Source: a virus (taxonomy: Duplodnaviria > Heunggongvirae > Uroviricota > Caudoviricetes). From it: a DNA stretch of 64,000 nucleotides. A program made the translations under genes and the position numbers. The notes beneath the pieces are model-generated. The model had not been told where the DNA came from and made no database searches. It was given only the letters and a program-made list of their open reading frames with translations. Shown in pieces: positions 1 through 64,000 of this stretch; within the stretch, counting starts at the first letter, position 1; each line of letters begins with the position of its first letter. The stretch lies in IMG/VR virus record IMGVR_UViG_3300031760_000016, positions 43,455 to 107,454 of that record; one strand, written 5' to 3'.

Positions 1-112
1 AAATGCCACAGATGTCGTTTACAATTACAACAGAACAAATATACCTGTTGACGCAGACGCAGTTAGCGTAAACTCCATCTACTATATCCAGGTCAATGAC
101 GCAACAATCAAT

Positions 113-1747
113 TTGCCTGACAGTGTGACGGGAAATAGTAAGGCCGGCTGGCTGATAACGGTTATTCGCTCGGCCAGTACTGCAATGCAATGCTTTGTGC
201 CGCTCACGATAGTCGGCGTTGTTTACCAGCGCATTAAGCGTTCGTCAACCTGGGGAGCCTGGCAGACCTGTTCATTTGTGGATCGTGACAGCATCGGGAC
301 ATTGCATACATCCAAACCTTACGACATGTCCGATATACGTCTTTACGCGTCCGCGCTGTACAGAGCAAACCAGTATATCCCGGCTGCGGAAAGCTTTAAC
401 AGCTCAAAATGGGATAAATTTGTTATCACGGACGAAATTCAGAACATCGAGCAGAACGCATATAACATGTCCAGTCTGTCTATGTTTACCAGGATTGGCG
501 CGGTGGGTGACAGCTTTACGGCAGGTTACCTGTACAACAAGGAAACCGAAAGTCACCCGATCGAGCAGGATTATCCGCAGGACGGAGCTTACCCGCAGAT
601 CGGCTGGCCTGCTGTGATGTCGCGGCTTTACGGCATCAAGGTCACGCCGTTCGCCAAGCCAGGAGCGACAACCAAGAGTTATATCGACGACGTGCTACCG
701 TCATTGCTGAAAAGTGGAGGTCAGCAGCTTTACATGCTTTGCCTCGGTCTCAATGATTACACCAAGGGACTTAGCAAGGGCGTCGAGGCTGATCTTGACG
801 CAACAACGACGCCTGATACTTCGCTCGGTTATTACGGTTACATCATTCGCAGTATCAAAACAAAGTTCCCGAACGCGAAATTTGTGATTTGCAAATCGTT
901 CTGGGTGTTGCGCGCTGGGAACCACGAAACGCAGCCCTATACCGTGACTAGCTATTACACCTATATTTCGGAACTGGCTGAGACGATCGGTTCACACTTT
1001 GACATCCCGGTGATTGAGACGCTGGGAGATCCGTTCTTCTGTGGCAAGCCCTATGTGGATGGGCTGCATGGTTTTCATCCGACCGCACCGCTTTACGCGG
1101 GTATGGCACGCAGACTGGGACAGCTGCTTGACAAGTGTATCATTGATAATCCGCAGTATTTTTACAACTTTAGCACCAACACTTCTGTTGGAGAACCTGT
1201 GCTGTATACTGATAATCAGAGCCTCACGGACGCACAGAAAACACAGGCGAGAAACAATATTGGGGCAGCCAACAATGATGTGGTTGAAGACAAGATCACA
1301 AGCATGAAAGCTGCGATACTTGATAGCATCGATAAGGTGTCCTGGTCTGATGAAGACAGAGCAAATCACATTGAGGCACTTGAGGAAGCGTTGTTCGGCG
1401 AGAAGCATCAGCTTATTGATAGCGAACAGGTCATTACCCAGGAGGCAGGCTATGACATTGAAGAACTGAATACAGGCAAATGCATGCTTTCTTATGAAGT
1501 TGAGACAGATGCGGATATTGCAGATGATGTGAACAGCATCAAGATACAATTCAGTACCATGAATTGGGAGGATAGTGTGGAAGTATACGAGCAGATCAAA
1601 GGTAAGGCTGCCTCTGGGCGAATCACCGGACTGCGCGTACCGCACGATAATACTTTTGTCTCTGTGCATGTATTTGGCAATTCGGTCGCGTCCTACCCGA
1701 TCCGTATTAAGAAACTGACGCTGTATCATGAGGGCGAAAATTCCTAA
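113..1747 (+). CDS. Tail-associated SGNH/GDSL-family hydrolase (esterase/lipase-like)
   Basis: 544-aa ORF. GDSFTAGY block is the SGNH block I motif; later GLND and DGLH-like blocks fit the fold. Sits just upstream of giant tail fibre genes. Confidence 0.55.
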   Translation: MPDSVTGNSKAGWLITVIRSASTAMQCFVPLTIVGVVYQRIKRSSTWGAWQTCSFVDRDSIGTLHTSKPYDMSDIRLYASALYRANQYIPAAESFNSSKWDKFVITDEIQNIEQNAYNMSSLSMFTRIGAVGDSFTAGYLYNKETESHPIEQDYPQDGAYPQIGWPAVMSRLYGIKVTPFAKPGATTKSYIDDVLPSLLKSGGQQLYMLCLGLNDYTKGLSKGVEADLDATTTPDTSLGYYGYIIRSIKTKFPNAKFVICKSFWVLRAGNHETQPYTVTSYYTYISELAETIGSHFDIPVIETLGDPFFCGKPYVDGLHGFHPTAPLYAGMARRLGQLLDKCIIDNPQYFYNFSTNTSVGEPVLYTDNQSLTDAQKTQARNNIGAANNDVVEDKITSMKAAILDSIDKVSWSDEDRANHIEALEEALFGEKHQLIDSEQVITQEAGYDIEELNTGKCMLSYEVETDADIADDVNSIKIQFSTMNWEDSVEVYEQIKGKAASGRITGLRVPHDNTFVSVHVFGNSVASYPIRIKKLTLYHEGENS

Positions 1748-1817
1748 TAACGACATAGGCAAGTAACAGAGGGGCAGCGAATCAGTTGCCCCTCAACATA
1801 ATGCCAAAGATGGAGGC

Positions 1818-4800
1818 ATGCAAATGAGTAAATCAAGATACCTTGGCCTGACTCTTGTCGGAACGAGCGAGTCAGAAGCAAAGCAAACTTTTCTACATTG
1901 GCGCACTGACATGAATGGAGAAGGAGAAGCCTCCAACATGCAAAGAATCGACAAAGCATACGGTGAGATGAGCGCCAACATCACGAACATCAGATCTCAT
2001 GTCGCCAATCAGGCAAACACTATCGGCGACATTGAGTCTCAGATGGAGCAGCAGAATGAGAAACTCAGCAAGGATATCGCTCTCAAGGGCGATAACCTCT
2101 GGTTTGACACTTCCACGAACCTTCTGTACCTGATGTCCGATGGCGAACCTGTCGGTGACGGCGTTGCCGTTGCTGCGAGTGGCGGCGGCGGTGGCGGTGG
2201 TGGATCCTCCAGCTCCTATACGCCGACGCTCACGAACAACATGGCTTCTCGAACCATCACCACATCAAATGACAGCCCTGTCTCTCTGGCGTTTACATAT
2301 CGCTCTGTGGACGGCGAGGGCGAAGATGACGGTCCTGGCGTTGGTTCGGTGACGATCAACAACGTTACCAAGAAAACCTTCACTGTGCAGCAGGGCGAAA
2401 ACACCGTCGACATCACCGATGTTCTGGGCGGCGGCACAAACAACGTTCGCATCAAGGTCGAGAATTCCGAGGGCGTTGCCAGAACCCTGGCATACACCGT
2501 TACGATCGTCTCTCTGAGCATGACCACCACCATGGACGAGATTGACGTCTACAATGGCGACGCGATGTTCAACTACACGGTGACCGGCGCTGGCGAAAAG
2601 ACCGTTCACTTCGTTTTGGACGGCACCGAGATCGGCACTGAGGTCGTCACCAGCTCTGGCCGCAGCCGCATCTATGTGATCGGCGAGCAGAGCCATGGCG
2701 CTCACGTACTGGAATGCTATGCGACCGCTGTTGCTGAGGGCAATGAGGTCACAAGTAACAAGATCCGTCTGAGCATGATCTGGGTGGGCGAGAGCTCTGA
2801 TCCGATCATCGCCTCGACGTTCAACACGCAGAATGTGGTTCAGGGCGACACGATCTCTATTTCCTATGAAGTGTATGATCCCGCTTCTGAGAGCGCAGAG
2901 GTCACCCTTTCCATCATCGACGAGAATGGCGATGTCTACAGCACGCAGACCGTGACACGCGACAGGACGGTGGGTGATCCGTGGAGCACGCAGAATTATC
3001 CCGCTGGCAACATCATCTTCCGCATCGGCTGCCGCGAAACTTACAAGGATTTCCCAGTGGCGGTTGAAGAGTATATCTTTCCGCTGGAGCCGATCTCCGA
3101 CAGCCTGGTGCTGGAATTCACCGCCGAAGGCCGCAACAACAACGAAGCAAACCCCGGCACCTGGTCTTACAGCGACATTGAAGCTGAATTCAATGGCTTC
3201 ACATGGGCGAACGCTGACGGCTGGATGCAGGACGAGGACAATGCGCCTGTTCTGCGCTTCCTGCCTGGCGACACGATGACGATTCCGTTCAAGCCCTTCG
3301 CGACGGATGCCCGTGAGACGGGTTATACCATCGAAGTTGAGATGGCCACACGCGATGTGCGCGACTATGAAAGCCTTGTTTTAACCTGCATGAATGGGGG
3401 TACGGGCTTCCAGATCGCCTCTCAGAGCGCCTCTCTGGCCTCTGAGCAGAGCTCTGTGTCCATGCTGTTCAAGGAGGACAGCCGGATCAACGTCACATTC
3501 GTGGTTGAGCAGAAGAACCTGAACCGCTTCATCTATATCTATATCAACGGCATCATGTGCGGCATCACTCAGTACGCCACCGCTGATAACTTCGCCCAGC
3601 CGAACCCGGTTGGAATTACCATCGGCGCGAACAGCTGCGGTCTGGATCTGTACCACATGCGCTTCTACAACAGGGGCCTGAATCGTGCGGAACAGCTGGA
3701 CAACTTCATTGTGAGCCGTACCACCCTGGCCGAGCGTCAGAACGCGTATGTCAGGAACAGCATCATGAACGAATCCGACGAGGTGGATGTTACCAAACTG
3801 CCGTCCACTCTGCCGTACATGGTGATCTCCTGCCCTGAACTGCCGCAGTCCAAGGGCGACAAGAAGACCGGTGTTTCGATTTCGTTCACCGACCCGGCGA
3901 ACAGTGCCAAGTCGTTCACCGCGACTGGCGCAGAAATCGACGTGCAGGGCACCAGCTCCGCCGTTTATCCTGTGAAGAACCTGAAGCTCAAATTCAAGGG
4001 CGGCTTTACCACCAACGGCCAGAGCTACAGCAAGTACGCACTGTTTAATGATTCGATCCCTGTCAGCACCTTCTGCATCAAGGTTGACTATGCCTCCTGC
4101 GAAGGCGCAAACAACGTGGAACTGGTCGAACTGTATGAGCGCGTATGCAAGGAACAGGGCATGCTGACTCCGCCTCAGGTGGAGAACGCGGCTGTGCGTC
4201 AGGGTATCTCCGGCCGGCCGATCGCGCTGTTCTGGCATGACACCGTGAACAACTCCACTGTTTTCGTTGGCAAGGCTAACTTCAATAACGACAAATCCAC
4301 TGAAAACGTGTTTGGATTTGACCAGTATCCCAACGCGGAGAGCTGGGAATTCCGTAACAACACGACCAACCGCTGCCTGTTCAAGAGCAACGACTTTACC
4401 TCCATGGGCACTGATAAGGACGGCAAACCGATTCCGGCCTGGCAGAATGACCTGGAGGCGCGTTATCCCGAAGACAGCACGGACTACACGCGGCTGAAGA
4501 GGGTGTTCGACTTCGTCGTTGCCCACGACCGTGATACCGTTACCACAGAAGAAGAAAAGCAGGCCATGCTGGATGACTTCGAGGAGCACTTCGAGGAATA
4601 CTTCGACAAAGACCTGACCCTGTTCTACTACCTGTTCACCGAGGTCTTCCTGATGGTTGACTCCCGTGCGAAAAACATGTTCCTTACCACCTTCGATGGA
4701 ACTCACTGGATGCCGATTCCTTACGACATGGATACGGCATTGGGAATCAATAACGAAGGCGAACTGAGCTTTGAGTATGATCTGGAAGACACTGACAGCG

Positions 4801-7163
4801 TGAACGGCGAGCAGGTGTACAATGGTCAGAGCTCTGTCCTGTGGAACAACGTTCGCGACGCGTTCGACTATGAGATCGGTCAGATGTACAACACCCTGCG
4901 CAGTGGCCAGGTGTTCAAGTACGAAGTTGTGCAGAAGCTATTTGAGGATCATCAGTCTGTGTGGCCGGAGCGCCTGTGGAACGAGGACGCGTACACCAAG
5001 TATCTGATTCCGTATCTGGTCAATGGCCAGGATTACCTGGACATGCTTCAGGGTGACAAGAGCGCCCAGCGCGACTGGTGGCTGTATAACGCCTTCAAGT
5101 ATCGCGATTCCAAGTACAAGACCGGCGACGCGAAGAAGAACTTCATAAACTTCCGCGCCTATACCGACGACAGTCATCCTATCAGCGAGGCGAATATTAC
5201 GATCACGCCGTACAGCCATATTTATGCTGCGGTTGAGTATGCTTCGACCTACACGCCGACCAAGCGGCTGAAGCGCAATGAGTCATTCACGTTCGTGAAC
5301 CCCATGGACAGAATGTGGGATACGGAAATCCATATTTATTCTGCTGACCGTCTGAGCGACGTTGGCGATTTGAGCGCCATGAACATCGGCTCCGCGGACT
5401 TCGGCGCTGCGACCAAGCTGCAGCGGCTGATCCTGGGTAAGGACAGCGCGAGCTATAGCAATACGCATCTGAACAGCCTGACAGTGGGTAGGAACGAGCT
5501 GCTGACGCTGGTGAACGTGTGCAACTGCTCTGCTCTGGCAACTTCACTGAATCTGAGCGGCTGTACGAGCATCGAGACCGTGCTGGCGAAGGGCTCCGCA
5601 ATTACCGGTGTTGACCTGCCTGCCGGCGGTCATCTGAAGAAACTGCAGTTGCCGGGCACCATTACAAACCTGACCATCCGCGATCAGAAGAATCTGACGG
5701 ATTATGAGGTGGCCGGGTATGACAACCTGAGCACGCTGCGTATTGAGAATACGCCGAACGTGCCGATTGAGACCGTCGTGAACAGCGCCAGCAAGCTGAA
5801 CCGTGCCCGCTTGATCGGCGTGGAGTGGACTGCCACAAATGAGGCGGCATTGAAGGCCACCATTGACAGGCTGGAGACGTGCACCGGTATTGACGCCAAC
5901 GGCAACAACACCGATCATTCTGTCGTGACAGGCCGCGTTAGTGTTGACACCATTTCTACCAGCCTGCTCGAACGGATTCAGGATTTGTTCCCGGATCTGG
6001 TCGTGGTTGTGAACGGCATTGCGCAGTATCTGGTGCGTTTTATGAATTATGACGGCACTGTGCTATACAAAGAAGTCATTGCTGCGGGCGGCAATGCCAC
6101 TGACCCTGTCACTACTGGCAGTATCAGCACACCTGAGCGTCCGGATGAAAACGGTATGTCATTCCAGTATCTTGGCTGGAGCGAAATCCCGACAAACGTG
6201 CAGAGCAATAAGGTGGTGACCGCGAGGTACAGAACAATGTGCCGTGTGCGTTACCTTGACTGGGATAATACTGTGCTTTACAGCGTTTATGTCGCTGAGG
6301 GAGGCAGTACGAATTTCTCTGGTGCGCTTCCTACAAGAGAACAGGATGCGCAGTACACCTATGTGTTCAGCGGGTGGAGCGGCAGTCAGACCAATATTAC
6401 TGAGAGCCGTGATATCGTAGCGCAGTACAGTACGACGCTCCGTAAATATACCATCACCTGGAAGAACAGTGATGGTACCACTCTGGAGACAGATAACGAT
6501 GTACCGTATGGTACAACTCCCGAGTATAACGGTGCCGCGCCGGTACATCCGACAGAACCCCAGGATATGCAGTTTAATGGTTGGAATCCTGCTATTGCGA
6601 CCGTTACGGGAGATATCACTTATACTGTGCAGTATCTGGATACTGGCTCTCAGTTCGTCAAGTATCTGAAACGCAACATGACAGCCTATACCAGCTCTAC
6701 AGCAACTAAGATTGCCGACAATGCGTTCTATAAAGCTGCTGCTCTGGTCAGCGTGGACACTACTGCTACGAGTATCGGCGCAAATGCATTTAACGGTGCA
6801 ACTGCATTGAAAACTGTTAACCTGCGCAGTACTGGGATCACTACCATTGCTGCGAGCGCTTTCAATGCCTGCACGACGCTAACTACCGTGGATATCGCTG
6901 GTATCGCGAGGCTTGCTTCTAACGCTTTCCACATTTGCAATAATCTGACAGCCTTGATCATCCGCGGAGACAGTGTCGCTACGCTGAGTGCCGTTGATGC
7001 ACTGCCTACCACGCCGTTTACCACTGGCGATGGTGTGATTTATGTCCCTGGAAATCTTGTTGACGCGTACAAGGCTGCTACCAACTGGAGCACGTTCGCT
7101 GATCGCATTTATCCGATCGACGCCTACCCTGTTACTGACTTTTCTACGAACAGTGGAACCTAA
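1818..7163 (+). CDS. Giant tail fibre / receptor-binding protein (CotH-like domain, Listeria-Bacteroides repeats, BspA-type LRR)
   Basis: 1781-aa ORF. Poly-Gly linker; Ig-like beta-rich region; central motif MPIPYDMDTALG resembles the CotH IPWDLDxSFG motif. Three ~70-aa repeats (YLGWS... / YVFSGWSG...) resemble the Flg_new Listeria-Bacteroides repeat. C-terminal AFNGATALKTVNL... resembles BspA-type LRRs. Confidence 0.65.
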   Translation: MQMSKSRYLGLTLVGTSESEAKQTFLHWRTDMNGEGEASNMQRIDKAYGEMSANITNIRSHVANQANTIGDIESQMEQQNEKLSKDIALKGDNLWFDTSTNLLYLMSDGEPVGDGVAVAASGGGGGGGGSSSSYTPTLTNNMASRTITTSNDSPVSLAFTYRSVDGEGEDDGPGVGSVTINNVTKKTFTVQQGENTVDITDVLGGGTNNVRIKVENSEGVARTLAYTVTIVSLSMTTTMDEIDVYNGDAMFNYTVTGAGEKTVHFVLDGTEIGTEVVTSSGRSRIYVIGEQSHGAHVLECYATAVAEGNEVTSNKIRLSMIWVGESSDPIIASTFNTQNVVQGDTISISYEVYDPASESAEVTLSIIDENGDVYSTQTVTRDRTVGDPWSTQNYPAGNIIFRIGCRETYKDFPVAVEEYIFPLEPISDSLVLEFTAEGRNNNEANPGTWSYSDIEAEFNGFTWANADGWMQDEDNAPVLRFLPGDTMTIPFKPFATDARETGYTIEVEMATRDVRDYESLVLTCMNGGTGFQIASQSASLASEQSSVSMLFKEDSRINVTFVVEQKNLNRFIYIYINGIMCGITQYATADNFAQPNPVGITIGANSCGLDLYHMRFYNRGLNRAEQLDNFIVSRTTLAERQNAYVRNSIMNESDEVDVTKLPSTLPYMVISCPELPQSKGDKKTGVSISFTDPANSAKSFTATGAEIDVQGTSSAVYPVKNLKLKFKGGFTTNGQSYSKYALFNDSIPVSTFCIKVDYASCEGANNVELVELYERVCKEQGMLTPPQVENAAVRQGISGRPIALFWHDTVNNSTVFVGKANFNNDKSTENVFGFDQYPNAESWEFRNNTTNRCLFKSNDFTSMGTDKDGKPIPAWQNDLEARYPEDSTDYTRLKRVFDFVVAHDRDTVTTEEEKQAMLDDFEEHFEEYFDKDLTLFYYLFTEVFLMVDSRAKNMFLTTFDGTHWMPIPYDMDTALGINNEGELSFEYDLEDTDSVNGEQVYNGQSSVLWNNVRDAFDYEIGQMYNTLRSGQVFKYEVVQKLFEDHQSVWPERLWNEDAYTKYLIPYLVNGQDYLDMLQGDKSAQRDWWLYNAFKYRDSKYKTGDAKKNFINFRAYTDDSHPISEANITITPYSHIYAAVEYASTYTPTKRLKRNESFTFVNPMDRMWDTEIHIYSADRLSDVGDLSAMNIGSADFGAATKLQRLILGKDSASYSNTHLNSLTVGRNELLTLVNVCNCSALATSLNLSGCTSIETVLAKGSAITGVDLPAGGHLKKLQLPGTITNLTIRDQKNLTDYEVAGYDNLSTLRIENTPNVPIETVVNSASKLNRARLIGVEWTATNEAALKATIDRLETCTGIDANGNNTDHSVVTGRVSVDTISTSLLERIQDLFPDLVVVVNGIAQYLVRFMNYDGTVLYKEVIAAGGNATDPVTTGSISTPERPDENGMSFQYLGWSEIPTNVQSNKVVTARYRTMCRVRYLDWDNTVLYSVYVAEGGSTNFSGALPTREQDAQYTYVFSGWSGSQTNITESRDIVAQYSTTLRKYTITWKNSDGTTLETDNDVPYGTTPEYNGAAPVHPTEPQDMQFNGWNPAIATVTGDITYTVQYLDTGSQFVKYLKRNMTAYTSSTATKIADNAFYKAAALVSVDTTATSIGANAFNGATALKTVNLRSTGITTIAASAFNACTTLTTVDIAGIARLASNAFHICNNLTALIIRGDSVATLSAVDALPTTPFTTGDGVIYVPGNLVDAYKAATNWSTFADRIYPIDAYPVTDFSTNSGT

Positions 7164-7327
7164 GCTGGTTCAACGGCTGGATGCTGGCTTTGCTCTGTAG
7201 TTTCAGCAGGAGCTTCTCCGCCTTGCAAGCTAAAACACTGATAGCAGTAATTCCGGCACCTGCAGTATATATGGCAATGTTTCTGGCCTATGTGCCAAGT
7301 TTTGCAGTGATGGTCATAAACTATAAT

Positions 7328-7351
7328 TCTGGCGGCCTTTGTGCCGCCAGA
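7328..7351 (+). terminator. Putative terminator hairpin after the giant tail fibre gene
   Basis: tctggcggc-ctttgt-gccgccaga, 9-bp stem, then AT-rich sequence. Confidence 0.4.
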
Positions 7352-7398
7352 ATACAATTTAACATACATCAAAATGTGTAACGGAGGCGAAAAAAGGA

Positions 7399-8505
7399 AT
7401 GACAGACTTTGTGAATACCAGAGAAGAAATGGGCGAAGCTGCAGCTCTCGATGCGGTGGTCGCCCGAACTCTGGCAGAGATAAAAGAGGATGGCGTCGCA
7501 AGTATTGGGTCTTATGCGCTATATAATAACCTCAGTCTGAAAAGGGTAAACTTTCCGGAGCTGACTGATATGGGCTCAGACGCCATGGAGGGGTGCACGA
7601 ACCTGGAGGTAGTTGATATCGGCAAGAAATGCACAATTGCTACGAAAGCTTTTAAGGGCAATTCGAGGCTGGCATCAATTATTTTGCGTGGGACGACAAT
7701 GAGCACACTCAGCAAAACTGATGCGCTGACTGGCGTGCCTATCAAATGGGGTATGGGTGGCGTGTACGTCCCGGCTGCTCTGCTCAATACATATAAAGCC
7801 GGTTCAAACTGGAGTGTGTATGCGGACAATATTTTCCCGATTGAGGATTATCCAAGAGCGGATTATAGTACCATCACTGATACATGGGAGCAGATTTTTG
7901 CCGCAGAGACCGATGGTACATATACGGGAAAGTATCATGTTGGTGACACCAAAACCTTAACTATGGGAAATAAGGTGGTTTATATGCAGGTCGCCGCGAT
8001 TGACGGAGACAATCTTGCTGATGGCTCTGGTAAGGCGAAAATAACATGGATCGCAAAGCATATTTACGATACACATGTAATATTGACGCCCCCATTTAAC
8101 GATGATAAAAGTTGGGCTAATTCTACGATGCGTTCGTATTTGATCAGTGATGTATTCACAGCGATACCAGCTGTCGTCCAGAATAATATCAAAGAGGTTG
8201 TGAAGACTTATTACGACAACAATTCGTCAAGCACGAAAACATCAAATGATAGGATCTGGATTCCATCTTATCGTGAGGTTATGCTTGGGACTGATAGAGA
8301 AGACAGCGGCGTGCAGTATTCTGCGTTATTCCCGGATAAATCATCACGAATCAAATACGACGCTGCTTCAGGAACTGCCGGAATATGGTGGCTTCGCACT
8401 GAACATCCTGGTATCAGTTATTATGAACATGTGCTAAGCACTGGAGGCAGTGGCTATGAGAGCGTCGGAGCTGCACAGGGCGTTGTTTTCGGTTTCTGCA
8501 CTTGA
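7399..8505 (+). CDS. Tail fibre-associated protein with BspA-type LRR and DUF6273-like C-terminal domain
   Basis: 368 aa. N-terminal LRR_5-like repeats resemble the C-terminus of the preceding gene. The C-terminus (WWLRTEHPG...) resembles a domain common in phage tail fibres. Confidence 0.5.
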   Translation: MTDFVNTREEMGEAAALDAVVARTLAEIKEDGVASIGSYALYNNLSLKRVNFPELTDMGSDAMEGCTNLEVVDIGKKCTIATKAFKGNSRLASIILRGTTMSTLSKTDALTGVPIKWGMGGVYVPAALLNTYKAGSNWSVYADNIFPIEDYPRADYSTITDTWEQIFAAETDGTYTGKYHVGDTKTLTMGNKVVYMQVAAIDGDNLADGSGKAKITWIAKHIYDTHVILTPPFNDDKSWANSTMRSYLISDVFTAIPAVVQNNIKEVVKTYYDNNSSSTKTSNDRIWIPSYREVMLGTDREDSGVQYSALFPDKSSRIKYDAASGTAGIWWLRTEHPGISYYEHVLSTGGSGYESVGAAQGVVFGFCT

Positions 8506-8570
8506 TCTTCGGCTTAATTGATTCGCAAATACGATTGTGGAATTTTAAAAATCATGGAGGGTAATCAAGT

Positions 8571-8819
8571 ATGATTATAGTTGAGTATTTTATGACCCGC
8601 AGGGACGGCGTTGAACTGTATCGTACCTATTCAAACGAAGGTTTTATGATTGAACGTGACGGCGAGCGTTACGAGGAAGCAATTGACCCGGCAGGCACGA
8701 ATCGCGTCTACACCGAGACCGATGAGAAGATCGAAGGCTGGGAGCCGCCGGTCGAAGAGTCCGGTGAGGAGCAGGAAGAGGATCCTGCTGAAGAACCCGT
8801 AGAAGTGTCTGCGGAATAA
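8571..8819 (+). CDS. Small acidic hypothetical protein
   Basis: 82 aa, Glu-rich C-terminus. RBS-like GGAGGG sits upstream of the ATG. Confidence 0.4.
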   Translation: MIIVEYFMTRRDGVELYRTYSNEGFMIERDGERYEEAIDPAGTNRVYTETDEKIEGWEPPVEESGEEQEEDPAEEPVEVSAE

Positions 8820-8831
8820 GAATCAGTTTCT

Positions 8832-8864
8832 GGCGGCTGTCCGTTTTGGATAGCCGCCATTTTT
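8832..8864 (+). terminator. Rho-independent terminator
   Basis: ggcggct...agccgcc stem followed by atttttg. Confidence 0.55.
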
Positions 8865-8876
8865 GAACTAGGAGGG

Positions 8877-9908
8877 ATGAAGATGGCAGAAAGAATGCCG
8901 ATCGGTCTGTTTGTTTCGGAGCTGAAGGCCGCTCTGGATCGCAAGGATGGATATATTATGTGTGCGCTGGGTCAAAATCCGAAGAAACTGAATTCCTGGT
9001 ATTTTGACCAGTACAAGGAATCACCGTATACGAAGAAGCAGTATCAGCAAGCTATTTACTGGCGGGATCATGCTGCCAGAGTATGGGACTGTAACGGCCT
9101 AAGTGAGGGTTTGTATAAGGATTACACTGGCGTTGACATCAATACGAAAGCCAGATATAATTACGCCAACTGGTGTGACCCCAAGGGCAAGGGTATGATC
9201 CCGGTGGAGTACCGCGTACCCGGCGCTGCTATTTTCTGGAGCGACAGCGGCGCGTCAAGCATCCATCACGTCGCGTATTTGTACGAGCCGGTTGACAAGA
9301 ACAACCCTGGCGGCGATTGGTACATCATCGAGGCGAGGGGCGTTATGTACGGCGTCGTAAAGACGAAGCTGTTTGCCAGAAAGCCGACACACTGGGGGCT
9401 TATGACCCGGTACTTCAATTACGACGATGCCAGTAGAGCCATTCACGCGACTGACTATCACCTTGGTGATCGCGTGCTGAAAAATGGGTGTGACGGCGCT
9501 GACGTGAAGGAAATGCAGAACAATCTGATCATACTTGGGTATGATTGTGGTAAGTACGGCGCGGACGGAGACTTCGGTGATTCAACTGAGATCGCAGTCA
9601 AGGCTTTCCAGAAAGACAATAAACTGTCCGTGGATGGCGAGTTCGGCCCGAAGTCATTGGCGGCAATGATGCAGCTGCTGACCACGGAATTCCGAACGGT
9701 TGTTGAAAATCCGAAGATCGTGCGTATTGTCGGCGGCCAGTGCTACGTCAGATCGGAACCCAGTACAGCAGGCAAGGTGTATGGTGTGGCGAAGGAAAAC
9801 TCTGAATTTGAATATAAGGGGCAGATGTCCGAGGGCGGATGGCTGAAAATTACCTACGAAGATGGGGAAGCCTGGGTCAGCGGAAAATACGGTAAGCTGA
9901 TCAGCTGA
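8877..9908 (+). CDS. Endolysin: Cys/His peptidase (CHAP or NlpC-P60-like) + PG_binding_1 + SH3
   Basis: 343 aa. N-terminus has WDCNGL Cys and IHHVAYLY His, a papain-like dyad. Middle LGDRVLKNGCDGADVKEMQNNLIILGYDCGKYGADGDFG matches the peptidoglycan-binding domain consensus. C-terminal SH3_3-like beta region. Confidence 0.65.
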   Translation: MKMAERMPIGLFVSELKAALDRKDGYIMCALGQNPKKLNSWYFDQYKESPYTKKQYQQAIYWRDHAARVWDCNGLSEGLYKDYTGVDINTKARYNYANWCDPKGKGMIPVEYRVPGAAIFWSDSGASSIHHVAYLYEPVDKNNPGGDWYIIEARGVMYGVVKTKLFARKPTHWGLMTRYFNYDDASRAIHATDYHLGDRVLKNGCDGADVKEMQNNLIILGYDCGKYGADGDFGDSTEIAVKAFQKDNKLSVDGEFGPKSLAAMMQLLTTEFRTVVENPKIVRIVGGQCYVRSEPSTAGKVYGVAKENSEFEYKGQMSEGGWLKITYEDGEAWVSGKYGKLIS

Positions 9909-9931
9909 CCCCTTATAGGAGATGATGAGGT

Positions 9932-10390
9932 GTGACTACTGGATCAATATGGGAACAGCTTGCCGGGCTACATATTGGTACCGTGCTTTCGTGGATTGCC
10001 GTGATTGGCGCAATCATTGGCACGATCAGCGGTGTTACGGTCAAGCTGTATAAGGTTTTTAACAAATACCAAAAGCTAAAAGACGACAACGAAAAACAGG
10101 TGAAGATGCTCAAGGAGCACGACGAGCTCATCAAGGACGTGAAAAAATCCCTCACAGAGATCAAAACGTCCTTAGACGAGCAGCGTGGTGTCAATCTGAA
10201 ACAGGTCAGATATAACATTGTTCATACGTGTGAGGATGCGTTGGAAGCCGGGCACATAACGATTGGCAAGCTGAAATCTCTGGAGGAAATGTTCCAAGAA
10301 TACACCGAGGTCTTTGACGGAAACGGGTACGTCAAGACGCTGATGAAGCGGGTCAGGGAGCTGCCGATCGTTGGGAAGCTGGATGAATAG
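9932..10390 (+). CDS. Putative holin
   Basis: 152 aa. Hydrophobic N-terminal TM (LHIGTVLSWIAVIGAIIGTISGVTV) followed by a charged coiled-coil tail. Lies between two lysin genes. Confidence 0.45.
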   Translation: MTTGSIWEQLAGLHIGTVLSWIAVIGAIIGTISGVTVKLYKVFNKYQKLKDDNEKQVKMLKEHDELIKDVKKSLTEIKTSLDEQRGVNLKQVRYNIVHTCEDALEAGHITIGKLKSLEEMFQEYTEVFDGNGYVKTLMKRVRELPIVGKLDE

Positions 10391-10444
10391 TGAATGGTAT
10401 GACGCCGGGCAGCACGCCCGGCTTTTTGTATTGGAGGCAAAGGG

Positions 10445-11068
10445 ATGACGGCAAATGAAAAAAGGCAGGCAGTGATTGAAAAATTTCAAACCATTATAGG
10501 AATAAATAAATATAGCCACCCGCTTAGGGACTATTGTTTCAATCCCTACACGGATGGCAAAACTTATTCTGACAGTTCGTCCAGCATAGCTTATTCATAT
10601 GCTGCAGCAGGACTTGGCTTCGGGGATATGGACGAGGTTGGCATGTATCAAACGGACAAGTTCGTTGACGTGGATGTGATTATCAGAAGCGGTGTGATCC
10701 GGAATCCAGAAGTGCTGAGAGTGGGGGATATCCTATTCTTCGCTGGGACGGACGATTCCAGACGTTATGTAAACTTTTGCAACAACGTTGAAATGATCTA
10801 TCACATTGATGACGAAATACTGATTTGCGGACACAGCTCCGGCCTACCGTCGCTCAAGGAACTGAACAAGTACTGCAAGTCCAGATACCACCGCAGAACG
10901 GCGACGGCGCTCGGAAATTGCGGACTGATCAAGGTGCGAAGGTTTATCCAGGACGATGCCATTGACCTGTCCAATGTCTCTACGGAAGACCTAAGGAACG
11001 AGCTAATGAGGCGTGGAGAACTGAACATAAGCGAAGAACGGGGTGGTGACAACGGCGAGAATAATTGA
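10445..11068 (+). CDS. NlpC/P60-like protein; predicted nucleophile position occupied by a Ser run
   Basis: 207 aa. YSDSSSSIAYSY aligns to the DCSGfvqyvy nucleophile block of NlpC/P60 but with Ser instead of Cys. GDILFFAG ... VEMIYHID matches the GDLVFF ... HVGIY His block. Confidence 0.35.
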   Translation: MTANEKRQAVIEKFQTIIGINKYSHPLRDYCFNPYTDGKTYSDSSSSIAYSYAAAGLGFGDMDEVGMYQTDKFVDVDVIIRSGVIRNPEVLRVGDILFFAGTDDSRRYVNFCNNVEMIYHIDDEILICGHSSGLPSLKELNKYCKSRYHRRTATALGNCGLIKVRRFIQDDAIDLSNVSTEDLRNELMRRGELNISEERGGDNGENN

Positions 11069-11894
11069 TGTGTCGAGGCATGACAAGACCATTGACTGGG
11101 ATAAAGCCAGGAAGGAACTGGACTTTGTCATCATCAGATCCAGCGTCGGGTTGAAGACCGACCCGCAGTTCGTACGAAACGCGCTTCTCTGTGGGATCCC
11201 GTTCGGCGTATATCATTACGTTGAAGCTGGGACGGCGGAAGCCGCTGAGAAGGAAGCAGAATACTTCTATCACGCGGCGCGAGGGTTTTCCGACGAAAAA
11301 ACCGTGTACGCCAAGAATAAAAAGCCGGCGATGGTTGCCAAAGAGGGAGATATTTCTCCGCTGTTCTGGGCGGTTGACATCGAAGCTGACGCGCAAACCC
11401 GCGAAACCACAGAGACTGTGACGCGTGCCTTCCTGGAAAAACTTCGCTCGTTTGGAGTGAGGAAGATTGGTCTGTATGCCAACACGCGCAGGAAGTACAT
11501 GAGCGACGAACTCGTGGCTTCGTTCGATTGGACGTGGGTGCCGCGATACGGCCCGGATGATGGTGAAGCCCACCCGGATGAATTTCCGCCTAAATACCCT
11601 TGTGATATCTGGCAGTATACTACGGTCGGTGCAATCGACGGTATTGACCATGATGTTGATCTGAATATGCTTTACGGCGAAAAACCTCTGGAGTATTTCA
11701 CTATGCGATCAGCTGTGAAAATTACCGGTGGATCTGTTAACGTAAGAGAATTCGCTGGGACGAGCAGCAAGATTGTTGGGGTTGCACATGCCGGCGATAT
11801 TTTGGAGCGAGTGGGCTTGGATGGATGGGTGCCGGTGGTGTGGAACGGCAGGATGTGCTGGGTTTCCTGGAAACATGCTGAGAGCGTGGACTAA
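11043..11894 (+). CDS. Endolysin: GH25 muramidase + SH3 domain
   Basis: 283 aa. IIDVSRHDKTIDWDKARKELDFVIIRSS, GVYHYVEA and DIWQYTTVGAIDGIDHDVDLNMLYG are GH25 family blocks. C-terminal SH3_3-like beta region. Confidence 0.8.
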   Translation: MVTTARIIDVSRHDKTIDWDKARKELDFVIIRSSVGLKTDPQFVRNALLCGIPFGVYHYVEAGTAEAAEKEAEYFYHAARGFSDEKTVYAKNKKPAMVAKEGDISPLFWAVDIEADAQTRETTETVTRAFLEKLRSFGVRKIGLYANTRRKYMSDELVASFDWTWVPRYGPDDGEAHPDEFPPKYPCDIWQYTTVGAIDGIDHDVDLNMLYGEKPLEYFTMRSAVKITGGSVNVREFAGTSSKIVGVAHAGDILERVGLDGWVPVVWNGRMCWVSWKHAESVD

Positions 11895-11928
11895 ACGAGA
11901 ACAGAGACAACCATCTATGCAAAAACCG

Positions 11929-11958
11929 TTGACGATCTGAGTGTTTTTTGAGTATAAT
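11929..11958 (+). promoter_or_regulatory. Sigma70-like promoter (TTGACG - 18 nt - TATAAT) upstream of the ToxI leader region
   Basis: ttgacg at 11929-34 and tataat at 11953-58; read directly from the sequence. Confidence 0.4.
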
Positions 11959-12128
11959 AACCTTAGCTTATGATACCAGAGCTCGTTCAGGGAGTGAAAG
12001 TGGAGGCTCTGAATGGGGTTAGCGCTTAGCCGTTGCCTGAATAGGGTCGCCGAAAAAGAAAAGCGTATATATGCACTGAGCAAGCGAAATTCATGAAAAT
12101 GGCATTCTACTTAACATTAAATTCGCCA

Positions 12129-12157
12129 TTGACATTTCGCATGCATTGGAGTATAAT
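12129..12157 (+). promoter_or_regulatory. Near-consensus sigma70 promoter (TTGACA - 17 nt - TATAAT) driving the ToxI-ToxN locus
   Basis: ttgaca at 12129-34 and tataat at 12152-57 with a 17-nt spacer, 25 nt upstream of the first repeat. Confidence 0.65.
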
Positions 12158-12182
12158 AGTCTTGTCGGAAGAGATTCCGATA

Positions 12183-12294
12183 GCGGTGCGCCACTACCAT
12201 ATAAGTGTGGACTCAAAAAAGCGGTGCGTCCCAACCATGATAGGGAACCGAAAAAAAGCGGTGCTCCCCAACCAATAATCGGGGATTAAAAACA
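12183..12294 (+). ncRNA. ToxI-like type III antitoxin RNA: about 2.8 tandem 37-38-nt repeats
   Basis: Units start GCGGTGC at 12183, 12221 and 12258. Each unit ends in an A-run and the middles have diverged. Spurious ORF 12093..12278 overlaps this region. Confidence 0.6.
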
Positions 12295-12319
12295 GGAGGC
12301 GTTATCGCCTCCATTTTTT
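12295..12319 (+). terminator. Rho-independent terminator between ToxI repeats and toxN
   Basis: ggaggcg-ttat-cgcctcc hairpin followed by tttttt. This is the layout seen in ToxIN-type loci. Confidence 0.6.
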
Positions 12320-12334
12320 ACAGGAGAGTATTGC

Positions 12335-12859
12335 ATGGATTTCTTCTACGTAAGCGATGAGTATATAACATTTTTGAAGCAATTTGATTCGACTGTGCCG
12401 AACAATTATGGTGGATCAAGACCATATATTGGCATTGTCATTGAAATTGATGAAATAAAATATTATGCTCCTCTCACATCTCCGAAACCAAAGCACTGCA
12501 AAATGAAAAATGATAAAGACTTTAGACGAATCGACGGTGGAAAGCTTGGTGCCATCAATTTCAACAATATGATACCAGTTCCGGACACGGCTATAATACC
12601 GATTATAATTAACGACGTGTCCGACGAGCAATATAAAAGATTGCTACAAAACCAATATGCATTTATCCAGAAGGATAAGGATGCAATTAAGCGAACTGCT
12701 ACAAATCTAAGAAGTCTCATTTTATCCTCTCCTGACGAACTGACGTCGCATGAAGAAGAAATAAAAAAGCGATCATGTAATCTGCCTGAGTTAGAAAGAG
12801 CTATGGAGGAATACATTTCTTCGAGTAAAAAGAATAGGGAGCCGCCTACAATTATGTAG
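12335..12859 (+). CDS. toxN: ToxN/AbiQ-family type III toxin (endoribonuclease)
   Basis: 174 aa. N-terminus MDFFYVSDEYITFLKQFDSTVPNN...RPYIGIVIEIDEIKYYAPLTSPKPKH parallels ToxN (MKFYTISSKYIEYLKEFD...FIGIV...YLAPLTSPK). RBS aggagag sits 6 nt before the ATG. Confidence 0.8.
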   Translation: MDFFYVSDEYITFLKQFDSTVPNNYGGSRPYIGIVIEIDEIKYYAPLTSPKPKHCKMKNDKDFRRIDGGKLGAINFNNMIPVPDTAIIPIIINDVSDEQYKRLLQNQYAFIQKDKDAIKRTATNLRSLILSSPDELTSHEEEIKKRSCNLPELERAMEEYISSSKKNREPPTIM

Positions 12860-13106
12860 ATGACTCCCTAATTTTTTAGCGAAGTGCCACAATTGAACAC
12901 GCCGCAACGAGCCGTGTATTCAATTCTGGTACCTCTGCTGGATAATAATTATGCATGCTGTGAAAAACGAATTTTGCTACCTTGTTTTTCGTTATCAACA
13001 CAAGATGTGGTGGGTTAGGACTCCTGATTGGTGCTATATATTGCGATATGAAGGTCTGCAAAACCTTCATTCTCCGGTCCGAATCCGGATGGCACCTCCA
13101 AACTTT

Positions 13107-13139
13107 GGGAGTTCTGTTGAAGCGGGGCTCCCTTTTTTT
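13107..13139 (+). terminator. Possible terminator at the convergent junction of plus- and minus-strand blocks
   Basis: gggag...ctccc stem followed by ttttttt (13133-13139). Confidence 0.35.
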
Positions 13140-13145
13140 GTGCAA

Positions 13146-14075
13146 TCAGCCGATGACGCTTCGCATCGCATCGAGCTCATTTCCGTATAAATGGATGTAT
13201 GTGTTGTATGTTATTGCAACATCTGCGTGTCCCAGCAGTTTTGACAAAATCTTAACATCACATCCGCGCTCGTAGCAGTTGGTGGCGAAGGTATGTCTGA
13301 ATGCGTGGAGACCTTTGTAATTTATAACCAAATGTTTACAAAGTGCCTTGACGTGGAACTCCACTGAGGAATAGCTGTATGGCATGGACGGGTCATCCTT
13401 TTTGGCAAAGATGTAACCAATCGTTCCTTTGATCTCCGCCAACTTCTTCAACACTGTCAGGGCGTTTTCGCTCAACGGGATCATCCGCTTGCTGGTTTTG
13501 CTCTTGGGTGTTTCCTGGACGTACGTCACAGTTTTGGTTGACATGCGGATGAGGGTGCGTCTGATCCGGACGGCTTTCCGGTTCCAGAGGACGTCCTCCC
13601 ACTTGAGCGCCAATGCTTCGCCGATCCTAAGGCCGGCTTCGAGCATGAGCACGACAACGCCATACTGCTCCTTTTCCAATGTCATGCATTTCTGCAGCAG
13701 CATCTTCTGTTCGAACTCCGTGTACGTTTCGATTTCCTTCTTTGGCTTCGCAATCGATTCTTCGATAGGCAGCTTTACGCCGAGGTATACCGGCGTGGGA
13801 ACCTGCCCCTGGCTCAGGGCGTGCTTCCAGTATGCGGTCAGAAGGTTGAACTGCTTTTTGACCGTGGACATCGAATACGAATCTTCCACGAGGCGAACAA
13901 GGTAGACCTGCATTTCATAGCAGCCGATGTCACAGACGTTCATTTCGGCGATGGCGTACTTGCACATCAGGTTGTAGGCGATCATCAGCCTGTCGAAGCT
14001 GAGAACCTTGACCGATTTTTTCTTGTACACATCGAGCCATTCTCTGACAGCGGTCTTTAATTGTCTTTCTTCCAT
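13146..14075 (-). CDS. int: Tyrosine site-specific integrase
   Basis: 309 aa. C-terminal HAFRHTFATNCYERGCDVKILSKLLGHADVAITYNTYIHL carries the R..H..R..Y catalytic signature. Confidence 0.85.
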   Translation of the reverse strand: MEERQLKTAVREWLDVYKKKSVKVLSFDRLMIAYNLMCKYAIAEMNVCDIGCYEMQVYLVRLVEDSYSMSTVKKQFNLLTAYWKHALSQGQVPTPVYLGVKLPIEESIAKPKKEIETYTEFEQKMLLQKCMTLEKEQYGVVVLMLEAGLRIGEALALKWEDVLWNRKAVRIRRTLIRMSTKTVTYVQETPKSKTSKRMIPLSENALTVLKKLAEIKGTIGYIFAKKDDPSMPYSYSSVEFHVKALCKHLVINYKGLHAFRHTFATNCYERGCDVKILSKLLGHADVAITYNTYIHLYGNELDAMRSVIG

Positions 14076-14193
14076 TAATGCCTCCTTCCGATAAAGAAAG
14101 ACAAGGTAGCACCTTAATTATAGCACTACCTTGCCTAATGGTCAAATCTAATCAAAGAATTATACCTGGGAATTCTTGAGGTGCTGCAGACTT

Positions 14194-14826
14194 TTATACC
14201 CACGACAAAATGGCCTCATTGTCTCTCGCTACATTCGGATTCTCCAAATTTTCTCTGGCCATTCTTGCGTAATCCTCAATGAGGCTGCTAGTTCTCGCTG
14301 TGCTGTCCGATGTTAAGTTTAGGGCGCTGGCAATATTCGAAATACTAGACCTTGTATCATACGTGACACCCGGCTCAATGGATGCATCGGTGAGCCAATT
14401 TGGTGAAATATAAGCTTCTGTGATGTTGGTATACCAACTTGGTGTGAATAATCTTGCCTCGCCACGTTCCAATGCAATTGCGTTTGCATCAATCCCGCTT
14501 CCTCTGAGGCACTTATCAACGATAGCAAGATCGCATGTATTGTGGACCCTCACGTTGCGAGTGTCGACCATGTCGGTGTTGATAAGATATACACAGCTGC
14601 CGTTGTACAGCCTGTATAGTGTGTGACCAAGGCGTACGGTTCGACATGCTACAGGCTTACCCGGGCCGTACATCGTTCTCATGTGCTTTAATACAGTGAC
14701 TGTCAATCTACTGAATTTCGCATTCCCGGAAACGTATATGGCAATTATGTAACCTGGCGAGTATTCGCATTTTTTTACCGCCCGTTTCAGCACATTGTTA
14801 CTTAGATAGAGCAAACCCATCACCAT
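14194..14826 (-). CDS. Hypothetical protein
   Basis: 210-aa ORF, no recognisable motifs. Confidence 0.4.
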   Translation of the reverse strand: MVMGLLYLSNNVLKRAVKKCEYSPGYIIAIYVSGNAKFSRLTVTVLKHMRTMYGPGKPVACRTVRLGHTLYRLYNGSCVYLINTDMVDTRNVRVHNTCDLAIVDKCLRGSGIDANAIALERGEARLFTPSWYTNITEAYISPNWLTDASIEPGVTYDTRSSISNIASALNLTSDSTARTSSLIEDYARMARENLENPNVARDNEAILSWV

Positions 14827-15232
14827 CTTTCTTTAGCTGACCGGTTCCGCGCAGCCATTCTGCGATGCGAATGTATTCCCTGTCCACAAGCTGTTCGTCG
14901 TTGACGGCGTCCTCGACGACAGCCCTGTCTTTAATCTTCGGATACCTTTGGGTGAGCGACTCAATGAACTTGTTCAAATCTCTATACGCATCTTGCCCAG
15001 CAAATGTTATGCTGCTGCTCTCGAGTGTTATATTTTTGCGCTCATGACAGTGGATACAGACATACGGTTCAACCATGCTGTACCTGAGGACGTACTTGTA
15101 CTGTGAGATCTTTTCGATGTTTGTCGGCAGATACCAATCAAAATCCTTCCACTTATGCTCGCAAGCCTTCACGATTGAAATAGGTCTGGGAGGTTCCTGC
15201 ACCGGCTTGTTGCCCCAAGGAAGCCATGTCAT
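14798..15232 (-). CDS. Hypothetical protein
   Basis: 144-aa ORF with CxxC...CxxC-like spacing (CEHKW...CIHCHERK). Confidence 0.4.
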   Translation of the reverse strand: MTWLPWGNKPVQEPPRPISIVKACEHKWKDFDWYLPTNIEKISQYKYVLRYSMVEPYVCIHCHERKNITLESSSITFAGQDAYRDLNKFIESLTQRYPKIKDRAVVEDAVNDEQLVDREYIRIAEWLRGTGQLKKDGDGFALSK

Positions 15233-15705
15233 CAGCTCACCTCCAGCTCTTCGTCTGTGGGTCTGATGAAATCCTTGCAGTCGCGCATCAGATGGCTGAA
15301 CCAGCGCGGTTCATTTGCGACAAGCTGCTCAACATCATACAGCATGACGTCGTCATACAGGTGGGTGACATCGCCGCGTACGTCGAACAGGTGCATGTCA
15401 AGAAGCTGGAAAGTGGGATCGGTCGTGATCGGCAGCCAGATCTGAAACAGAAAATGGCCGTCGACCGGCTCGTAAACGATGCTGCATTCATATCCGTCAC
15501 CAAACTCCGTTTCCAGAATGTGGGCGAACCAGTAGCAGCAGCCGTGGAGAAACGTATCCTCTGAGCCGGCAAAATGGCTGATGAATTGTTCTATATCATT
15601 GACGGTAATCATATGATCCTCCAACGAAAAACCTTGCGGCACATGGCCGCAAGGCAATTGATTATTTGACTTTAGTGTCCGTGTAACCGAAGCTGTACAC
15701 TGCAA
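15232..15705 (-). CDS. Hypothetical protein
   Basis: 157-aa ORF, start overlaps upstream stop. Confidence 0.4.
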   Translation of the reverse strand: MQCTASVTRTLKSNNQLPCGHVPQGFSLEDHMITVNDIEQFISHFAGSEDTFLHGCCYWFAHILETEFGDGYECSIVYEPVDGHFLFQIWLPITTDPTFQLLDMHLFDVRGDVTHLYDDVMLYDVEQLVANEPRWFSHLMRDCKDFIRPTDEELEVS

Positions 15706-15985
15706 TTTTGTCCGGGATCTCAGTTACGGCGAGTTCTGTGGTGAAAACCGTGCATACCAGCTTCTCCAATATGGATTCTGCAGCCTCCCGGCTTTCCGCC
15801 CTGGCGATTCCGTTTTCCTCTCGGAGTACGGTGTTGTCAGCGCTTATTTCAAGGCGGTGCGTAACTTTCCAGTGGTAGAGCATTTCGGGCACGGGTATCA
15901 CCTCAGATGTTTCTGGATACCATTGTAGCACAGAACCCACCTGGACGCGCGTAATAAAGCTATTAAGATTTACAGCCTGGGCTGA

Positions 15986-16573
15986 TTACGCTTCGCCCTG
16001 CACAGAAGTTCCGGTGATAAGTTCGGAATGGGGGAGCGTTTGAATCCATTCACATAGCTCACGCCATTCAGGGAGACGGTGATTCCTGCGCTGGCGGTAG
16101 ATGGTTTTGAGCTGTCGGTAGTTCGTGGTGATCCGCATGGTGTAGATGAACCCGGCCGGGTTCGAATACAAAACCCTGAGATAGCCCTCTTCTGTCGGGT
16201 TATCGTTGTATTCCTTGACCAGCTTCTTCATCCGGTTGATCATGACCGGGTCGACATATTGGCAATACGCCTTGTCAAGGTCAAATTTCGTGATGCGGTG
16301 CATTGTTGAGTTGCAGCTTATGATATCAAAGAAATGATATCTCTCGGCCTCCACCAGCGCCTTCGCTGTGAAGGACACGTCAAACGCCACCCGCACGCCG
16401 AGCAGCCAGTTGTCATGGCCTTCGCCAATTGCCGATCTGGCAAGTTTGGCGGCTGTGTCTGTCAACGTCCCGTCGGGGACGTCAGGGTTTATGCTCATCG
16501 GGAACTTGCTGGCGCGGATGGAATCCTCCAGGTCGTACACGCTTACGTTTCTAATATTTATAATAATGATCAC
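15986..16573 (-). CDS. Hypothetical protein
   Basis: 195 aa, no confident motif. Confidence 0.4.
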   Translation of the reverse strand: MIIIINIRNVSVYDLEDSIRASKFPMSINPDVPDGTLTDTAAKLARSAIGEGHDNWLLGVRVAFDVSFTAKALVEAERYHFFDIISCNSTMHRITKFDLDKAYCQYVDPVMINRMKKLVKEYNDNPTEEGYLRVLYSNPAGFIYTMRITTNYRQLKTIYRQRRNHRLPEWRELCEWIQTLPHSELITGTSVQGEA

Positions 16574-16583
16574 CGCCTATGTA

Positions 16584-17027
16584 TTATTGGACGCCGGTGC
16601 TGCCGAAGCCGCCGCGATCTTCATCGCCGGTGTGTTCAACTTCAGTCACCTTGACGTTTTTCATCTTCTTCATGATCCTGAACTGGCAGATGCGGTCGCC
16701 CCTGTTGATGACGGTGTCGCGCATTGCCAGGGCCGGGAACTTCCATATGTCGTTATCGCCGCTGTAGCTGTTGTCGATAACGCCGATAGAGTTGGTCTGA
16801 ATGATGCCCCAGGTCTTGAATGTTGAACTTCTGGGCGCGATGTGGGCTTCGTAGCCATCAGGGAGCTTTACCGAAATTCCCAGGGAAATCAGCCTGAAAT
16901 CAAATGCCTTCATTTCTACGGTTTCAGCGGCCCGAAGATCGATCCAGTCGGATTTTCCGTCTATAAAATCCAACTTTTGTATATCGGTGTGATATTTGAC
17001 TTTGATCTCTTTCATGCCGTCTTCCAC
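16584..17027 (-). CDS. dut: dUTP diphosphatase (dUTPase)
   Basis: 147 aa with all dUTPase motifs: [21 protein letters not shown] and the C-terminal RGGFGSTG. Confidence 0.85.
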
Positions 17028-17404
17028 TCCTTGTGTCGGTCGTCCCAGCTGTATTCAGCGTCGTCCTCCATCTTGATGAGGTACATGGTGCCAAAGCGCC
17101 GGATGTTCTTGGGGTCGTTGTAGAAGCTCATGGCGTCAGGCTCGTTCCTGAACGTCTTGATGGTGTCCCTGACCGGACCGGAGTCGCGATCAAAACCCGT
17201 TTCCTGGTAAATTTGATATTTACGCTTCATATGCTTCTCCTGTGCGTATTGCTTTTCTGTAATAATGTGGTATAATGAGGACGAGGCGCACCTTTTGCCA
17301 GCACATCCGAAACAGCCCTTAACTCTCAACCCTGGGCTGACTCGTTTCGAGAAGGGTGGCGATAATATGGCGAAGGTCAAAAGAGTTACCGTGCGGAAAC
17401 GCAC
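17012..17404 (-). CDS. Hypothetical protein
   Basis: 130 aa. Confidence 0.35.
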
Positions 17405-17660
17405 TGGTAGGGTGATTGTCTCCGTAAAGATCGTTCATAAGTAACATCTGGAGACAGGTGCGCCTCGTTTATAATATTGCGGACAGGGATTTTCACCCTG
17501 CATGTATTCAGAGAACCAGTGGCTTCACGGGATCGAACCGTGCCTGAATTCCTCGACTGCCCTGTCTAGCGTCTACTGACACATTATGCTCCGTGGAACG
17601 TCGCTCCTGTGCCCGCTGCCGGCTGCCCCGGCTCGCGTTTATTCCGCCACCGCAGTATTA

Positions 17661-17999
17661 TCAATCATGGATCACAAGGTTTTCCCACTTTTTATAGGCG
17701 TCCAGATAGGTCTCGCCCTTGTCGCCATTGTGGGTGATTTCGTAATACATCCCGTCAGGGATCGTTGTGCTTACCAGAGCCTTCCAGTTCTGGAGCGTCT
17801 TCGAGAACCACACGATATACACATCGTCCACGGTGATATGGACGTCATCCGTCTTATCAGCCCTGGCGTTGTAATAGCCTGTCACGATCTGCTTTGCACG
17901 CTCCATCATTGTTACATTGTTCAATGGGCTTCCCTCCATGATTAAAAAATGTCTGTGATCGTATCCACAATCTTGTCGCACACACCGTATTTCAGGCAC
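17661..17999 (-). CDS. Hypothetical protein
   Basis: 112 aa. Confidence 0.35.
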   Translation of the reverse strand: MPEIRCVRQDCGYDHRHFLIMEGSPLNNVTMMERAKQIVTGYYNARADKTDDVHITVDDVYIVWFSKTLQNWKALVSTTIPDGMYYEITHNGDKGETYLDAYKKWENLVIHD

Positions 18000-18586
18000 A
18001 TTTCGCTGTCCAGTTCCCAGTCGTTATTGCGCTTTTTGTTCAGCGTAGCGGATGGGATCTTGGTGTGCGAAATGATGTAGTTGCGCATTTTCTTGATCAT
18101 GACCTTGTAGCTTTCAGCCTGGTCGATGACCTTCACGGCGTCGCCGCCAATCTGGTTAGAACCCTCGTGAATTGTGACAGTCGCAGAGGGCATCATGAGG
18201 CGCTTGTGGCCGGCCATGAAGATGAGCGCGGCTGCGGACCCGCACTGTCCCATGTTGATGGTAATCACGGGCGTCAGGGATTTCTGTATGATATCCGTGA
18301 ACATCCACATGATGTCAGCAGATCCGCCGTAGTTGAAGAGGTAGATACGAATCGGCTTGCGTTCCTCGGGGGCGATGCTGGCGTCCTCGATATTCCACTG
18401 TATGATATACCGGGCATATTCCAGGACGTTTTCGTCAACCGCGAAGTCAATCCAGAAGCGCCTTTCTTTCAGGTTCTGATAGTAGGTCAGCAGACCGGGG
18501 TTCGGAATGGCCAGCGTTGACGGATCGGAAATGGATTCCATGATCTCCTGCAGCATTCCCTCAATGTAATTGTCCATATGTATCAC
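17942..18586 (-). CDS. ClpP-family (S14) serine protease-like protein
   Basis: 214 aa. RIYLFNYGGSADIMWMFTDII...ITINMGQCGSAAALIFMAGHKRLMMPSATVTIHEGS parallels ClpP blocks. Confidence 0.65.
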   Translation of the reverse strand: MIHMDNYIEGMLQEIMESISDPSTLAIPNPGLLTYYQNLKERRFWIDFAVDENVLEYARYIIQWNIEDASIAPEERKPIRIYLFNYGGSADIMWMFTDIIQKSLTPVITINMGQCGSAAALIFMAGHKRLMMPSATVTIHEGSNQIGGDAVKVIDQAESYKVMIKKMRNYIISHTKIPSATLNKKRNNDWELDSEMCLKYGVCDKIVDTITDIF

Positions 18587-18593
18587 CTCTCAT

Positions 18594-19361
18594 TTATAGT
18601 TCGTCAGCCTTTTCTGATATTCGGCTTCTGTAGCTCTGTGTCAAGCTGCAAACCCTGCACCACGGCTCGTTACGGAACAGTTCGATTGCCGGCACAAACC
18701 CGGAATCCTGCGGATATTTCAGGTCGCATTGCTTGTCCTGACCGATGACCACCGCGAAGCTGCCCTTGCCAACTCTGGTAAGAACTGTGCGCAGTGCCGG
18801 TCGTGTGAAGTTCTGCGCCTCATCGACGATCAGCATGACATGGCGTTCGTCGTCGCCGATGTTGATGCCGCGGATATAGGAGTCGGTTTGCGCTGAAATA
18901 CAGGCCGAACCGTCCTTTTGTGCCAGCACATAAGCGTCAGAGGTTATAACCCTGTCCGGGTCGTACCCGATTTTCAGCAGGGCTTGCCTCAGTGGGATCT
19001 GGAAAATTTGGTTTTTCTGTTCCAGATCGCCGGGCAAAAAACCCTGCTTGTGCTCGTATACGCCTGCGGCGCTCATGTACACAATGCCGTCGATAATGCC
19101 ATGCTCAAACATCAGCATGCCGGTAGAGACGGCGACCAGCGTTTTACCGCTGCCTGCCCTTGCATTCGCGAACACAATATCGATATCTCTATCCCAAATT
19201 GCGTCCCTGAAAACGGTTTGTTCGTCGCTGAGTGTCAGGCCATAGAAGATGTGGCCGTTCAGGTTTTCCGGGATATCCGGTTTCTCAACGACTTTCGGTG
19301 CTTTCTTTGCTGCCATATGCCATCCTTTCAGAGCGGGGCGTGCAGTTTCAATCACGCGCAT
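18594..19361 (-). CDS. phoH: PhoH-family ATPase
   Basis: 255 aa. Walker A GSGKTLVAV, Walker B/DEAQN box LIVDEAQNFTRP, and VIGQDKQCDL as in PhoH. Confidence 0.8.
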   Translation of the reverse strand: MRVIETARPALKGWHMAAKKAPKVVEKPDIPENLNGHIFYGLTLSDEQTVFRDAIWDRDIDIVFANARAGSGKTLVAVSTGMLMFEHGIIDGIVYMSAAGVYEHKQGFLPGDLEQKNQIFQIPLRQALLKIGYDPDRVITSDAYVLAQKDGSACISAQTDSYIRGINIGDDERHVMLIVDEAQNFTRPALRTVLTRVGKGSFAVVIGQDKQCDLKYPQDSGFVPAIELFRNEPWCRVCSLTQSYRSRISEKADEL

Positions 19362-19468
19362 CCGGCGTCGGATTGCAGCCCAGTTTTTTGTGTTGCTGTC
19401 CCACGTTGTTCCGCGTTATCCGGCTATATTTTCTTCTCGGCTGTTAATGCTTGCCTACCCGCTCGGTA

Positions 19469-19744
19469 TTATTCTCCGGTATTCTCGGTGGGTTCTTCAC
19501 CGTTATCTTCGGTGTTTCCCTCGTCCTCAGGCTCGGGAGCAAAACCCTTATCGGTAAGAATGGCAATGATTTTGTCCGCGCAGTCAAAACACAGATCGGC
19601 TGCCGAGACGGTGTGCTCTTCGGCGGCAATGCCCTTGCCGCACGGGCGCGTGACCGCGCCGTTGGTATTGGTGATGTTGAGTTTGCGCACTGCGGTCTTG
19701 TCAGTAATTTCAAGGCCGCAGGCGTCACAGATGAGTTTGATCAT
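19469..19744 (-). CDS. Small zinc-ribbon protein
   Basis: 91 aa, CDACG...CGKG...CFDCADK. Confidence 0.35.
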   Translation of the reverse strand: MIKLICDACGLEITDKTAVRKLNITNTNGAVTRPCGKGIAAEEHTVSAADLCFDCADKIIAILTDKGFAPEPEDEGNTEDNGEEPTENTGE

Positions 19745-19772
19745 GAATAATATGCTCCTCTCTCATTCTTTC

Positions 19773-21278
19773 TCACTCGCATCGCGACCAGCCGCAGGAC
19801 TTGCAGACGTCGCAGCCGCCCTCATGGACGATCTCGTTCCCGCACTTTGGACACAGGTGCTTTTCGCCCTTTGCGGGCTTGACCGTATCTTCGTGAACAT
19901 GCGGCTTGTGAGGATCGCAAACCTCAGGGGTTTCAGGCGATCCGATCTCAGACTGCATTTCCGTCCACATATCCATGAGCGCGTTACCAATGGCTACGGG
20001 GCAGCATGAACCCTTGGACGTGTCGTGCTTGGTGGCGGAGCGCACAGCGTAAGAGGGGCAGACGCCGCAGCTGTGAAGCTGGTCTACGATGGCGAATATA
20101 TCGCACCCGGATCTGGCGGCGAGTGAAATCATCCGGCTGAGGCCGACCATGTAATTGTTGCAGCCGCCGGAGGATCCCTTGCTGAGATAGGTTTCCAGAA
20201 GGTCGCCGTTTTCCGGGTCAAAGAATGCAGTACAATGCAGAGATCCGCACCCCGTGGTGAGCTTGCGCTTCTTGCCGACCACATTATCGGACGATTCGAT
20301 GACCGCGCCGCGAGGGAGTACGTCGATCTCATTGAGTTTTTCGCTCTTGGGAGTGGGTTCTGGAGCTGGATTTTCCTCTTTCTTCGTCTCGGTCGTCAGT
20401 ATGCCGGCCCGGCGGCAACCGTTTCTGAAGACGGTGATGCCCTTCAGGCCATTTTCCCAGGCGTCGAAATAGATCTTTTCAACGTCTTCAACCGTCGCTT
20501 CGAACGGAAGGTTGACGGTAGAAGAAATTGAGGCGTCGATGTAGCGCTGCCATGCCGCCTGCATGAGCACGCGGTCGTGCGGAGCGATGTCCGCCGAGGT
20601 CACGAAGAAATCCGGAAGTTCAGAGTCGTCCTTGAGGTTGTGGGCTTCCATGTAGGTTTTTACAATGGGAGTGTAAACCTTGTACTCCTTCGCCTCTTCG
20701 TACAGGCTTTCAGTTTTACGGGTGTAGAAGTTGGCAAAGATGGGCTCCAGGCCACCCGACACGCCGATCATCGTTGACAGGGTGCCGGTGGGCGCGATCG
20801 TCAAGAGCTGGCTGTTTCTCAGGCCATACTCATGTATGTATTTTTTGTTGTCTTCGGAGATATTCAGGGAGTAGAACGGTGACTTCGCAAGTTTTTGCTC
20901 GTCGTACATGGGGAACGGGTCGTCCTGCGCTGCGAGATTTGCCGAAGCATATACAGCGGAATTGAGGATGGTGTCGGCAACCGAACGGCAAATATCAATG
21001 GATTCAGGGCTGCCATACCTCACGCCCATTTTGATGAGCATGTCGGCAACGCCCATGACGCCGAGGCCGATCTGTCTCCAGTCCCTCACGCTGTCGCGCT
21101 GCTCCTGCAGCGGGTGGAGGGGAAGACCCTCATCGAGTACGTCGTTCAGGGCTACAGTCGCGATGAATGCGGCCTCGCCGAGTTCTTCAAAGTCAAGGTT
21201 GCCGTTTGAGTCAACAAATTCGGCGAGATTCAAACTACCGAGCAGGCAGCTCCCGCCGGGCGGCAACGGTTCCTCTGC
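19773..21278 (-). CDS. nrdJ: Class II (B12-dependent, NrdJ-like) ribonucleotide reductase, exon 2
   Basis: Begins AEEPLPPGGSCLLGSLNL, the RNR active-site loop following NPC. Contains TIAPTGTLS and a C-terminal 4-Cys ribbon (CPKCG...CDVCKSCG). No small subunit nearby. The ORF-track start at 21281 is an artificial TTG. Confidence 0.7.
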   Translation of the reverse strand, partial: AEEPLPPGGSCLLGSLNLAEFVDSNGNLDFEELGEAAFIATVALNDVLDEGLPLHPLQEQRDSVRDWRQIGLGVMGVADMLIKMGVRYGSPESIDICRSVADTILNSAVYASANLAAQDDPFPMYDEQKLAKSPFYSLNISEDNKKYIHEYGLRNSQLLTIAPTGTLSTMIGVSGGLEPIFANFYTRKTESLYEEAKEYKVYTPIVKTYMEAHNLKDDSELPDFFVTSADIAPHDRVLMQAAWQRYIDASISSTVNLPFEATVEDVEKIYFDAWENGLKGITVFRNGCRRAGILTTETKKEENPAPEPTPKSEKLNEIDVLPRGAVIESSDNVVGKKRKLTTGCGSLHCTAFFDPENGDLLETYLSKGSSGGCNNYMVGLSRMISLAARSGCDIFAIVDQLHSCGVCPSYAVRSATKHDTSKGSCCPVAIGNALMDMWTEMQSEIGSPETPEVCDPHKPHVHEDTVKPAKGEKHLCPKCGNEIVHEGGCDVCKSCGWSRCE

Positions 21279-22164
21279 CAAAGAGGTATTTAGACTATAT
21301 CTTCACCCTACGCACACATCTGTAGGGGGTTCGCACTCTTCAAATCGACCTGTATAGACCATAATTCATCGGACATCCATGCCGGTTGGCATTCATATCC
21401 GAGGTAAGCCTTATACAGCATTGAAGGGACGAGATAGGGGATGATCAAACTGAAGAAAATGTTGTAGCTCTCCTTCTTGATTCTGAGCCTTGTGAATTTC
21501 CCGCGCTTGACCAATGAGGTTTTGATGTCATAGTTTTCCAGAAGAGCATCCTGAATGGTCTTGATGTCGTCGTATGTATATCGGTCTGTGCAGAAATCAA
21601 CGCGCCTGTCGGTGATTGTACCTTTACTCCGTCCGACCAGGCAGACGTAACCGTCTGACATGTACCAGTTTGCCAGACCGTACGGCGTGAGCCAGTCGAG
21701 CGCTTCCCGGGTGATTATTCTGTGGCGGTAATCATCATAGAAGTTGTTGTATATTTTGGTAAAATACGGATGGGCGAGTATTATGTATTCCCAGTTCTCC
21801 TGATGATTGCACCAGCCTGAATAATGCTCCGGCGTGTAAATGACTTTGGATTTAAAACCCGAGCAGCTTTCGATTTCCTCTGCGATATTATTGATGAAGT
21901 CCTGATGAATGCTCTTGATTCTGAATGCCCGCTTATGGACACCCTTGTCTATCATCCCGTCACCGAGTATTAGTCCTGTTAAGAACCCTCTTAACTCTGA
22001 ACTGTTCATATGTTATAGCCCCCTATAACTGTTTTTTCGATTTGATTTTAGTCGTTGAACCTTCCTCATATTTCTGAGGCTTGGCTGCTGATTGCCTTTC
22101 GGTTTCCAGCAATTCGCGAACGATTGTTTTCATGAGATTGCTCTCAAGCCCTGCGCAAAAGTTC
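21279..22164 (-). mobile_element. Group I intron in nrdJ carrying a LAGLIDADG homing endonuclease ORF
   Basis: Exon 1 stops reading 5 codons after NPC; exon 2 resumes in frame after a G. Minus strand shows Q-like AAUCAGCAGCCAAGCC, R-like AAGGUUCAACGACUAA and, near the 3' end, S-like GAAGAUAUAGUC. The HEG ORF sits between them. Confidence 0.7.
21308..22009 (-). CDS. LAGLIDADG-family homing endonuclease (intron-encoded)
   Basis: 233 aa. GFLTGLILGDGMIDKG is a LAGLIDADG motif. Own start and stop inside the intron. Confidence 0.6.
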   Translation of the reverse strand: MNSSELRGFLTGLILGDGMIDKGVHKRAFRIKSIHQDFINNIAEEIESCSGFKSKVIYTPEHYSGWCNHQENWEYIILAHPYFTKIYNNFYDDYRHRIITREALDWLTPYGLANWYMSDGYVCLVGRSKGTITDRRVDFCTDRYTYDDIKTIQDALLENYDIKTSLVKRGKFTRLRIKKESYNIFFSLIIPYLVPSMLYKAYLGYECQPAWMSDELWSIQVDLKSANPLQMCA

Positions 22165-22971
22165 ACAGGGATTTGTGCCAGCGTATTCAAAGTTCTCATA
22201 TTCACTCAGCAGGTTCCAGCTGGAGATCATGTCCCAGAACAGCATTCCGGGTTCTCCCATGTCCCAGTTGTTCTCCGCGATGTGATGGAACAGCTGCCTT
22301 GCGTTTACGGTTTTGCGAATGGTTTCGCCGGTTTCGGAGCGCGTGAACCTGAGTTCAAACGGCTCATCGTTTTCCACGGCCTGCATGAATTCATCGGACA
22401 TGCGGACGGAAATGTTGGCTTTGGTGACGCGATCGAGATCCTTCTTGATGTCCACGAATTCCTCGATGTCCGGGTGATCACAGCTCAGAGAGAGCATCAG
22501 CGCACCGCGCCGGCCATTCTGGGAAATCAGCCCGGTAACCATGGAATACAGATCCATGAACGACACCGCGCCGGAACTCGCCTTTGCCGCGTTTCTCACG
22601 ACCGCGCCCCTGGGTGCCAGCTTTGACAGGTCAGTGCCGCATCCTCCGCCGTACGAATACGTGCGAGCCAGCTTCTTGGCGCAATCAAAGATGGATTCGA
22701 GGTTGTCCTCAGGAGGCGTGACGACATAGCAGTTACTATAGCTGATTTTCTTTCCTTCTTTTGTGAGTCCGCGGTTGGCGAGGATGCGCCCTCCAAACAG
22801 GAATTTCTTTTCCAGAATCAGGCGTTTGACCTGAGGGTCATTACCGCTCACTCTGGTCACCCATTCCAGAAAGCTTTCGCCATCATTGCGGTATTTCTGC
22901 TCCCAGATGTTTATGCCGATCTGATTATCAGCGCCGAGCCAATCCTGTACCGTCATTTCTCTGGCATCCAA
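22165..22971 (-). CDS. nrdJ: Class II ribonucleotide reductase, exon 1
   Basis: Blocks IWEQKY...LEWVTRVS, SNCYVV and GGGCGTDLSKLAPRGA; ends ...YAGTNPC at the intron insertion point. Confidence 0.7.
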
Positions 22972-23519
22972 GTTGTATTTCCCTCCTCCTGCTTCAGCAA
23001 ATTCCTGACGATACCCATCAGCTTGCGCGTCAGATCGACGAGTGTACCGTCGTTGTCGATGGTGATGTCCGGGTTCATGGATTCAATGAGCGTCTCCGAG
23101 GAGTGCGCTCGCTGCTCCTCCGTCAGGCCGTTGTCATAGTTGTCGCGCACGAGTTTGATGTGTGTGACGTCATAGCCCTGCTTCTTCAAAAGTGTGATTT
23201 CGTTCGGGAATCTGCAGTCCGGAATCAGAACGAAATCCCATTTATCCGGGAAGAACTGCAGCATCTGGGCAATGAACCCCACCCAGTAATCCGGGTTTTG
23301 CGCCCGGATGGACTCCGTCCCGACGGTCTGGAGCAGTGAGCGCCCGTACTCGTCCTTACGTCCGTCCCAGCCGAACAGCTGCCTGCAGACGAACTTCAGA
23401 AGATCTGCGTTGTGGATGATGAGCACGCGCTTGCCATCACCCCATAGCATTTTGCGAATGATTTCAGCGGAAGTGTCTTTTCCGCTTTGAGCGGTACCTG
23501 AGATGCATATGATTTTCAT
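22953..23519 (-). CDS. Deoxynucleoside monophosphate kinase (T4 gp1-like)
   Basis: 188 aa. MKIICISGTAQSGKDTSA vs T4 gp1 MKLIFLSGVKRSGKDTTA; FVLIPDCRFPNE vs YYIVPDTRQDHE. Confidence 0.7.
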   Translation of the reverse strand: MKIICISGTAQSGKDTSAEIIRKMLWGDGKRVLIIHNADLLKFVCRQLFGWDGRKDEYGRSLLQTVGTESIRAQNPDYWVGFIAQMLQFFPDKWDFVLIPDCRFPNEITLLKKQGYDVTHIKLVRDNYDNGLTEEQRAHSSETLIESMNPDITIDNDGTLVDLTRKLMGIVRNLLKQEEGNTTWMPEK

Positions 23520-23520
23520 G

Positions 23521-23775
23521 TCACTCGTCCGCCTTGGAAACCACTTCGCCCTTGCTGTTCTTGACAGTTAGGGACGGAATGCAGAACTGACGAATGCTTT
23601 CCAGCCGCTCTTCCGGAGTTTTCGTTTCGTCCTTGGTTTTGTCGTACACGATCTTGAGCGCCGCGTACATTCCCTGGGCAAGCCCGCTTTTGAATTGCTC
23701 CTCCAGCCTGAGCCGGAATGACATTTTGAGCTTGTCCTGGAACTCCTTATCGTTGTGTTTGGCCAATAGAACCAC
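23521..23775 (-). CDS. Hypothetical protein
   Basis: 84 aa. Confidence 0.35.
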   Translation of the reverse strand: MVLLAKHNDKEFQDKLKMSFRLRLEEQFKSGLAQGMYAALKIVYDKTKDETKTPEERLESIRQFCIPSLTVKNSKGEVVSKADE

Positions 23776-23778
23776 CTC

Positions 23779-24162
23779 TTAATTCATGTCAAATATGATT
23801 TTGTGCTTGCATTCCTTGGCAAGATTGTCGATCAGATTGTCAAAGCACTTGCAGCAGAACCGTGCCTTGATGAACTCTCCGTCGTGCGCGGAGCCGTATC
23901 CCACGTTGTAGATGAAACCGAACCCCTCCTGCTCATCCCAGAAATCCAGGTCGTTACCACAGAGAGAACACTTCGGAGCCGGGTGCTCCTCAGCCCAGGA
24001 CATGATGGCCTTTTCAATTCGGTCGGGATACGCCTCAAGAACCTCAAGACACGGCTTATGTATGCCCTGAAACTGCCTGCCAACCGGGCAGTTTTCACAG
24101 TCATTATTCACTGACATGCACATGCGGTTGCGCTCGCGGACGACTTTCTTAAACTCTGCCAT
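23779..24162 (-). CDS. Cys-rich hypothetical protein
   Basis: 127 aa with multiple CxxC pairs. Confidence 0.4.
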   Translation of the reverse strand: MAEFKKVVRERNRMCMSVNNDCENCPVGRQFQGIHKPCLEVLEAYPDRIEKAIMSWAEEHPAPKCSLCGNDLDFWDEQEGFGFIYNVGYGSAHDGEFIKARFCCKCFDNLIDNLAKECKHKIIFDMN

Positions 24163-24374
24163 TTTTCTTAACCTCTCTTATCCTTTTTCGCAGATAGGTG
24201 TTCTCTTTCTCCAGCCTGAAGCATTTCCAGGTTATTGTGTTGTGCCACCATCTCCGGGTGCACCTTATGACCCTGGGAACCGTGCGGATTAGCAGGAATT
24301 CCACCAGGCCGATCACCAGCATCGCCAGCACCATGAGCAGGTTCGGAAGCGCACGAATGAGATCAAGCATTGCG

Positions 24375-24794
24375 TTAACCCCCCGATTCTTCGGACTGTT
24401 CGGTCTCAACGGGAACCGCGTCCCCTTCTTCGCTGTTGAGCTGATCGAGAGTGCTCCAGCCGCATATGCCATCCTCCTGCACGGTAAGGTGCTTCACCTT
24501 CATGCACTTGTCTGGCTGTACCGGAGTCGTTTTGAATTCCCACCATTCTGAGCCGTCGTATTCCTGGCGCTCAAGCCACCCGCCGTTGCACATTACCACC
24601 AGGTCTTTGGCAACTTCCTGCCAGCCAAAGCCCGGGTAATAATCCGTGGCCTCGATCAGTTCGAGGAAATTGTCGATGGGTATGTAGTAATCTTCGCCAC
24701 CGACCCAGATGATGTCGTTCAGCGTGCGTTCGTGCTGCGCGAGCACAGCGACGAGCTCTGTTTTCATATTGATGTCGTGACAATTGCAGCTCAT
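24375..24794 (-). CDS. Hypothetical protein
   Basis: 139 aa. Confidence 0.35.
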   Translation of the reverse strand: MSCNCHDINMKTELVAVLAQHERTLNDIIWVGGEDYYIPIDNFLELIEATDYYPGFGWQEVAKDLVVMCNGGWLERQEYDGSEWWEFKTTPVQPDKCMKVKHLTVQEDGICGWSTLDQLNSEEGDAVPVETEQSEESGG

Positions 24795-25027
24795 CTCTTG
24801 CCTCCTTCAGTAAACATGGCGTAGATCACAACGCCGATGAGGATCAGAATGAGAAGTGCAAGCGGAGCCCAGATAGGGGCCGTGACCCACCACCAGCTCC
24901 AGTCGATCACGCCGCACAGCTTCAGGATGATGAAAGCTGTGCCCAGAAGATTGGAAGTACTTATTGCGGCTGGCATGTTGTAGCTTCTGTCTTTCGTTTG
25001 AACCACTCCCTTATCATTCAAGCTCAT
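24791..25027 (-). CDS. Small membrane protein
   Basis: 78 aa with two hydrophobic helices. Confidence 0.35.
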   Translation of the reverse strand: MSLNDKGVVQTKDRSYNMPAAISTSNLLGTAFIILKLCGVIDWSWWWVTAPIWAPLALLILILIGVVIYAMFTEGGKR

Positions 25028-28000
25028 CCATCAGGTCTTCATCGACCCGGATCAGCTTGTATTTTTCCAATGTGAAATATCCCTTTGAATCTCTGGAATA
25101 TCTCAGACACCTGATTATGTCGCCCTTCTTGATCGGCTCCAGATTGAATGCCCTGTTGAAGACGGTAAACCGGCTCTCGATCCCGCTGCCGATGGACTGT
25201 GTGAGCACGTTGTAGCCGAACTGAGCGCCGTCGCGCTTCCGCTTCACCGGGTAGACGTCCTTGATGTAGAGCATCGATCGCTCGTCGTCATTCCCTGAGA
25301 CATATCCGCTGTAGCCCATCGCTTCATTAAAATGCCTGACCTTGGTGACCACGCCGTAGTCGCTGAGGTTCAGAGATAAAACCTTGCGCTCGCAATCCCG
25401 GATGATTTGGGGTGTATCTGTGAGCGTGTAGTTCGCGGCGTCCTTGCCATCCTTCGTCTTTCCGGTGCTGTATTTCTGGACGATCGGCTCTATGTACGAC
25501 CCGGCGATCCGCTCCTTCTTGATCTGCTTGGCGCCGCCCTGTTTGAACAGTTCCCAGAAAAAGACGATGTTCTCCAGTTCCCGCTGATTTCCAAACCCTG
25601 AGAAAAAGTCAATGTGAATAAGAATTTTCAGCTGGCGGGCGTCGAGGCCAACGACGTTGGTCATGTCCGTCAGCAGGTCAGAAAAGTACTCGTACTGGTG
25701 GTCACGCGACAGCTGATACAGCTTTCTGGCAACCTTATCGCCGATGAACTTGATGGATGAAAGTCCTTTGGCTATGGTCTTGCTGTCTGGATCACAGGAG
25801 TATTCGCTTTGCGAGATGGAGTACTTTGGAGGGGTCACCGATATGCCGTACTGTTTCGCCAGTATCGTGCCGTTCTTGATATCGTCATCGTTTGCGGCGT
25901 TATTCAGAAAGGCTGTGATGAATTGAACCGGATAGTAAAACCTGTAATAGGCGCAGAGATATCCGAGCAGGCAATACGCTATGCTGTGGTTGTAGCCAAA
26001 CATATAAGAACTTGCGTCCTCGATGATCTGCAGGAACTCTCCGCATTCCTTTTCAGCGACTTCACGCGGCTTGTCGGACTTGGAGCAGTACCCGTCCAGA
26101 ATCTTTGGTAAAGCTTCTTCAAGGATCTCTGGTTTTTTACGGGCTATGCCGCGGCGAACGGTGTCAGCGTAAGAACCGCTCAGACCGCAGACCTTTTGAA
26201 GAAACGCTATGATGTCCTCTTGGTACGTCAGATATCCAAGGTTGTCAGACAGCAATTCGTCGATCAATTCAGACGGATTGTGATGTTTTTTGTGCGCCAA
26301 TAGCGCGTCCCTGTACGACGCTCCAGACGGACGAATGCATGCTGTAACAAGCGACATATCAAAGATGCTATTGGGTTGAAATTGTTTAAGACTTTTGAAG
26401 GCATATTCACCCTCGAACTGGAACACGGCTCCAGGATATTTGATCATATCCGACCAGACCTTTTCGTCGTCCCAGTTGATTTCATAGGTTCTTGGATACG
26501 GAACCCCGATCAGCTTGCACGTGTCGCGGATGACCTGAACCGTTTTCAAAACCAGAAAGTCATACTTTGCCGCGCCAACCTCGTGGAGCTCCTCCATGTC
26601 AATGACCAGGCAGCGCTCGCTGTCCTTGTCGAAAACGCCGTATTCCTCGTCGAGATCGATGGGGGAGATCACCATCCCGGCGGGGTGGACGGACTGAGAA
26701 ACCTTCGTTCCCAGCAGGCCGTCAAAGTAGTAAAACAGTTCGGGGTACTTGCCCTTGGCAGCTTCCGGATTTGAGTTGTACTCGGTCTTGATCTTGTCGA
26801 TCTTCTTCAACGCCCAAGGATTCTCGCTCTGCTCCGCATCCGGATGCGCGGCCTCCCACATAGACCTCAGAGCGCCGCCGGCGTCGTCGATGGTTCCCAG
26901 TTCGGCGATCGTGCCGAACGACGCCACACGCGCCGTGTGGTTCGTGCCGAACCTTTGCATGATGTATTGGAAAATTGCTGGACGGTCTGATTCAACCACG
27001 TCGATATCTATATCTCCAATTTCCGTCCTGTCCTCGTTCGCAAAGCGTGAGAACACGGTGTGCCATTGCTCGGGGTTCAGGTCGATGATGTCGGTGACGT
27101 AGGCCACTCTCGACCCGCCGACCGATCCTCTCGCGGTTCCGATCGCCATGCCGTGTTCCTTGCACCACGAGACGAGCTCGCTCATACTGAGCATAAACCC
27201 GCACATTTTCAGCTTGCTGAAAACGCGGAGTTCTTCAGAAATCGCTTCTCTGAAAGCATCCTCCTGATCTCTCGGTATGATGCCGTTTTCCAGCTTCTCG
27301 TCCAGCTTTTGCCAGGTCAGTTCAATGTACTTGCGTTCATCCGCTTCGGCAGAGCCGTAAAGGATGGGATATTTGATGCTGCGGTCGAGTTCAAAATCCT
27401 CAACCGTGTCCGCCATCCTGTTCGTGTTTTCGATCGCCTCAAGAAAAACCTCTTCCGGCAGCGCGGCCTGTCTGCGGAACATCTCCACGAATTCATTGTA
27501 GTTTTTCCAGGTCAGATCAAGGCTGTCCTCGTCGCCGTAATTCTTTTTCTTCCGGATCATCAGAATGCTCCTGCACTCGGCCTTGTACTTGGACGAGTTA
27601 TGTGTGTCTGTCCCGGCGATCAACGGCTTCCCGATCTTATGCGACAGCGCGAAAAGCCGGCGGTTGAAATTCACCTGATCTTCGCAATTGTGCGCCTGAA
27701 TCTCCAGGTAGTCATAGTGCTGAGCCAGTTCCATGTACCTTGGGTGGTCGTCCGGCAGCCTGTTCAGCGGCGAAGCCAGACACGCGCTGGTCTTGATGAT
27801 GTTGTCAGATATGTTCAGGAACTCATCAAATGAGATCCTGTTCGTGTAGTAGAAGTGTTCTGGATTGCTTGACAGCCCGATGAGCCGGTTCAATTCGTGA
27901 ACGCCATCGAGGTTTTTGGCAATCAGAACCGTGTGATAGTTATCCCTGACCTTCGGTTCAAGCTGCTCGGTGAGGTAGATTTCCACACCGTGCATGAATT

Positions 28001-28304
28001 TGATTCCATGCGCCTCGCAGTACAGCTTCTTGCTGACCCAGCCGAGCGGCTTGCCGTGTTCGGTGGAAGCGATGGCTTTCATGCCCTGCTCGGCGGCGAG
28101 GTCGACGTAATCCTCAAACTTTGAGCAGCTGTCCAGGAGCGAATAGTCAGAGTGAAGATGGTATACGGTGTAATTTCCAGATGGCATTCCCGACCTCCTT
28201 AACTGAGCCGTTCGCGCGATTCGTACAACCTTTCCCAGATCTCTCTGCCCTGATCCACAGGGCTGTCCTTTGGCAACAAGAGGCTGTCGCGGTTCTTGAC
28301 CCAT
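25014..28304 (-). CDS. dnaE: DNA polymerase III alpha subunit (DnaE family) with N-terminal PHP domain
   Basis: 1096 aa. N-terminus YTVYHLHSDYSLLDSCSKFEDYVDLAAEQGMKAIASTEHG is a PHP domain. Length and central polymerase blocks fit the DnaE family. Confidence 0.8.
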   Translation of the reverse strand: MGQEPRQPLVAKGQPCGSGQRDLGKVVRIARTAQLRRSGMPSGNYTVYHLHSDYSLLDSCSKFEDYVDLAAEQGMKAIASTEHGKPLGWVSKKLYCEAHGIKFMHGVEIYLTEQLEPKVRDNYHTVLIAKNLDGVHELNRLIGLSSNPEHFYYTNRISFDEFLNISDNIIKTSACLASPLNRLPDDHPRYMELAQHYDYLEIQAHNCEDQVNFNRRLFALSHKIGKPLIAGTDTHNSSKYKAECRSILMIRKKKNYGDEDSLDLTWKNYNEFVEMFRRQAALPEEVFLEAIENTNRMADTVEDFELDRSIKYPILYGSAEADERKYIELTWQKLDEKLENGIIPRDQEDAFREAISEELRVFSKLKMCGFMLSMSELVSWCKEHGMAIGTARGSVGGSRVAYVTDIIDLNPEQWHTVFSRFANEDRTEIGDIDIDVVESDRPAIFQYIMQRFGTNHTARVASFGTIAELGTIDDAGGALRSMWEAAHPDAEQSENPWALKKIDKIKTEYNSNPEAAKGKYPELFYYFDGLLGTKVSQSVHPAGMVISPIDLDEEYGVFDKDSERCLVIDMEELHEVGAAKYDFLVLKTVQVIRDTCKLIGVPYPRTYEINWDDEKVWSDMIKYPGAVFQFEGEYAFKSLKQFQPNSIFDMSLVTACIRPSGASYRDALLAHKKHHNPSELIDELLSDNLGYLTYQEDIIAFLQKVCGLSGSYADTVRRGIARKKPEILEEALPKILDGYCSKSDKPREVAEKECGEFLQIIEDASSYMFGYNHSIAYCLLGYLCAYYRFYYPVQFITAFLNNAANDDDIKNGTILAKQYGISVTPPKYSISQSEYSCDPDSKTIAKGLSSIKFIGDKVARKLYQLSRDHQYEYFSDLLTDMTNVVGLDARQLKILIHIDFFSGFGNQRELENIVFFWELFKQGGAKQIKKERIAGSYIEPIVQKYSTGKTKDGKDAANYTLTDTPQIIRDCERKVLSLNLSDYGVVTKVRHFNEAMGYSGYVSGNDDERSMLYIKDVYPVKRKRDGAQFGYNVLTQSIGSGIESRFTVFNRAFNLEPIKKGDIIRCLRYSRDSKGYFTLEKYKLIRVDEDLMDELE

Positions 28305-29197
28305 TCGACCCGTGCGTAAGACTGGAGTTTTTTGATGTTGTCATCCTTGAGAATGTTGATATCGGAATCCAGCGCGAAGACGATTCTCGTGCGATAGTAG
28401 CTGCATAGCTGAATGAGAAACCTGAACTGGAGAACGGACAGATGTGATGTGAGCAGAGCGCCTGTGTTTTGAAAACCCCATTCCTCCGCCTTCATGCAGC
28501 TCTTTGCGCCCTCAAACAGAATGAATTCCCCGGCCTTCAGGATCGCCTCGCGGTTGTCAGAATAGCCGTAGATGGTATCGAGAGTACCGATCTGCTGTTT
28601 ATAGGTGTACTTTCGCAGCTTCTTTGCCTTGTAATCCGGGTCGCAGGTTCTGCCGCAGACCGAAATGATATTGCCGTAGTAATCCTTGATGGGGTAGACG
28701 ATCCTGTCGTCGAAGGCATCGTATCGGACACCGTACTTCTTCAGCGTTTCCCAGCTGATGCCCTCATTGACCCAGAGCTGCAGTTTATCCTTTCGGAATT
28801 CATACTGCATCATCACGTCATCCGGAAGCGGTTTCGCAATCATTTCCGGAATTTTCTTGTGGCTGCCGCGATATTTCTTGGCAATGCGCGTGGCTTCAAG
28901 CCGCGTGACGACATGCCCGCTTTCGTCCTCGACGATGTGGGCGTAGCGCTTGAGAATGCGTACGGCCTTTCCAACGTCCACATTGTCGTGGAGCATCACA
29001 AACTCCACGATGTTCCCGCCCTTGGAGGTCGAGAAACAATACCAGTACTTTTTGTCCGGGTCTACGGAAAATGACGGCGTTTCATCCACCGAGAAACAGC
29101 TCCTGCCCCAGTACTCCCGGCCTCGCTGTTCGAGGTCAATGTACTGTGATATGTATTCGACGATGTCGATTGCGTCGATGATTTCCGATACGTCCAT
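28199..29197 (-). CDS. dnaG: DNA primase (DnaG-like, CHC2 zinc finger + TOPRIM)
   Basis: 332 aa. CFSVDETPSFSVDPDKKYWYCFSTSKGGNIVEF is the CHC2 zinc finger; downstream TOPRIM-like acidic blocks. Confidence 0.75.
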   Translation of the reverse strand: MDVSEIIDAIDIVEYISQYIDLEQRGREYWGRSCFSVDETPSFSVDPDKKYWYCFSTSKGGNIVEFVMLHDNVDVGKAVRILKRYAHIVEDESGHVVTRLEATRIAKKYRGSHKKIPEMIAKPLPDDVMMQYEFRKDKLQLWVNEGISWETLKKYGVRYDAFDDRIVYPIKDYYGNIISVCGRTCDPDYKAKKLRKYTYKQQIGTLDTIYGYSDNREAILKAGEFILFEGAKSCMKAEEWGFQNTGALLTSHLSVLQFRFLIQLCSYYRTRIVFALDSDINILKDDNIKKLQSYARVEWVKNRDSLLLPKDSPVDQGREIWERLYESRERLS

Positions 29198-29206
29198 ATG
29201 CCCTCC

Positions 29207-29527
29207 TTAGTAGGGCTCAAAGGGGCTGTGTTGCGTTGCCTCCTCGTACAGAATCTTGTCGCCTTGGAAGTTCACGTCTATGTACTCGCCCTCGTTCATT
29301 TGCGGTCCGTTGCGGTTGAATCGAACGAACAGCTTTTTGTTTCCGCAGACAGTCCCGTCTCGCTGAATCTCTTCTGGGGACTTGTCCTGAATCATGATGA
29401 TTGTGCTCGCATTTCTGGCAATCTTGGCGCTGTCCGCGAGGCGGCCTGTTGAGGTGGCCTGCGCCGCGCCGATGCCGGCGATGTTGAGTTCACCACACAA
29501 TTTGTTCTTGACCGTCAGTGTGTTCAT
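29207..29527 (-). CDS. dnaB: Replicative helicase DnaB, exon 2 (C-terminal segment)
   Basis: 106 aa. LCGELNIAGIGAAQ ~ LAKELNVPVIALSQ; GRLADSAKIARNAS ~ SDLRESGSIEQDAD; VRFNRNGP ~ AKQRNGP in E. coli DnaB. The 5' boundary is approximate. Confidence 0.6.
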   Translation of the reverse strand: MNTLTVKNKLCGELNIAGIGAAQATSTGRLADSAKIARNASTIIMIQDKSPEEIQRDGTVCGNKKLFVRFNRNGPQMNEGEYIDVNFQGDKILYEEATQHSPFEPY

Positions 29528-29791
29528 CTGCTTTCACAGATGCCTGGACTATATCATCGCTGCTTTCAGCGCCGACCGCTTAGTCTCTGAACCTTCCCCT
29601 GTTCGGGGCTTGGCTGCTGATTGCCCATTGAATCGCGCTTAGGATTTGACCGTACGCTATCCCGTGAATTCTTTCCGCTTTCGCCGCCTTCGCGCTCACA
29701 ACTTTCGCTGTCACGCTTTGGCTTCACGGGCTTTAGGGTTTTCCAGCAATTCGATCGGTTTTTCACGGCATTGCTACCGTGGGACTGGCCA
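29528..29791 (-). mobile_element. HEG-less group I intron splitting dnaB
   Basis: About 264 nt between the two DnaB exon ORFs. Minus strand carries Q-like GGGCAAUCAGCAGCCAAGCC, R-like AAGGUUCAGAGACUAA and S-like GAUGAUAUAGUCC. It shares 19-nt and 16-nt blocks with the nrdJ intron. Exact splice junctions are not determined. Confidence 0.6.
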
Positions 29792-30832
29792 TCAATCCAC
29801 GATTGAACCTAGGGAGGAGTACACGGCGTAGGCGTCCATATCGGACCCCGTGCCCTTGAAGTAATCGATGATCAGGACGTCAATGCCCTGCGTGTGAAAG
29901 ACGCGCTTGACGTTTGTGTACATCGTGCTTTCATCGAAGATCGGCATGTACAGATGCGTAAAGCTCTGCTGTTTCAGCCATGCGATCGCCTCGCTGATTT
30001 TCGCGGCTTCCGCGTCGTCATATCTGCCGGATCGCAGACGTTGAAACTCGATTCCCGTCAGATGGGAAATCATACGACATGTGAAAAGCTTGCTGTTCAG
30101 TTCGCTGTCGATATAAAAAACCTTGCGGCCGGCGCGGAGAAGATCCACCGCGCAATTGAGCAGCATCATTGACTTGCCTTGCTTCTGTTCAGCACCGAAA
30201 ATGATGAGCTCGCCGCGCTCGATCATCACGTAGTTGTTCAGCGTCGGAAATTTGAACGGGAAAACCGCTGCCATGTCGGGATTCTGCCGGGCTTCGATTT
30301 CCGTCCAGTACTTCTCGATCACGTCTTTGTACTGCGGAATCTCGTTCGTTGTGGAAAACTCCATGATGACGTTGTCGAGCAGCGACGTGATCTGCTGTTC
30401 AATGTTGCTGCATTCGGAGTTAAAGCAGATGTTCTCGCACTCCACGAGCCTTTGGTAAGTGTGCCTCCTGAACGCCGCATCGATCACGGCGTTCGCGACC
30501 ATCATATAATCCTCCGGCTCGCTTCTGGCGATCAGCGACGCGTTGTCGAAGAGTTCCTGAAGCGACTGGTTGGTGATGATCGAGTTGACGTTCTCGCTCA
30601 CGTGCTCGGTGCCGCGTTTCATGTTGAGAAAGTTGATGATGTTGTAGGCGTCGATCTGCTCGATGCCCTTCTTGGCGAGTTCGCAGACGGCGTAGTAGAT
30701 GTAGGCGTTCTGCGGATTGGTAAAGTAGTTCGGTTTGAGTTGTTCTGAATGGAATGTCAGTTCCGGCGTCATGACCACCGAGGCGATTACGCCCGCCTCG
30801 GCTTCGACATTCTTGATGTCACCTACTGTCAA
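29792..30832 (-). CDS. dnaB: Replicative helicase DnaB, exon 1 (N-terminal domain + Walker A/B)
   Basis: 346 aa. GELIIFGAEQKQGKSMML (Walker A) and VLIIDYFKG (H2). The ORF terminates where DnaB should continue; the rest is in ORF 29207..29527. Confidence 0.7.
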   Translation of the reverse strand: MTVGDIKNVEAEAGVIASVVMTPELTFHSEQLKPNYFTNPQNAYIYYAVCELAKKGIEQIDAYNIINFLNMKRGTEHVSENVNSIITNQSLQELFDNASLIARSEPEDYMMVANAVIDAAFRRHTYQRLVECENICFNSECSNIEQQITSLLDNVIMEFSTTNEIPQYKDVIEKYWTEIEARQNPDMAAVFPFKFPTLNNYVMIERGELIIFGAEQKQGKSMMLLNCAVDLLRAGRKVFYIDSELNSKLFTCRMISHLTGIEFQRLRSGRYDDAEAAKISEAIAWLKQQSFTHLYMPIFDESTMYTNVKRVFHTQGIDVLIIDYFKGTGSDMDAYAVYSSLGSIVD

Positions 30833-31609
30833 TCAATCACCACCAGACATATTGAAGTACTCGCATTGCTCGTGCATCTCGCACAGGTTCTTGCAAGTCC
30901 ACCATTGTAGATTTGGTTTCCATTCCCTTTCATTCCGTATTTGCTGGATAGAATCCAACGCCCAGCGCTGTGCGGCCTCAAAATCCTGCTGACAAAATTG
31001 GTCTTTTATACAGACCCCGTTTCGGTAACAATTGAGCTCAAGAAAACCCGGAGTTTTCGAGTATTTGTTTTTGACCGGAATCGCGTACAAGTACAATTGT
31101 TGGAAATATTCGTCCAAAATCTTGTCATTTGCAGTTTTTTGGGATTTTTTGCTTCTCGGCTTCAGTTCGCGCGATTTGTGGTCGCGAATGACGAGTTCGC
31201 CGTCCCGGTCGTGGTAGATGCAGTCGATGAAGCCGACGAAGGGGAAATCTCCGACCTGGAAGAATACCTTTTCCTCGACGGCGTCGACGCTCCCGTCCAG
31301 CGGCGTCAGATCGCGGATGCATTGCAAACCCTTGCTGTAATAACTCTTGAAGATATCGTAGGAAGGCGGCCTCCCGACCACCTTCCCGCGAAAATCACAC
31401 AGGTATCTGGCTACCAGTTCTTCCTTGGTCGCCTTGCCAGAGTAATACTGGGCGAGCAGTTCATGCACGAACGACCCAAAATCCGAGAAAAACATTGGAC
31501 TGGCTGGCGTTGGATCTATGTACTTCATATAGAACCTGTATGGACAGTCGTTGTACGCTTTGATGCGGCTGTAGCTCCATACCATCTGATCAACCAGATA
31601 GTTGCTCAT
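30833..31609 (-). CDS. PD-(D/E)XK nuclease, Cas4/RecB-like with Cys cluster
   Basis: 258 aa. N-terminal YSRIKAYNDCPYRFYMKY Cys plus C-terminal CKNLCEMHEQC fit the Cas4-like 4-Cys arrangement around a RecB nuclease core. Confidence 0.55.
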   Translation of the reverse strand: MSNYLVDQMVWSYSRIKAYNDCPYRFYMKYIDPTPASPMFFSDFGSFVHELLAQYYSGKATKEELVARYLCDFRGKVVGRPPSYDIFKSYYSKGLQCIRDLTPLDGSVDAVEEKVFFQVGDFPFVGFIDCIYHDRDGELVIRDHKSRELKPRSKKSQKTANDKILDEYFQQLYLYAIPVKNKYSKTPGFLELNCYRNGVCIKDQFCQQDFEAAQRWALDSIQQIRNEREWKPNLQWWTCKNLCEMHEQCEYFNMSGGD

Positions 31610-31611
31610 GA

Positions 31612-31983
31612 TCAGAACGGCGGCTCTTCGTCAACGTCGCCCTCGACCGGATTGCAATCCGGCGCCTGAGACTGGGCGCGAGGGGCGGGGGAGTCGTCCG
31701 CGAATTCAAAGTCAAAGCACTTGTAGTCGATGTACTCCCGGTTGCGTTCCTTGTCGTAGCGGTTGCTCACGTCGACCTCGAGCAGCTTGATACGGTCGCC
31801 CTCCTTGAGGCGCTGGCTCTTGGCGTGCGCGTTGCCGATCATCATGACGAAGCCGGAAAAATCCTGCTCGTATTCTCCGGTGTCCCTGTTTTTGCGGCTG
31901 ACGGACATCCGGACGCGGGTAAAGTTACCCTTGCCGGGTTCAATCTGCCAGCACTTCGCGTAAGTGTTAATACGAAAACCCAA
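31612..31983 (-). CDS. ssb: Single-stranded DNA-binding protein
   Basis: 123 aa, OB-fold-like N-terminus and acidic tail ending DVDEEPPF (cf. SSB DDDIPF). Confidence 0.6.
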   Translation of the reverse strand: MGFRINTYAKCWQIEPGKGNFTRVRMSVSRKNRDTGEYEQDFSGFVMMIGNAHAKSQRLKEGDRIKLLEVDVSNRYDKERNREYIDYKCFDFEFADDSPAPRAQSQAPDCNPVEGDVDEEPPF

Positions 31984-32000
31984 TGATATCGCCTCTTTCG

Positions 32001-32726
32001 TTATGCCGTCTTCGGCACATATTGATTATTCAGCTCGTCCAGAAGCTTCCTTGCGACCTCCGGATCGCTGATGACCTTGGGGTTCGGACTCGGTTTGCCC
32101 TTGTCCTTGGCGTACTTCTTGACCAGCTTGATGATGTTGTCGCGATCATCCGGGTGCGTTTCAAGACGCGCGTTGATGATCTCAAGGCACTGATCCGTGA
32201 TGCCATCCGCGATGACCTTGTTCTCGGCGACTTCGGCTTCACGCTGCTTGCTGCGGTATTCCTCGATCTGATCGGTCTGGCCGATCTGGAAATAAGCGGT
32301 CAGGAACTGACGCTGCGTGTATGTGAGGCCGGCACCCATCGCCTGAGCGGGGTCTGTCATGGAGGCCACGACGCACCACGGAACCTCGATCTTTTCCTCG
32401 GGCTTGTCATCGTTGACCCAAGTCCAGAACATATCGGCCTTGAAAAGCATTTCCGTGGCGACGCTCTCAAGGCGGTCGCCCGTTTTGCTGTACTTGACGC
32501 TGGTGATGACGTTCTGGCTGATCTCCGAGGTGCCCGGCGTGATCGACGGGATTAGGGAGACGCCGTACTTCTTCATGCCGGCCGTCACCTTGGAGAGAAT
32601 TTCCAGGATGTCGGTATAGGTGTAGTTGTAGCCCCGCTTGTCCTTCTTGGCAACGTCGCAAATTGCGCGTACCTTCGCCAGTTTCTGATACAGGTTCAGA
32701 TCGTTCGCTTCGCCCATGGGCATCAC
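32001..32726 (-). CDS. ERF-family single-strand annealing protein
   Basis: 241 aa. N-terminus LYQKLAKVRAICDVAKKDKRGYNYTYTDILEILSKV fits the ERF signature. Sits next to SSB and the nuclease. Confidence 0.6.
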   Translation of the reverse strand: MMPMGEANDLNLYQKLAKVRAICDVAKKDKRGYNYTYTDILEILSKVTAGMKKYGVSLIPSITPGTSEISQNVITSVKYSKTGDRLESVATEMLFKADMFWTWVNDDKPEEKIEVPWCVVASMTDPAQAMGAGLTYTQRQFLTAYFQIGQTDQIEEYRSKQREAEVAENKVIADGITDQCLEIINARLETHPDDRDNIIKLVKKYAKDKGKPSPNPKVISDPEVARKLLDELNNQYVPKTA

Positions 32727-33259
32727 TCCTTCTTGTTATTGTCGCCGAACAGGGACTTTGCCAGCTGCGCCATCAGGGAGTTTTGAACGGTCTCCTTGAT
32801 GTACTTTTCAATGCCGCTGTCGACGTTGTTTGAAACATAGCGCTCAAGTTCCTTTATGTACGCGTCAACGCTGCGCCGCGCTTCGGCGGCATATGTTCGC
32901 ACCGGTGAAAGCACGTCTTCAACCGCCTCTTTGACCGTGCCCGGCGAGATTTTCATCTCAACGATTTGATCGTTGATCTTACTGAACAGGGCTTTTCTGC
33001 AGTCGCTCCATCCCCACGAGTTCATGCCCTTTTCGAAGGCTCGCGTATAGTTCTCAACCTGGGTCTTGACGGCCTGCTGGATGATCACCTTGGCCTGTTT
33101 ATCGACCTCAGAAGCTACCATCTCGCGAATCTTCCCCTTCAGGATCTGGATCGTGGCGTCATCGAGCATCTGTTCGTTGATCTCCAGCGTGAAATTGATC
33201 TTATTCAAGTTCTTCCTCCTTGTACTCCTTCCAGAACCAGTGCCACACGAACGGATCAC
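32723..33259 (-). CDS. Hypothetical protein
   Basis: 178 aa. Confidence 0.4.
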   Translation of the reverse strand: MIRSCGTGSGRSTRRKNLNKINFTLEINEQMLDDATIQILKGKIREMVASEVDKQAKVIIQQAVKTQVENYTRAFEKGMNSWGWSDCRKALFSKINDQIVEMKISPGTVKEAVEDVLSPVRTYAAEARRSVDAYIKELERYVSNNVDSGIEKYIKETVQNSLMAQLAKSLFGDNNKKE

Positions 33260-33475
33260 TTGACTGGACGGTGGTGTTCAGATAGTGGTCGAGAACCTCA
33301 CCGTCCATAGTCCATCCCGTGCCGACACAGAGGACGCTGATGGAAATATCCGGCTTGTTGTCGTCAATCGCTGCCCACAGGAACGGCTCCCCGCCCTGAA
33401 AATCCACGCGGAGCGGCTTTACGATGGGCGCTGTGACGACGAGCGATTCGCCCAGCGGGTACTTATAGATGCGAA

Positions 33476-34507
33476 TCACTCCGTATCACCCCCGGACAGA
33501 AAACCCTTGATGATGTCCGTGTAATTGGTGAAGCCGATGCCGCTGTTGCCAAAGGAAGGAATCAGCTTGCCGTCCCACTTCTCAATCCAAAGCTGCTGGA
33601 TCACATAGTCATTGATGCCAGCGGCCTTCGCCTCCAGTTCAGCTTTTTCCGCTTCGGCCTGAGCCAGCCGCGCGTCACGCTGCGCTTCCGCCTGCGTTCT
33701 GGTAACATAGGCGTTGTTCTCAGCGTTGATCCTGTCGGTCTCGGCCTTGGCCTCCGCCTGTGCGATCGCGATTTCATTGGCGTTTTCGGCCGCGATGCGC
33801 TGGGTTTCGGCGGTGCGCTCGGCTTCCTTGACAGCGACGTCATACTGCGTCTGCGCCGCGATGGTCTGGTTCTTCTGCTCCAGTTTGTTATTTTCCAGCT
33901 GCGCGTTCAGCAGCGCACGCTGTTCCAGAATGGCTGTATACTCCGGCGAAAAATCGTAGGTCACCATGTTGACCCGGATGATGTTGATGCCGAGCGGAAC
34001 CGTAACGCTTTCGATTTTCTCCTTCAGCTGTGGCGGAATTTCACTCTTGTGCGTGACGATTTCCTCAGCGTTGTAGGAAGCGAAAACCTCCTTGATGAAC
34101 TGCAGCGAATTGGAAATAAGCAGCGTCTTTTCGTAGTCCGTGCCGTAATTCCGGTAGACCTCATAGGACATCGTGGGATTGAGCTGGTACTGGATTTCAA
34201 ATTTGAACGTGGGCAGCAGCTGCTGATCCTTGGTCTCCGCCGTGTCCGTCGTGGTGGCGTCCTTTGTGCCTGCCGCAATCACCAGCGTGTTGACGTGGTT
34301 GTCCATGATGACGATCTTTTGGAAAGGCTTCTTGAAGTGCAGGCCGGAGGTCAGGTATGTATTTTCGACCTCGCCATAAGTGGTGAGAATGCCGGTGCAG
34401 CCGGCGGGAACCGAGGTCATGATGGAAACCCCAGGCGGCAGGATGCCGATCAGAAGCAAAACCAGGATGACCGCAACAGCGATGAGAACGATATGGTTAC
34501 CTTTCAT
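33476..34507 (-). CDS. SPFH/band-7 (prohibitin-like) membrane protein
   Basis: 343 aa. N-terminal TM, SPFH-like core, then a long Ala/Glu/Gln coiled coil (AQAEAKAETDRINAENNAY...). Confidence 0.65.
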   Translation of the reverse strand: MKGNHIVLIAVAVILVLLLIGILPPGVSIMTSVPAGCTGILTTYGEVENTYLTSGLHFKKPFQKIVIMDNHVNTLVIAAGTKDATTTDTAETKDQQLLPTFKFEIQYQLNPTMSYEVYRNYGTDYEKTLLISNSLQFIKEVFASYNAEEIVTHKSEIPPQLKEKIESVTVPLGINIIRVNMVTYDFSPEYTAILEQRALLNAQLENNKLEQKNQTIAAQTQYDVAVKEAERTAETQRIAAENANEIAIAQAEAKAETDRINAENNAYVTRTQAEAQRDARLAQAEAEKAELEAKAAGINDYVIQQLWIEKWDGKLIPSFGNSGIGFTNYTDIIKGFLSGGDTE

Positions 34508-34896
34508 TCAGTGAGCTCCTTTTCTAAAGTGGGTTGGTCGTATTGATAGAAGCCCAGGCGGATTTCGCTGAGCTTGTAGTAGTCGATGCAGCGAGGCTCG
34601 TCTGTATCGTCGTCCTCGCAATCCTCGTATACGGTCTGAAAGCCGAGCAGATAGTCGCCGTCGTTCAACATGATGCACTCCCGGATGATTCCGAGCGTGC
34701 AGTGCGTACTCTCAAACTGGCTTTCGTCGATGTACTTCTCCGCCATTTCCAGCGGCGTGAACATGCGTTTGAAAACCCAGAAGCGGAAAACGCGGTCTCT
34801 GTTGTCCAGCAAAAAAGTTTCGAAATCACCGTATAATTCCATGTGGGCATCACCTCCAAAAAATTGTTCTACTGAGACGGGCGCAACAATTGACAC
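34504..34896 (-). CDS. Hypothetical protein
   Basis: 130 aa. Confidence 0.35.
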   Translation of the reverse strand: MSIVAPVSVEQFFGGDAHMELYGDFETFLLDNRDRVFRFWVFKRMFTPLEMAEKYIDESQFESTHCTLGIIRECIMLNDGDYLLGFQTVYEDCEDDDTDEPRCIDYYKLSEIRLGFYQYDQPTLEKELTE

Positions 34897-34966
34897 ACCT
34901 CCAGAACCAAAATGTGTATATAAAAAAGCAATGGGCGATTAACCCATTGCTTCTGAACGTTCTTTC

Positions 34967-35992
34967 TTACTTGCCGTAGAATGCCTGTTTCCAGTTGTTG
35001 TAGTCCGCAGTGTATATCCGCTTGAATTTAGCGATCACGGATGACATTGGGAAGTTCTTGCTCGTCTTGTAGGGCTTGCCTTCGGCTTCGCGCTGGGCGA
35101 CAATGTCCTGAACGAAGCCGTCAATGTCCGGTTTTCTGCCGGCCTGCTCTTCGGTGTACCAGCGGTAGAACAGGCCGGACAGCCTGATCCTGTCAAAGGT
35201 CAGGGCGTGGGGGACATCATCTGTCAGAGCGCCGGCTTGTTCCGCATTCCGCATCAGCTTTGTCCAGGTGGGCATGAACGTGCTGGCGACCCAGCGGTCC
35301 GGGGAGACCTGGCGCTTGTTCAGCTTTCCACGCAGGATTTGATTGCCATCCGCCCGCTCGTAGCTCCGCGTGAAGCTGGAACTGCCGTTGACGCAGGGTT
35401 CTTCGAAGAGTGTCGCGTCGCAGGCGATCCTGAAGTCCATGAGGGAGGGGGAGTACATCGGGTAGGTCTTGCCGTTGTACGTGATCTGCTGTGTCACGAA
35501 GTTGACGTTCTCTTTGGTAACGAACGGAACGTCTTTGGAGTCAAAACCCATGAAGGCCAGCCACATGAAGACCCTGTAGATGACGTCGACGGTTCCGAGA
35601 AACGACGGCCTTGTGGTACAGTTCAGCGCCTTTTCCAGATGCTCCGGGGATGAAACCATTTCCCTGCGGATACCCTGTGAGTTGTCGACGACGACCTTGT
35701 GGATGCTGCTTCTGGTTTTGTCCAGACCGTTGCGCATGCGCCACGTAGCGTATTCCTTGTACTCCGACAGGAGCATGACGGCGTAAGCATGCTTGGAGCC
35801 GACAATCAGGTTGAAGGCATCCTGAAGGATGGTCAGTGGCTGCCGGGTGAAATCGGTGCCCCAGACCTTTTCGAACGGGACGAAATACTCGAGCGCCATG
35901 ATGGCCGTGTTTCGCGTCTTTGTCGACTTTTTGCCCTCCCGGTAGACGTCCTCGATAAACCGCTGCTGATCCGGATTGAGATCCTGAGGCAT
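34967..35992 (-). CDS. Hypothetical protein (start coupled to the MazF-like gene; weak resemblance to recombinase C-terminus)
   Basis: 341 aa. Its ATG overlaps the stop of the upstream MazF-like ORF (ATGA). Confidence 0.4.
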   Translation of the reverse strand: MPQDLNPDQQRFIEDVYREGKKSTKTRNTAIMALEYFVPFEKVWGTDFTRQPLTILQDAFNLIVGSKHAYAVMLLSEYKEYATWRMRNGLDKTRSSIHKVVVDNSQGIRREMVSSPEHLEKALNCTTRPSFLGTVDVIYRVFMWLAFMGFDSKDVPFVTKENVNFVTQQITYNGKTYPMYSPSLMDFRIACDATLFEEPCVNGSSSFTRSYERADGNQILRGKLNKRQVSPDRWVASTFMPTWTKLMRNAEQAGALTDDVPHALTFDRIRLSGLFYRWYTEEQAGRKPDIDGFVQDIVAQREAEGKPYKTSKNFPMSSVIAKFKRIYTADYNNWKQAFYGK

Positions 35993-36432
35993 TACGCAGG
36001 CACCCCCTCGTCATTCAGTTCCACGGCGCGTTGCCAAGCCTGAATAATTGATTCCATATCCATGAACGAGATGGCCGACGAAGCCATGATGCTTGATGCG
36101 GCGATCTGCTTCATGTATTTGCCAGAAAGGGTGGTGATGTAATCGCCCAGGTCGTCCTTTGAGATGCATTGCGGATTCTCGCAGAGCACCATGCTGTCCA
36201 TCGGAAGGCCGCTGTCGTGAGAAGAAATGAGGACGTGCGTGGGAAGCTCGAGCCGTTTCAGGCGGCTGGTCAGCGGCAAAACCACCAGGTTGGGACTATA
36301 CATGTTTCCTTTGTTGTTCTGGAAAATGACTGCCGGTCTGTTTCCGGACTGAACGCTGCCAGATCCGGTGAAAGTGGCGTAATAGACGTCGCCGATCCTT
36401 GGGATTCTGTTCAGAGTTGCCATTAACCTCAC
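35992..36432 (-). CDS. MazF/PemK-family toxin-like protein with about 35-aa C-terminal extension
   Basis: 146 aa. RIGDVYYATFTGSGSVQSGNRPAVIFQNNKGN...VVLPLTSRLKRLELPTHVLI parallels PemK/MazF (GDIYwvdf...G.E..G.RPalVvsnd...vvvvPlTS..k..lPthV). Confidence 0.65.
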   Translation of the reverse strand: MRLMATLNRIPRIGDVYYATFTGSGSVQSGNRPAVIFQNNKGNMYSPNLVVLPLTSRLKRLELPTHVLISSHDSGLPMDSMVLCENPQCISKDDLGDYITTLSGKYMKQIAASSIMASSAISFMDMESIIQAWQRAVELNDEGVPA

Positions 36433-36464
36433 CTCACACCAAATAATTTATACAGTATGTACAC

Positions 36465-36493
36465 AGTATACACTTCGGTGGGAGAAAAGTCAA
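36465..36493 (-). promoter_or_regulatory. Strong sigma70-like promoter (TTGACT - 17 nt - TATACT) with ATACTGT direct/inverted repeats, upstream of the MazF-like gene
   Basis: On the minus strand, ttgact is at 36493-88 and tatact at 36470-65. The overlapping element TATACTGTGTACATACTGTATA is operator-like. RBS GAGGTGAGG precedes the ATG. Confidence 0.55.
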
Positions 36494-36587
36494 TGGTAAC
36501 TTGAGAAAGTTTACGTGACCGCCCTTACGAGTAGCCCGTGACCAGCCCGCTCAAACAGACTGAAATTGAAAACACGATTTGCACCTC

Positions 36588-36830
36588 CTATGATTCATTG
36601 CCGTTGATCGCTTTGTTGATGCTCTCTGTTGCGTCCTCGAGGCTTGAGATGGCGTCCTCAAGAGAGTCGATCGCGTCCTCCATGCTCGTATATCTCTCGG
36701 TGCTCTGGAGGTTTTCGGGGATGTTGTCCATAGAATCAGATTCTTCGTCCCTGACCTCTTCTACGATTTCAATGGCCTGTCTGATCCTGAACAGCGCCGT
36801 CTCAAGTGATGTCCTTCGCTTCTTGTTCAT
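36588..36830 (-). CDS. Small acidic protein
   Basis: 80 aa, Asp/Glu/Ser-rich. Confidence 0.35.
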   Translation of the reverse strand: MNKKRRTSLETALFRIRQAIEIVEEVRDEESDSMDNIPENLQSTERYTSMEDAIDSLEDAISSLEDATESINKAINGNES

Positions 36831-36834
36831 GCTG

Positions 36835-37200
36835 TCACTCGCTTTTCAGATTTGATTTGGGATCCTCCGGAACGTTCTCGGTCTCTCCCTCAGGGCATTG
36901 CCAAGCCCATGCACAATAGGCATATTCGCCCTGTGTGGCTGTCTCTGGAAACGCCTGCGCCATGACCTCGCCCCACATTCGCATGGATACCATGAAGCAC
37001 ATGCCGTCGTCAAACATCGGGACACCGTGGTCGCCGTACTGATGATAATTGCCGGTGAATCTGTAGTTTTTCCGCCTGAGCTCCCGGACAACCTCCTTCC
37101 AGCGCTCGTAGAAAAGCTCGTCTTTTTCCGCGAATTTGAATCGGTTGTCATCCCAATCGACCCAGCTTACGATTTCCAAAGGCATCACCTCCGAATACAA
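36835..37200 (-). CDS. Hypothetical protein
   Basis: 121 aa. Confidence 0.35.
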   Translation of the reverse strand: MYSEVMPLEIVSWVDWDDNRFKFAEKDELFYERWKEVVRELRRKNYRFTGNYHQYGDHGVPMFDDGMCFMVSMRMWGEVMAQAFPETATQGEYAYCAWAWQCPEGETENVPEDPKSNLKSE

Positions 37201-37228
37201 TTGCTATATCGCACTGCGATATAATTAG

Positions 37229-37301
37229 AGCTGCCAACAGGAATCGAACCTGCAACACCCGGTTTACAGGACCGGTGCTCTGCCTGTTGAGCTATGGCAG
37301 C
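37229..37301 (-). tRNA. tRNA, anticodon loop CCUGUAA (probably Thr-UGU; position 33 is C, which is atypical)
   Basis: Manual fold: acceptor GCUGCCA/UGGCAGC, D arm GCUC/GAGC, anticodon stem CCGGU/ACCGG, T arm GCAGG-UUCGAUU-CCUGU. No encoded CCA. Confidence 0.55.
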
Positions 37302-37428
37302 ATAATCACTGTCTCCAACCTTTCCGACACCGCCATGGTTCAGCGCCTTACTCGTGAAGAGACAGTGATGACGGTTGTCGTTCTCTGTGGGGCGTCAGCC
37401 CACATCATCCAGCCGCAACGACTGGCGC

Positions 37429-37503
37429 TGGTGGAGAATATCGGATTCGAACCGACAGCCTTTAGCTTGCAAAGCTACTGCGCTACCGCTGCGCCAATTC
37501 CCC
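37429..37503 (-). tRNA. tRNA-Ala (UGC)
   Basis: Acceptor GGGGAAU/AUUCUCC with G3:U70, anticodon loop UUUGCAA, T loop UUCGAAU, encoded CCA. Confidence 0.7.
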
Positions 37504-37529
37504 AGAGGCTCCCGGTTTGGGAGCCATGT

Positions 37530-38648
37530 TTAAACTGTGAACCTGATCGGTCCGGTTTCCGGACACTTCTTGAGAACTACGCGGACAACGGGGTTTGAAT
37601 TCTCGGCCTCAGCTGCAGCGGCTCGTTTTTCCTCAGGGAGCTCATAGAAGTCATCTTCGTCCCATTTATCCATGTCGATGCCGTCCGTGACGACATACTC
37701 GCCGTCTACAATTGTTGCAAGAGCCGGCGTGAATGAAAAACCGAACTGATGTTTGCGTTCAAAGTTTCTCACGCTTACCCATTTGACGCTATTCATGTCA
37801 GTCATGTAGATCTTTTCGCGCCAGGCTTCATAGACAGAACCGTCCTTGCGAATGGCCATGATGTCGAAATAGAGGCAATCCGCCCTGGAAATATTCAGGT
37901 CGTTCAGGGTTTCCTTGAGCGTGTAGCCCTGATTGAGTTCAAAGGCGATGGCTCGGAGGTAGTCGTACGGCATGTCGACCGCGCCGGAAAGCGCAACCAG
38001 CTGGTCGATTTCTTCGGAATATTTGGGGTCGACCGTGTCTGTCAGGTACTCGCGAACCTCATCCTGACTGGGTGCTGTCATGGAGAAATGGTAGTGAAAG
38101 CGGCCCGGGCGGTTGAGCATGTAGGGACTCAGGTCGCTAAGGTTGTTGCAGGTGACGATGAAGAGCTTATGACCGCCCTCGATGCCGTCAAAGAGCGTCA
38201 ACATTTCGTCCTGCGGATTGTATTCCTTGGTTTTGGCAAAGGTCTTTTCGAACTCATCGAAGATGACCACGCAGTTCTGATCGATTGACGACAAAAAGTC
38301 AGAGATGCCCGGGATTGCCGTGTTCACGACGATGACCGGAAGCCCCTCCTGAATGGCGGCCTGAGCGAGCAGGCGGACGAACAGGCTCTTGCCAATGCCC
38401 TTCTGGCCGGACAGGAGCACGCCGAAGTTCCGCTTTGCGATGTGATAGGAACGCAAAACCTTGGCGACCTTCTCGTTGGACTTGCCGTAGATCTTTTCCT
38501 CTGTAACCGCCAGATCGTCGCGGTGGGTAAGGAAAAACCCCGACATATCGCTGAACTGGACGCCATATGAGGCGACCGGAAGTGCGTGATAGGTCTTTAC
38601 GGCGTCACCGTAGACCTGGAAACGGTTGCCGGAATTGACGATGTTCAT
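37530..38648 (-). CDS. AAA-family ATPase
   Basis: Walker A GQKGIGKS, Walker B VVIFDEFE, and NRPGRFHYHF (AAA second region of homology). Start moved to the internal ATG at 38648 (RBS AAGGAG 9 nt upstream) because the ORF-track start overlaps tRNA-Lys. Confidence 0.6.
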   Translation of the reverse strand: MNIVNSGNRFQVYGDAVKTYHALPVASYGVQFSDMSGFFLTHRDDLAVTEEKIYGKSNEKVAKVLRSYHIAKRNFGVLLSGQKGIGKSLFVRLLAQAAIQEGLPVIVVNTAIPGISDFLSSIDQNCVVIFDEFEKTFAKTKEYNPQDEMLTLFDGIEGGHKLFIVTCNNLSDLSPYMLNRPGRFHYHFSMTAPSQDEVREYLTDTVDPKYSEEIDQLVALSGAVDMPYDYLRAIAFELNQGYTLKETLNDLNISRADCLYFDIMAIRKDGSVYEAWREKIYMTDMNSVKWVSVRNFERKHQFGFSFTPALATIVDGEYVVTDGIDMDKWDEDDFYELPEEKRAAAAEAENSNPVVRVVLKKCPETGPIRFTV

Positions 38649-38671
38649 AGGCAAAAACTCCTTTATTTGAT

Positions 38672-38746
38672 TGGTGCGCCAGGTGGGAATCGAACCCACT
38701 GTGCCGGGATTAAAAGTCCCGTGCCTTACCGGTTGGCTACTGGCGC
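38672..38746 (-). tRNA. tRNA-Lys (UUU)
   Basis: Acceptor GCGCCAG/CUGGCGC, anticodon stem CGGGA/UCCCG with loop CUUUUAA, T arm GUGGG-UUCGAUU-CCCAC, encoded CCA. Confidence 0.7.
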
Positions 38747-38780
38747 GAAAGTGGAGGGCTTTTAAGCCCTCCGGGTAAAG

Positions 38781-38865
38781 CGGTCGTGGTAGGATTCGAA
38801 CCTACGGACGGTTTCCCGCCGGCAGTTTTCAAGACTGCTGTCATAAACCGCTCGGCCACACGACC
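38781..38865 (-). tRNA. tRNA-Ser (UGA), class II with long variable arm
   Basis: Acceptor GGUCGUG/CACGACC, D region GCCGAGCGGUU, anticodon stem GCAGU/ACUGC with loop CUUGAAA, long variable arm, T arm GUAGG-UUCGAAU-CCUAC. Confidence 0.65.
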
Positions 38866-39168
38866 CTACGCGGCCATCTTGCTGATGGTGGATTCCAGCC
38901 GCCTGACGATTTCATGGCCGTTCAGATTGGTCAGGTTGGCAAAGTATTCGGATTCGAAAAACTCCCGGAAATAGTTGTAGCGATCGGCGTGATCCTTGTT
39001 ACCGGGATCGCGGAGATGGGCGATGTACGCCGACTGAAACTCGTTTGACAGGCTTTTGAGAAATGCCTCGAGGACGGCGATGCAGCCCTCATCGGTGATA
39101 TCGTTGATCGTCATCCTGCGCTCGACGTCAATCATCCGTATGTACCCTGCCTTTCTGATTATGTTCAA
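38866..39168 (-). CDS. Hypothetical protein
   Basis: 100 aa. Confidence 0.35.
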   Translation of the reverse strand: MNIIRKAGYIRMIDVERRMTINDITDEGCIAVLEAFLKSLSNEFQSAYIAHLRDPGNKDHADRYNYFREFFESEYFANLTNLNGHEIVRRLESTISKMAA

Positions 39169-39508
39169 ATCTGTAGCTCTGTGACTTCATGAAAGCACCG
39201 ATGTTTGCGGGATATATTTCATGAAACGAGGAGAAGGAATCGTGCTCCCTGACCATTTGGTCGAGCGTGATAATGAGTTTTATGCACGGCCCTGACCTAA
39301 GACAGCTGACCATGATATGGTAGTAGCTCCGCGGCTTCAGTTCGTCGGCAAAGTCTGACATGCCGCTCGGCGCATACTTTGCCGGGTGCACCTTCACATA
39401 CGGCATCGCCTTGATGATCTGCAGGTATTTCTGGTAAGCATACCACGGCAGGCGAACGGCAAAATATCTTCTGTATCTCCAGTCCATCAGATCACCTCCA
39501 TTCCCCAA
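39128..39508 (-). CDS. Hypothetical protein
   Basis: 126 aa. Confidence 0.35.
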   Translation of the reverse strand: MGNGGDLMDWRYRRYFAVRLPWYAYQKYLQIIKAMPYVKVHPAKYAPSGMSDFADELKPRSYYHIMVSCLRSGPCIKLIITLDQMVREHDSFSSFHEIYPANIGAFMKSQSYRFEHNQKGRVHTDD

Positions 39509-39687
39509 ATTCTGCGGCTACCCCAACGCCACCGCAGTGCCCCGGTCGCCCAAATGTGAAAACTGTGCGCCAACGAATTGACGCACAGGGCTGCAGGCTT
39601 CGCAAGTTTCTGCGGCGCGATCACTTATCACCGGCTGAGAGCCGGGCCGGAGTCCCACATATTGATTATCGGTTATTCAGTCGGATT

Positions 39688-40173
39688 TCAGCCGACCTTT
39701 TTCTCCCTATCGGTGCAGTAGAAGATGCCATCATGCTCGCCGAACACATCCTTGGCGATATCCTGATACAGTGTGGTGCAGTTGCCGTAGACATCGTTGA
39801 GATTGTCATTCCAGAACTGCACGACCTTGTTCTGGAACACCACGTAGGCGATTGGGTTGGAGAAAACACCCGGCACGCTCTTGGTGAACGCGAGCACGGG
39901 ATTGTTGGCAAAGGCCGCCTCGAAGAGGGATTCGGGGGTCGCCTCGACCGTGTTTCCGGGAATGATATTCACGCGGATGGTGACATTGCCGAACGTGCGC
40001 TCCGGCGGCAGCAGCTGGGTCATGGCGTCGGCCTTGGACGGATTGTCCACATACAGATTGATGATGTTCTCATCCTCATCGTAGATGATGCCGATGTCGG
40101 GATCGCGACCAAAGAGCGCCTCGATCTCATGATAAAAGGTGACCCAGGGTGGAGAGACTTTGAGTTTTGCCAT
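39688..40173 (-). CDS. Hypothetical protein
   Basis: 161 aa. Confidence 0.4.
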   Translation of the reverse strand: MAKLKVSPPWVTFYHEIEALFGRDPDIGIIYDEDENIINLYVDNPSKADAMTQLLPPERTFGNVTIRVNIIPGNTVEATPESLFEAAFANNPVLAFTKSVPGVFSNPIAYVVFQNKVVQFWNDNLNDVYGNCTTLYQDIAKDVFGEHDGIFYCTDREKKVG

Positions 40174-40230
40174 AGTGAAAAACCTCCTAGTGTTGTATTT
40201 CTAAACCGCTGCCTTTGGCAATGGAATAGT

Positions 40231-40647
40231 TCAGTATGCGATGTGCCTGAAGAGTTCTGGCTCTTCGCTTTCGAAAAAACCCTGACGCTCTTCGTTCCAG
40301 AGAAAATAGATGCGAGCTTCCGGACCGGCCGACTGGTACAGGCCGGGGAAGCGGCAGAGAATGAAACCGGCGTGAAAAACCGTTTCCTGGATGTCAAGCC
40401 AGTTCCCGTTCATGGCGCTGACGGCGGAATAGAGTTCGTAGTAGAAACCCATGCTGTTCAGGTTTGCGTCCGGGAACCCGGACGGGATGTCCTCGCCGTT
40501 GCGATGGTAGATCAGTTCTTTGCAGGGATGCTCAAACAGCACGATTTCGTAGATGGGCGGCTGGCTTTCATTGTGGAGGTTCTGGTATTGCTCGACGTAT
40601 TCGATGATTCGCTCGCGACCGTCAACTGGCATTTTTGTGTCTTTCAT
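40231..40647 (-). CDS. Hypothetical protein
   Basis: 138 aa. Confidence 0.4.
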   Translation of the reverse strand: MKDTKMPVDGRERIIEYVEQYQNLHNESQPPIYEIVLFEHPCKELIYHRNGEDIPSGFPDANLNSMGFYYELYSAVSAMNGNWLDIQETVFHAGFILCRFPGLYQSAGPEARIYFLWNEERQGFFESEEPELFRHIAY

Positions 40648-40680
40648 TTTCTTATGCTCTCCGTTTACACTTCTTTGGTT

Positions 40681-41112
40681 TTACCAGTTACTCGTATCAG
40701 TGATGTCGTACTCAGCGCCACAAATTGGACATATGACGGTTGTGGAAATTCCGATACCTGTACCAAACTGCTTTACATACGGGAATCTACCGCTATCAAT
40801 CTTGTAACCTTTACCACAATTTTCATGCTCAGCAATAAATTGCTTATATCGCTCCAGCTCCAGGTCAGAACCCAGTACCACCACAGCATATTTCAGCTTG
40901 TTTTTGAGAATACGGTTTTCTGATTCATATTCATTTATTGTGTCTGCCCTGACCTCTTCGCGCGTCTTTTGAGCTTGCTTACGAGCGGAATCTGCCTTGC
41001 GCTCATAGTATTCTACAGAATCCTTTACAAGCCTGGAGAGATCATCAGCGCTATAAACATGCGTCAAAAAACGGTTGTCATACCTGTCCAAGAAAATTGA
41101 ACTAATGATCAT
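40681..41112 (-). CDS. Coiled-coil protein with C-terminal zinc ribbon
   Basis: C-terminal CPICGAEYDITDTSNW. Start trimmed to the internal Met at 41112 because the longer ORF overlaps the upstream gene by 245 nt. Confidence 0.4.
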   Translation of the reverse strand: MIISSIFLDRYDNRFLTHVYSADDLSRLVKDSVEYYERKADSARKQAQKTREEVRADTINEYESENRILKNKLKYAVVVLGSDLELERYKQFIAEHENCGKGYKIDSGRFPYVKQFGTGIGISTTVICPICGAEYDITDTSNW

Positions 41113-41143
41113 CACCACCAATATTGAATACTGCTTTATTGGA

Positions 41144-41635
41144 TCAAAACCAAAATCTCCACCATTCTTCAATAAATTCAAAGATTTTGGTCTTACCTTC
41201 AAAATCTTGTGCTGCTTCTTTAACTGTGCAATGAACATCATCGATATAGTCGGCATAATGCCAGAATTGATTGATCTTTGGATACCATTGATACTTTTCA
41301 ATATCATCCCCCAAGTCTTTTTCAATTTCATCCAGCATAAAATAGAAGGACTGGTACAGGAAGCTCTGGAATCCAACTTCGTTGACAACGGCGTCCCAGT
41401 CGTTCTTTGCTTCCATATCGACCAGTTTGTTATGAATGCGATCGAGAAGCTCGTTGCATTCCTTTGCAGTGATGTCCTCCATTTTCAGCCAGTCATTTCG
41501 GTTCATTTGCATTGCCTCTCTTTCAATTTGGCACTGGCGGCAGGATTTGCACCTGCGAAATCTCCCTGGAAAAACCGGTTGATTCGGGCGCATGCAGTGT
41601 TTGCAGCTCACCCGAGGGGTTTGGCTCCTTCCCAC
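41144..41635 (-). CDS. Hypothetical protein
   Basis: 163 aa, ends in FIEEWWRFWF. The true start may be an internal Met. Confidence 0.35.
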   Translation of the reverse strand: MGRSQTPRVSCKHCMRPNQPVFPGRFRRCKSCRQCQIEREAMQMNRNDWLKMEDITAKECNELLDRIHNKLVDMEAKNDWDAVVNEVGFQSFLYQSFYFMLDEIEKDLGDDIEKYQWYPKINQFWHYADYIDDVHCTVKEAAQDFEGKTKIFEFIEEWWRFWF

Positions 41636-41682
41636 TTACGCCAATGAAAATTGCTTTATGAAAAACCTCTTTTATGTTTATT

Positions 41683-42177
41683 TCAGTTCCACCTTGGCGG
41701 GTATTCGCACAGAAGGACTTCTCTCTCGCCGAGTACATCATTTATCATGGGAAGAATTTTGCCTTCCCAGTCGCCGTTGCCTCTCGCACAGCCAATTCTG
41801 TAAGGCATTGCGATCGTCCAATTGTTCACTGAAGTCAGATCGGCGAGCTGGTGCAGGCACTGATTGAAGGCCGCATAGTTTGTGTAAACCCTGCTGTGGT
41901 CACGACCATAATCATACTGCGCAAACATGTTTGCGACAAAAACCCTTGGTGTTTTATCAGCGTCGAACAATGCAGGACAGAGTTGGACGTGTCCAAGCAA
42001 CTTTATTCTGTCGCTTTCATAGCAATCGCACATATATTTGTACGCGCTGTATACGTCCGGGAAGTTTTTCTTGACTTGGCCTGCAACGCCGCTGCCCATG
42101 ACGCCCATGCAGTTTACCTGATGCGCGATGATCCTTGCGTATGTTTCGAAAACGCTGCACTGAAGGTGACGAATCAT
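41683..42177 (-). CDS. Macro-domain protein (ADP-ribose binding or processing)
   Basis: 164 aa. IIAHQVNCMGVMGSGVAGQVKKNFPDVYSAYK matches the macro-domain N-terminal glycine-rich ADP-ribose pocket (VNaAN..l.gGgGVagAI..aaG). Confidence 0.6.
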   Translation of the reverse strand: MIRHLQCSVFETYARIIAHQVNCMGVMGSGVAGQVKKNFPDVYSAYKYMCDCYESDRIKLLGHVQLCPALFDADKTPRVFVANMFAQYDYGRDHSRVYTNYAAFNQCLHQLADLTSVNNWTIAMPYRIGCARGNGDWEGKILPMINDVLGEREVLLCEYPPRWN

Positions 42178-42629
42178 AGCTGACTCCCAATTGAACCGAG
42201 CTTGAGTTCAGGCGTTTCTTCCGCCTTCGCCTGTTCTGAGACCCAAAGGTCATAAATCAGGTTTGCAGCCCGGTTCAGGACGGCGTCGGATTCCTTCTCG
42301 GGGTCTTTATCTGCGTAGCAGGTGCGATCGATGATGTCCGTCAGCCACATGACCGGGATTACAGGAACGTTGCGAGCCTCCTTGATCAGTTTCCGAACGC
42401 GGCGTGTGACATCCTGAGCGCTCATTCCGTCCAGTTTTCCACGGAAGACGCATTCGAAATTAGCCTTGAAGTCATCGCGGCTTATCAGGTCGTACACCAA
42501 ATTCACCTCCGGATTGATTTTTGGCACAACAAAAGAGACGGCGTGTCGCCGTCCCATCAAAGTGCCCTGCCTATAGATCTTTCTTGTCCAGGTTAAAACG
42601 AATTCTGTATTCCTCTTTGATCTCCGCAA
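42174..42629 (-). CDS. Hypothetical protein
   Basis: 151 aa. Confidence 0.35.
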   Translation of the reverse strand: MRRSKRNTEFVLTWTRKIYRQGTLMGRRHAVSFVVPKINPEVNLVYDLISRDDFKANFECVFRGKLDGMSAQDVTRRVRKLIKEARNVPVIPVMWLTDIIDRTCYADKDPEKESDAVLNRAANLIYDLWVSEQAKAEETPELKLGSIGSQL

Positions 42630-43062
42630 TCTTATCTTCGCGCCATGCCCTCAGTGCAACTGGTCGCGAAACGCTGTCAAGCTCCGGGTCAAGACTCTGG
42701 TTGGTTTTAATTTTGTAAGCACGAATGGTCTCTTCGTCAGGCTCCGGAAGTTTCTCAGCTTTTATTCTGAAGCAGTCTTCATAATCTTTCATGGAATTCT
42801 GCCATTTATTACGCTGACGCATATTATCAAAATGAGGATATGCAAACATTATTACAATATGTACTATCAGCATAACACAACCGAGTACGGAAACAACTTG
42901 ATTTTCAGAATCCATCAGATTACGCCATAATGCATACGGCCCAAGGAAGACCAACATAGAAACAAAGAACGATTTGAAACCGTCCGGTTCTTCTTTATAT
43001 AGCTTGTAGAAAAAGTATATTATCCCAGCAACGATTGTTATGATGGAAACCACGATGTCCAC
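42571..43062 (-). CDS. Multi-pass membrane protein
   Basis: 163 aa with several hydrophobic helices. Confidence 0.4.
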   Translation of the reverse strand: MDIVVSIITIVAGIIYFFYKLYKEEPDGFKSFFVSMLVFLGPYALWRNLMDSENQVVSVLGCVMLIVHIVIMFAYPHFDNMRQRNKWQNSMKDYEDCFRIKAEKLPEPDEETIRAYKIKTNQSLDPELDSVSRPVALRAWREDKIAEIKEEYRIRFNLDKKDL

Positions 43063-43625
43063 TACAAGTACCCCTTAGTCAATAATATGCCTATGATGTA
43101 ACTATTCTATTACGCTTCTGGCTGTTTGTCAACCGCCTTGCTTTTGTAGTGCTCCTTGGTTATGTCAGCCATGGCGTGGTATGAAGCTTCTACGCCTTCC
43201 TTCCAGCCCCTATCATAATCCCCGAAGTACTTTGAAGCGGCGTTCCAGCCCTCCGTCCAGCCCTGCGACCACGGGCTGCCTTCGCGGTATTGCGTGAAAC
43301 ATATGACGATGCCTGCCGAGATAGCTCCGCCCGCGAAGCAGATGAAATTCAGCATTGCCCCTGACATGACCACCCGTCCTTTACCGGTTCAAAGGTGTAG
43401 ATCGAGTTCAGAGTGTGAACTACGACGGAATCAGCGGACATGTCGAATTCCGTCACGGTCGAGGTGCTCATCCAGCCATCGTTGGGCGTGCCGTCCGCGT
43501 TCTCATAATACTGGACGACCAGCCGTCGTTTAGTATGCACACCGAGTGGAAACCAACAGACGCGGCCGATCCTCATGGGATAGCGGCCGTCATCCCTGTC
43601 GTAGCCATCGAGATCCGTGATGGAT

Positions 43626-44111
43626 TTAATCCTGTAGAACTTCGCCATCAGAATGCACCTCCGGATTTCCAGAGCACTGGTTCAATTCATTGAACAAACT
43701 GACCGTGACGTTCATTTCCTCCATGAGCCGGTGGCCGAGCTGTCCGACGAACGTGTCCAAATCTGCATATATCTTCGCGAGCTTGTCGGTGACGTCGGAC
43801 TGGAGCTTGATCTTGGCCTTCTTCAGCGCGATCTGCTTGCCGACCTCCACATCGAAGGTGTCGCGCTTATCGCAAATAGCCTTGCCGATGTAGTAGGGTT
43901 TTACAGACGCGTTCTGGTTGAAGGAGTAGAGTGCCCAGAGCAGACCAATCTTGCTGGTCGAGCTGTGCCGGCGGCACAATGCGTCGAGAATCGCGCGGGG
44001 TTCGTCGGGGTCGGTGTTGAGGCGGGCGACGACCGTCCGCTTCTCTTCGTTGATGAAAAACCTGACATTTCCGCCTTTGGAAACTTCTGTGATGGTGGAC
44101 ATTGGCAACAT
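43626..44111 (-). CDS. Hypothetical protein
   Basis: 161 aa. Confidence 0.35.
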   Translation of the reverse strand: MLPMSTITEVSKGGNVRFFINEEKRTVVARLNTDPDEPRAILDALCRRHSSTSKIGLLWALYSFNQNASVKPYYIGKAICDKRDTFDVEVGKQIALKKAKIKLQSDVTDKLAKIYADLDTFVGQLGHRLMEEMNVTVSLFNELNQCSGNPEVHSDGEVLQD

Positions 44112-44126
44112 CCTTTCATTCTGAAA

Positions 44127-44762
44127 TCAGTGCTGATTGAAAACCACGCAGTCGCCACAGCCGCGCTTCAAGTCCCAGCAGGAGTTCCCTGTCTGGACAC
44201 AAGCGCCGCAGTAGCCGCTGCACTGGTGGGCGTTCTCGGGGATATGGGTTTCCGTGTTCTTAAAGCGTATGTAGGCGACGGGCAGGTTGTAGGGGTTTTC
44301 AGGCATAAAATCGCCCCAGGCGCTGAACACCATGTTCAGGTTGCTGGGGAGGTCGGTTCCGTCAGGGGTCTTATGGGCGGCGATGTAATCGTTGACAAGT
44401 TCAAATTTCTTGGTGAAGCAGAGGAAGCTGGTGTGGGGGCAGCTGTTGGCCACGCGAACCATCATGTCCAGGTACTTGGCATCCGGAATGTCCCCGGCGC
44501 TGTGATACCTGAAAAACCTCGAGGTGTACGCCGCGATGGTCACATCGCGCTCAAAGCCATCGGGATCGTCTTGCCAGATATCCAGGTTCTGCTGGAGCAG
44601 ATCCTTGTTGTGCTGGAAACGGAAGCGCCCCTTGCGAGCGTAGCACTCCTTGAAGCAGGGCGCATCAGGCCGGCAGGTCACGACCGGCGGAACGCTGACG
44701 GACGGAATCGCATCTCCGAGCTTGGTGACTCCTCTGGAAATATGAACGTGCTCTGACATCAA
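44127..44762 (-). CDS. Cys-rich hypothetical protein (possibly metal-binding)
   Basis: 211 aa. C-terminal CSGYCGACVQTGNSCWDLKRGCGDC cluster. Confidence 0.4.
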   Translation of the reverse strand: MMSEHVHISRGVTKLGDAIPSVSVPPVVTCRPDAPCFKECYARKGRFRFQHNKDLLQQNLDIWQDDPDGFERDVTIAAYTSRFFRYHSAGDIPDAKYLDMMVRVANSCPHTSFLCFTKKFELVNDYIAAHKTPDGTDLPSNLNMVFSAWGDFMPENPYNLPVAYIRFKNTETHIPENAHQCSGYCGACVQTGNSCWDLKRGCGDCVVFNQH

Positions 44763-45027
44763 TATACATCGCTCCTTTTCATCACGCTTCGACTATGGTT
44801 CTGGGCTGCTTCTGAAACCCGTTGAATTCGGCAACCTCGACGTTGCAGTTCCACGAATAGTTCGTATTTTTCTTCATCGCCTTGAGCGCCTTCTCGGCGT
44901 CCTTGGCGCTGTCGTACAGCTGGACGTCGCAGTCATACCCGACGATCCAGCCGACTTTTCCATCCTCATGCAAAACCCGGATACCGAACTTCACGGCATC
45001 CGGGCTTTCTTTGATTCTCCTGGCCAT

Positions 45028-45492
45028 TTAGTCCTCCGGCAATCCGGGGTAGGTGATCATGCCTGCATACTCAGTGAGCGTCTTCCCGTCGAAGTACCAG
45101 CACCAGTAGTTGCCGTCGGTGTCCTCAAGGAAAACCTTGGCACCCGGCTCGACAAACGGCGCGATGGCATTCATCCATCCTCCGGATTCATCGTTCTCAG
45201 GGCTATCGACTTCCCAGCCGAGGCGTCCGTTCTCAAGGCTGATGTCGGTGACATTGCCTTCGCTGTCCGTATACACCTGCCATTCCTTAGCCTCAAGCTC
45301 ATCCTCAAGCGTATCGTGCTCGGGGACCGGATGACGCCGGTACCATGCGTACTTCTCAGTCATGCGCCGTTCGAAATCCTGAATGGCGGCCAGAGCGGCG
45401 GCCTTGTTGGACGCTCTGATTCTGAAATTCACGCTGCCGGCAAAGACATCGCAACCCATATCATCACCACTTTCTCCATTTGAAGACTTCAA
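45028..45492 (-). CDS. Hypothetical protein
   Basis: 154 aa. Confidence 0.35.
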   Translation of the reverse strand: MKSSNGESGDDMGCDVFAGSVNFRIRASNKAAALAAIQDFERRMTEKYAWYRRHPVPEHDTLEDELEAKEWQVYTDSEGNVTDISLENGRLGWEVDSPENDESGGWMNAIAPFVEPGAKVFLEDTDGNYWCWYFDGKTLTEYAGMITYPGLPED

Positions 45493-46294
45493 TTTTGGGA
45501 TGAGAACCCGTGTACACGCTGTCCGTCGTGAACAGCCGGTCGATCAGACCCTCCGTCGTAAGCAGTTCGCTCTTCAGCACGGAATTCTCACAGTGCGAAC
45601 AGTAGGCGAAGACGCCTTTGACGCCCATGCGCCGCAGCGTCATCGCAGAGTAGTAGAACGTGTCGCCGTTGGTACAGATGTCATCGATCATGAGCACCGA
45701 TTTGCCGGTGATGTCCATTCCCTCCGGCACGATGACCTGAAGTCCGATGATCTTACCGGTTTCCCATATTCGCTCCTTGTCGCCAAAGGCGTAAACCTCT
45801 CCCGCATCGGCGTAGCGGCGAACCGCGCCCTTGTCGGGATAGTAGGGGAGGATGTCCTCCGCGCCGATCTGTGCACAGGCTTTGGCAATGTAGAAGCTGG
45901 GCTTGTCGACCATGATATTGTCGATCACCCCGGCGACCACGTCGGAATGGGGGTCAAAAACCCTGACGCAATGGAAGTTGAGGGAGTTGATGAATTTGCC
46001 AAAATACTTGAGGGTGAAAACCTCATCGTTGCTGCGGATGCGATCCATCCTGGCATTGGGAACATAGGGCAGTTCAAGGTCGATGGTCTCGAAGCGGTGG
46101 CCGCGAAGCCAGCCGACCACGTAGAACAGCGCCGCCATTTCTTCTTCGCCCTGATAGTTCCATCTCACGACGGGCGTGAAAATCTCGGCGGTTTCAACGA
46201 CGGACTTGATCGCGTCCTCGTTGATCTTCAGGTTCAGAGTGCCGTCCGGAAAGTGCTTGGAACAGTCGATGGGATACCCGTTGAGTGAAATCAT
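45464..46294 (-). CDS. Ribose-phosphate pyrophosphokinase (Prs)-family protein; candidate ADP-ribose pyrophosphokinase-like enzyme
   Basis: 276 aa. LPYVPNARMDRI ~ Prs IPYFGYARQDRR; SVLMIDDICTNGDT ~ CVLVDDMIDTGGT (PRPP-binding loop); VFAYCSHCE ~ VFAYATHPI. Confidence 0.65.
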   Translation of the reverse strand: MISLNGYPIDCSKHFPDGTLNLKINEDAIKSVVETAEIFTPVVRWNYQGEEEMAALFYVVGWLRGHRFETIDLELPYVPNARMDRIRSNDEVFTLKYFGKFINSLNFHCVRVFDPHSDVVAGVIDNIMVDKPSFYIAKACAQIGAEDILPYYPDKGAVRRYADAGEVYAFGDKERIWETGKIIGLQVIVPEGMDITGKSVLMIDDICTNGDTFYYSAMTLRRMGVKGVFAYCSHCENSVLKSELLTTEGLIDRLFTTDSVYTGSHPKIEVFKWRKW

Positions 46295-46303
46295 GCCAGC
46301 CTC

Positions 46304-46837
46304 CTAGTCTGCGTTGATGACGTCGATGCAGCACTGCTTCATGATTTGCAGCGCGGCCTTGTGGTTGTCTTCGGTGGTTCCGGCGCAGCAGGACGCGTCC
46401 ACGGCGATGGGAACGTCGGGATAGTGCGCCCGCAGCAGAAGCGCATTGGAAACCACACAAATATCCGTGCAAAGACCGATGATTTCGATGCGGTCGTAGT
46501 GCTCCTGATCGCAGATGTAGTTCGCCAGATTGACGCTGCCGAAGGTGCCCTTCAAAAACCCGTCGGCGGATTCCGGCAGGGCTTCCATGACGCGATGGTC
46601 AAGCTGCCAGCCCGGCGAGCGAACGACGCAGTGCTCGACCGGAATGTGTTCGCCCTCAAGCGTTTCCAGATAGTCGTCAAAGTGCGTGTCCTTCGTGTAG
46701 AACACATCGCCGTCCCAATCGCGAATCTTATCGCAAACCCTGGGGACGATGGCTTCCGCCTGCGCAGACCCCAGCGGACCGGAGATGAAGTCGTTCTGCA
46801 TGTCCACGACAATGAGCAGGTTGTGGCTCAAAAGCAT
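46304..46837 (-). CDS. Isochorismatase-family hydrolase, nicotinamidase (PncA)-like
   Basis: 177 aa. LIVVDMQNDFISG (catalytic Asp block) and IEIIGLCTDICVVSNALL (catalytic Cys block) as in PncA/isochorismatase. Confidence 0.65.
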   Translation of the reverse strand: MLLSHNLLIVVDMQNDFISGPLGSAQAEAIVPRVCDKIRDWDGDVFYTKDTHFDDYLETLEGEHIPVEHCVVRSPGWQLDHRVMEALPESADGFLKGTFGSVNLANYICDQEHYDRIEIIGLCTDICVVSNALLLRAHYPDVPIAVDASCCAGTTEDNHKAALQIMKQCCIDVINAD

Positions 46838-46948
46838 CAGTCCTTTCTTTCTTTTTTGGTAATGGTCATGCCATCCACAGAGCGCCGAAGCCTAAATTGA
46901 TGCGAGGCGCTGTGCCCTCAGAGCCGAGCTGCTTGGAAAATTAAACTG

Positions 46949-46981
46949 ATAAACTCAAGTTATTCCTTAACTTGAGTTTAT
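46949..46981. repeat. Perfect 14-bp inverted repeat with 5-nt spacer
   Basis: ataaactcaagtta-ttcct-taacttgagtttat. Confidence 0.8.
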
Positions 46982-47809
46982 TGGGTTAACTTTACAAGCA
47001 GTGAGCAGGGGGCGGAGCTTTACTTCGGATGTCATCGCGAAGCCTCGGTATCGAGCGTCTATGTATCAGACCGGAAATCAAAACACCTCATCACGAACGG
47101 TGCGCATAAGACGCGGGGCGTCAGCATTCATCTGCAGCTGGCCGGCGCTCTTCATCAATCGCCGCGCCTCTTACGGCTTTCTTAGCAATGCACATAATGT
47201 TCGAAACAAAGCGCCTTTCAATCCCTCAACACCGGAATCTGCATGGCATGTTGTGTGGCGAACGGATATATCTCTGTGTAATTCAAATTCGTTATTCGTA
47301 TATCCGCTGTTAATTTGTATGTCCGCCACATTGCTACAACGGCGTTGCCGCCGGTATAACCGCATCAGGTTGGTCGTGCTTTCCCTTTGGAAACAAAAAC
47401 TTGGTCTTGCATACATGGCAGCCACGTGGAGAACCGCTGCCCAATCTGCTTTTAATGGCGAACCTGAACCCGTGGATTTGCGTAGTGCATAACCCATAGT
47501 GGATACTCAGTATTGAATAGGAACAAACTGCCCGAGGGCTCAATCAATAGTCAATGCTGAATATTCAGTCAATCAATGGCAAATAGTCAATGAGAAAACG
47601 TCGGGACTTCGGCAGCGAATATTTCTACAGCCTTCGCTGCGGGAGCAGCCCGATCACAATCTTAACATTTCTTCATATTTACCTTGAAGAATATCGGGTA
47701 TCACCCGTCATATTAGCGGTGCTTTGTTTTGTTTTTTACTTCAGTCAGAGCACCGAATGACAGAAGAAAAGCAGGAATGCGGTTTTCGCCACATATGCAA
47801 GACCTTTAT

Positions 47810-47885
47810 TGGTTGCGGGGGAAGGATTCGAACCTTCGACCTTCGGGATATGAACCCGATAAGCTGACCGCTGCTCTACCCCGCA
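47810..47885 (-). tRNA. tRNA-Met (CAU)
   Basis: Acceptor UGCGGGG/CCCCGCA, D arm GAGC/GCUU, anticodon stem UCGGG/CCCGA with loop UUCAUAU, T arm GAAGG-UUCGAAU-CCUUC, encoded CCA. Confidence 0.65.
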
Positions 47886-47908
47886 GTGGGAGCCGGGGAA
47901 AGCCCGGC

Positions 47909-48577
47909 TCAGTATGTAACCTCGATGACGGTGGTGGCGTTGGCAACCTGAATGGCCGCGTCCACCCTGGACTCAAAGTCCGTGATTTCCTTTTCCAGAG
48001 CCAGAATGACCTCGTGGATGCCCAGCGGGTCGACCAGCTCCAGCTCGTGATTGCGCTTGTACTCCTCGATGCCGCTGTTGTACGCGGCAGCGTCAGCCTT
48101 CTCCTTGGAACCGTACAGGCTGTTCATGGCGTTCTCGGCGCGGTCGTTGAGCTCCTTGCCGTTGGCGCGTTCGATTGCTGCAACCGCCTTGGAATACAAA
48201 ACCGTATACAGCCGCAGAAGCTCACGCTTTTCTTCCGTGCCGTGGTGCATCATCCATATAGCCTGTGCGATGGAATAATCCTTGCCGGCCACGGTGATGA
48301 TCTTCTCGGCGTTGTAGTGGTTGATCGCCGATTTGATGGCCGCCTGCCTGCGGATCAGGTCTGTGGCGGACTGGTGGGAGCTGATCGCCCGATCCTTGAA
48401 TTCCGCCATCGTCATGCTGTTCACCTTCTGGGAACTGTGTTCCTTGGTTGCGACGGGCACGCAGTTGTTGATGGCACTGTCGATGCGCTTACCGAGCGTT
48501 TTCAGCTCGCACAGCGCTTCATGCACCGTCATGGTTTCGCGGACATTGGATTCCATTTCAACACCTCTCATAGTCAT
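47909..48577 (-). CDS. Hypothetical protein
   Basis: 222 aa. Preceded by repeat element A. Confidence 0.45.
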   Translation of the reverse strand: MTMRGVEMESNVRETMTVHEALCELKTLGKRIDSAINNCVPVATKEHSSQKVNSMTMAEFKDRAISSHQSATDLIRRQAAIKSAINHYNAEKIITVAGKDYSIAQAIWMMHHGTEEKRELLRLYTVLYSKAVAAIERANGKELNDRAENAMNSLYGSKEKADAAAYNSGIEEYKRNHELELVDPLGIHEVILALEKEITDFESRVDAAIQVANATTVIEVTY

Positions 48578-48746
48578 TATTGATTGGGTTTGGTTTCACA
48601 ACCTGAATAGCTCTGAGGCAGGGTTTTACCAGGATCTGCGATCCGGATACCTGAAGTGCGCCGGAGCTTGTATCACATGAACTCGAACTTGTCAAGTCCT
48701 GTGAAGGATTTCTTGTCAGGATGACCATTAAGATTTGCGCTCTGAT

Positions 48747-48950
48747 GGAGCTTGGATTGCGAAATCTTCACTTGGTCGGAGCTGGGTACGGGGTCGCACG
48801 GCTGCAGTGATCTGCATGCGGCGTGCCCGCTGCTCGCCGAACTCTGGCGCCGTCGGTGCCCGTCGTCATCTCGGGTCCCTCCGTCGTCCCGACAATTTGT
48901 TACTCTGGATATGATCGCAGAGCACTCGCAAAGAGTAATGCGTTGTGAAA
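48747..48950 (-). repeat. Non-coding element A (paralog of element B upstream of the RT)
   Basis: Shares ggagcttggat at one end and tcccgacaatttgttactcYggatRtgatcRcagagca at the other with 53263..53450. The interior has diverged. Confidence 0.6.
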
Positions 48951-49475
48951 CGATAGTTTTGTTGTCTCCTTGCATAAATATAGAATCTGACAGCACCCCT
49001 GAAACAGCGGATGTCTCCGGCGTTTCAGCTATGCTCTAAACGCAGAATTTCGATTTTACCTTGACTTTACATTGAAAAACCTCCTTCGCTGAGTCGAAAA
49101 GCTGGCCTGTCGCGGCACCTGCACAGCGGAACATTCTTGAGTGATGAATGCGGAGCTGTGTACATCAGGGAGGTTAAAAGGAACCGTAGGTTCCTTTGAA
49201 AACCCTGACTATGCGTCACTCCGGTGAAGCACGCAGAGCTGCGTCTCAGAGGATATGTACTGATCCGCAAATGTTCGTGCCGCGACCTGCCGTGTCTGTC
49301 ATCTGCGTTTACCAGGGCTTTGAACCTGCTGCATTGTCCCGGGAATGCAGGCCGCATTACAGATTGCGGATGGGGAAGGGGAAAACCATCCGCAAAATGC
49401 CAGCTGGTCTGGAAACCTGATCACACGCCAGATGGAACGCTGTGAAGGCTTGGCGCATGTACCAGGGTGGAAAAG

Positions 49476-49943
49476 TCAGTCGTTGAGCAAGGCGATGCAC
49501 CTGTCAACAATCTCACGGGTCAGGCCGGTATTGAAATCCGTCTTGACCAGATGCTCCATGTGATCGCCCATATCGGAATCGTCGTCGAGTATGACATAGC
49601 GTTCTGTGTTGGGGTGGCGACTGAACCATGCGGTAATGTCGTCGCCGCGCTCGCTTCCGACATAAGGCGTTTGATCCGCCACCTCGATGCCGTGATGATG
49701 AAGCTGAGTGATCAGGTTGTCATATGCCGTAGGAATTCTGCGCCATGCGGATGAGATGACGATCCTCGCGCCGGTCTCATCCACCAACAGCTTGAGCAGG
49801 CGGAGCGCCCGGTCTTCCAACAGATCCTCTGCGTAGACCCGGACGCCCTCCTCTTTATACATTCTCTGTGCCCAGGTGCCGTTGTTCAAAACGCCATCGA
49901 CATCCAGGAAGATAACTTTTTCCAAACCCTCCAGTGGGATCAC
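49476..49943 (-). CDS. HAD-superfamily phosphatase-like protein
   Basis: 155 aa. VIFLDVDGVLNNG (HAD motif I DxDGT/V), then ISSAWR and ILDDDSD blocks. Confidence 0.5.
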   Translation of the reverse strand: MIPLEGLEKVIFLDVDGVLNNGTWAQRMYKEEGVRVYAEDLLEDRALRLLKLLVDETGARIVISSAWRRIPTAYDNLITQLHHHGIEVADQTPYVGSERGDDITAWFSRHPNTERYVILDDDSDMGDHMEHLVKTDFNTGLTREIVDRCIALLND

Positions 49944-50135
49944 CCCTTGATGCCGTACTTTTCGCAGTACGCTTCAATGAACTTGATCATTTCCTCTTCC
50001 TCGGGGAAGAAGGGGTCGCGGCCGTTTGCCGCCATTTCGCCGAGGGCGTTCGACATGAGCTGCCCGAATCGCCAGTCGGGCAGCCTCCTCCACGCCTTTG
50101 CCAGGCGGTTGCAGAACGCCTGAATGCGATCGGGA

Positions 50136-50546
50136 TCACGCACGGATCTCAACCCCTTTCACATACTCGGTGCTGACCTTCAGCACGATCGGAATCTCGT
50201 AGACGCCGGCGGGAATGTTGATGATCGCGGGAGCCACAGCGGCAGTGTCGTCATGCTCCACAACGGCCTCCGGACGGCTCTCAGCGGCTGCCTGAGCGGC
50301 CGCAATCTCGTTCGCAGCTTCTTCCTTGGCAACGGATTCGACCGCCTCAGCGGCCTCCTGAGCGGCCTGAGCGGCAGCGATTTCACGCTGCATCTTTTCT
50401 TCTGCGTGAAGCTTGGTGAAGAAGTTGTAGATTGTGGTCGGCGCATAACCCAGAGCTACTGCGATCTGCTTGACGGTCGCACCGCGCTTGCGCATTTCCA
50501 GGATCATGGTGGCGTCGTTCTTGATACCGTTGTACTTGCAATTCAT
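50136..50546 (-). CDS. HTH DNA-binding protein
   Basis: 136 aa. RGATVKQIAVALGYAPTTIYNF is a helix-turn-helix; Ala/Glu-rich linker. Confidence 0.45.
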   Translation of the reverse strand: MNCKYNGIKNDATMILEMRKRGATVKQIAVALGYAPTTIYNFFTKLHAEEKMQREIAAAQAAQEAAEAVESVAKEEAANEIAAAQAAAESRPEAVVEHDDTAAVAPAIINIPAGVYEIPIVLKVSTEYVKGVEIRA

Positions 50547-51489
50547 ATTATGTACCTCCTACATATTCAATAGTGTTGGTGTGGATTTGGATTACATCAG
50601 AAACCCGGCGGTAACGAAAACCTCGTTGCCGCCGGAAACGCCGGTGATGTGCTCGCCGGTGAACTGGAATACCGCCTGATCCAGTTCCTCAAGGGAACCG
50701 ATGTCGTCGCCGCTGCCCAGCGGCATGGTGACGAAGTAGTGACGGTCGCAGAGAAACAGGATGAACTGGTTCGTGGTCGCTTCCAGGACGCCACAGTAGG
50801 ACTCGGTGCGGAACGAGCGCACTTTGTCAAATCCCATGCCGTTGACCGGGATCAAAAGCCGCTTAACCTCTACCATGCATATCCCCTCCTTGAACTGCTC
50901 TGAAATGGTCGGTCCTCATTGTGGAAAAGTAGCGAAAACCCGAGAAGCTGGTCTGGTCGGTCACGAAGAAGTCCCCGAGCTCAATACCTGAGCTGTCGCG
51001 GAACAGCGTATCGGAATCGATCCAGAAACGCTTTCCGATGGAGACCTGCTTCGGAAACGTGGGGCGGGCCAGAACGCATTCGACTTCAATCACTTTTACC
51101 TCCTTATAAAGTGTCGGTTATTGCCATCACCCGCAGATTTTGCCGGTGACGATGTCCACGTCAAAGCTGTCGCAGTGGCCGTCCAGATCCGGAATGGACG
51201 CGACCACCGAGACGACCTTGTGGAATTTGTTCCACGTTTCAGACTGATGCATGACGGGCTTCTGCGCCATGACATGCCATTCACGCACCGCGCCCTCCTT
51301 CAGGACGATCGCTCTGACGGATTCAGTGACGCTGCGCGGCAGTTTCCTTTTGCGCACTCTGTTCAGCCTCCTCGCTAATGTACTCGTGGTAATCGGATTC
51401 GGACGCGAAGAGCATCTTCATCCCGTTGGGAAGAAACCCGATGTAACCGGTGTCCGTCCAGAAACCCTTCATAGAGCACCTCCGTAAGT

Positions 51490-51690
51490 TCACACCCAGC
51501 GGCGGTTCACAGCGCCGCAGTACGGGCAGGGGATGATGGCGTAATCGCCTTCGTACTTGAGCCATTTGTAATCCACGGCGAAGATGCACTTGCACCGCAT
51601 GCAGCCGATCTCGGTCAGATCGGCTTCCTCGACCACGTAGTGCTTGGTGAAGTATTTGCTGCGCGGCCGTTCCGATTCAGGTTTTGCCAT
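51490..51690 (-). CDS. Small zinc-ribbon protein
   Basis: 66 aa, CMRCKC...CPYCG. Confidence 0.35.
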   Translation of the reverse strand: MAKPESERPRSKYFTKHYVVEEADLTEIGCMRCKCIFAVDYKWLKYEGDYAIIPCPYCGAVNRRWV

Positions 51691-51956
51691 TGCGCCCCTC
51701 CAGGATTTCGTTGTGCTTCGGCTTGATGACGCGCCACGCCATCAGCGTGTCCTCGATCCCGTCGTAAAGCTCTCCGTAGTCGGAACCGTAGATGATCGCG
51801 GCGTCGGCGTCCTCATAACGCTCATCATTGGCGATGGAAATGTCACGCTCCTCAAGAAAATCCTCGAAGATGTCAATGACCTGCCCGATGAATTCGTGCA
51901 GGTCACTTTCGCTCTGAATGCAATTCTTTGCCAAATCGATTCCCTCCCATCGGCGT

Positions 51957-53102
51957 TCAGGACTGTTCCTCAGATCTCAGCACGCTGCGGATCATCTTCA
52001 TGACGTTGACCCCGTGCTTTTCGTTAAACCACTTGATGAACTCCTCGACGTACTTCTTTTCGACCATCTTGTAGTAGCTGATCTGGCCGGAAAGCACATA
52101 GACGTCGTGGATATCCCACTTATCACCGCTCTGGTAATCCCTTATGAAGCTGGTGAGCGCCGCCTTGAGCTGGAGCTTCTTCTTGCGGCCGATGGTGATC
52201 TGATTGTCCCTGTTGAGCATGACGCCCAGATTCCAGTTCCTTCCGGCGCTGGATCCGTAGCGCGTCTTTTCGTCCTTCAGCTGGAACGGGGCGTTGAAGC
52301 TTGCCAGAACGGAATTGATATAGTCGCACATCTCCTTCGGATCGAAATCCTGCCTGTGCGAAAGCTGGATGTCATCGGCATACCGGGTGTAGACAAAACC
52401 CTTCTTGACCACGTCATTCATGATGCGGTGGTCGATGGGAACCATCATCAGGTTTGTCAGGGTGGGGGAGATCGGCGTTCCCTGCGGAAGCCCGCCGTCG
52501 AGGAAACACAGGCTCAGGGCTTTGGCAAGTTCATCCCTGCCGCCGGGAGCTTTGACGACTTCGCTGAACGGGAAGATGCGGGAAACCATATCGAACAGGA
52601 ATTCCTCAGTGGTGCTGCCGAAGAAATTGGAGAAATCCGTTTTCAGGAACCACCGGCTTTTGTTCTGCTGGTGGCGCTTGATGGCGTCGATGGTACTGCG
52701 CCCCTTGACGTAGGCGAAAGCCGCCGTGTGATACAGCGCACCGAAGTTGTTTTCCAGAATCGTGCGGAGCGTGCGCAGAGCGCCCATCAGTTCCGGCAGC
52801 GGTTCATCGATCTTGCGGTAACCCTTGGTGCGCTTGGGGATGTAAAACGTGTGGTAGAGCGAATGGCGATCCTTTTCAAACAGAAAAGCATAGGACGTAT
52901 TGAACGTGTGCAGAAGGCTGATGAGACCGGGGACGTTGAGATTGCGGGTGTAAGCCGGGCTGACCCAGTTCACCAGATGAGTCACCGTGCCGGTGATCTG
53001 GTGCTTGGGCGTGTCCCAGCCAAGCGGAACCCTGCCGAGAAGCACATCCTCAAACGAAAGCTGATGTGTTCTCGGCGTTTGCATGACGGTGATGTACGGC
53101 AT
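51957..53102 (-). CDS. Reverse transcriptase (retron/defense-RT-like, no maturase or endonuclease domain)
   Basis: RT motifs FLKTDFSNFFGS (motif 2), GLPQGTPISPTLTNL (motif 4), VYTRYADDIQL (YADD, motif 5), NLGV...ITIGRKKK (motifs 6-7). Start set to the ATG at 53102 with AAAGGAG 6 nt upstream; the ORF-track TTG start is at 53129. Confidence 0.75.
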   Translation of the reverse strand: MPYITVMQTPRTHQLSFEDVLLGRVPLGWDTPKHQITGTVTHLVNWVSPAYTRNLNVPGLISLLHTFNTSYAFLFEKDRHSLYHTFYIPKRTKGYRKIDEPLPELMGALRTLRTILENNFGALYHTAAFAYVKGRSTIDAIKRHQQNKSRWFLKTDFSNFFGSTTEEFLFDMVSRIFPFSEVVKAPGGRDELAKALSLCFLDGGLPQGTPISPTLTNLMMVPIDHRIMNDVVKKGFVYTRYADDIQLSHRQDFDPKEMCDYINSVLASFNAPFQLKDEKTRYGSSAGRNWNLGVMLNRDNQITIGRKKKLQLKAALTSFIRDYQSGDKWDIHDVYVLSGQISYYKMVEKKYVEEFIKWFNEKHGVNVMKMIRSVLRSEEQS

Positions 53103-53262
53103 ACGAACTCCTTTCTGATTGATCTGCAATCTGAATGCAGTGCGCGGTCTTCAGGGTAACCAGGAAGAGCTGAGGGATGTGATGATTGGGAGTCGAAACC
53201 CTGCCTGCTGAATCTCGCCGACTGCTGATGTGTCGGGAAAATGCGATCTTTTTCGACCTGTT

Positions 53263-53450
53263 GGAGCTTGGATGACCTAGAAGTGGTGGCTTTCAAGCTC
53301 GGACCGGTCGTCGCCGGATCAGCACCTGGGAGGAGAGCTCGATCGGCCGCCTTCCGCCGGCTGCCGCGGGTCGCCCCGTCTTCCCGACAATTTGTTACTC
53401 CGGATGTGATCACAGAGCATTGGGAAACCCAATAATGCATTGCAGACTTG
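53263..53450 (-). repeat. Non-coding element B, within the structured leader upstream of the RT
   Basis: Paralog of element A. Followed on the minus strand by hairpins, e.g. GCCCGCC-GGAA-GGCGGGC at 53450-53467 and AUUGGG-UUU-CCCAAU. Confidence 0.6.
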
Positions 53451-53472
53451 CCCGCCTTCCGGCGGGCTTGAA

Positions 53473-54237
53473 TCACATTTGAATCATGGACCGGAACAGT
53501 TCCAGAAGACCTTCGTGCTCATGGGTTTTTGAGGTTTCCAGACACCAGATGTGCTCGCCGGAATCAATTTCGATCACAGGGGCGTCCGGCTTGATGCGAA
53601 TCATGGGGTGGATGAGAAACACATCCCGGCACAAACCATGTGTCATGGAGCCAAAGTTGTATATGAGGATATGCCCTGCGTCCGAAACCCCGGTTCGAGT
53701 CATGATGTTCGAGTGGGGAACTTCGCCGATGGCCTGACTGAGCGCCGGGAGATACTCACCGTCCGGAACCTCGGGTACATCCACAAGCTCAGACTCGCTG
53801 GGGATCGAAACCTTGCAGGTGACCGTCTGCGCCCTGCCAAATTCCTTAATACTTCCGGGCGGAACGGCGATCGGAACCTCTCGGTCGATCAGCATGGCCA
53901 GCTCTTCGTCGTCAAAGAAGGTAAGGAAGCCGTCATACACGCCGTCCGGGCATCTGTCATACTGATGCATCGGAGTGTATGTAAAATCCTTGCCGCCGTT
54001 CAGCCACTGGAAGAGGTTGGAATGGGGAAAGTAGTTGTTGCCATAAGCGCGTTTTGCGGAAGACGGGCTTTCGAATTCGCGCCTGTCGAAGGAACGCCTG
54101 CCGACAGACCTCATGGCGAAAAGGTCATTGGAATCGGAAACCTTTTTCCAGAGAATGTCATCGTTGTTATCACCCAGATTGACGCCGATGTTCAGCTTGG
54201 TTCCCAGCGGCAGTTCACTGATCGTCAATATGCTCAC
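53473..54237 (-). CDS. Hypothetical protein
   Basis: 254 aa, no recognisable motif. Lies between the E1-like gene and the RT leader. Confidence 0.45.
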   Translation of the reverse strand: MSILTISELPLGTKLNIGVNLGDNNDDILWKKVSDSNDLFAMRSVGRRSFDRREFESPSSAKRAYGNNYFPHSNLFQWLNGGKDFTYTPMHQYDRCPDGVYDGFLTFFDDEELAMLIDREVPIAVPPGSIKEFGRAQTVTCKVSIPSESELVDVPEVPDGEYLPALSQAIGEVPHSNIMTRTGVSDAGHILIYNFGSMTHGLCRDVFLIHPMIRIKPDAPVIEIDSGEHIWCLETSKTHEHEGLLELFRSMIQM

Positions 54238-54259
54238 CTCCTTCGAGAATCGGGATTGA

Positions 54260-54955
54260 TCAGAACGCGTCCAGCTGGTAGGTGAAGGCGTCCAACAGGA
54301 TCAGCTTCTTGATGCCGTTGCCCTTGGCAAAGTTAATGAAGTTGGAAACCCCCAGCGCCACGATCGCCTTGACCGTGGAGCAGACGGACAGGGTCAGGTT
54401 GCAGGCGGAAACCGGCGTTTCGGCCTTGGCTTCATCGTGGGTGAACTGCATCGAGTTCAGAAACGCTTCCACCATCCTGCGATCCTCCCAGTTGGCGGCG
54501 TAATGCTGGGCGTCGGTCAGCCGCATCCGGAAGTCGAACATGCCCTTGATGAACAGGTTGTCCTTGTTGGCGGTGGCGATCTCGCGGCGCAGATCGATGT
54601 TGTCCACGCAGAGGAACACATAGCCGCTCAGCTTCTGGCCGACATAGCCCTTCTCAACCAGTTTCAAATCCCGGTCGATATCGGGATTTATCTTGTGCAG
54701 ATACTCGGCCAGCGCCTGAACCTTGGTCTTGCCGATGTCTTCCTGAGTGAACAGCTGGTTGGCAATGTTGTGGGGCTCGACGAAATCGAAGTCGTACAGG
54801 GTGATGCGGGTGACGCCGTAGCGCACCAGATTCTCAGCGACCGTGGAGCCGATCGCGCCGCAGCCGATGATGTGGATGCGCTCAGGGCACTTTTCAGGCT
54901 GGAAAAACTCGTAGCTCTTTGCCAAATCGATCATGAATTCAATCCTCCCTGTCAA
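54260..54955 (-). CDS. ThiF/MoeB/E1-like adenylyltransferase
   Basis: 231 aa. IHIIGCGAIGSTVAENLVRYGVTRITLYDFDFVEPHNIANQ is the Rossmann GxGxxG plus the D.D.VE.SNLNRQ ThiF signature. Confidence 0.7.
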   Translation of the reverse strand: MTGRIEFMIDLAKSYEFFQPEKCPERIHIIGCGAIGSTVAENLVRYGVTRITLYDFDFVEPHNIANQLFTQEDIGKTKVQALAEYLHKINPDIDRDLKLVEKGYVGQKLSGYVFLCVDNIDLRREIATANKDNLFIKGMFDFRMRLTDAQHYAANWEDRRMVEAFLNSMQFTHDEAKAETPVSACNLTLSVCSTVKAIVALGVSNFINFAKGNGIKKLILLDAFTYQLDAF

Positions 54956-55856
54956 ATCCGATCTTGGACTTCTTGCCGAAGATCATTTCGTCGTAGTCGG
55001 TCTCATCGTCCAGATAGAGGCCGGGGTACTGGCCGCTGCCGCCGAAATCCTTTTTCTGCTTGGATTTGGATTTCTTGCTGGTCGGGTAGTTCGGTACATT
55101 CGTACGGGGATAGTCATATCCGCCATAGTTACCATAGACGCCGTAGTTGCCAGAGCCATAGTTGTACGCGGAGTTGATCGAAGCGACATTCCCGGTGGTC
55201 TTGGCGGCCGGCGTGCTGACCTTGACCACGTCCTTGGCGTCGCTCAGGAACGCATCGAAATCGCAATCCTCATCGTAGATTCCGATGTCGACGTCCTTGT
55301 CCTCATACAGGGTGTTGTTCTTCAGGTCGTAAACCTTGATGTTGCGCTCGTTGCGCTTGTTGAAGATGCCGAAGATGTAGAATGCGTCCTCAGCGACCTG
55401 AGCCAGAATGCTTTCCCGGTGCTGATCGTCCACAGCGGACGGGCTGGTGGCCATGTTGACGTGGGAATGCCCATGGAATCGGATCGCGTTCGCGGTATCG
55501 TCATCCATCTCCATGAGCCACTTGGTGTAGCCTTCGAAATCCGTGTTGACCGTCGTCCCGGTCACCACCTGAGGGTAAACCATGATGTCGTGAATGACGA
55601 AGCAGTCGTCGGCCAGGCGCTCCACGGTGCCATGCCAGCCAACCTCGCTGGTAAAGCTGTCGACCAGCGTCTTCATCTTGATATAAGCCCGGGGCGTAAA
55701 CAGAACGGAAACCCCGGTGTCATCCGCGCCCTGATAGGTGAAGTTCTTCTTGTAGTTGATGCTGCCGTCGCTCATGCGGTGCTTGCGCAGCATCTCGTTG
55801 AACTCCTGGGTCATCTGGGCGATCAGTGCCTCAGTGAACTTGATCGGCTTGGACAT
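54939..55856 (-). CDS. JAB/MPN(+) metalloprotease-like protein with Gly/Tyr/Asn-rich low-complexity tail
   Basis: 305 aa. HSHVNMATSPSAVD fits the JAMM zinc motif HxHx7Sx2D. C-terminal region GNYGVYGNYGGYDY is low complexity. Confidence 0.6.
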   Translation of the reverse strand: MSKPIKFTEALIAQMTQEFNEMLRKHRMSDGSINYKKNFTYQGADDTGVSVLFTPRAYIKMKTLVDSFTSEVGWHGTVERLADDCFVIHDIMVYPQVVTGTTVNTDFEGYTKWLMEMDDDTANAIRFHGHSHVNMATSPSAVDDQHRESILAQVAEDAFYIFGIFNKRNERNIKVYDLKNNTLYEDKDVDIGIYDEDCDFDAFLSDAKDVVKVSTPAAKTTGNVASINSAYNYGSGNYGVYGNYGGYDYPRTNVPNYPTSKKSKSKQKKDFGGSGQYPGLYLDDETDYDEMIFGKKSKIGFDRED

Positions 55857-57337
55857 TATTCGTTGCCTCCTTCTGCATTCTCATTCGAATTGGGATCCTG
55901 AGCGTTCAGCCACTCGACGGCTTCCTGAGGGGAGACGTTCTTGCCGTCGGGAAGTTCGATAACCTTCTCAGACGTGGTGAACAGCTGGTCGAGGAACGGA
56001 CCGAAGGTGACGCCTTCGGCGATGTTGATGCTGCCGGCGGAAGCGATGCACTGCATGATCGCGCCGATCGGATCGCCATCGCGAAGTCTTTCCTCGATCA
56101 GCGGGCGATTATTCCCGATGCAGGAGTGCCGATTGAGATGGGTATTGGGAATATAGGAGTTATAATCATCGCCGAAGTAGTGGTTGCGCTCGGTGTCAAC
56201 CATGCCCCGCATATCGATGGCAAAGTAGGCACACATGCGAACCTTGAGGACGGGCTCATCGCTGAAGAGCGCATCCATGAGCTTGCGGCGAACGGCTTTC
56301 TCTCTGAAGAACGGACTGTAGTCGCGTTCATTCCAGATGTGGGAGAAGTTGTTATCAACGAACCGGGAATACATTTCCGGATCGAAATTTACGAGGTAGG
56401 TCTTGATGTGGAAATGGATCATCTGCTCGTACGTGTTGATGATTTCCACGGATTTGTTTCCGATGAAAAACTCTGCGAGCTCATTGGACTCGCAGCCCTG
56501 AGCAATGATGGCCTTCAGGCCGGTCTGGGTGATCCGATAATCTTCGAGCTGCTTGATCAGCCTGCGATAGTTTGCAATAATATCATCGATCTGTACGTTG
56601 GTGTTGTCGATGTCACGCTCAATGGACTGCAAGCGGGCACGATTAGCACGCTTTTCAAAACCGTTGAGCATGCTGCGGATGAGCGTTTCACGCAGGTTGA
56701 AGTTGTCAGCGATGGCAGCCATGGTTTCAATGAAACTCTGAGATCCTTTCTTCTGAAGCGATTCCAGAAGCGAAATCTCAATGGCTTCCAGGGGCTTGTC
56801 CTTGAAATACCAGGGCATGTAGCGGGGAATGAAGGACTGGATGGCGTGGTAACTCTTTATCGTCATCCGCTTCACGAAGATGTAGGAGAGCTTGACCTCG
56901 GGGACGATGAACACAACGGTCGTGATGCCGAGCTTTTCGAAATACTGCTCGACGTCTACCAGTTCCTCTGCGGAATTGAAACCCGTTCGATTGAGTCCCT
57001 TGAAATTCTTGCGGATGCAATCCAGAGCGAATTCCGGATCGTCGTTGTCAACGGACACGGCGTAGACCGTATCCGAACGGTTCCTGGAACCGAAGATGGC
57101 GTCGAAGATGCGGTAGAAGGGGTTGTTTTCGTAGTCGTACTTGGTGTAGCCAGCGCGGAGATTGCGGAACGTAACCCGGTTGTTGCCCAATTCGATGCGC
57201 TTGAGCAGAAGTGCCCGCAACACCGCTACAAAGGTCACATCTTCGCGATACAGGTCACCTCCGACGGACTCGAACAGATTGCCGGCGTGTTCGGAAGTGA
57301 GCATGAGCTCGCTGCTTCTGATGCACTGATTGAACAT
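55856..57337 (-). CDS. Hypothetical protein (493 aa)
   Basis: Long ORF with no recognised motif. Its start overlaps the stop of the JAB gene. Confidence 0.45.
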   Translation of the reverse strand: MFNQCIRSSELMLTSEHAGNLFESVGGDLYREDVTFVAVLRALLLKRIELGNNRVTFRNLRAGYTKYDYENNPFYRIFDAIFGSRNRSDTVYAVSVDNDDPEFALDCIRKNFKGLNRTGFNSAEELVDVEQYFEKLGITTVVFIVPEVKLSYIFVKRMTIKSYHAIQSFIPRYMPWYFKDKPLEAIEISLLESLQKKGSQSFIETMAAIADNFNLRETLIRSMLNGFEKRANRARLQSIERDIDNTNVQIDDIIANYRRLIKQLEDYRITQTGLKAIIAQGCESNELAEFFIGNKSVEIINTYEQMIHFHIKTYLVNFDPEMYSRFVDNNFSHIWNERDYSPFFREKAVRRKLMDALFSDEPVLKVRMCAYFAIDMRGMVDTERNHYFGDDYNSYIPNTHLNRHSCIGNNRPLIEERLRDGDPIGAIMQCIASAGSINIAEGVTFGPFLDQLFTTSEKVIELPDGKNVSPQEAVEWLNAQDPNSNENAEGGNE

Positions 57338-57418
57338 TTTTTGTCACCTCTGCTTCATTAAGAATGCCCCCGGAGACGAGTCCGGGGGCAGTGCGAATGG
57401 GAATCGAAACCAGATCCC

Positions 57419-58060
57419 TTACAGAACCTGGATGTTGTCGCGGATCGCGGCCAGCTCGGCTTCGATCTCAGCGGCGGCGGCGGCGAACTGGGCTTCCACC
57501 TTGTTCAGCTGCAGGATGCCGGTGCCGATGGTCTCCTCAGCCCACTTCTTGGCGTCGGTGACGTCCTCGGGCAGGAGCATGGTCACGATGGCCTTGCCGT
57601 CAGCGTTGGCCTGAGGGGCGAAGCTCACGCCGATGGGGTTGATGCTGCCGGTGCCCTTGCTGGTCACACCCACACGGAAAACCTCCTGCTTGGTGCTGCC
57701 CTCGGTCTCGAACAGCTTCAGGGCGTTGGGGCGGTACTTGCCCAGGGTCTTGATGGAATCCAGATCCGCATCGGATTCCACGACCACGGCGCGGCCGGCG
57801 ACCTTGATCTTGGCAGCGTTGTCGGCCTTGACGACGCTCAGCAGGTAGCAGCTGGTGGTGATGCCCAGATCGGCGAAGGTGCGATCCAGCATGCCGGGCT
57901 GCAGAGTAGCGCCGTCCAGCATCAGCTGACCCATGGAGTAGTCGACACCGTTCTCTTCCAGAGCCTGGCGCAGGGTGTTGTTCTCGTCGACGATGACACG
58001 GTTGCGATTGGTGGTGTTGCCGATGGTGACATTGATCATACTATGTACCTCCGTAATCAA
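57419..58060 (-). CDS. Hypothetical protein with possible N-terminal ubiquitin-like beta-grasp domain
   Basis: 213 aa. First ~75 aa (MINVTIGNTTNRNRVIVDENNTLRQALEENGVDYSMGQLMLDGATLQ...CYLLSVVKADNA) have ThiS/MoaD/ubiquitin-like periodicity. The C-terminus is Ala-rich. Confidence 0.3.
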   Translation of the reverse strand: MITEVHSMINVTIGNTTNRNRVIVDENNTLRQALEENGVDYSMGQLMLDGATLQPGMLDRTFADLGITTSCYLLSVVKADNAAKIKVAGRAVVVESDADLDSIKTLGKYRPNALKLFETEGSTKQEVFRVGVTSKGTGSINPIGVSFAPQANADGKAIVTMLLPEDVTDAKKWAEETIGTGILQLNKVEAQFAAAAAEIEAELAAIRDNIQVL

Positions 58061-58893
58061 TTCGTTTTTGGATTTGGAAACAGATTGGAAACCCGGATTC
58101 TCAGACCGTCGGTGCTCTTACTCTTTTCATTGGAATTCCCTTCCTTTCTGGCGATTGACTCGCGCCCTTCAATTCGTACCGCATTTCTCAGCCGCATTTC
58201 TGCGTTGCCCGCTCTGAACCACGTGGAGGTGAATGCTTTTCTACTTCTCAGAGCATTTGGGCAGCGTTTCCCACGCGCTGCCCTGAAAGGAGGAGACCAT
58301 GAAGAATTTCATTTTAATTTCAAAATCCGTTTGCCGCTTAAAGCGTTGCCCGCCCTGAACCGCGTGGAGGTTGGATTACTCAGGGCATTTAGGCGGCGTC
58401 CCCGCAAACGCCGCCCAGGAACGAGGGGGAAAGGAGGAACCCCCTGTCCCTTAGTTGTAAGTGTCGAAGATGGAAGGTACCATGATCTCGGTCCCATCCG
58501 AAATGGGAATCATGGTCGGACGGTAGATCGTGATTCCGTGCTCATGCAGGATGTCTTCGATCTGATCCTCAATGGCTTCCAGAGTTTTAGTGTCTATGCC
58601 GATGTCTTCCAGTGAAATGTCATCTGGCTCGACACCGATCAACCTGCAGATGAATTCGTGGGTGTACTGGTCGATGTCGTCCTGCCGGCGGATGACCTCT
58701 TCGTAGTCATCCGAATTCTCGGCCATATTGAATTCCTCTTCATCATCCTCGATCTCGATGGTGAGAGAATCCGCGTCGATCACCGGCTCAGAAACCGGTG
58801 GGGGAGTGTTGCCAGTGTAGGCAACGATCGTTTTTTCCTTCAAAAGACGGCACCTCCGCTATGTAATCACAACCGGATTGAAAACCGGCGCTG

Positions 58894-59295
58894 TCACTGT
58901 CGCATCAGAATGGAATTGAAAAGTGGAAGCAGTTCAGATTCAGAAGGAAGATCCTTCTCGGGTTCCGGGTGCTTGAGCATACCCGGGCTGAAGAGGTAGT
59001 CATGGGGTTCGACGGTCACGACGATGCCGTTTCGTTCGAAACCCTTGATGGTGAAGATCAGACCGCAGTATTTCTGCATGCAATCCAGAAACATGAGATC
59101 ACCGCAGTCGATGCCTCCGTCGGAATAACCGAATTCCTCGCCCATTTCCTCATATTCCTTGACCTGGACGAGGTCACCGACCTTGAAATTGTGTTTGGGT
59201 TTGATTTCAAATCCCTCCTTCGTAGTTATTAACCGCAGGCCGGACTTATCGGGTTCAGATTCCCTGCCGTCCGCCTTGGCCGGAGCGGATGCCAT
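58894..59295 (-). CDS. Hypothetical protein
   Basis: 133 aa. Confidence 0.35.
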   Translation of the reverse strand: MASAPAKADGRESEPDKSGLRLITTKEGFEIKPKHNFKVGDLVQVKEYEEMGEEFGYSDGGIDCGDLMFLDCMQKYCGLIFTIKGFERNGIVVTVEPHDYLFSPGMLKHPEPEKDLPSESELLPLFNSILMRQ

Positions 59296-59832
59296 CCAGC
59301 CTGCGGCTATGCGCTTTTTCTGGCGGGTTCAACGCATGAACCACGATGTGGTACTAGGGAAGCCGGAAGTGTACATTTCCTCCCCCCTTTCAATTGGAAT
59401 CAAAAAGCACCACCCTGCGATTGGGCGGTGCTATACGCCGAGGACATGCTTGAAGTCTGAAAAGTCTGTCGGTTTAAATTCCGGTTCAGAACTTTCAGTG
59501 ACTGGCTCAAAGAAGCTTTTGTGCCAGAAGTACATGTCGAAATCTTCGGGATCCGGAACCTTTTCCCTGACATCATCCGCATTCGGAATCAGTTCCCCGT
59601 CGTCGTCGATGTGATCGACTCTGAACACAAGACCCGAGAACTGCGACATATCCGGAACGAAGTTGTCAACATCCGTTGACCAAATCGAACCGTCATTGGA
59701 AATCCCATACTCTTCCGCAAGGGAATCCCAAGTGCGAACCCGGACGAGTTCGCCTTCAGCGAAATCCAGAATCGGAATCAAAACCATCTCCTTTCTGTAA
59801 GATAAAAGCGCCCTTTTGAAGGGGCGCTTAGG

Positions 59833-60219
59833 TCAGGTCTTTTCGACGAATATGCCTGGGATCGTGCAGGAAATGGAAACCTCTCCAGAATCGGTGGCAT
59901 CCATACTGACAGCGGAGCACTCGCGGAGCACATCGCAGAACTTCTTCACCTCGTCGCCGAACAGATCGAAAACGATGAAGTTTGCGGTTATTCCGCACGG
60001 TGGAACGAGCGGATCAAGATCAACCGAAACGATTTTGCCGCCCAAATCCTTGGCTGCCTTGTCAAAGAACATCGCGAGCTTCTTCAGCTTTTCGAGCTGA
60101 ACCTCATCGACTTCGAAATCCTCAGGTTTCATGTTCTGCATTTCGAGGTCGAAAGCTGCAACGAGCTTTCTGGCAAATTCTTTGTCGGTCATGTTGCTGT
60201 CAAAGAAGCTATCAGTCAT
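59833..60219 (-). CDS. Hypothetical protein
   Basis: 128 aa. Confidence 0.35.
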   Translation of the reverse strand: MTDSFFDSNMTDKEFARKLVAAFDLEMQNMKPEDFEVDEVQLEKLKKLAMFFDKAAKDLGGKIVSVDLDPLVPPCGITANFIVFDLFGDEVKKFCDVLRECSAVSMDATDSGEVSISCTIPGIFVEKT

Positions 60220-60239
60220 TATGTTTGCAACACCTCTTT

Positions 60240-60971
60240 CTAATCTGATTTCAAAACTCCATTGCCGGAGTTATTGAAGCTGTGTTGAGTCGCATCGCGG
60301 GTATATCTCAAACCACGATACAGTTTTCTCATGTCATACTGCGGATTAGATTGCTTGTCGAGTTGAGCGAATACTCTTTCCATGATGGGCAAAACCGATT
60401 CGTCGTTAATTGTCTGCCCTTTTGTCGCGAGATCAAAAACCCCATCAACAAACTCGGGTACAGTTAACCAGTGTTCAGTATATATTGCCTTCATGGAAAG
60501 CTTTCTGTACACAAATCGCGGTTGAATCACTTTCTGCCTTATAGTTAAGCCGTTGTCAAAACCTGAATCGTTTTTTGATTCGAGATTTCCAACACCAGAC
60601 TCAACTTGTTCAACCGCCCTGATTAACTGATTGATTGCCTTCCTGGCGTGATACAGGTCGTAATACTGTTCTCCGTTGTTCTTCCTCTCGACCATGGTTG
60701 GATAGATATCCTCCATGATACTAAGAGTTACTTGGTAATCAATTACAACCGATTTCTGAACCAATTCAAAAACCCTGTCAACAAACTCTGGTATGGTCAA
60801 CCAGTATTTAGTGCATGTTTTACTTATCGGTAATCTCCAGTACAGAAAATGCAGTCGCTCAGCTTTCTCCCTTGTACTCGTCACCTCGTTCACTGGCAAA
60901 TCACCTCCGGTTTCAAATCCCGAGGTGATTATACCATTTTCCAGCCCGCTTTTCAACAGGCGATGCTGCAA
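60240..60971 (-). CDS. Hypothetical protein with internal ~90-aa tandem duplication
   Basis: 243 aa. Two copies of a (T)xYWLTIPEFVDxVFxL...IMExIFxxL module. Confidence 0.4.
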   Translation of the reverse strand: MQHRLLKSGLENGIITSGFETGGDLPVNEVTSTREKAERLHFLYWRLPISKTCTKYWLTIPEFVDRVFELVQKSVVIDYQVTLSIMEDIYPTMVERKNNGEQYYDLYHARKAINQLIRAVEQVESGVGNLESKNDSGFDNGLTIRQKVIQPRFVYRKLSMKAIYTEHWLTVPEFVDGVFDLATKGQTINDESVLPIMERVFAQLDKQSNPQYDMRKLYRGLRYTRDATQHSFNNSGNGVLKSD

Positions 60972-61404
60972 TCGGAATTGAAACCGATTCTGATTTCGAT
61001 TCCGGGACGGCTGCCAATGACGTCATCCATGGTCGCCATCACCAGCTTATGGGCTTCTGCGATCGCGCACCGATCGCATTCGATATGCATGCCCCGCATG
61101 CAGCAGATGTTGCAGGAATTGCTGAAACTCTTTTCAGCCTGAAACCTCGTGGAGGCTTCGATTTGGCGATTCACGCCAATCTGTTCGAATTTGGTCATGA
61201 TATTATTACCTCACTATCGCGGCTACAATGACGGAACCGAAGATGATTATGATTGTCCCCATGGCCGCAATCAGATTAGGAATGAAAACCTTGATCGCAT
61301 TAGCGGTCATATGTACCGAACACTTAAAAACCCGGATAACCTTGGCACGCTGTCTTCTGCGTTGAGCGGCCTGCCTGCGCTCAAGGTACGTCACTCCATC
61401 ACCT

Positions 61405-62200
61405 CCAAATCCAAATCAGATTCGATTCCAGACCTTCAGATGCCCATGGCGAGCATCGTGAAAGCCCTTCTGCCGCGGTGCCAGACTTCGACGTCCAAAC
61501 CGCTTTTGTACCAGCGCATCGCTACGCTGCGAGACTTCGTGGTTTCCTGAGTCTCGCAGTTCACGTAGAAACTGCCTTTCAGGATCAAGTCGAAAAACCT
61601 CCATTCATTTTGGATTTCAAACCCTTGACTCTGCGTTTACACGGGCTTGTCACCGTCAGAGGCCGCATTAAGGGAGGCGCAGTCAATGTCAAGTAGTCGG
61701 CCAAATGCTTTGTACAGACGCTGCGCCCAGCCGTCTGGACAGTTCTTTGACCCGCGTGGATTATGCACCAACACGCTGGTGCTCGCGGAGAGTTTGAGTA
61801 TCACCACCTTAAAAACCCAAATTGGATTCAATTCCAGATCCTCAGGTGTGCCCGCTTTTTCTGGGACACCCAGCCCAAGAGCCTGAGCCGCTCTCGCTCT
61901 TTGCTCCACCGGAACTTTGGCCTACCCGATGGCATAGGCGAAAAACCCAAATCAGATTCGATTCCAGACCCTCAGCAGAACGACCATACACCGAGATCGG
62001 TATTGCGACTGAGCTGCACAGATCCGTCAGTTGCAGACAGGACATCGTGGATCCCAGCGTAATCGGGATTGCTGTCGATCTTGGTGGCCAGTTCGGCCTT
62101 TTCACACAGGGTCAGTTCGTGGGTGACCCAGATGATTCCATCAGTGAACATTTTCCACCTCGCTTGATTCAGATTCAATTCCAGACCCTCACGGTCTGGA
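61405..62200 (-). repeat. Four dispersed copies of a ~35-nt motif (minus strand CTGAGGGTCTGGAATCGAATCTGATTTGGGTTTTT) in a ~900-nt region without credible genes
   Basis: Cores at 61417-61434, 61821-61838, 61953-61970 and 62170-62187. The listed ORFs across them are translations of the repeat (ELNPIWVF / ESNLIWVF). Confidence 0.7.
61622..61672. repeat. Element X (ccttgactctgcgtt...ggcttgtcacc...gccgcattaagg), paralog of 63731..63792
   Basis: Three conserved blocks shared with the second copy. Confidence 0.6.
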
Positions 62201-62296
62201 GCCTACCAGCATCGCAGACAGAGCTCACAAGACTTTGCATCTATTGACTCTTTGGCTCAGATGTGATGCTGGCGGGCATTCTGGGCAGATGCCGCG

Positions 62297-63163
62297 TTAC
62301 GCGGCGGTTTCTTCAGCAGGCTGTTCCTTGGTGACCACGATGGTCTCGGTCGCAGCCTCAGCGGGGGCAACCTCAGGCTTCTTCGCCTTCTTGGCAGCCT
62401 TCTCGCCATCGGGCTTGACCATCTTGTAATCGACGGAATACACCAGATCGTTCGTGAGACGGTAGAGGACTTCGGCAACCAGCCGGGTGACGGTGCTGGT
62501 ATTGGCAACCTTCAGGGTCAGCTTCTGGCTGCCGCGGCGGGTGTAGGAGTAAAGCAGATACTTCACGTCGAAGTTGTTGATCTTGTAGACGTTCTTGCCA
62601 TTGCCATCGTCCACGAACAGGATGGAGTCGATGACAGTCTGGAGCAGCTTGGTCATCTGCGAGTTGGAGACGGGAGTTCCGCCCATATCCAGCTCACGGG
62701 CCTTGTCGGACATGCGGTAGGTGGTGGCAACCTTCTGGGCAACTTCCTTGCCCGAGTGACCGAGATCGTCATGGATGCGGATGCAGAGCAGCTCACCCAT
62801 CTTTTCGACCTTGTACTTCCAGAGGGTGTCCTTCTGAAAGAACTTGAACAGAGCGGCCAGGTCGATCTGCTTCTCAGCATCCTCGACCAGTTCCATACCG
62901 AGGATGACGTCGCCGTCACGGTTGATCTTGTGGCGGAGAACCGGGAACCAGCCGCGCTTGATGCCCGCGAGAATCGGGTTCTCAGCGTCGCGGCACTCGC
63001 CGAAGGTATCCAGCTGGGACTGCTGAGCGTATTCCTTCTCAGCGTCCTTGACAGCACTTTCGGCCTTGTTGATGGCTTCGAGGTTCTTGTCATTTACGGC
63101 CTTGTTGTAGGCCGCGATTGCGGCGACAACCTTCGCCTTAGCTTCCATACCGAGTTTCGTCAT
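62297..63163 (-). CDS. Hypothetical protein with Lys/Ala/Pro/Glu-rich histone-H1-like tail
   Basis: Start set to the ATG at 63163 (RBS AAGGGGG). C-terminus KPDGEKAAKKAKKPEVAPAEAATE is low complexity. Confidence 0.45.
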   Translation of the reverse strand: MTKLGMEAKAKVVAAIAAYNKAVNDKNLEAINKAESAVKDAEKEYAQQSQLDTFGECRDAENPILAGIKRGWFPVLRHKINRDGDVILGMELVEDAEKQIDLAALFKFFQKDTLWKYKVEKMGELLCIRIHDDLGHSGKEVAQKVATTYRMSDKARELDMGGTPVSNSQMTKLLQTVIDSILFVDDGNGKNVYKINNFDVKYLLYSYTRRGSQKLTLKVANTSTVTRLVAEVLYRLTNDLVYSVDYKMVKPDGEKAAKKAKKPEVAPAEAATETIVVTKEQPAEETAA

Positions 63164-63730
63164 GAGAAATACCCCCTTTTTATTGTTCTGCCGTTCAGTC
63201 GAAGACGTCCACACCACGGGAAGGCGGCAGAATCGTGGACATTAACGGCGCGAGCAGTCGAATGACCAGCCCGCGCCGCGTTTTATGTTATTCTGCACTT
63301 TGGCAAATTGCCGCCATGCAAGGTTGTATTACTCACACATCAATTCACAGTCGCTTCATGACACCTAGCAGAATCACCCTTACCCGCTTGGAGCTCGGGC
63401 AATTATCCCAGACTTGATACGATCTCATCACTTTTCATGCTTCATTCTATCAGTGCCCACTTGGAGCGTACTGAGTAAGCGAAATCCACACGAGGGTGCA
63501 TTAGTGCCAATCCACTTCAATGATTGACATATCCTTCACCTTCCGCAAGCCACGTTTAGAGGGGTGAAGCTACCCTGTTGCCGCAATCTACTATCCGGCA
63601 CGCCAGCCGTCTACACCAGCTGACGCCATAGGACGTACCATGAGACCAGAATGCCCCATTTGGGAACACCCCAGTACTTCAATCGACCTATGGAACCGAC
63701 GACCTGCCTTGTGTCATTAGGTTGCAGGTA

Positions 63731-63792
63731 CCTTGACTCTGCGTTAGGGGCTTGTCACCCGCCAGCGTTGTTCACACTGGGCCGCATTAAGG
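63731..63792. repeat. Element Y, second copy of the X element, immediately preceding the terminal tandem array
   Basis: Same three blocks in the same order. Confidence 0.6.
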
Positions 63793-63808
63793 TGGATTTT
63801 TCCTCTGG

Positions 63809-64000
63809 CTGCGGGGGGCGTTGCCGTCCGTCCGTTCTTTGTGCGGGGGGCGTTGCCGTCCGTCCGTTCTTTGTGCGGGGGGCGTTGCCGTCCGTCCGTT
63901 CTTTGTGCGGGGGGCGTTGCCGTCCGTCCGTTCTTTGTGCGGGGGGCGTTGCCGTCCGTCCGTTCTTTGTGCGGGGGGCGTTGCCGTCCGTCCGTTCTTT
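63809..64000. repeat. Perfect 32-nt tandem repeat (GTGCGGGGGGCGTTGCCGTCCGTCCGTTCTTT), 6 units, truncated by the window edge
   Basis: Units at 63809 (first 2 nt differ), 63841, 63873, 63905, 63937 and 63969. All others are identical. Confidence 0.9.

Follow-up and report, generated by a model that had tools for sequence, protein, structure and literature searches.

The archetypal type III toxin-antitoxin and abortive-infection system is ToxIN of Pectobacterium atrosepticum, carried on the small plasmid pECA1039 (structures 2xd0, 2xdb and 2xdd), where a promoter, 5.6 identical 36-nt ToxI repeats, a terminator and toxN follow each other in that order. The active site of its toxin, ToxN(Pa), consists of Tyr29, Lys33, Thr52, Ser53 and Lys55 (PMC5086642), and the terminator between toxI and toxN sets the antitoxin:toxin ratio (PMC3401426). 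Two Firmicute members of the toxIN family with about three repeats are also plasmid-borne, namely ToxIN of Bacillus thuringiensis pAW63 (4ato) with 2.9 repeats of 34 nt and AbiQ/antiQ of Lactococcus lactis (4glk) with 2.8 repeats of 35 nt, and both cleave within A-runs (PMC5086642). [quoted passage not shown] 5_1_39BFAA have already been catalogued as toxIN (Blower et al. 2012, PMC3401426). Within phage genomes, toxIN-family loci have seldom been described; there is one from a plasmid prophage of Clostridium botulinum, and a 2025 paper states that, prior to its tenpN matches, phages had yielded no report of any other type III system (PMC12283969).

The 64-kb stretch of DNA analysed here (the window) very probably carries a complete toxIN-family type III toxin-antitoxin and abortive-infection moron, with the lysis cassette on one side and the integrase on the other, in a large and probably temperate phage of anaerobes from gut or rumen. 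Modules of this kind are well known as abortive-infection systems, whereas their presence in viruses has rarely been documented. The features of the region are the following:

8877-11894, + strand: lysis cassette with a PG_binding_1+SH3 protein, a TM/coiled-coil protein, a 207-aa protein and a GH25+SH3 endolysin
8877-9908, + strand: the PG_binding_1+SH3 protein of the lysis cassette
11043-11894, + strand: the GH25+SH3 endolysin, last gene of the lysis cassette
11929-11958, + strand: sigma-70-type promoter P1 (TTGACG-18-TATAAT, 11/12)
11965-12070, + strand: probable divergent, orphan small RNA resembling the drum family (Rfam RF02958, below threshold)
12129-12157, + strand: promoter P2 of the toxIN operon (TTGACA-17-TATAAT, 12/12)
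12165-12180, + strand: 5' hairpin of the ToxI precursor (TCGGAA-GAGA-TTCCGA, read from the sequence)
12182-12293, + strand: ToxI antitoxin array of three tandem units, each an H-type pseudoknot plus an A-run
12182-12219 (38 nt), 12220-12256 (37 nt) and 12257-12293 (37 nt), + strand: the ToxI units, from the sequence
12295-12319, + strand: intrinsic terminator/attenuator between toxI and toxN (stem 12295-12312, T-run 12314-12319)
12322-12326, + strand: ribosomal binding site AGGAG, 8 nt before the toxN ATG at 12335
12335-12859, + strand: toxN, encoding a ToxN/AbiQ-family toxin of 174 aa (Pfam PF13958, PADLOC, PDB matches, AF2/Foldseek)
13107-13132, + strand: strong distal terminator (11-bp stem, T7 tail; -18.7 kcal/mol), directly before the convergent integrase
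13146-14075, - strand: convergent tyrosine integrase (Pfam Phage_integrase, E 1.2e-27), marking the lysis/attP/int junction

All four features used by Blower et al. 2012 are present at positions 12129-12859, which assigns the locus to the toxIN family, and the order of promoter, tandem ToxI repeats, terminator and toxN is that of pECA1039, with a phage as the carrier in place of a small plasmid. The original prediction of a complete type III (ToxIN/AbiQ-like) locus appended to the lysis cassette is borne out, the endolysin ending at 11894, upstream of P1, and the second upstream promoter, the intrinsic terminator after the repeats and the toxin ORF with its ribosomal binding site are all found where it had seen them. 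The promoter that it called near-consensus is present, but "near" was too weak a word, P2 being a perfect sigma-70 match, and its count of 2.8 repeats is replaced by 3.0 copies in TRF. The transcriptional start point of P2 should lie at about 12164, as placed from the -10 position, and the hairpin that follows may serve as a 5' stabiliser of the ToxI precursor. In the terminator between toxI and toxN, 6 of the 7 base pairs of the stem are GC and a run of six T follows (-16.2 kcal/mol with flanks), and the distal one at 13107-13132 probably ends the toxN transcript. From the endolysin stop to P1, inspection of the sequence shows no terminator.

The toxin, predicted as a ToxN/AbiQ-family member to be checked against family HMMs, aligns to the ToxN/AbiQ models over its full length. 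The only Pfam match is PF13958 (ToxN_toxin; E 1.6e-48, 165 bits against a cut-off of 25, profile positions 1-159 of 159), which is present in all 300 homologues, and the best PADLOC model is AbiQ (7.2e-45). All four solved structures are matched by phmmer (7d8o 6e-21, 2xd0 3e-20, 4ato 1e-18, 4glk 9e-12). The AF2 model (pLDDT 92.2, pTM 0.86) has the ToxN fold, known for a twisted antiparallel beta core and a kinked helix, and its only significant Foldseek matches in the PDB are the four ToxN/AbiQ structures (TM 0.73-0.79), with 4ato as the best (E 2.5e-12) and the pECA1039 toxin at TM 0.74/0.79. Identity to the pECA1039 toxin is about 32%, to 4ato and 4glk 24-28% in the structural alignment, to the lactococcal plasmid ToxN about 41%, to the C. 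botulinum ToxN 38-39%, and to the nearest named relatives, those of R. torques (L031) and Ruminococcus sp. 5_1_39BFAA (L017), 51-54%; the nearest relative anywhere is only 64% identical. In the sequence alignment Y25, R29, T48, S49 and K51 correspond to Y29, K33, T52, S53 and K55 of ToxN(Pa), and all five active-site positions are thus conserved, with a K33 to R29 substitution; in a set of 30 relatives R29 never varies, and the conservation of S49 and of K51 is 90% or more. The toxN ORF is full length without frameshift or stop, and its product is a predicted endoribonuclease. The module is apparently functional, and an intact toxN with every catalytic position would imply a working antitoxin. 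Membership in the cptIN or tenpIN families was rejected, as the only Pfam match is ToxN_toxin and the array has three units of 37-38 nt, not about two of about 45-50 nt.

Each ToxI unit begins with AGCGGTGC and ends in 5-7 A, in line with the predicted tandem 37-38-nt repeats ending in A-runs, and TRF places the array at 12182-12292 (period 37, 71% matches, score 106). Arrays of 34-40-nt units are found at the same position before 83 of the 97 homologous toxin genes examined (five of the 14 genes without an array had less than 125 nt of upstream sequence available), which argues that the array is not due to chance, and judged from the unit sequences the window repeats are members of a conserved ToxI class. 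The units of the lactococcal plasmid array (pCV56A, L250), AAAAGCGGTGAATCTCCACCATCAAGTGAGAATCAA, are nearly the consensus of this class, and the two Ruminococcus loci have 37-nt arrays of 3.1-3.2 copies belonging to it, but are chromosomal, in bacterial assemblies. The segment order within the unit is common to the window, ToxI(Pa) and the lactococcal array, and GGTGA...TACC...TTAAGTG is shared with pECA1039. Unlike the identical units of pECA1039 and the near-identical ones within the B. thuringiensis and L. lactis arrays, the three window units are non-identical, and few of the arrays examined are as diverged internally. The junctions are A-runs and not AAAUUC as in pECA1039, so cleavage of the A/AAAA type is expected instead of AA/AU; these A-runs are the predicted processing sites, and they agree with the specificities A/AAAA of ToxN(Bt) and A/AAA of AbiQ. 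A search of the rest of the window for additional or orphan ToxI-like units gave 17 matches with 16 expected by chance, and thus none. The array overlaps a 61-aa ORF (12093-12278), but a reading as coding repeats was discarded because a period of 37 nt cannot be divided by three and the pattern of covariation is that of RNA helices.

An H-type pseudoknot with two interleaved helices is supported by covariation across 94 distinct units, and its register matches that of the crystallised ToxI of Pectobacterium (pECA1039). Paired cells amount to 83.5% in these units, compared to 74.2% in shuffles (0 of 500 reach the observed value) and 41-54% in slid registers, and in helix 2 the paired share is 92.6% and each of the four pairs shows double-sided changes. 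In the MAFFT alignment a few rows, window units 2 and 3 among them, have their 3' half out of place, and the pair counts are therefore conservative; to avoid circularity the alignment was left unfitted to the structure, and an alignment-free test was used in its place, in which 86% of the units contain their own complementary 4-mer versus 14% for the 4-mers of other units. All three window units can form both helices, units 2 and 3 with a single G.A mismatch each, and stem 2 is fully paired in each of them (CCAC/GTGG, TCCC/GGGA, TCCCC/GGGGA). The divergence of the repeat middles pointed out in the original prediction is thus real, but the changes are compensatory and keep stem 2 paired, which speaks against decay. 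In the computations the toxin aligns to the ToxN models and each repeat can form a ToxI-like fold, two of the points on which that prediction was to stand or fall. The mismatch is caused by an A at the inner stem 1 position (the AACC variant is found in only 2 of the 94 units), and units 2 and 3 also lack the conserved AAG of loop 2, so that their binding may be weaker than that of unit 1. As the three units differ naturally and carry compensatory changes, the array lends itself to a test that separates the ToxI positions needed for folding from those needed for toxin recognition.

The source contig is 116 kb, and the phage is therefore at least 116 kb, with a DNA polymerase of its own, RNR, a giant phage protein, tRNAs and group I introns. 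The adjacent integrase is the basis for regarding the phage as probably temperate. With 37.1% GC, toxN is the lowest 525-nt stretch in the window, indicating that the module is probably an acquired moron. The insertion boundaries were not mappable, since a search with the endolysin for close phage relatives gave three distant partial matches only. A blastn search of the phage collection with the locus gave a single short and uninformative match of 74%, to Clostridioides phage pCD1602_4. The layout of endolysin, toxIN and an integrase on the minus strand is found also in an unrelated viral contig (L086), where ToxN is 49% identical and an antirepressor typical of temperate phages is encoded. 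Ten further viral toxN loci were found, and together with the recurrence of the layout in L086 they suggest that the use of ToxIN by phages, be it against competitors or for self-maintenance, is commoner than would be gathered from the literature. The C. botulinum locus (p1BKT015925 / C/D neurotoxin-group phage), recovered as H10, H11 and H18 in the homologue set (locus L249), is likewise phage-borne and lies among accessory or conversion genes, adjoining a C3 ADP-ribosyltransferase; its 38-nt array of 3.2 copies has a diverged middle unit with compensatory changes, as in the window, but it belongs to a plasmid prophage and is beside neither a lysis cassette nor an integrase. The window locus shows toxIN clean and complete in the conversion slot between the lysis genes and the integrase of a large phage from gut or rumen.

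Transcription from P2 would give a ToxI precursor, to which P1 and read-through from the late lysis genes probably contribute. Most of the precursor would stop at the terminator at 12295-12312, so that antitoxin RNA should exceed toxN mRNA. The ToxN endoribonuclease would cut the precursor inside the A-runs into units of 37-38 nt, each of which would fold into a pseudoknot and bind head-to-tail to ToxN monomers in a closed, probably 3:3, complex with the active site occluded. If transcription of the locus dropped, through host shut-off by a superinfecting phage or through loss of the prophage, the labile ToxI would decay and free ToxN would cleave A-rich RNAs and arrest the cell, whereby the infection of the competitor would be aborted or prophage-free cells killed.

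It is possible, if on the unlikely side, that the module mainly stabilises a prophage or plasmid prophage by post-segregational killing instead of acting in anti-phage abortive infection. The only phage-borne toxIN reported before sits in the C. botulinum plasmid prophage of about 200 kb (PMC3401426), the present phage is large with its own replication genes, and the adjacent tyrosine recombinase could be a resolvase and not an integrase. Yet no partition or plasmid-replication genes were identified among the window ORFs scanned, integrating phages usually have their lysogenic-conversion slot where the module sits, between lysis genes and integrase, and L086 combines the same layout with its antirepressor; addiction and abortive infection are, moreover, not mutually exclusive for ToxIN. 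A role in counter-defence, with the array mainly flooding the cell with ToxI-like RNA against a host ToxN, like the pseudo-ToxI of PhiTE, and toxN being secondary or a passenger, would fit the two strong promoters feeding the array and the terminator that blocks most read-through to toxN. As no terminator separates the late lysis genes from the array, antitoxin RNA would be made also late in infection; phage escape by ToxI mimics is documented (PMC5086642), and candidate host groups, e.g. Lachnospiraceae and Treponema, commonly have ToxN relatives whose units are very similar. We consider this very unlikely, since a pure decoy would not need toxN, which should then have decayed but is intact with all catalytic positions, ToxI-ToxN pairs are described as selective (PMC5086642), the nearest known ToxN is only 64% identical, and orphan ToxI-like units are absent from the rest of the window. 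Least probable by far is a non-functional remnant decaying after transfer, with diverged repeats that no longer fold or bind: the low match between units, the deviation of units 2 and 3 from family-conserved positions and the strongly atypical GC, which suggests recent foreign origin, could be read in this way, but the unit differences are compensatory with stem 2 paired throughout and have a counterpart in the C. botulinum array, the ORF and its active site are kept, promoter, terminator and ribosomal binding site are at or near consensus, and an active toxin without antitoxin would be counter-selected. The preferred reading is thus the complete toxIN-family moron.

For the region between P1 and P2 the original prediction had proposed a structured leader of about 170 nt, and here it failed thermodynamically, as 11965-12135 folds no better than shuffled sequence (MFE z-score -0.14). 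Positions 11965-12070 match the drum RNA (RF02958), a widespread motif with no function assigned in the paper describing it (Weinberg et al. 2017), over the full model (1-112) with 35.2 bits (E 1.8e-4), which is below the gathering score of 43, so that it is not among the gathering-threshold Rfam matches of the window. The conserved core GGGTT..GCC..GAATAGG..CCGAAAAAGAAAAGCG, written as RNA GGGUU..CC..GAAUAGG..CGAAA..GAAAA, and the outer stem are present, whereas mismatches occupy the four inner pairs of the long hairpin; a second, independent CM, made from 11 phage drum RNAs, has its best window match at 11963-12069, a weak one (14.8 bits, E 0.058). The P1 -10 box ends 7 nt before 11965, fitting a transcriptional start of that RNA, and like other phage copies it has an abortive-infection gene adjacent. 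It has no PBECR4 neighbour, none being found in the window by tblastn, and no terminator in 12060-12130, although a 3' Rho-independent terminator is typical of drum RNAs (Weinberg et al. 2017) and present in the genuine phage copies; the transcript should therefore read into the ToxI array. We take the element to be probably a separate, divergent and orphan drum-family RNA that is transcribed from a promoter of its own, rather than a leader that regulates toxIN. That 11929-12128 is instead a cis-regulatory leader seems unlikely: P1 transcripts must enter the array, with no terminator before P2, and the drum match is low with both models, but nothing similar is found within about 2.5 kb of about 90 other toxN loci (nhmmer, blastn, core-motif scan), which also rejects drum as a general toxIN partner, the folding energy is ordinary, the drum core is kept, and genuine drum RNAs directly follow the lysis cassette in related large phages without toxIN (L105, L223, L233, L235).

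An exact 30-mer of the drum-like core has no match in the viral contigs, and a loose degenerate pattern gave 120 mostly chance matches; only a stricter pattern recovered genuine drum RNAs. A literature search on PBECR4 and on drum follow-ups found nothing relevant. Quite unlikely, as one joint proposal, is a composite of two RNA-based conflict elements, in which drum RNAs would be markers, and perhaps functional partners, of a slot where phages keep variable abortive-infection cargo, drum-terminator-PBECR4 would be an undescribed type III-like pair of RNA antitoxin and nuclease, and the window RNA would be an orphan decoy against a host PBECR4 or a recruited, co-transcribed 5' module of the ToxI precursor. 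Phage drum RNAs are followed by differing Abi-type genes, the PBECR4 nuclease in most copies and in others an AbiL-type ATPase or AIPR, and this variation together with the probable drum adjacency of the present toxIN gives a lead on the function of the motif.

The locus lies downstream of genes for a PG_binding_1+SH3 protein and a GH25+SH3 endolysin, and therefore adjoins the lysis genes as the original prediction had it, and is followed by a convergent tyrosine integrase gene. Promoter, repeats, terminator, ribosomal binding site and toxin ORF were all recovered where they had been placed:

11929-11958, upstream promoter P1, TTGACG-18-TATAAT, 11/12 consensus positions
12129-12157, toxIN promoter P2, σ70-type, TTGACA-17-TATAAT
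12182-12292, ToxI repeat array (Tandem Repeats Finder, TRF: period 37, 3.0 copies, 71% matches)
12182-12219, repeat unit 1, 38 nt
12220-12256, repeat unit 2, 37 nt
12257-12293, repeat unit 3, 37 nt
12295-12312, terminator, GC-rich hairpin (7 bp, 6 of them GC) with a T6 tail
12322-12326, AGGAG, ribosomal binding site
12335-12859, toxN ORF, ATG start, 174 codons

P2, predicted to be near-consensus, is a perfect consensus promoter, and the tandem 37-38-nt repeats ending in an A-run are present in three copies rather than 2.8, both by direct reading and by TRF. All three units open with AGCGGTGC and close with five to seven A.

The product of the toxN ORF is a ToxN/AbiQ-family protein by every test run, as predicted. 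It matches Pfam PF13958 (ToxN_toxin) over the entire profile (E 1.6e-48), its top PADLOC model is AbiQ (7.2e-45), and a phmmer search of PDB sequences returns no entries besides the four solved ToxN/AbiQ proteins, 7d8o, 2xd0, 4ato and 4glk. The AlphaFold2 model, built with 30 relatives as input, is confident (pLDDT 92.2), and in Foldseek the same four structures are the only significant PDB matches (TM-scores 0.73-0.79), with CcdB and MazF, known distant fold relatives, trailing at E >0.2. Residues Y25, R29, T48, S49 and K51 align with the active site Tyr29, Lys33, Thr52, Ser53 and Lys55 of ToxN(Pa) from Pectobacterium atrosepticum (PMC5086642); R29 is invariant in the 30 relatives, and S49 and K51 are conserved in at least 90%. 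The family is large, with PF13958 in all 300 hits of a homologue search, and the closest relative is only 64% identical. According to Blower et al. 2012 (PMC3401426) a type III locus has a ToxN homolog preceded by a palindromic terminator and a tandem array, and preferably a promoter. All four are found here, so that the predicted complete type III toxin-antitoxin locus stands, and the loci of R. torques ATCC 27756 and Ruminococcus sp. 5_1_39BFAA, catalogued as toxIN (PMC3401426), are among the relatives of the toxin. The comparisons support placing the locus as a fairly divergent further member of the well-characterised toxIN family.

Relatives' loci were collected from named genomes (80) and viral contigs (11), and the 450 nt preceding each toxin gene were scanned with TRF. 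In 83 of 97 upstream regions there is an array of 34-40-nt units (2-3.2 copies) whose end lies 30-60 nt short of the start codon; five of the 14 array-negative regions have less than 125 nt of upstream sequence. The unit consensus is AAAAAGCGGTGAGTCTCCACCATAAAGAGAGAACCTA, and by their sequence the units of the window are plainly members of this class. The consensus suggests an H-type pseudoknot with a predicted stem 1 of GGTG/CACC and a stem 2 of TCTC/GAGA, the 5' strand of stem 2 lying inside the stem-1 loop. In a MAFFT alignment of 94 distinct units 83.5% of cells can pair against 74.2% in column shuffles, none of 500 shuffles reaching the observed value, and sliding the partners by 1-3 columns lowers pairing to 41-54%. 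Stem 2 is 92.6% paired with double-sided changes at four of four pairs, and these figures are conservative since in some rows the 3' half is misplaced by MAFFT. In a test that needs no alignment, 86% of the units carry in their 3' tail the Watson-Crick complement of their own stem-2 4-mer, compared with 14% when the 4-mers come from other units.

In the window stem 2 reads CCAC/GTGG in unit 1, TCCC/GGGA in unit 2 and TCCCC/GGGGA in unit 3. The repeat middles thus differ, as the original prediction noted, but pairing is kept in all three units and the changes are therefore compensatory and not decay; the predicted pseudoknot is likewise backed by the covariation. Unit 1 is canonical, while in units 2 and 3 the inner stem-1 position is A, a rare variant that makes a G.A mismatch, and loop 2 is without the conserved AAG. 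Alignment columns 10 and 17 also covary with the base on the 5' side of the 3' strand of stem 2, in a three-way, non-Watson-Crick manner: 25 units have G/T/T and 19 have G/C/A. Unit 1 is G/T/T (G12188, T12195, T12206), unit 2 G/A/A and unit 3 G/A/C, the last also found in two other loci (L076, L080). A 'GUU' base triple has been described between the two stems in crystallised ToxI (PMC5086642), and the covariation may be its counterpart, but shared ancestry may also be the cause.

The array of ToxI(Pa) on plasmid pECA1039 is AGGTGATTTGCTACCTTTAAGTGCAGCTAGAAATTC in 5.6 copies, and has the same segment order as the window's units with GGTGA...TACC...TTAAGTG in common. A lactococcal plasmid array is nearly the consensus of the window's unit class, and in a C. 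botulinum plasmid-prophage array the middle unit has likewise diverged, again with compensatory changes. Cleavage at A/AAAA and A/AAA, as reported for ToxN(Bt) from Bacillus thuringiensis and lactococcal AbiQ, fits the A-run junctions of the window, whereas the AA/AU of ToxN(Pa) does not. In the C. botulinum prophage (p1BKT015925, L249) toxIN is flanked by genes for a C3 ADP-ribosyltransferase and a protein with Panacea, a TA antitoxin-type domain (1263-1997, 3347-4015), and this is a further case of a phage toxIN among accessory or conflict genes.

The second upstream promoter of the original prediction is present as P1, but the ~170-nt structured leader is not borne out, 11965-12135 being no more stably folded than shuffles (z = -0.14), and nothing like this stretch precedes any other toxIN locus examined. 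Positions 11965-12070 on the plus strand, starting 7 nt past the P1 -10 box, match the RNA family drum (Rfam RF02958) across the full model including the conserved core, but four mismatched pairs in the long hairpin hold the score to 35.2 bits, under the gathering score of 43. Genuine drum RNAs, among them ones of 79.5 and 102 bits, were found in viral contigs, 30 loci in total, for example:

L105, 952-1068, minus strand, drum RNA
L162, 5511-5624, minus strand, drum RNA

In four contigs of 90-150 kb (L105, L223, L233, L235) the lysis cassette ends in small TM-protein genes, and drum with a terminator comes directly after these; no toxIN lies after drum in any of the four, and in L105, L223 and L235 there is a GH25 endolysin 1.2-1.9 kb upstream of drum. 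The window's element has the same position. A covariance model built from 11 phage drum sequences alone gives 11963-12069 as its top match in the window, weakly (14.8 bits, E about 0.06). The element is thus probably a divergent drum RNA. Unlike typical copies it has no 3' terminator, so P1 transcripts must run on into the ToxI array.

In 21 of the 30 drum loci (which include L105, L162 and L217-L244) a PBECR4 nuclease gene (Pfam PF18813, E 8e-41) lies 3' of drum and terminator on the same strand, a layout resembling a type III TA operon; a literature search for a drum-PBECR4 link found nothing. In L237 drum is followed by an AbiL-type ATPase pair, and in the L162 group by an IS200-like transposase, TnpA, and then an AIPR protein. 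The downstream flank of drum looks like a variable slot for abortive-infection cargo, and the window, which has no PBECR4, fits this pattern with its toxIN.

The window is from a large phage genome, encoding a DNA polymerase (phrog_405, E 1e-224), a ribonucleotide reductase and the following:

1818-7163, plus strand, giant 1781-aa protein (phrog_14959, E 5e-156, unknown function)
21269-22174, minus strand, group I intron, 51 bits
29525-29804, minus strand, group I intron, 82 bits
37229-37301, 37432-37503, 38675-38746, 38781-38865 and 47813-47885, minus strand, five tRNA genes

Such a tRNA complement is typical of a large phage, and four of the genes cluster around an ATPase gene (37530-38699). 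The 21269-22174 intron is at the junction of ORFs matching the reductase large subunit (19773-21281 and upstream), suggesting an intron-split gene. Over 482 aa the giant protein is 35.7% identical to one encoded by the 150-kb viral contig that carries L235, linking the phage to a group of ~140-150-kb phages of IMG/VR sample 3300045988, and a protein identical to the window's ToxN is found on a 116-kb metagenomic contig. The G+C content of toxN is 37.1%, where the window averages 52.1% (sd 4.0), and no other 525-nt stretch is as low, which points to horizontal acquisition. The layout recurs in viral contig L086, where ToxN shares only 49% identity with the window's: an NlpC/P60+SH3 endolysin is followed by a 37-nt array in 3.1 copies, toxN, a convergent 309-aa integrase and an antirepressor. 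The interval between lysis and integrase genes is the usual slot for lysogenic-conversion genes in temperate Firmicutes phages. A toxIN beside the lysis cassette of a phage genome is a known but sparsely documented setting (PMC3401426; PMC12283969).

Very probably, in identity as in mode of action, the locus is a working toxIN module. ToxN would cleave an excess of ToxI precursor within the A-runs, and the resulting 37-38-nt pseudoknots would form a closed complex in which the toxin's active site is occluded; being labile, the RNA would decay once transcription of the locus stops. No terminator could be read between the endolysin stop and P1, so late transcription would add ToxI while the 12295-12312 terminator limits toxN, and the toxin would be kept silent in the phage's own lytic cycle. 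A pure decoy is argued against by the intact toxin gene, and a decaying remnant by the compensatory unit changes and the consensus signals. For a functional module the gain to the phage could be exclusion of competing phages from the lysogen, stabilisation of the prophage by post-segregational killing, or counter-defence by supply of ToxI, and these are not mutually exclusive. The differences between the ToxI units and the drum-like RNA next to them are the features most worth following.

A 286-bp spacer (12860-13145) with a strong terminator (13107-13132) separates the stop codons of toxN and the convergent integrase gene, and here attP would be expected if the contig is an excised or circular phage form. 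A 61-aa ORF (12093-12278) overlapping the array is almost certainly a spurious call, and the same applies to the RefSeq 'hypothetical protein' CDS overlying the pECA1039 ToxI array (L248 257-478, NC_011767.1 1714-1935).

Follow-up and report, generated by a model that had tools for sequence, protein, structure and literature searches.

A probable mobile group I intron directly after the thiyl-radical cysteine codon of a phage nrdJ gene

In the window (the whole 64,000-nucleotide stretch of phage DNA that was analysed), a gene for a ribonucleotide reductase (RNR) is cut in two within its catalytic loop, and the insert carries an endonuclease gene of its own. How can an active site be assembled from a gene broken at this point, and what kind of element is the insert? 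The comparative analysis described below argues very strongly for a mobile group I intron, its core being presumably of the IA type, located in a phage nrdJ gene immediately 3' of the codon for the thiyl-radical cysteine of the N-P-C motif and presumably removed at the RNA level.

The interrupted gene and its predicted product

All the features described here lie on the minus strand. Exon 1 of nrdJ (22971..22165) comprises 269 codons from a TTG at 22971, an ATG located five codons further in being an alternative start. It was delimited on the basis of the open reading frames and their translations, of Pfam and NCBIfam searches with the spliced product, and of an alignment with the NrdJ structure 1xje. 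It ends with EYAGTNPC, the last codon TGT specifying the cysteine of N-P-C, and encodes the active-site residues C81, N267 and C269. The reading frame (22971..22144) continues for six codons (ELLRRA) up to a TGA at 22146..22144. The first-pass annotation had already read YAGTNPC followed by a stop, with a count of five codons that is corrected here to six. This UGA is found 2 nt 3' of the 3' strand of P1; an in-frame stop 0-12 codons past the 5' splice site is present in all 35 related introns, and in 20 of them it occupies the same position as in the window.

The intron (22164..21279, 886 nt) is supported by the Rfam family RF00028, by the covariation of its core and by its composition, with a G+C content of 45% as compared with 53-56% in the exons. 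Exon 2 (21278..19773; 501 codons and a stop) follows a 14-nt tail ending with G21279 and begins with GCA GAG GAA CCG (AEEPLPPGGSCLLGSLNL), translated as AEEPLPPGGSC. It contributes E271, C280 and the remainder of the barrel, and its C-terminal part consists of a TSCPD domain followed by a Cys-rich tail (CxxC...CxxC).

The joined exons encode a product of 770 aa. This protein scores 515.8 bits with the NrdJ_Z model TIGR02504 (cut-off 399.95) and matches the Pfam families Ribonuc_red_lgC and TSCPD. Its best solved relative is the NrdJ of T. maritima (1xje, E 2.4e-77). The passing of an equivalog model supports a class II, adenosylcobalamin-dependent identity, in agreement with the initial assignment, and membership of this family suggests that the enzyme would depend on B12. 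The alignment of the spliced frame with T. maritima NrdJ, proposed at the outset as a check, runs over the exon junction without a gap. The redox Cys pair, the Asn, the thiyl Cys and the Glu of the active site are represented by C81, N267, C269, E271 and C280, which align gaplessly to the SAC, TNPCGE and EACNLGS segments of the T. maritima enzyme, and this holds for the spliced product only.

The junction deduced in the first-pass annotation gives NPCAEE, and the concern had been raised that NPCGE should be expected instead. This concern can be set aside: NPCAEE is the norm among the close homologues, 118 of the 119 uninterrupted ones (63-72% identity, over 99% of the exon length) reading NPCAEEPL. 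The junction itself is corroborated by these homologues, by the gapless alignment and by the seven pairs of P10 described below. No spliced-length product exceeding 72% identity was found in the protein collection searched.

The ribozyme core and its guide sequence

The Rfam model RF00028 matches positions 22174..21269 over its full length (1-253) with 51.3 bits, the gathering score being 50 (E 3.3e-11 in a 5-kb search and 4.2e-10 in the whole window). The margin is small because an ORF of 700 nt separates P7 from the 3' strand of P3, and most endonuclease-bearing relatives are lost at the gathering score of Rfam. The Rfam alignment places the 3' strand of P3 within the ORF; this placement was rejected in favor of 21335..21329, the position given by the comparative analysis, and the Rfam pairing was consequently not used for P3 and P8.

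The structure was evaluated by covariation in a set of 35 distinct related introns, the controls being 3' partners slid along the sequence and 500 shuffles. For the named structure P1-P8, 91.9% of the cells are paired versus 32-41% with the slid partners. Changes on both sides are observed at 28 of the 47 pairs, and none of the 500 shuffles matched the observed values. All the core helices are intact in the window copy. The group I assignment and the insertion at the NPC codons, both proposed from the first reading of the sequence, are borne out by these results.

The 5' strand of P1 (22170..22165, CCCUGU) corresponds to the last six nucleotides of exon 1, and this helix is 100% paired in the 35 introns. 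The U.G wobble at the 5' splice site, which involves the U of the Cys codon, is found in 35/35. The third base of the preceding Pro codon covaries with the guide (CG in 16 introns, GC in 10, UA in 6 and AU in 3), all four Pro codons being matched. The internal guide sequence (22161..22149) is composed of GCAGGG (22154..22149), which forms P1, and of CUUUUGC (22161..22155), which forms P10. P2 is a hairpin (22148..22131, CUUGAGA GCAA UCUCAUG) with a GNRA-type loop, 91.8% paired and with both-sided changes at 6 of its 7 pairs. The 5' strand of P3 (22121..22115, GUUCGCG) is 93.8% paired with both-sided changes at 4/7 pairs; its partner beyond the ORF (21335..21329, UGCGAAC) falls within the endonuclease coding sequence. 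The P4-P5-P6-P6a domain (22112..22062) reads AAUUGCUGG...CAGCAGCC AAG CCUCA...UGAGG AA GG. Helices 4, 7 and 8 are paired at 99-100%, and P6 and P6a covary fully in the 35 introns.

The R element (22061..22049, GGUUCAACGACUA) provides the 5' strand of P7 with GACUA (22053..22049). P7 is 100% paired, and a compensatory change from C-G to U-A is seen in two relatives (L022 and L060). P8 is a hairpin (21327..21306, CCCUAC ... GUAGGG) enclosing the UAG stop of the endonuclease; its outer four pairs are 86-91% paired, two of them with both-sided changes. The S-element-like sequence followed by a G that had been noticed ahead of exon 2 was located at 21304..21293 (DNA GAAGATATAGTC; S element GAAGAUAUAGUC), where UAGUC (21297..21293) supplies the 3' strand of P7. 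The P7.1/P7.2 elements of IA introns sit between P7 and P3', where the window intron carries its endonuclease gene. This position, together with the R/S consensus, is presumably indicative of the IA subgroup. In a second intron, located in dnaB, a quick look for P1 gave no unambiguous candidate.

At the 3' end, the terminal G21279 (omega G) closes the 14-nt tail (21292..21279, UAAAUACCUCUUUG). P10 forms seven contiguous pairs with the first seven nucleotides of exon 2 at the proposed site, as compared with 0-1 pairs at shifts of -8 to +8. Over the family, P10 averages 4.2 bp for cognate and 2.0 bp for non-cognate combinations, and its longest version reaches 9 bp. No separate P9 hairpin is present in the 14-nt tail of the window. 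The CCUCU of this tail can pair with the AGAGG of exon 2 (+3..+7, 5 bp), a candidate element rejected for the window copy, 21% of the non-cognate pairings being equally good. An extra helix of this kind is strong and covaries in roughly every second related lineage, where it joins the 3' tail or the P9 loop to positions +6..+14 of exon 2 and thereby places the 3' splice site in a loop. It is recorded only as a family feature, since it stays at background level in the window. The imperfections of the window intron are one U.U mismatch in P2, a weak P5 of 2 bp and the near absence of P9; efficient self-splicing without the help of a protein is therefore not guaranteed.

According to the proposed mechanism, the pre-mRNA would fold into the canonical P1-P8 structure, with P1 formed by the last six bases of exon 1 and GCAGGG. 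Following the usual group I chemistry, an external guanosine would attack after U22165, and the freed 3'-OH of exon 1 would then attack after G21279. The joined exons would read TNPC|AEEPLPPGGSC and restore an active site whose residues are divided between the two of them. The UGA found six codons into the intron would free the ribosomes before the core is disrupted by their passage.

The endonuclease, its lineage and the competing explanations

The endonuclease gene (22009..21308) lies between the 5' strand of P7 and the 3' strand of P3, and its final ~9 codons overlap P3' and P8. As initially described, it is a separate ORF of 233 aa with its own start, an ATG. The product is an I-SceI-like LAGLIDADG protein matching the Pfam family PF03161 (LAGLIDADG_2) with 103.3 bits for a cut-off of 25 (E 1.8e-29, profile positions 2-168 of 168), PHROG 11023 (E 1.7e-14) and the structure of I-SceI (PDB 1r7m, E 2.6e-11). 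Both of its LAGLIDADG motifs, LILGDG (D17) and WYMSDG (D119), contain an Asp that is invariant in 24 homologues, and 52 further positions are invariant among homologues of 53-70% identity. A hairpin (22029..22012, GUUAUAG GGGG CUAUAAC) ends 3 nt before the ATG, its loop being the purine-rich ribosome-binding stretch. In the named-structure count, 86% of its cells are paired versus 27-64% with slid partners, and both-sided changes affect 4 of 7 pairs; RNAalifold returned no pairs for it on an automatic alignment. This hairpin is a candidate, with moderate support, for a translational control element or a P7.1-type stem.

The lineage comprises at least 290 homologous endonuclease clusters of ~235 aa. 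Loci with relatives of the gene, 65 in all, were retrieved from viral and metagenome contigs; in 63 of them, exons of nrdJ interrupted at residue 269/270 lie on either side of the endonuclease gene. The insertion site is shared by nrdJ genes of no more than 28-76% mutual identity. A related phage (L066) has an nrdJ allele without the insert, whose nearly identical site is a candidate target of the endonuclease. Related nrdJ genes possess inteins at three other catalytic Cys codons (L010, L046 and L004). When the deposited phage genomes were searched at the DNA and protein levels, no close relative of the nrdJ gene emerged; the matches consisted of the conserved intron core and of two distant endonuclease relatives, and the endonuclease lineage is almost absent from the 50,697 deposited phage genomes. 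A scan of 185,579 species genomes gave one MAG contig, and consequently provides no evidence for cellular hosts.

The same 5 kb, 100% identical, were recovered in an independent sequencing run assembled by Logan (L067), and the endonuclease protein is recorded on five contigs from three sources (JGI, Logan and ENA). This redundancy leaves practically no room for an assembly chimera, in which a contig with an unrelated intron and endonuclease gene would have been joined into nrdJ, even if the window is probably a metagenome assembly and the G+C content of the intron differs from that of the exons. The architecture is moreover repeated in dozens of other contigs, and the guide is complementary to the exons of its own gene. 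The identity of the two assemblies also makes a frameshift error unlikely, a point that bears on the possibility of an intein translated in frame with NrdJ and spliced out of the protein. The site would suit an intein, the position immediately N-terminal to the thiyl-radical cysteine being the commonest RNR intein insertion point (PMC2677866); relatives do harbor inteins at other catalytic cysteines, and LAGLIDADG domains are frequent in inteins. Against it, a stop occurs six codons past NPC, the insert length of 886 nt is 3n+1, stop codons number 14, 14 and 4 in its three frames, neither exon shares its frame with the endonuclease ORF, the Pfam search detected no Hint or intein domain, and the insert possesses the core of a group I ribozyme. 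The continuous in-frame protein named in the first-pass annotation as a refuting outcome is excluded by the length, the stops and the frame, and an intein is accordingly extremely improbable.

The idea that the intron is dead for splicing, NrdJ being made of two non-covalent polypeptides or the gene being inactivated, has a precedent in the functional split RNR of the Aeromonas phage Aeh1, where NrdA is divided by mobE (PMC3045599, PMC3653736). A possible TTG start for the exon-2 region at 21281, the near absence of P9 and the slight imperfections of P5 and P2 could be invoked in its favor. This explanation is nevertheless very unlikely. This TTG belongs to the tail of the intron, no convincing ribosome-binding site accompanies exon 2, and the break separates C269 from E271 within the catalytic loop. 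Every core helix of the window copy is intact with a P10 of 7 bp, purifying selection is obvious in both exons, and the guide covaries with the host codons across the family, which makes sense only if P1 and P10 are in use. Finally, the intron might splice with an endonuclease that is a relic, or that serves mainly as a maturase for a reduced ribozyme. Lacking a normal P9 domain, the intron might need a protein cofactor, and P3' and P8, as RNA structures, limit the freedom of the ORF to vary at its 3' end. Somewhat more room must be left for this explanation, which is still unlikely: the two catalytic Asp and 52 other positions are invariant among homologues of 53-70% identity, the same site is occupied in nrdJ genes 28-76% identical, and intron-less alleles coexist in related phages, a pattern expected of active homing.

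The preferred explanation is thus a mobile intron. During a mixed infection, the enzyme would cut intron-less nrdJ alleles near ACAAATCCCTGT|GCNGARGAACC, and repair templated by the intron-bearing genome would copy the intron in. In this manner the family would have spread through very divergent phage nrdJ genes, its guides co-evolving with each host allele.

Relation to known introns and significance

Group I introns interrupt several phage RNR genes, namely nrdB (I-TevIII) and nrdD (I-TevII) of T4, nrdE of the Staphylococcus phage Twort, bnrdE/bnrdF of the Bacillus prophage SPbeta and nrdE/nrdF in the Bacillus cereus group (PMC3653736, PMC2248736, PMC3984707). The nrdJ intron resembles them by its homing endonuclease ORF, optional in this group and looped out of the ribozyme, and by the early in-frame stop past the 5' splice site. 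It differs by its host gene, which belongs to class II instead of class I or III, by its insertion exactly after the thiyl-radical Cys codon, and by its LAGLIDADG enzyme, the enzymes of phage introns being mostly of the GIY-YIG, HNH, PD-(D/E)xK or EDxHD types according to a review. Among 128 phage genomes surveyed in 2013, two split nrdJ genes (phiYS40 and P60) were listed, and they were not called intron-split (PMC3653736).

The P3-P6 core is 82-88% identical over 50-70 nt (blastn) to those of the introns of psbA in the Synechococcus phage S-PM2 and of SPO1-like Bacillus phages, which indicates a same ribozyme lineage; the host genes are different and the likeness is confined to the conserved core. 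A group I intron was reportedly described by Meng, Zhang and Liu in 2007 (J Bacteriol 189:2150) in the RIR gene of Nostoc punctiforme PCC 73102. That intron is chromosomal and contains an insertion-sequence element, in contrast with the LAGLIDADG gene of the phage nrdJ intron. I-SceI, encoded by the omega intron of the yeast mitochondrial 21S rRNA gene, shares with the phage endonuclease the monomeric LAGLIDADG type, the size of ~235 aa, the two motifs and the location of its gene in a group I intron. The similarity, limited to residues 49-201 in the 1r7m match and including the alignment of WYMSDG to WFMDDG, is only distant, and the host here is a phage protein gene whose NPC|AEE region would be the target. 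The RNR inteins (RIR1, and the split inteins of metagenomic NrdA and NrdJ) target the same few base pairs, whereas the nrdJ insert would be removed as RNA and has neither a Hint domain nor a continuous frame.

The nrdJ intron is a newly found copy of a known kind of element, and established views on how these elements function are not altered by it. A bolder proposal, to be taken as tentative, is that it represents a large and previously undescribed lineage of introns with I-SceI-like endonucleases, found only in uncultured phages, specialised on the thiyl-radical Cys codon of nrdJ and showing an unusually strong co-evolution of the RNA with the host alleles; the extra intron-exon helix could then represent a new mode of 3' splice-site selection or regulation in introns devoid of P9. 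The class II nrdJ gene and the LAGLIDADG enzyme extend the known range of phage RNR introns, and in related phages the catalytic Cys codons of one gene serve as targets for an intron as well as for three different inteins. The family also offers an unusually clean natural case of co-evolution between guide sequence and exon, and its endonucleases are candidate meganucleases of the size of I-SceI with an inferable target of ~20 bp. For phage biology, the intron conceals an essential gene from gene callers: public protein sets list the two halves of NrdJ separately, as proteins of 275 and 497 aa (P0065; gene calls of L067). Given these split calls and the relatives missed by Rfam, class II RNR genes in viral metagenomes would be under-counted or called truncated.

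Splice junctions and the NrdJ active site

The class II ribonucleotide reductase (RNR) gene nrdJ lies on the minus strand within a phage replication and nucleotide-metabolism module, in the company of genes for a ClpP-like protease, PhoH, a dNMP kinase, a DnaE-type polymerase, a DnaG primase, a DnaB helicase and a PD-(D/E)XK nuclease. It is divided into exon 1 (22971..22165, 807 nt) and exon 2 (21278..19773, 1506 nt) by an 886-nt element (22164..21279), and the joined exons encode a 770-aa protein. The first-pass annotation had proposed a group I intron carrying a LAGLIDADG endonuclease gene at this position; that reading, with its TGT/GCA junction, can be held with high confidence. As it had described, the exon 1 ORF (22971..22144, minus strand) ends in ...NFEYAGTNPC, although the frame then runs through six codons (ELLRRA) before a TGA and not through five. 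A separate 233-aa ORF with its own ATG is found at 22009..21308 (minus strand), and the exon 2 ORF (minus strand, stopping at 19773) includes AEEPLPPGGSCLLGSLNL... a short way downstream of the S-element-like GAAGATATAGTC, the final base of the intron being the G at 21279. The proposed junction joins ...AATCCCTGT to GCAGAGGAACCG... (22165 to 21278) and reads GGCACAAATCCCTGTGCAGAGGAACCGTTGCC. At its 5' end, nrdJ overlaps an upstream dNMP-kinase-like gene with its stop at 22953 (22953-22971); TTG 22971, with an AGGAGG about 10 nt upstream, and ATG 22956 are both candidate starts.

Both splice sites are specified by base pairing. Exon 1 ends in CCCUGU (22170..22165), six bases that pair with the guide GCAGGG (22154..22149), and their terminal U forms in P1 the U.G wobble that is a signature of group I introns. 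P10 forms between GCAGAGG, with which exon 2 opens, and CUUUUGC (22161..22155), the seven bases immediately 5' of the guide. This P10 is unique to the proposed 3' splice site, since a shift of 1-8 nt in either direction leaves 0-1 pairs.

The assignment to class II is borne out by the spliced protein, which matches Pfam Ribonuc_red_lgC (E 5.6e-110) and TSCPD and scores 515.8 bits on NCBIfam TIGR02504 NrdJ_Z (cut-off 399.95). Among solved structures, Thermotoga maritima NrdJ (1xje, E 2.4e-77) is its best match, and the alignment is gapless over the junction (TNPCAEEPLPPGGSCLLGS against TNPCGEIGLSDYEACNLGS in T. maritima). The intron divides the active site, leaving C81, N267 and C269 on exon 1 and E271 and C280 on exon 2. 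An earlier doubt, that the junction would give NPCAEE and not the usual NPCGE, is settled by the best 120 matches (63-72% identity, 99% coverage, uninterrupted): among the 119 in which the motif is present, 118 read NPCAEEPL and one NPCSEEPL. An alanine after NPC is the norm for the clade of this NrdJ.

Alternative readings and the structure of the intron RNA

If the insert were an intein, it would be translated in one continuous frame with the exons, an alternative that the first-pass annotation had itself raised. In RNRs, inteins are most often inserted next to the thiyl-radical Cys (PMC2677866), and the present element is likewise inserted at a Cys codon. The insert is nevertheless no intein: it has a length of 3n+1, its three frames carry 14, 14 and 4 stops, the endonuclease ORF shares its frame with neither exon, and no Hint or intein domain was found by Pfam. 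Neither is the arrangement an assembly artefact, because the same 5 kb, 100% identical, is present in an independently assembled run (L067) and the endonuclease protein is on record from JGI, Logan and ENA sources. The group I reading, in turn, passes the Rfam check, the model matching 22174..21269(-) over its full length with 51.3 bits against a gathering score of 50 (E 3.3e-11 in a 5-kb search, 4.2e-10 over the whole window). This score is marginal, and P3' is misplaced in the Rfam alignment, because the ORF lies between the P7 5' strand and P3'. With the gathering score and default filters, RF00028 is silent on the endonuclease-bearing nrdJ introns of six fetched loci (L001, L004, L009, L010, L046 and L047) despite their intact cores, and is passed only by L027 (55 bits) and the window (51 bits). 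These misses are likely explained by the ORF of about 700 nt between P7 and P3', and automated intron surveys will overlook this family.

The structure, derived from the window copy, was counted over 35 distinct introns aligned after removal of the ORF. Standard pairs occupy 91.9% of the cells, a share that falls to 32-41% if the 3' partners are displaced by 1-3 columns, and both sides change in 28 of the 47 pairs; the observed values were reached by none of 500 shuffles. At the third position of the Pro codon, P1 shows every Watson-Crick pairing with the guide (CG 16, GC 10, UA 6, AU 3, unpaired 0); the splice-site U.G is invariant. Covariation is extensive in P6, P6a, P2 and P3; P7 shows a single compensatory change (GACUA/UAGUC to GAUUA/UAAUC). 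The long-range P3 helix (22121..22115 with 21335..21329) bridges the ORF, and the endonuclease gene therefore lies between the P7 5' strand and the P3 3' strand, where introns of subgroup IA carry P7.1/P7.2; its final codons overlap P3' and P8. In its P3-P6 core, the intron shares 82-88% identity with known phage introns, such as those of S-PM2 psbA and the SPO1-like Bacillus phages.

An in-frame stop occurs 0-12 codons past the 5' splice site in all 35 introns, and 2 nt after P1 in 20 of them, the window copy included, which fits the known need of phage introns to keep ribosomes out (PMC3984707). A hairpin at 22029..22012, ending 3 nt short of the endonuclease ATG with a purine-rich ribosome-binding stretch in its loop, is moderately supported by the alignment (86% paired, 4 of 7 pairs covarying). 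The 3' domain differs from one relative to another, with an ordinary P9 hairpin in some and, in L057 and L058, a 6-nt tail and a 9-bp P10. In about half of the relatives, the tail or the P9 loop forms with exon-2 positions +6..+14 a helix whose changes follow those of the exon (GUGGUUC/GAACCAC, AUGGUUC/GAACCAU, GCGGUUC/GAACCGC, AAGGCU/AGCCUU, GUUCCUC/GAGGAAC), cognate pairings being better than non-cognate ones (Wilcoxon p 5.6e-5, from lineages that are not independent). In the window copy, this helix would have just 5 bp, no better than controls, and it is not counted among the features of that copy.

The endonuclease and the distribution of the insertion

The 233-aa product is a LAGLIDADG endonuclease, as first annotated: it matches the entire Pfam LAGLIDADG_2 profile (103 bits against 25), PHROG 11023 and, among solved structures, I-SceI (E 2.6e-11), and is therefore, like I-SceI, of the monomeric type with two motifs. 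Alignment with 23 homologues (53-70% identity) reveals 54 invariant positions, including D17 in LILGDG and D119 in WYMSDG. A metagenome protein collection contains at least 290 clusters of homologues, about 235 aa in length; only two distant relatives (28-31% identity) occur among 50,697 deposited phage genomes, and a single MAG contig among 185,579 species genomes.

When viral and metagenome contigs were scanned for the endonuclease, 65 loci were retrieved, and in 63 of them tblastn places nrdJ exons on either side of its gene. The nrdJ genes of these loci are 28-76% identical to that of the window, yet the exon boundary falls at residue 269/270 of the spliced protein at every alignable locus; in L009, YAGTNPC immediately precedes the intron. 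A relative with an uninterrupted nrdJ (L066) has a near-identical site (GGAACAAATCCCTGT/GCGGAAGAACCGCTGCC against the spliced GGCACAAATCCCTGT/GCAGAGGAACCGTTGCC; empty-site sequence GGAACAAATCCCTGTGCGGAAGAACCGCTGCC). Homing would be expected to produce such a pattern, with one shared site in divergent hosts and empty sites in relatives.

In L022, the endonuclease-bearing intron is followed at 3263-3498 by another group I intron, which lacks an ORF (Rfam 101 bits) and lies only about 7 codons (GEQPLMA) past the 3' splice site of the first, so that two introns stand nearly back to back in the active-site loop. The endonuclease ORF of this locus (around 3100) is intact except that TGA takes the place of the invariant Trp codon in the P-x-W-M motif (AAA CCA TAC TGA ATG), which suggests either that this phage has a recoded genetic code with TGA read as Trp or that the gene was freshly inactivated. 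L062 (2300-3300) has a similar intron (P4 AATTGCTGG, S-like ATGATATAGTC, P1 AAUCCGU/GCGGAUU) that follows an exon ending in ...GVNP and encodes a more distantly related endonuclease (42% identity); tblastn with the window NrdJ gave no match there, and the host may therefore be another reductase class or another gene.

Neighbouring selfish elements and known phage introns

The catalytic Cys codons of nrdJ are a hot spot for selfish elements. In related phage nrdJ genes bearing the same intron, in-frame inteins occupy three other Cys codons: the first redox Cys in L010 (631-1775, at the equivalent of SNC/YVV, from CFMAGSKVLTIDG to VHN/C), the second redox Cys in L046 (3237 onward, 10 codons past the intron site, from CLSGETLV to VHN/CDLGSLNL) and a Cys of the TSCPD domain in L004-L006 (4886-5835). 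Further homing endonuclease genes break neighbouring essential genes in related phages, as with a GIY-YIG-type ORF (GYIYTITNKINNKKYVG...) within nrdJ exon 2 of L047 (around 3500-4500) and a NUMOD3-domain ORF between two halves of a DnaE-type polymerase in L066 (504-950). In the window itself, a second, ORF-less group I intron of about 280 nt (29525-29804(-), 82.2 bits on RF00028) splits a DnaB-like helicase gene into an N-terminal part (ORF 30832..29792, minus strand, Pfam DnaB and DnaB_C) and a C-terminal part (ORF 29527..29207, minus strand), and has the same core sequences as the nrdJ intron (GAATTGCTGG..., CAATCAGCAGCCAAG, GGTTCAGAGACTA, GATGATATAGTC). The window also contains five tRNA genes (Rfam tRNA, 50-68 bits; 37229-38865 and 47813-47885(-)), which would fit a phage with a large genome.

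The fold, the splice-site pairings, the restored frame, the conserved catalytic residues of the endonuclease and the phage distribution are established here by sequence analysis. On the model of established group I biology, guanosine-initiated two-step splicing would yield NPC/AEE, and the endonuclease would be translated from its own start. As LAGLIDADG biology leads one to expect, it would cleave intron-less nrdJ alleles during co-infection, and repair would copy the intron into the cut allele. With a minimal P9, a 2-bp P5 and one P2 mismatch, efficient unaided splicing of the window copy is putative, as is the activity of its endonuclease.

Meng et al. reportedly described a cyanobacterial RNR group I intron in 2007. 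Classical group I introns with homing endonucleases are known in the phage RNR genes T4 nrdB and nrdD, Twort nrdE, those of SPbeta, and nrdE/nrdF of the Bacillus cereus group (PMC3653736, PMC2248736, PMC3984707). Phage introns mostly carry endonuclease families other than LAGLIDADG (PMC3984707), and a 2013 survey counted only two split phage nrdJ genes (PMC3653736). In the literature searched, no report was found of a phage nrdJ interrupted by an intron at the Cys codon or by one that carries a LAGLIDADG gene. The nrdJ intron thus offers no new principle, but a well-supported example and a sizeable unannotated family.

Follow-up and report, generated by a model that had tools for sequence, protein, structure and literature searches.

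At the replicative helicase locus of this phage two reading frames are called where one gene would be expected, which raises the question of whether DnaB is made from two separate genes or from one interrupted gene. In the window, by which we mean the whole stretch of 64,000 nucleotides of viral DNA that was analyzed, the ORF listing places two co-linear ORFs on the minus strand at dnaB (30832..29792, 346 aa, and 29527..29207, 106 aa). An earlier note, made from the letters of the sequence, had read them as the N-terminal and C-terminal parts of one DnaB, interrupted by a compact, endonuclease-less group I intron. Both ORFs are present, and the 346-aa ORF matches in Pfam the DnaB N-terminal domain and positions 8–139 of the 255 of the DnaB_C profile (51.2 bits); the 106-aa ORF alone gave no Pfam match. 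The neighbors of dnaB code for a PD-(D/E)XK nuclease, a DnaG primase and a Pol III alpha subunit.

Once the intervening sequence is removed in silico, the 448-aa product carries a single DnaB_C stretch (profile positions 8–240 of 255, residues 197–419) and matches both DnaB family domains above their cut-offs (PF00772, 33.6 bits against 23; PF03796, 60.5 bits against 27). It also matches the DnaB structures 2vye and 2r6a in the PDB, in an alignment that ended at residue 327, upstream of the junction. A search with the spliced product retrieved uninterrupted homologs of 447–448 aa (at most 82% identity, 100% query coverage) that align through the junction without a gap, and the gene is uninterrupted in all of the 80 best IMG/VR loci. 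No relative more than 27% identical to this DnaB was found among 50,697 deposited phage genomes. Exon 1 (29795..30832, minus strand; 346 codons with a TTG start, ending ...GUGGAU), delimited by Pfam and the intronless homologs, covers the N-terminal domain and, of the RecA-like domain, the first half up to and including Walker B (DVLIIDYFKG). Exon 2 (29207..29515, minus strand; 102 codons and a stop), delimited by the gap-free homolog join, opens with ACG GUC AAG (T-V-K-N) and supplies motifs H3/H4 together with the ...FNRNGP region.

The whole window was scanned with Rfam at the gathering threshold (a score of 50 for Intron_gpI, RF00028), and Intron_gpI matched positions 29525–29804 of the minus strand with 82.2 bits (E 2.3e-19) over model positions 1–253 of 253. 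The group I intron between the DnaB ORFs is real, far beyond chance. The Q, R and S core strings that had been quoted for it in the earlier note are all in the sequence, and the covariance-model check proposed there for the minus strand returned Intron_gpI both at dnaB and at a class II ribonucleotide reductase (RNR, nrdJ) gene. On the coding strand of the intron, and spurious calls aside, no homing endonuclease ORF was found between 29516 and 29794, and no promoter-like or terminator-like site was found inside it. Hence dnaB (30832..29207, minus strand) is very probably a single gene split by a 279-nt ORF-less group I intron (29794..29516), and its annotation as two ORFs, which had already been suspected, is an artefact. 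Gene callers break an essential helicase into 346-aa and 106-aa "hypothetical" ORFs, and recognizing the intron restores a normal 448-aa DnaB.

The 264-nt spacer between the two ORFs (29528–29791), first taken for the intron, is shorter than the element. As placed by the Rfam match, a junction table of nine alleles, P10 and covariation, the intron (29516..29794, minus strand, 279 nt) begins with UGA and ends with the omega-G G29516. Its first three bases are the TGA stop of the called 346-aa ORF, and at its other end it also includes 12 nt (ATGAACACACTG) from the start of the called 106-aa ORF. In the Rfam alignment, the 5′ splice site follows U29795, whose U-G wobble partner is the guide nucleotide G29785, and the omega-G lies 9 nt downstream of G29525, where the Rfam match ends. 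Exon 1 ends in GTGGAT in all eight alleles of the junction table that have an exon 1, and a G stands directly before the Met/Thr codon of exon 2 in nine of nine, though their upstream tails are unrelated; Thr at this first position is also seen in uninterrupted homologs. Splicing at 29516 gives a gap-free 448-aa DnaB (...SLGSIVD-TVKNKL...), so that the alignment of the spliced product to DnaB, by which the exact junctions were to be fixed, sets them at 29795|29515. The predicted ligated junction reads ...TCGTGGAT|ACGGTCAAG..., with TCAATCGTGGATACGGTCAAGAAC as the spanning 24-mer.

For comparison, eight relative contigs (L082–L089) were fetched, and seven of them carry a group I intron above the gathering score at the same dnaB position (65–85 bits). 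Covariation was evaluated on eight dnaB introns, which are mutually related, three of them closely. From these, RNAalifold recovered P3, P4, P5 with its extension, P6, P8 and P9, with compensatory changes in 28 of 53 pairs, and the P7 pseudoknot was added to this structure by hand. Over 55 pairs, 93.4% of the cells were paired, compared with 32–39% in controls slid by one to three columns; double compensatory changes occurred in 30 of the 55, and none of 500 shuffles reached any of the observed covariation values. The RNA of the window intron by itself has an MFE z-score of −3.8. A P1–P9 fold can thus be built, the failure of which had been named as grounds for giving up the intron. RNAalifold also paired the exon GGAU with the 3′ strand of P7; this pairing was discarded as an artefact, since the tool cannot predict pseudoknots.

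All elements of the fold lie on the minus strand. P1 with the internal guide sequence (29779..29800), defined by the Rfam alignment and a P1/P10 script, pairs the exon GGAU (29798–29795) with GUCC (29785–29782). It comprises 4–6 bp in eight of eight alleles and is short in the subgroup of the window, with 4 contiguous bp and 2 bp on the intron side. P10 joins UGGCC of the guide loop (29791–29787) to GGUCA of exon 2 (29513–29509); it measures 5–7 bp in six of the eight alleles, with covariation in both L085 (7 bp) and L086 (6 bp), and most alleles, that of the window included, have its register shifted by 1 nt (exon +2 pairs with guide −1). The P2 hairpin (29764..29781; CACGGUA-GCAA-UGCCGUG, with a GNRA loop), taken from the MFE fold and the alignment, is present only in the subgroup formed by the window, L083 and L084.

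The P3 domain (29572..29758), drawn from RNAalifold and the pair counts, is closed by P3 (29758–29752 with 29578–29572) and contains P4 (29748–29743 with 29620–29615), P5 (29738–29736 with 29626–29624), a branched P5 extension of ~109 nt (29735–29627), whose inner branches in the window subgroup are those of the MFE fold only, and P6/P6a (29614–29591). P4 is invariant, and compensatory changes are found in P3, P5, P6 and P6a. The P7 pseudoknot (29546..29587) pairs GAGACUA (29587–29581, with A29586 bulged) with UAGUCC (29551–29546) and encloses P8 (29571–29558). It is 100% paired in the eight sequences and includes two covarying pairs (G-C to A-U and U-A to C-G); by analogy with the Tetrahymena intron, G29585-C29547 would be the guanosine-binding pair. 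The last element (29516..29542) consists of the P9 hairpin (CAUCUGU-GAAA-GCAGAUG, 29542–29525), which covaries in six of its seven pairs, and a 9-nt tail, AACACACUG, ending with the omega-G 29516. The 3′ strand of P9 contains the ATG (29527–29525) from which the 106-aa ORF was called.

From these comparisons of sequence we infer that the dnaB intron splices. By standard group I chemistry, the pre-mRNA would fold as a P1–P9 ribozyme in which the guide GUCC pairs with the GGAU that ends exon 1, with U29795 and G29785 as the wobble pair that marks the 5′ splice site. An exogenous guanosine held in P7 would then attack after U29795. The 3′ splice site would be positioned by P10 (GGUCA with UGGCC) and the omega-G 29516, and the exons would be ligated as ...GUGGAU|ACGGUC... 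to encode the 448-aa DnaB.

The closest relatives of the window intron are introns at the same dnaB site, L084 (84% identity) and L083 (78%), both over the full length. L084 carries an intact ORF of 241 aa in the loop closed by a P9.1 stem of 10 bp. PHROGs assigned this ORF and its homolog in L082 to an HNH endonuclease family (phrog_374, E 9e-72 and 5e-60), and Pfam gave no match for the intron ORFs of the relatives. In L087, a remnant ORF of 93 aa is left in the intron; for L086, the gene table lists a 207-aa ORF that is broken by stop codons in the fetched sequence. L083 retains a P9.1 stub without an ORF, and in the window intron P9.1 is wholly absent. These alleles suggest that the window intron is an endonuclease-deleted descendant of a dnaB-site lineage that once carried an HNH endonuclease in the P9.1 loop. 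The series from L084 through L087 and L086 to L083 and the window would correspond to the path of endonuclease decay expected once an intron is fixed. The dnaB locus is a natural and clean record of how a homing endonuclease decays within a single intron lineage. With its endonuclease lost, the window intron is probably now immobile and vertically inherited, or spreads only by recombination or with an endonuclease acting in trans.

The class II RNR gene of the window holds another group I intron (21279..22164, minus strand, 886 nt; Rfam 51.3 bits), with a LAGLIDADG ORF (21308–22009, minus strand; Pfam LAGLIDADG_2, 1.8e-29), and an RNR intron with a homing endonuclease is what had been proposed there. 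It interrupts the active-site motif of the enzyme. The 5′ splice site follows U22165 and the omega-G is 21279, with a P1 of 6 bp and a P10 of 7 bp; the exon join TNPC|AEEPL aligns gap-free to Thermotoga maritima NrdJ (1xje). The Rfam match for this intron (21269–22174, minus strand) overshoots its 3′ end by 10 nt.

Three other readings of the dnaB locus have to be weighed against that of an active intron ending at 29516 and belonging to a dnaB-site lineage. One keeps the intron and moves its 3′ splice site to the Rfam end, with 29525 as the omega-G, which would give a 270-nt intron, a 451-aa DnaB with an extra Asn-Thr-Leu, and the junction ...GTGGAT|AACACACTG... (spanning sequence TCAATCGTGGATAACACACTGACG). 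The Rfam alignment does stop at G29525, directly after the P9 hairpin, and the join is in frame, with a product that has a single DnaB_C match; its score, however, is slightly lower (58.1 bits for 451 aa against 60.5 bits for 448 aa), and the inserted NTL is absent from 13 of the 13 full-length homologs aligned. The P1/P10 script found a P10 run of 5 bp at omega-G 29516 against at most 2 bp at 29525 or 29528. Among the relatives, the Rfam core always stops 20 to ~750 nt short of the true exon 2, where a G precedes the Met/Thr codon throughout the junction table, and the 3′ end of the RNR intron was misplaced by Rfam as well. A 3′ splice site at 29525 is thus quite unlikely, and because of the homolog alignment, the allele junctions and P10 we did not accept the Rfam 3′ end and retained 29794..29516. 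An omega-G at 29528 (join D|MNTLTVKN) was ruled out by its four extra amino acids and its lack of a P10. The Intron_gpI 3′ ends are off by ~10 nt in these two introns, once too short and once too long, and splice sites therefore have to be placed with the help of protein and P10 evidence. Another reading, in which the intron is a dead, non-splicing relic and DnaB a pseudogene or a true two-polypeptide helicase with its second part translated from the ATG at 29527, could appeal to the loss of the endonuclease and to the in-frame ATG ahead of exon 2. Yet all helices of the catalytic core are intact and keep compensatory changes from allele to allele, a pattern implying that the ribozyme fold is under selection, and both exons, aligned to intronless homologs, are under clear purifying selection without frameshifts or stops. 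The ATG lies inside the P9 stem, with no promoter-like site to serve it. The interruption cuts through the middle of the RecA-like domain, separating Walker B from H3, and no replicative helicase other than dnaB was seen in the replication module. We consider a relic highly improbable, the least probable of the readings weighed here. An intein was rejected as well, as the insert opens with TGA in the frame of the exon and has only 279 nt; a Pfam scan, which covered exon 1 and the called second ORF, found no Hint/intein family.

The remaining reading concerns the origin of the intron. In the earlier note the dnaB and RNR introns were paralogs, sharing identical blocks of 19 and 16 nt and pointing to intron spread within the genome; on such a view the dnaB intron would be a recent copy of the RNR intron, transposed within the genome and then stripped of its endonuclease gene. 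The two introns do lie on the same strand, ~7 kb apart, and share exact blocks, of which that of 19 nt is as described, while in place of one of 16 nt we found blocks of 14, 10 and 9 nt. However, the shared blocks are P4/P6 core strings, which are conserved in unrelated group I introns too, and the similarity is confined to one core segment of 49 nt with 82% identity. Over this same segment, divergent dnaB introns of other phages are 87–93% identical to the window dnaB intron, and the full-length identities of L084 and L083 place dnaB introns of other phages far closer to it than the RNR intron. The endonucleases differ as well (HNH in P9.1 in the dnaB lineage, LAGLIDADG upstream of P8 in the RNR intron), as do the guide sequences and the peripheral architectures, the dnaB intron having a large P5 extension and the RNR intron a minimal P5 and its internal ORF. 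Recent paralogy is thus very unlikely, and the same evidence weighs against spread within the genome; paralogy not being supported, the dnaB and RNR introns would represent two independent invasions rather than a recent duplication within the genome.

Returning to the dnaB-site lineage, a search with the exon-2 ORF matched 311 short proteins, and among the 120 of these matches that were listed, ~80 clusters start at or just upstream of the junction codon, without exon-1 residues. The hexamer GTGGAT ends exon 1 in eight of eight intron-bearing alleles compared with 19 of 80 intronless ones, and a T stands at position −1 in 75 of the 80 intronless targets; the GTGGAT bias is consistent with a constraint from P1 pairing or with co-conversion. 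An exact-match IMG/VR scan for the junction of the window exon 1 and guide sequence gave no hits, and a looser junction pattern gave 120 loci in IMG/VR, none of which encodes this DnaB family. It is conceivable, though unlikely, that VD|M/T-VKN represents a hot-spot for homing that has yet to be described and is heavily occupied across a large clade of uncultured ~100-kb gut Firmicutes phages. The ~80 clusters of interrupted alleles at 90% identity, among the matches listed, would then capture gain, decay and loss of the endonuclease, and the 279-nt intron would persist as a control point of helicase expression, responding for example to the GTP level or the timing of infection.

Inteins are the usual selfish element in dnaB. 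Like them, the dnaB intron is a selfish element that interrupts the RecA-like domain of the helicase at a conserved site; unlike them, it is predicted to be excised from the RNA, has a stop codon at its start, measures 279 nt, matches an RNA covariance model and has no in-frame ORF of intein length. We found no paper describing a dnaB group I intron, the co-occurrences of DnaB and "group I intron" that were examined being DnaB inteins or unrelated mentions, nor did the literature searched mention an insertion at VD|M/T-VKN, which lies between Walker B and H3. At the DNA level, the best core matches in deposited phages reach 69–76% over ~110–170 nt and cover the core only. They belong to Brochothrix phage A9, Bacillus phage vB_BceH_LY2 (Herelleviridae) and Enterocloster phage CB457P1, in which they are likewise unannotated as introns, and they sit in portal or hypothetical genes, unlike the dnaB intron. 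The endonuclease of the CB457P1 intron is different too, an I-TevI-like "intron-associated endonuclease 1", and no literature was found on Enterocloster phage introns. The introns of L085–L089 have an insert between P7 and P3′, at what we take to be the position of P7.1/P7.2 in T4-type IA2 introns; the window subgroup lacks this insert and has the large P5 extension instead.

Edgell et al. 2011 is said to give the general picture of phage group I introns. The closest known systems are the introns of T4 td, nrdB and nrdD/sunY, of the SPO1 DNA polymerase gene, and of Twort and the Staphylococcus myophages (helicase, RNR large subunit, polymerase and endolysin). For Staphylococcus phages, introns in a helicase gene are mentioned in a passage of PMC5526547 that cites Lavigne & Vandersteegen 2013, and dense intron loads in gut phages are described, with the general phage-intron picture, in PMC7886860. 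What sets the dnaB intron apart from known phage introns is its host gene, of a DnaB family without a relative above 27% identity among deposited phages. It shares with them a conserved site in an essential gene of DNA metabolism, the U-G pair at the 5′ splice site, the omega-G, the in-frame ligation of the exons, which is predicted here, an optional homing endonuclease and the presence of several introns per genome. The dnaB intron is an ordinary type of phage element, and it fits the textbook group I introns of phages in genes of DNA metabolism.

At the dnaB insertion site, the valine codon ahead of GAT at the end of exon 1 is GTG in all eight intron-bearing alleles (the window and seven relatives), compared to only 19 of the 80 best IMG/VR loci with an uninterrupted dnaB. 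Such a synonymous-site signature would fit either P1, the guide pairing with the end of exon 1, or co-conversion.

The relative L082 (positions 1–2821 of a Logan SRR33574409 contig) encodes an HNH endonuclease ORF that adjoins dnaB exon 2 on its upstream side. Neither dnaB exon 1 nor a group I core was found within these 2821 positions, and their place is occupied by a 1239-aa minus-strand gene. The L082 genes for the primase (146 aa) and for Pol III alpha (405 + 143 aa) also look broken up. The contig may have been rearranged or wrongly assembled from different sources, or it may contain additional introns.

In two close relatives of the window, L083 and L084, the genes for primase and Pol III alpha are separated by one for a sigma-70 region 2 protein (3820–4380 and 3837–4412 of the respective contigs). 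The window lacks this gene at the corresponding position; its primase gene (28199–29197) shows a small overlap with the Pol III alpha gene (25014–28304).

Five tRNA genes were found in the window, at 37229–38865 and 47813–47885 (minus strand). A 389-aa ORF (37530–38699) sits in the gap between the minus-strand tRNAs at 37432–37503 and 38675–38746 and runs into the start of the latter.

Candidates for small ribozymes were also identified on the minus strand. The self-cleaving twister ribozyme of type P1 is matched at three sites (49295–49363, 61623–61674 and 63731–63793; 59.1, 50 and 35.5 bits, E-values of 9e-11 to 5e-4), each time below the Rfam gathering score of 67.2, which suggests a repeated, divergent twister family in this phage genome. 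Two neighbouring matches to the HDV-like Faecalibacterium prausnitzii family (58179–58254 and 58323–58386; 43.3 and 39 bits, under the gathering score of 44) hint at additional small ribozymes in the genome and at a host of the Clostridia/Faecalibacterium type.

For the group I intron of the class II RNR gene (21279–22164, minus strand), the 3′ end given by Rfam (21269) falls 10 nt within exon 2. The terminal G is placed at 21279 by alignment of the protein and by P10, the pairing of the guide flank with the start of exon 2, which spans 7 bp. By protein alignment, the active-site motif after splicing reads C-A-E, where its counterpart in Thermotoga maritima NrdJ (1xje) is C-G-E.

Follow-up and report, generated by a model that had tools for sequence, protein, structure and literature searches.

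Organization of the locus

The window analyzed here, that is, the whole 64,000-nt stretch of DNA, carries a gene for a MazF/PemK-fold endoribonuclease (termed MazF* below) that is followed directly by a gene for a 341-aa protein with a predicted integrase fold. The features of the locus are as follows.

34967..35992, minus strand: 341-aa SroF/MrpR(YopR)-like integrase-fold putative DNA-binding protein (homology, AF2, Foldseek)
35992..36423, minus strand: MazF/PemK-fold endoribonuclease gene (MazF*, 143 aa), starting with the ATG at 36423
35995..36060, minus strand: family-specific C-terminal extension of MazF*, residues 122-143 (~22 aa; alignment to B. subtilis MazF)
36268-36270, minus strand: codon of the presumed catalytic T52 (alignment to B. 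subtilis MazF T48)
36337-36339, minus strand: codon of the presumed catalytic R29 (alignment to B. subtilis MazF R25)
36427..36435, minus strand: ribosome-binding site GAGGTGAGG, 3-4 nt 5' of the ATG at 36423 (read from the sequence)
36449..36470, minus strand: 22-nt element TATACTGTGTACATACTGTATA, a candidate operator with two ATACTGT direct repeats and one UACAUA
36465..36493, minus strand: sigma-70-type promoter TTGACT-17-TATACT (10/12 consensus matches)
36588..36830, minus strand: 80-aa acidic coiled-coil protein (phrog_4068), an upstream backbone neighbor

The GTG at 36432 is unlikely to be the start of MazF* because it lies inside the ribosome-binding site. The two genes do overlap, as the first-pass annotation had noted, but by the single nucleotide of TAATG, in which the partner start meets the MazF* stop, and not through ATGA. 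A protein identical to MazF* over its 143 residues is present in a public collection (P0001).

MazF* lies just upstream of ERF, PD-(D/E)XK, DnaB, DnaG and PolIII-alpha genes, and its earlier placement in a recombination/replication block holds in so far as it adjoins the ERF/DnaB/DnaG genes. However, because the partner is a putative SroF/MrpR-type repressor homologue, the module also belongs to a lysis-lysogeny/immunity region and not merely to the replication block. In many relatives, a divergent repressor of the HTH+S24 or ImmR/ImmA type is found immediately upstream of the module. The whole cassette is present twice in lineage L005, as two divergent copies, and the window phage encodes an integrase.

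The MazF* protein and its C-terminal extension

MazF* matches the Pfam PemK_toxin model (PF02452) with E=2.7e-21 and 76.3 bits, against a curated cut-off of 23.1, and PHROG 1936, "MazF-like growth inhibitor," with E=8e-28; no PADLOC or NCBIfam model matches either MazF* or the 341-aa partner. The AF2 model (pLDDT 92) is an SH3-like barrel that Foldseek superposes on B. subtilis MazF (4MDX) with a TM of 0.93 and an rmsd of 1.4 Å over 114 columns, and sequence identity to the solved MazF structures of MazEF (4MDX, 4ME7, 4MZM) is 35-38%. The clear toxin fold reported from the sequence at first sight is thus borne out by both profile and model. R29 and T52 of MazF* align with R25 and T48 of B. subtilis MazF (4MDX), which we take to be the catalytic Arg/Thr pair of that enzyme. 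A homologue search returned 439 proteins at E<=1e-5, the best 120 of which are 131-158 aa long and cover 87-100% of the query; throughout these 120, R29 and T52 are invariant, as are most of the core residues in common with B. subtilis MazF. This invariance argues for retention of the enzymatic function, and MazF* is predicted, from sequence and model, to be a catalytically intact MazF-fold RNase.

The tail of MazF* had been described as a Ser/Ala-rich stretch of ~35 aa absent from canonical MazF. An extension beyond canonical MazF does exist, but it comprises only ~22 aa (residues 122-143), whereas the Ser/Ala-rich part (~108-121) aligns with the canonical C-terminus ("ISF" with "IDF" of B. 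subtilis MazF). The extension is predicted to be a well-packed helix (H123-138; AF2 block pLDDT 97 for residues 121-130 and 88 for 131-140), and it is conserved, with W130 and N137 occurring in at least 90% of the 120 homologues and L136-N137 lying on helix 123-138. The best 120 of the 439 homologues all bear this tail, and none of the solved MazF structures covers residues 122-143. When the 43-aa tail was searched by phmmer against 1.84 billion representatives, only same-family fragments and TPR/CHAT proteins were returned, the latter because matches to a TPR helix-B-like motif, "A-W/Y-x-x-A-x-x-L-N," add up over their repeats. This likeness is treated as convergent, and the notion of the tail as a module used elsewhere was rejected. 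Among deposited phage genomes (INPHARED, 50,697 records) no tail-covering MazF copy was found, the best MazF match having 74% coverage and an identity below 60%.

The 341-aa partner protein

The protein encoded downstream, previously listed as unknown, appears to have an integrase fold, and its best structural matches are SroF of phi3T and MrpR/YopR of SPβ. It is 31% identical (E=9e-38) to a homologue bearing PF22822, E values across homologues running from 9e-38 to 1e-57. The model in question, MrpR_N_CB (PF22822), is matched by nine of ten members of the partner family (best 1.8e-15); the window copy gives no match to it at E<=1 and reaches no Pfam model. The profile of the family matches phi3T SroF (9RD5) with E=0.001.

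The AF2 model of the partner (pLDDT 91.7) is a two-domain tyrosine-recombinase-like fold, for which the six best PDB matches in Foldseek are 9RD5, 9RGL, 8A0A, 8BJ6 (two chains) and 8BPZ, with E values of 1e-7 to 1e-5. True recombinases rank behind these SroF/MrpR structures, to which the partner shows 11-14% identity and a global TM of 0.39-0.55. Where tyrosine recombinases have their first catalytic Arg, the partner appears to have D151, and one of the ten family members has an Arg; here "G149-F-D151" was aligned with "G-L-R" of the integrase that the window phage itself encodes, at a very low hhalign probability (0.2%). G149 is invariant in the partner family and corresponds to G136 of MrpR, the residue affected by the heat-sensitive c2 mutation (PMC10516654). 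On the strength of sequence and model, the 341-aa protein is a putative integrase-fold repressor homologue of the SroF/MrpR(YopR) type. No homologue of it occurs in the deposited phage genomes searched.

Conservation of the gene pair

Tailed MazF and an MrpR-like ORF are adjacent on the same strand in 79 of 80 IMG/VR loci, separated by -43 to +31 nt in 78 of these and by 317 nt in one, and the pairing recurs in 34 of 36 dereplicated lineages (clusters at 90% identity). Clostridia MAGs give the same picture: all five complete tailed copies have an MrpR-like neighbor, and a sixth, truncated copy stands beside a partial MrpR-like ORF. Searching from the repressor side, tailed MazF was found directly upstream in 52 of 57 loci. 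Of the 74 canonical MazF loci, none has an MrpR-like neighbor; in most of them a short ORF precedes the toxin gene, and in 36 this ORF is recognizably MazE-like. The short tailless phage MazFs (PMBT24, Perkons, Satyr) do not have such a partner either. Thus, in both IMG/VR and MAG loci, a tail complete to its end coincides with an adjacent MrpR-like gene.

Two lineages (L008 and L087) have an intact tailed MazF with no adjacent MrpR-like gene, and five others have the repressor without MazF, so that neither partner is strictly obligatory. Directly downstream of MazF* in L008 lies a different HTH protein, the kind of partner swapping that is seen in TA modules. Pairwise identities of MazF* and of its partner correlate with r=0.89, which is not independent evidence of a link because these phages have a common syntenic backbone and the co-occurrence of the two genes is partly due to common descent.

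The promoter region

A strong promoter of its own had been proposed for MazF*, and this claim has gained support: in addition to the 10/12 consensus matches in the window, an equivalent promoter (>=10/12) precedes the first aligned MazF residue by 32-72 nt in 30 of 34 dereplicated relatives, and its recurrence at the same position indicates a conserved feature rather than a chance match. The operator-like character of the ATACTGT repeats is only partly upheld. Two copies (36452-58 and 36463-69) do lie 11 bp apart over the -10 hexamer and the likely +1, and the 22-mer that holds both is unique in the 64-kb window. However, the heptamer itself is weak, with five copies in the window against 3.6 expected, and it is not conserved in the relatives, in which lineage-specific repeats of their own occupy the same place (-10/+1). 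Neither dispersed operator copies nor dispersed 10-14-mers related to the 22-nt element were detected in the window.

The absence of an upstream antitoxin, which in canonical mazEF operons is a MazE of the AbrB/RHH type, was confirmed in two ways. No ORF of at least 20 aa lies wholly within the 155-164-nt spacer upstream of MazF*, and an HMM for MazE, made from 36 ORFs that precede canonical mazF genes, has no match in either the 64-kb window or the 94 related loci, the best E value being 1.4. Likewise, a tRNA is the sole Rfam match to exceed the threshold in 34800-37300, the predicted folding of the spacer and leader is no better than that of shuffled sequences, and no terminator was detected. 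A MazE-like ORF or RNA in the spacer was therefore rejected.

Proposed mechanism and comparison with known systems

Three options had been raised for the toxin at the outset, namely a reverse-order pair with the 341-aa protein, a fused or self-inhibited toxin, and an endoribonuclease used for host takeover. The first fits best, the gene pair being nearly invariant in relatives. Our favored reading, to which we give a probability of roughly 0.5, is that a large temperate SPβ-like phage of gut Clostridia carries in its immunity region a TA-like module of reverse order, with a repressor-like protein substituting for MazE. In such a module, the two genes would share their own promoter, MazF* being made first and the SroF/MrpR-type repressor after it by translational coupling. 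The repressor-like protein would act as DNA-binding partner or neutralizer in the place of MazE, docking onto the family-specific helix at the C-terminus of the dimeric MazF* and so restraining, or at least tethering, its RNase. The complex would bind the repeats of the module promoter (here the ATACTGT pair), giving autoregulation of the type found in reverse-order type II TA operons such as higBA and mqsRA and coupling RNA cleavage to the state of the phage repressor. Once the repressor was titrated, inactivated or lost, free MazF* would cut phage and/or host transcripts, which might shift the choice between lysis and lysogeny, in the way known for host MazF and phi3T, or penalize loss of the prophage. 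In this scheme, we only infer the binding, the neutralization, the toxicity, the operator, the RNase activity and the biological output of the module.

The proposed module has considerable similarities to known systems, but there are also clear differences. With the MazEF (EndoA/EndoAI) systems of B. subtilis and S. aureus it has in common the fold, the Arg/Thr pair and most core residues; unlike them, it is phage-borne, has no MazE nearby, places the toxin gene first and adds a conserved C-terminal helix, and the partner is a 341-aa protein with a predicted integrase fold. The reverse-order type II TA operons (HigBA, MqsRA, HicAB) likewise have the toxin first, overlapping or coupled frames, a DNA-binding downstream partner and a strong promoter with repeats at -10/+1. 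We know of no precedent for a 341-aa integrase-fold antitoxin, either in fold or in size, among known antitoxins. PHROG 1936 solo MazFs (of Lactobacillus, Enterocloster, Psychrobacillus and other phages) are similarly phage-borne and have no annotated MazE; some of them bear C-terminal extensions, but none in deposited genomes covers the MazF* tail.

The closest parallel to the partner is provided by SroF (phi3T, 9RD5/9RGL) and MrpR/YopR (SPβ, 8A0A/8BJ6), both of them master repressors with an integrase fold that are encoded in the yopM-R (sro) operon of SPβ-like phages. The gene content of the present phages is also SPβ-like in its PolIII-alpha, DnaB/DnaG and intron-split RNR genes, with YonV_C in a relative, although no arbitrium genes were identified here and identity to SroF/MrpR is low. 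The repressor operon of SPβ/phi3T is itself wired to MazF, through binding of MazE by YopM/phi3T_93, which frees MazF (PMC10769878; bioRxiv 10.1101/2023.04.27.537455; PMC10516654), and phi3T lysogeny requires host MazF activity, MazF inhibiting induction (PMC10769878; bioRxiv 10.1101/2023.04.27.537455). However, the Bacillus phages use the MazF of the host and encode none, whereas here the MazF gene itself adjoins the repressor gene. MrpR is a monomer, and extra factors have been suggested by its authors as a source of its specificity in vivo (PMC10516654).

What is new is the partner: tailed MazF is nearly always joined to an SroF/MrpR-type repressor homologue, and we found no description of a MazF toxin paired with an SPβ-type repressor. 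In these large temperate phages of gut Clostridia, which form an uncultured family, a MazF gene stands directly before, and in apparent translational coupling with, a putative repressor gene of this type. If the two proteins interact, they would form a compact, testable system for how MazF activity connects to an SroF/MrpR repressor, would add a DNA-binding protein with an integrase fold to the known kinds of antitoxin, and would offer a way into the function of a module that is common in the gut viromes of humans and animals. In a bolder form, which is conceivable but which we advance tentatively, an integrase-fold master lysogeny repressor would be the antidote of the phage MazF, held through the extra C-terminal helix. 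Were this so, whatever removed the repressor, be it an antirepressor acting when the prophage is induced, dilution following infection or prophage loss, would unleash the RNase simultaneously, and a single operon would hard-wire the MazF-dependent control of lysis and lysogeny that Bacillus arbitrium phages exert indirectly via host MazEF. In the subset of lineages with a tRNA-Gln(UUG) gene beside the pair, this tRNA may be a third component, standing in for a host tRNA that is cleaved while itself resisting cleavage, or contributing to the processing of the transcript.

Alternative explanations

A rather unlikely alternative, albeit the one that fares best, is that MazF* is a regulatory RNase of narrow specificity that is not neutralized at all and replaces reliance on host MazF. 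It would trim transcripts of the lytic program or of competitor phages, favoring lysogeny and protection from superinfection, with the co-expressed repressor only a co-regulated neighbor and any anti-MazF acting elsewhere. The phi3T precedent, in which MazF activity favors lysogeny without cell killing (bioRxiv 10.1101/2023.04.27.537455; PMC10769878), is in line with this, as are the tailed MazF copies of L008 and L087 with no adjacent repressor. The distribution of UACAUA also points this way: the coding (minus) strand of the window has 29 copies and the opposite strand 6, a roughly fivefold difference, and the two coding sequences have no copy, where only ~0.8 is expected. Self-avoidance of a cleavage motif was, however, rejected when 34 dereplicated operons (47 kb) were compared with synonymous-codon shuffles and with 262 kb of flanking genes: the operons show no depletion of UACAU (63 observed vs. 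58.5 expected), and neither it nor any other 5-mer is significantly avoided. ACAUA is rarer in operons than in flanks (z=-3.3), a difference that does not survive correction for 1024 tests, and the most depleted 5-mers (GGNCC, GATC, CTAG and those containing TTA) are depleted in the flanks too. An unneutralized RNase also sits poorly with the failure to find a MazE/AimX-like inhibitor in the window, and it leaves unexplained why the C-terminal helix accompanies an adjacent repressor gene.

Improbable, in our view, is a structural co-repressor role, in which a MazF* dimer would be the scaffold that brings two monomeric repressors onto paired repeats, its RNase activity being secondary or lost. 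MazF proteins are obligate dimers, two repeats lie 11 bp apart in the window, and the tail correlates with the pairing. MrpR, moreover, is monomeric and shows weak specific DNA binding in vitro (PMC10516654). However, a scaffold is at odds with the invariance of the catalytic Arg/Thr and of most core residues in the 120 homologues.

Of similarly low probability is an early lytic function in host takeover or anti-defense, with MazF* degrading host mRNA or tRNA and the integrase-fold protein serving as an early regulator. In relatives with a divergent CI-like (HTH+S24) repressor, the module lies rightward of it and upstream of the recombination/replication genes, an early operon position from which it could have such a function; PHROG 1936 is filed under "moron/host takeover," phage tRNA genes are nearby in the window, and a tRNA-Gln(UUG) gene follows the pair in 10 of 35 lineages. 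However, the closest structural relatives of the partner are lysogeny repressors, the pair has its own promoter and does not depend on a divergent one, and the window phage altogether lacks a divergent CI-like gene.

Finally, it is highly improbable that the antitoxin of MazF* is fused to it in the form of the tail, or that the acidic 80-aa protein has this role. The end of the tail is acidic, contains a Trp and has a superficial likeness to MazE C-termini, and the 80-aa protein is encoded upstream in 89 of 94 tailed-MazF loci, but the tail is a confidently packed helix that matches neither the MazE HMM nor any PDB MazE and outside its family resembles TPR repeats only, while the 80-aa gene lies at distances varying from 0.1 to ~2.4 kb with other genes between, and its family is common in phages of Microbacterium, Rhodobacter, Pseudomonas and Faecalibacterium, none of which has tailed MazF. 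The 80-aa protein is thus probably not part of the reverse-order module that we favor.

The phage tRNA genes upstream of the module in the window are not conserved neighbors in relatives, and a linkage of the module to the tRNA cluster was rejected. The only recurrent tRNA neighbor is the downstream tRNA-Gln(UUG).

The paired module

The main finding of this analysis is the pairing of the tailed MazF/PemK protein of the window (MazF*) with a gene for an MrpR-like protein immediately downstream, the two being preceded by a promoter of their own:

36493..36465, minus strand: promoter TTGACT-17-TATACT, 10/12 positions matching
36423..35992, minus strand: MazF* ORF, 143 aa, with an ATG start behind a ribosome-binding site (GAGGTGAGG)
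35992..34967, minus strand: MrpR-like partner ORF, 341 aa, its start sharing one base with the MazF* stop (TAATG)

The first-pass annotation had placed the toxin together with its promoter at 35992-36493, which does contain both; a GTG at 36432 is an alternative start but lies inside the ribosome-binding site. The overlap of the toxin stop with the next start also stands, reading TAATG rather than ATGA.

Loci recovered from individual homologues show the same order, with a PemK protein (about 143 aa) first and an MrpR_N_CB protein (about 310-330 aa) after it. In IMG/VR, the ORF next to the tailed MazF on the same strand is MrpR-like in 79/80 loci; the gap is between -43 and +31 nt in 78 of these and 317 nt in the other. 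Of the 36 clusters at 90% identity, 34 are paired. Complete tailed copies in GTDB species-representative genomes (Ruminococcus, Roseburia, Oscillospiraceae, and other Clostridia MAGs) are paired in 5/5, whereas none of the 74 canonical MazF loci of those genomes is; most of the latter have a short ORF upstream, recognisably MazE-like in 36. At a sixth genome locus, L098, which lies at a contig end, a truncated MazF adjoins a partial MrpR-like ORF. Approached from the repressor side, a tailed MazF lies directly upstream in 52/57 viral loci. The short phage MazFs of PMBT24, Perkons, and Satyr have no MrpR-like partner.

Two lineages, L008 and L087, have an intact tailed MazF but not the repressor; the next gene encodes a 143-aa protein bearing an HTH at its N-terminus in L008 and an unrelated 156-aa protein in L087. 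The repressor stands without MazF in five lineages, and in one more the MazF is frameshifted. Because all these phages have one backbone (acidic 80-aa protein, then the MazF*-MrpR-like pair, then ERF, a 123-aa protein, PD-(D/E)XK, DnaB, and DnaG), the co-occurrence is partly inherited; the backbone alone leaves unexplained the strict link between tail and partner, as set against other MazFs.

A MazE HMM built from the 36 MazE-like ORFs upstream of canonical MazF matched neither the window nor any of 94 tailed loci (best E=1.4), in agreement with the earlier view of a toxin without a conventional MazE. Among 50,697 INPHARED records, no deposited phage genome has a MazF covering the tail or a homologue of the 341-aa partner, neither protein is matched by any PADLOC or NCBIfam model, and a literature search found no paper joining SroF/YopR with a phage MazF/PemK gene. 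The feature combines a MazF toxin with a partner and an extension that are both new; it is common in gut viromes, and the deposited phage genomes searched lack it.

Fold and C-terminal extension of MazF*

An identical 143-aa protein is present on a 116-kb contig in a public protein collection. As first proposed, MazF* has the MazF/PemK toxin fold: it matches Pfam PemK_toxin at E=2.7e-21 and 76 bits (cut-off, 23 bits) and PHROG 1936, 'MazF-like growth inhibitor', and among solved structures the MazF proteins of S. aureus and B. subtilis are the nearest (E about 1e-17 to 1e-18). The AlphaFold2 model, made from an alignment of 120 homologues (the best 120 of 439 matches), has a mean pLDDT of 92 and superposes on B. 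subtilis MazF-RNA (4MDX) with a TM of 0.93 and an rmsd of 1.4 A. R29 and T52 align with the catalytic residues R25 and T48 of B. subtilis MazF and are unchanged in 120/120 of these best-matching homologues; the fold is therefore not a degenerate one.

The tail had been described as about 35 aa long and Ser/Ala-rich. There is indeed an extension; however, the Ser/Ala-rich stretch (about 108-121, ending 'ISF') aligns with the canonical C-terminus ('IDF') of B. subtilis MazF, so that the true extension is residues 122-143. Residues 123-138 are predicted to form a helix (block pLDDT 97 for 121-130 and 88 for 131-140), and W130 and N137 are held by at least 90% of family members. No solved MazF covers the tail, and a search for likeness to MazE found none, which speaks against the suggested fused antitoxin. 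When the tail alone was searched against 1.84 billion representative proteins, the matches were limited to fragments of its own family and to TPR-repeat proteins, whose similarity lies in a TPR helix-B-like motif.

Clostridia MAGs (L100, L103, L136, L137, L140, L169) contain another long MazF class of 185-200 aa with an unrelated C-terminal extension, some behind a 53-54-aa membrane peptide in place of MazE, and BFVD holds phage PemK-like proteins of 170-266 aa.

The MrpR-like partner

By itself, the 341-aa protein matched no Pfam model and no PDB sequence. It is homologous to proteins 3' of other MazF homologues (31-37% identity, E 9e-38 to 1e-57), and nine out of ten of these proteins match PF22822, the MrpR N-terminal core-binding domain. 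The family profile finds phi3T SroF (9RD5) at E=0.001 and YopR weakly. The six best PDB matches of its AF2 model (pLDDT 91.7) are phi3T SroF-DNA, SroF-Sar, SPβ MrpR, and three YopR chains, ahead of Tn1549 Int, XerA, XerD, lambda Int, and Cre; the protein is no longer the "unknown" of the first-pass annotation. The region around invariant G149 aligns with the recombinase 'TGLR' Arg-I motif, and in this low-confidence alignment the Arg-I position is D151 in the window protein and Arg in only 1/10 relatives. G149 is the counterpart of MrpR G136, and MrpR G136E gives the heat-inducible SPβ c2 phenotype (PMC10516654).

Promoter and spacer

The strong promoter noted earlier has a counterpart (at least 10/12, 32-72 nt before the first aligned MazF residue) in 30/34 dereplicated relatives, and a dedicated strong promoter is therefore a conserved property of the module. 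The reported ATACTGT repeats are also present, as two copies set 11 bp apart that overlap both the -10 hexamer and the likely +1, and the 22-mer with both copies occurs once in the window. However, the heptamer count in the window is unremarkable (5 vs 3.6 expected) and relatives have other repeats at the equivalent site, so the ATACTGT pair is a plausible candidate for a lineage-specific operator. The spacer upstream of MazF* wholly contains no ORF of at least 20 aa, consistent with the claimed lack of an upstream antitoxin; no terminator was found there, its RNA folding was not unusual, and Rfam over 34800-37300 returned no family except tRNA.

Proposed mode of action

In phi3T, lysogenisation needs host MazF activity, which also dampens induction; the MazE-like proteins AimX and YosL are inhibitors, and phi3T_93, a YopM homologue encoded with the repressor in one yopM-R/sro operon, binds MazE and thereby frees MazF (bioRxiv 10.1101/2023.04.27.537455; PMC10769878; PMC10516654). 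Whereas phi3T uses the MazF of its host, the window module has the MazF gene itself beside the repressor gene. The feature is of direct relevance to a question still open for SPβ and arbitrium phages. We give a probability of about 0.5 to a reverse-order, TA-like module in which the SroF/MrpR-like protein takes the place of MazE as the DNA-binding protein partnered with MazF*. In this reading it would bind to the additional C-terminal helix and restrain the RNase, or tether it, and would also autoregulate the module's strong promoter, so that RNA cleavage would be tied to repressor status.

MazF* might instead be an un-neutralised regulatory RNase acting as host MazF does in phi3T, which we consider rather unlikely; neither UACAU nor any other 5-mer was significantly avoided in the operon. 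MrpR is a monomer, for which its authors suggest that extra factors may give specificity in vivo (PMC10516654); a mainly structural co-repressor role for MazF* is nevertheless improbable, and an early lytic takeover function equally so. Overall, the original observation is confirmed with corrections, and its interpretation is supported in part and substantially sharpened.

Phage context

The window phage is temperate and encodes a tyrosine integrase (13146-14075, minus strand); this gene adjoins tRNA-Cys(GCA) (13030-13100, plus strand) at a gene-orientation switch, and 13030-14075 is likely the attP region, in keeping with temperate growth. Its gene content is SPβ-like (PolIII-alpha, DnaB/DnaG, ERF, LAGLIDADG-interrupted RNR, several tRNAs). 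In many relatives, a divergent HTH+S24 (CI/LexA-like) or HTH+M78 (ImmR/ImmA-like) gene precedes the module, as does a protein of about 110 aa with no assigned function. The 57.7-kb viral contig L005 has two divergent copies (4444-7413 and 10036-12432) of a four-gene cassette of HTH+S24 repressor, ~110-aa protein, tailed MazF, and MrpR-like protein; the MazFs are 62% and the repressors 47% identical, and the 110-aa proteins are unrelated. These divergent genes and the duplicated cassette constitute an immunity-region signature.

In the window, the divergent cassette is absent and the module directly follows the gene for an acidic coiled-coil protein of 80 aa (phrog_4068; 36588-36830, minus strand). 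This family lies upstream of the tailed MazF in 89/94 loci and occurs in Microbacterium, Rhodobacter, Pseudomonas, Bordetella, Listeria, and Faecalibacterium phages, being a widespread small phage protein; inhibition of MazF* by it, or by the toxin's own tail, is very improbable.

Just upstream of the module are four tRNAs (Thr-UGU, Ala-UGC, Lys-UUU, Ser-UGA; 37228-38865, minus strand) bracketing an AAA+ ATPase (37530-38699, phrog_2376), an arrangement not conserved among relatives. In 10/35 representative tailed-MazF loci, a tRNA-Gln(UUG) lies roughly 60-90 nt 3' of the MrpR-like gene (L010:6453-6526, L067:6680-6752, L068:7455-7529, L070, L075, L086, L093, L095, L096); no other tRNA lies within 6 kb except in one of these loci. 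The copies have diverged (mean column identity of 81%, both sides of stems having changes), so the position has been retained over long divergence; this tRNA could be related to attP, serve as a signal for processing, or have a functional link with the RNase.

Other features of the window

The RNR large subunit (19773-22971, minus strand) is in two ORFs, 22144-22971 and 19773-21281, separated by a LAGLIDADG endonuclease ORF (21308-22009), an intron- or intein-type insertion like that in SPβ bnrdE/F. The DnaB-like helicase (29207-30832, minus strand) is likewise in two ORFs, 29792-30832 and 29207-29527; both match one 459-aa DnaB of relatives, which points to an insertion of roughly 264 nt, a frameshift, or an intervening element at 29528-29791. 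A reverse transcriptase (RVT_1, 51957-53129) adjoins DUF6273 and ThiF-family proteins (51957-54955, minus strand), and the unit may be a diversity-generating retroelement or retron-like. Finally, a perfect 32-bp tandem repeat of at least 6 copies, its unit containing GCCCCCCGCACAAAGAACGGACGGACGGCAACG, occupies 63810-64000 and continues past the window end.
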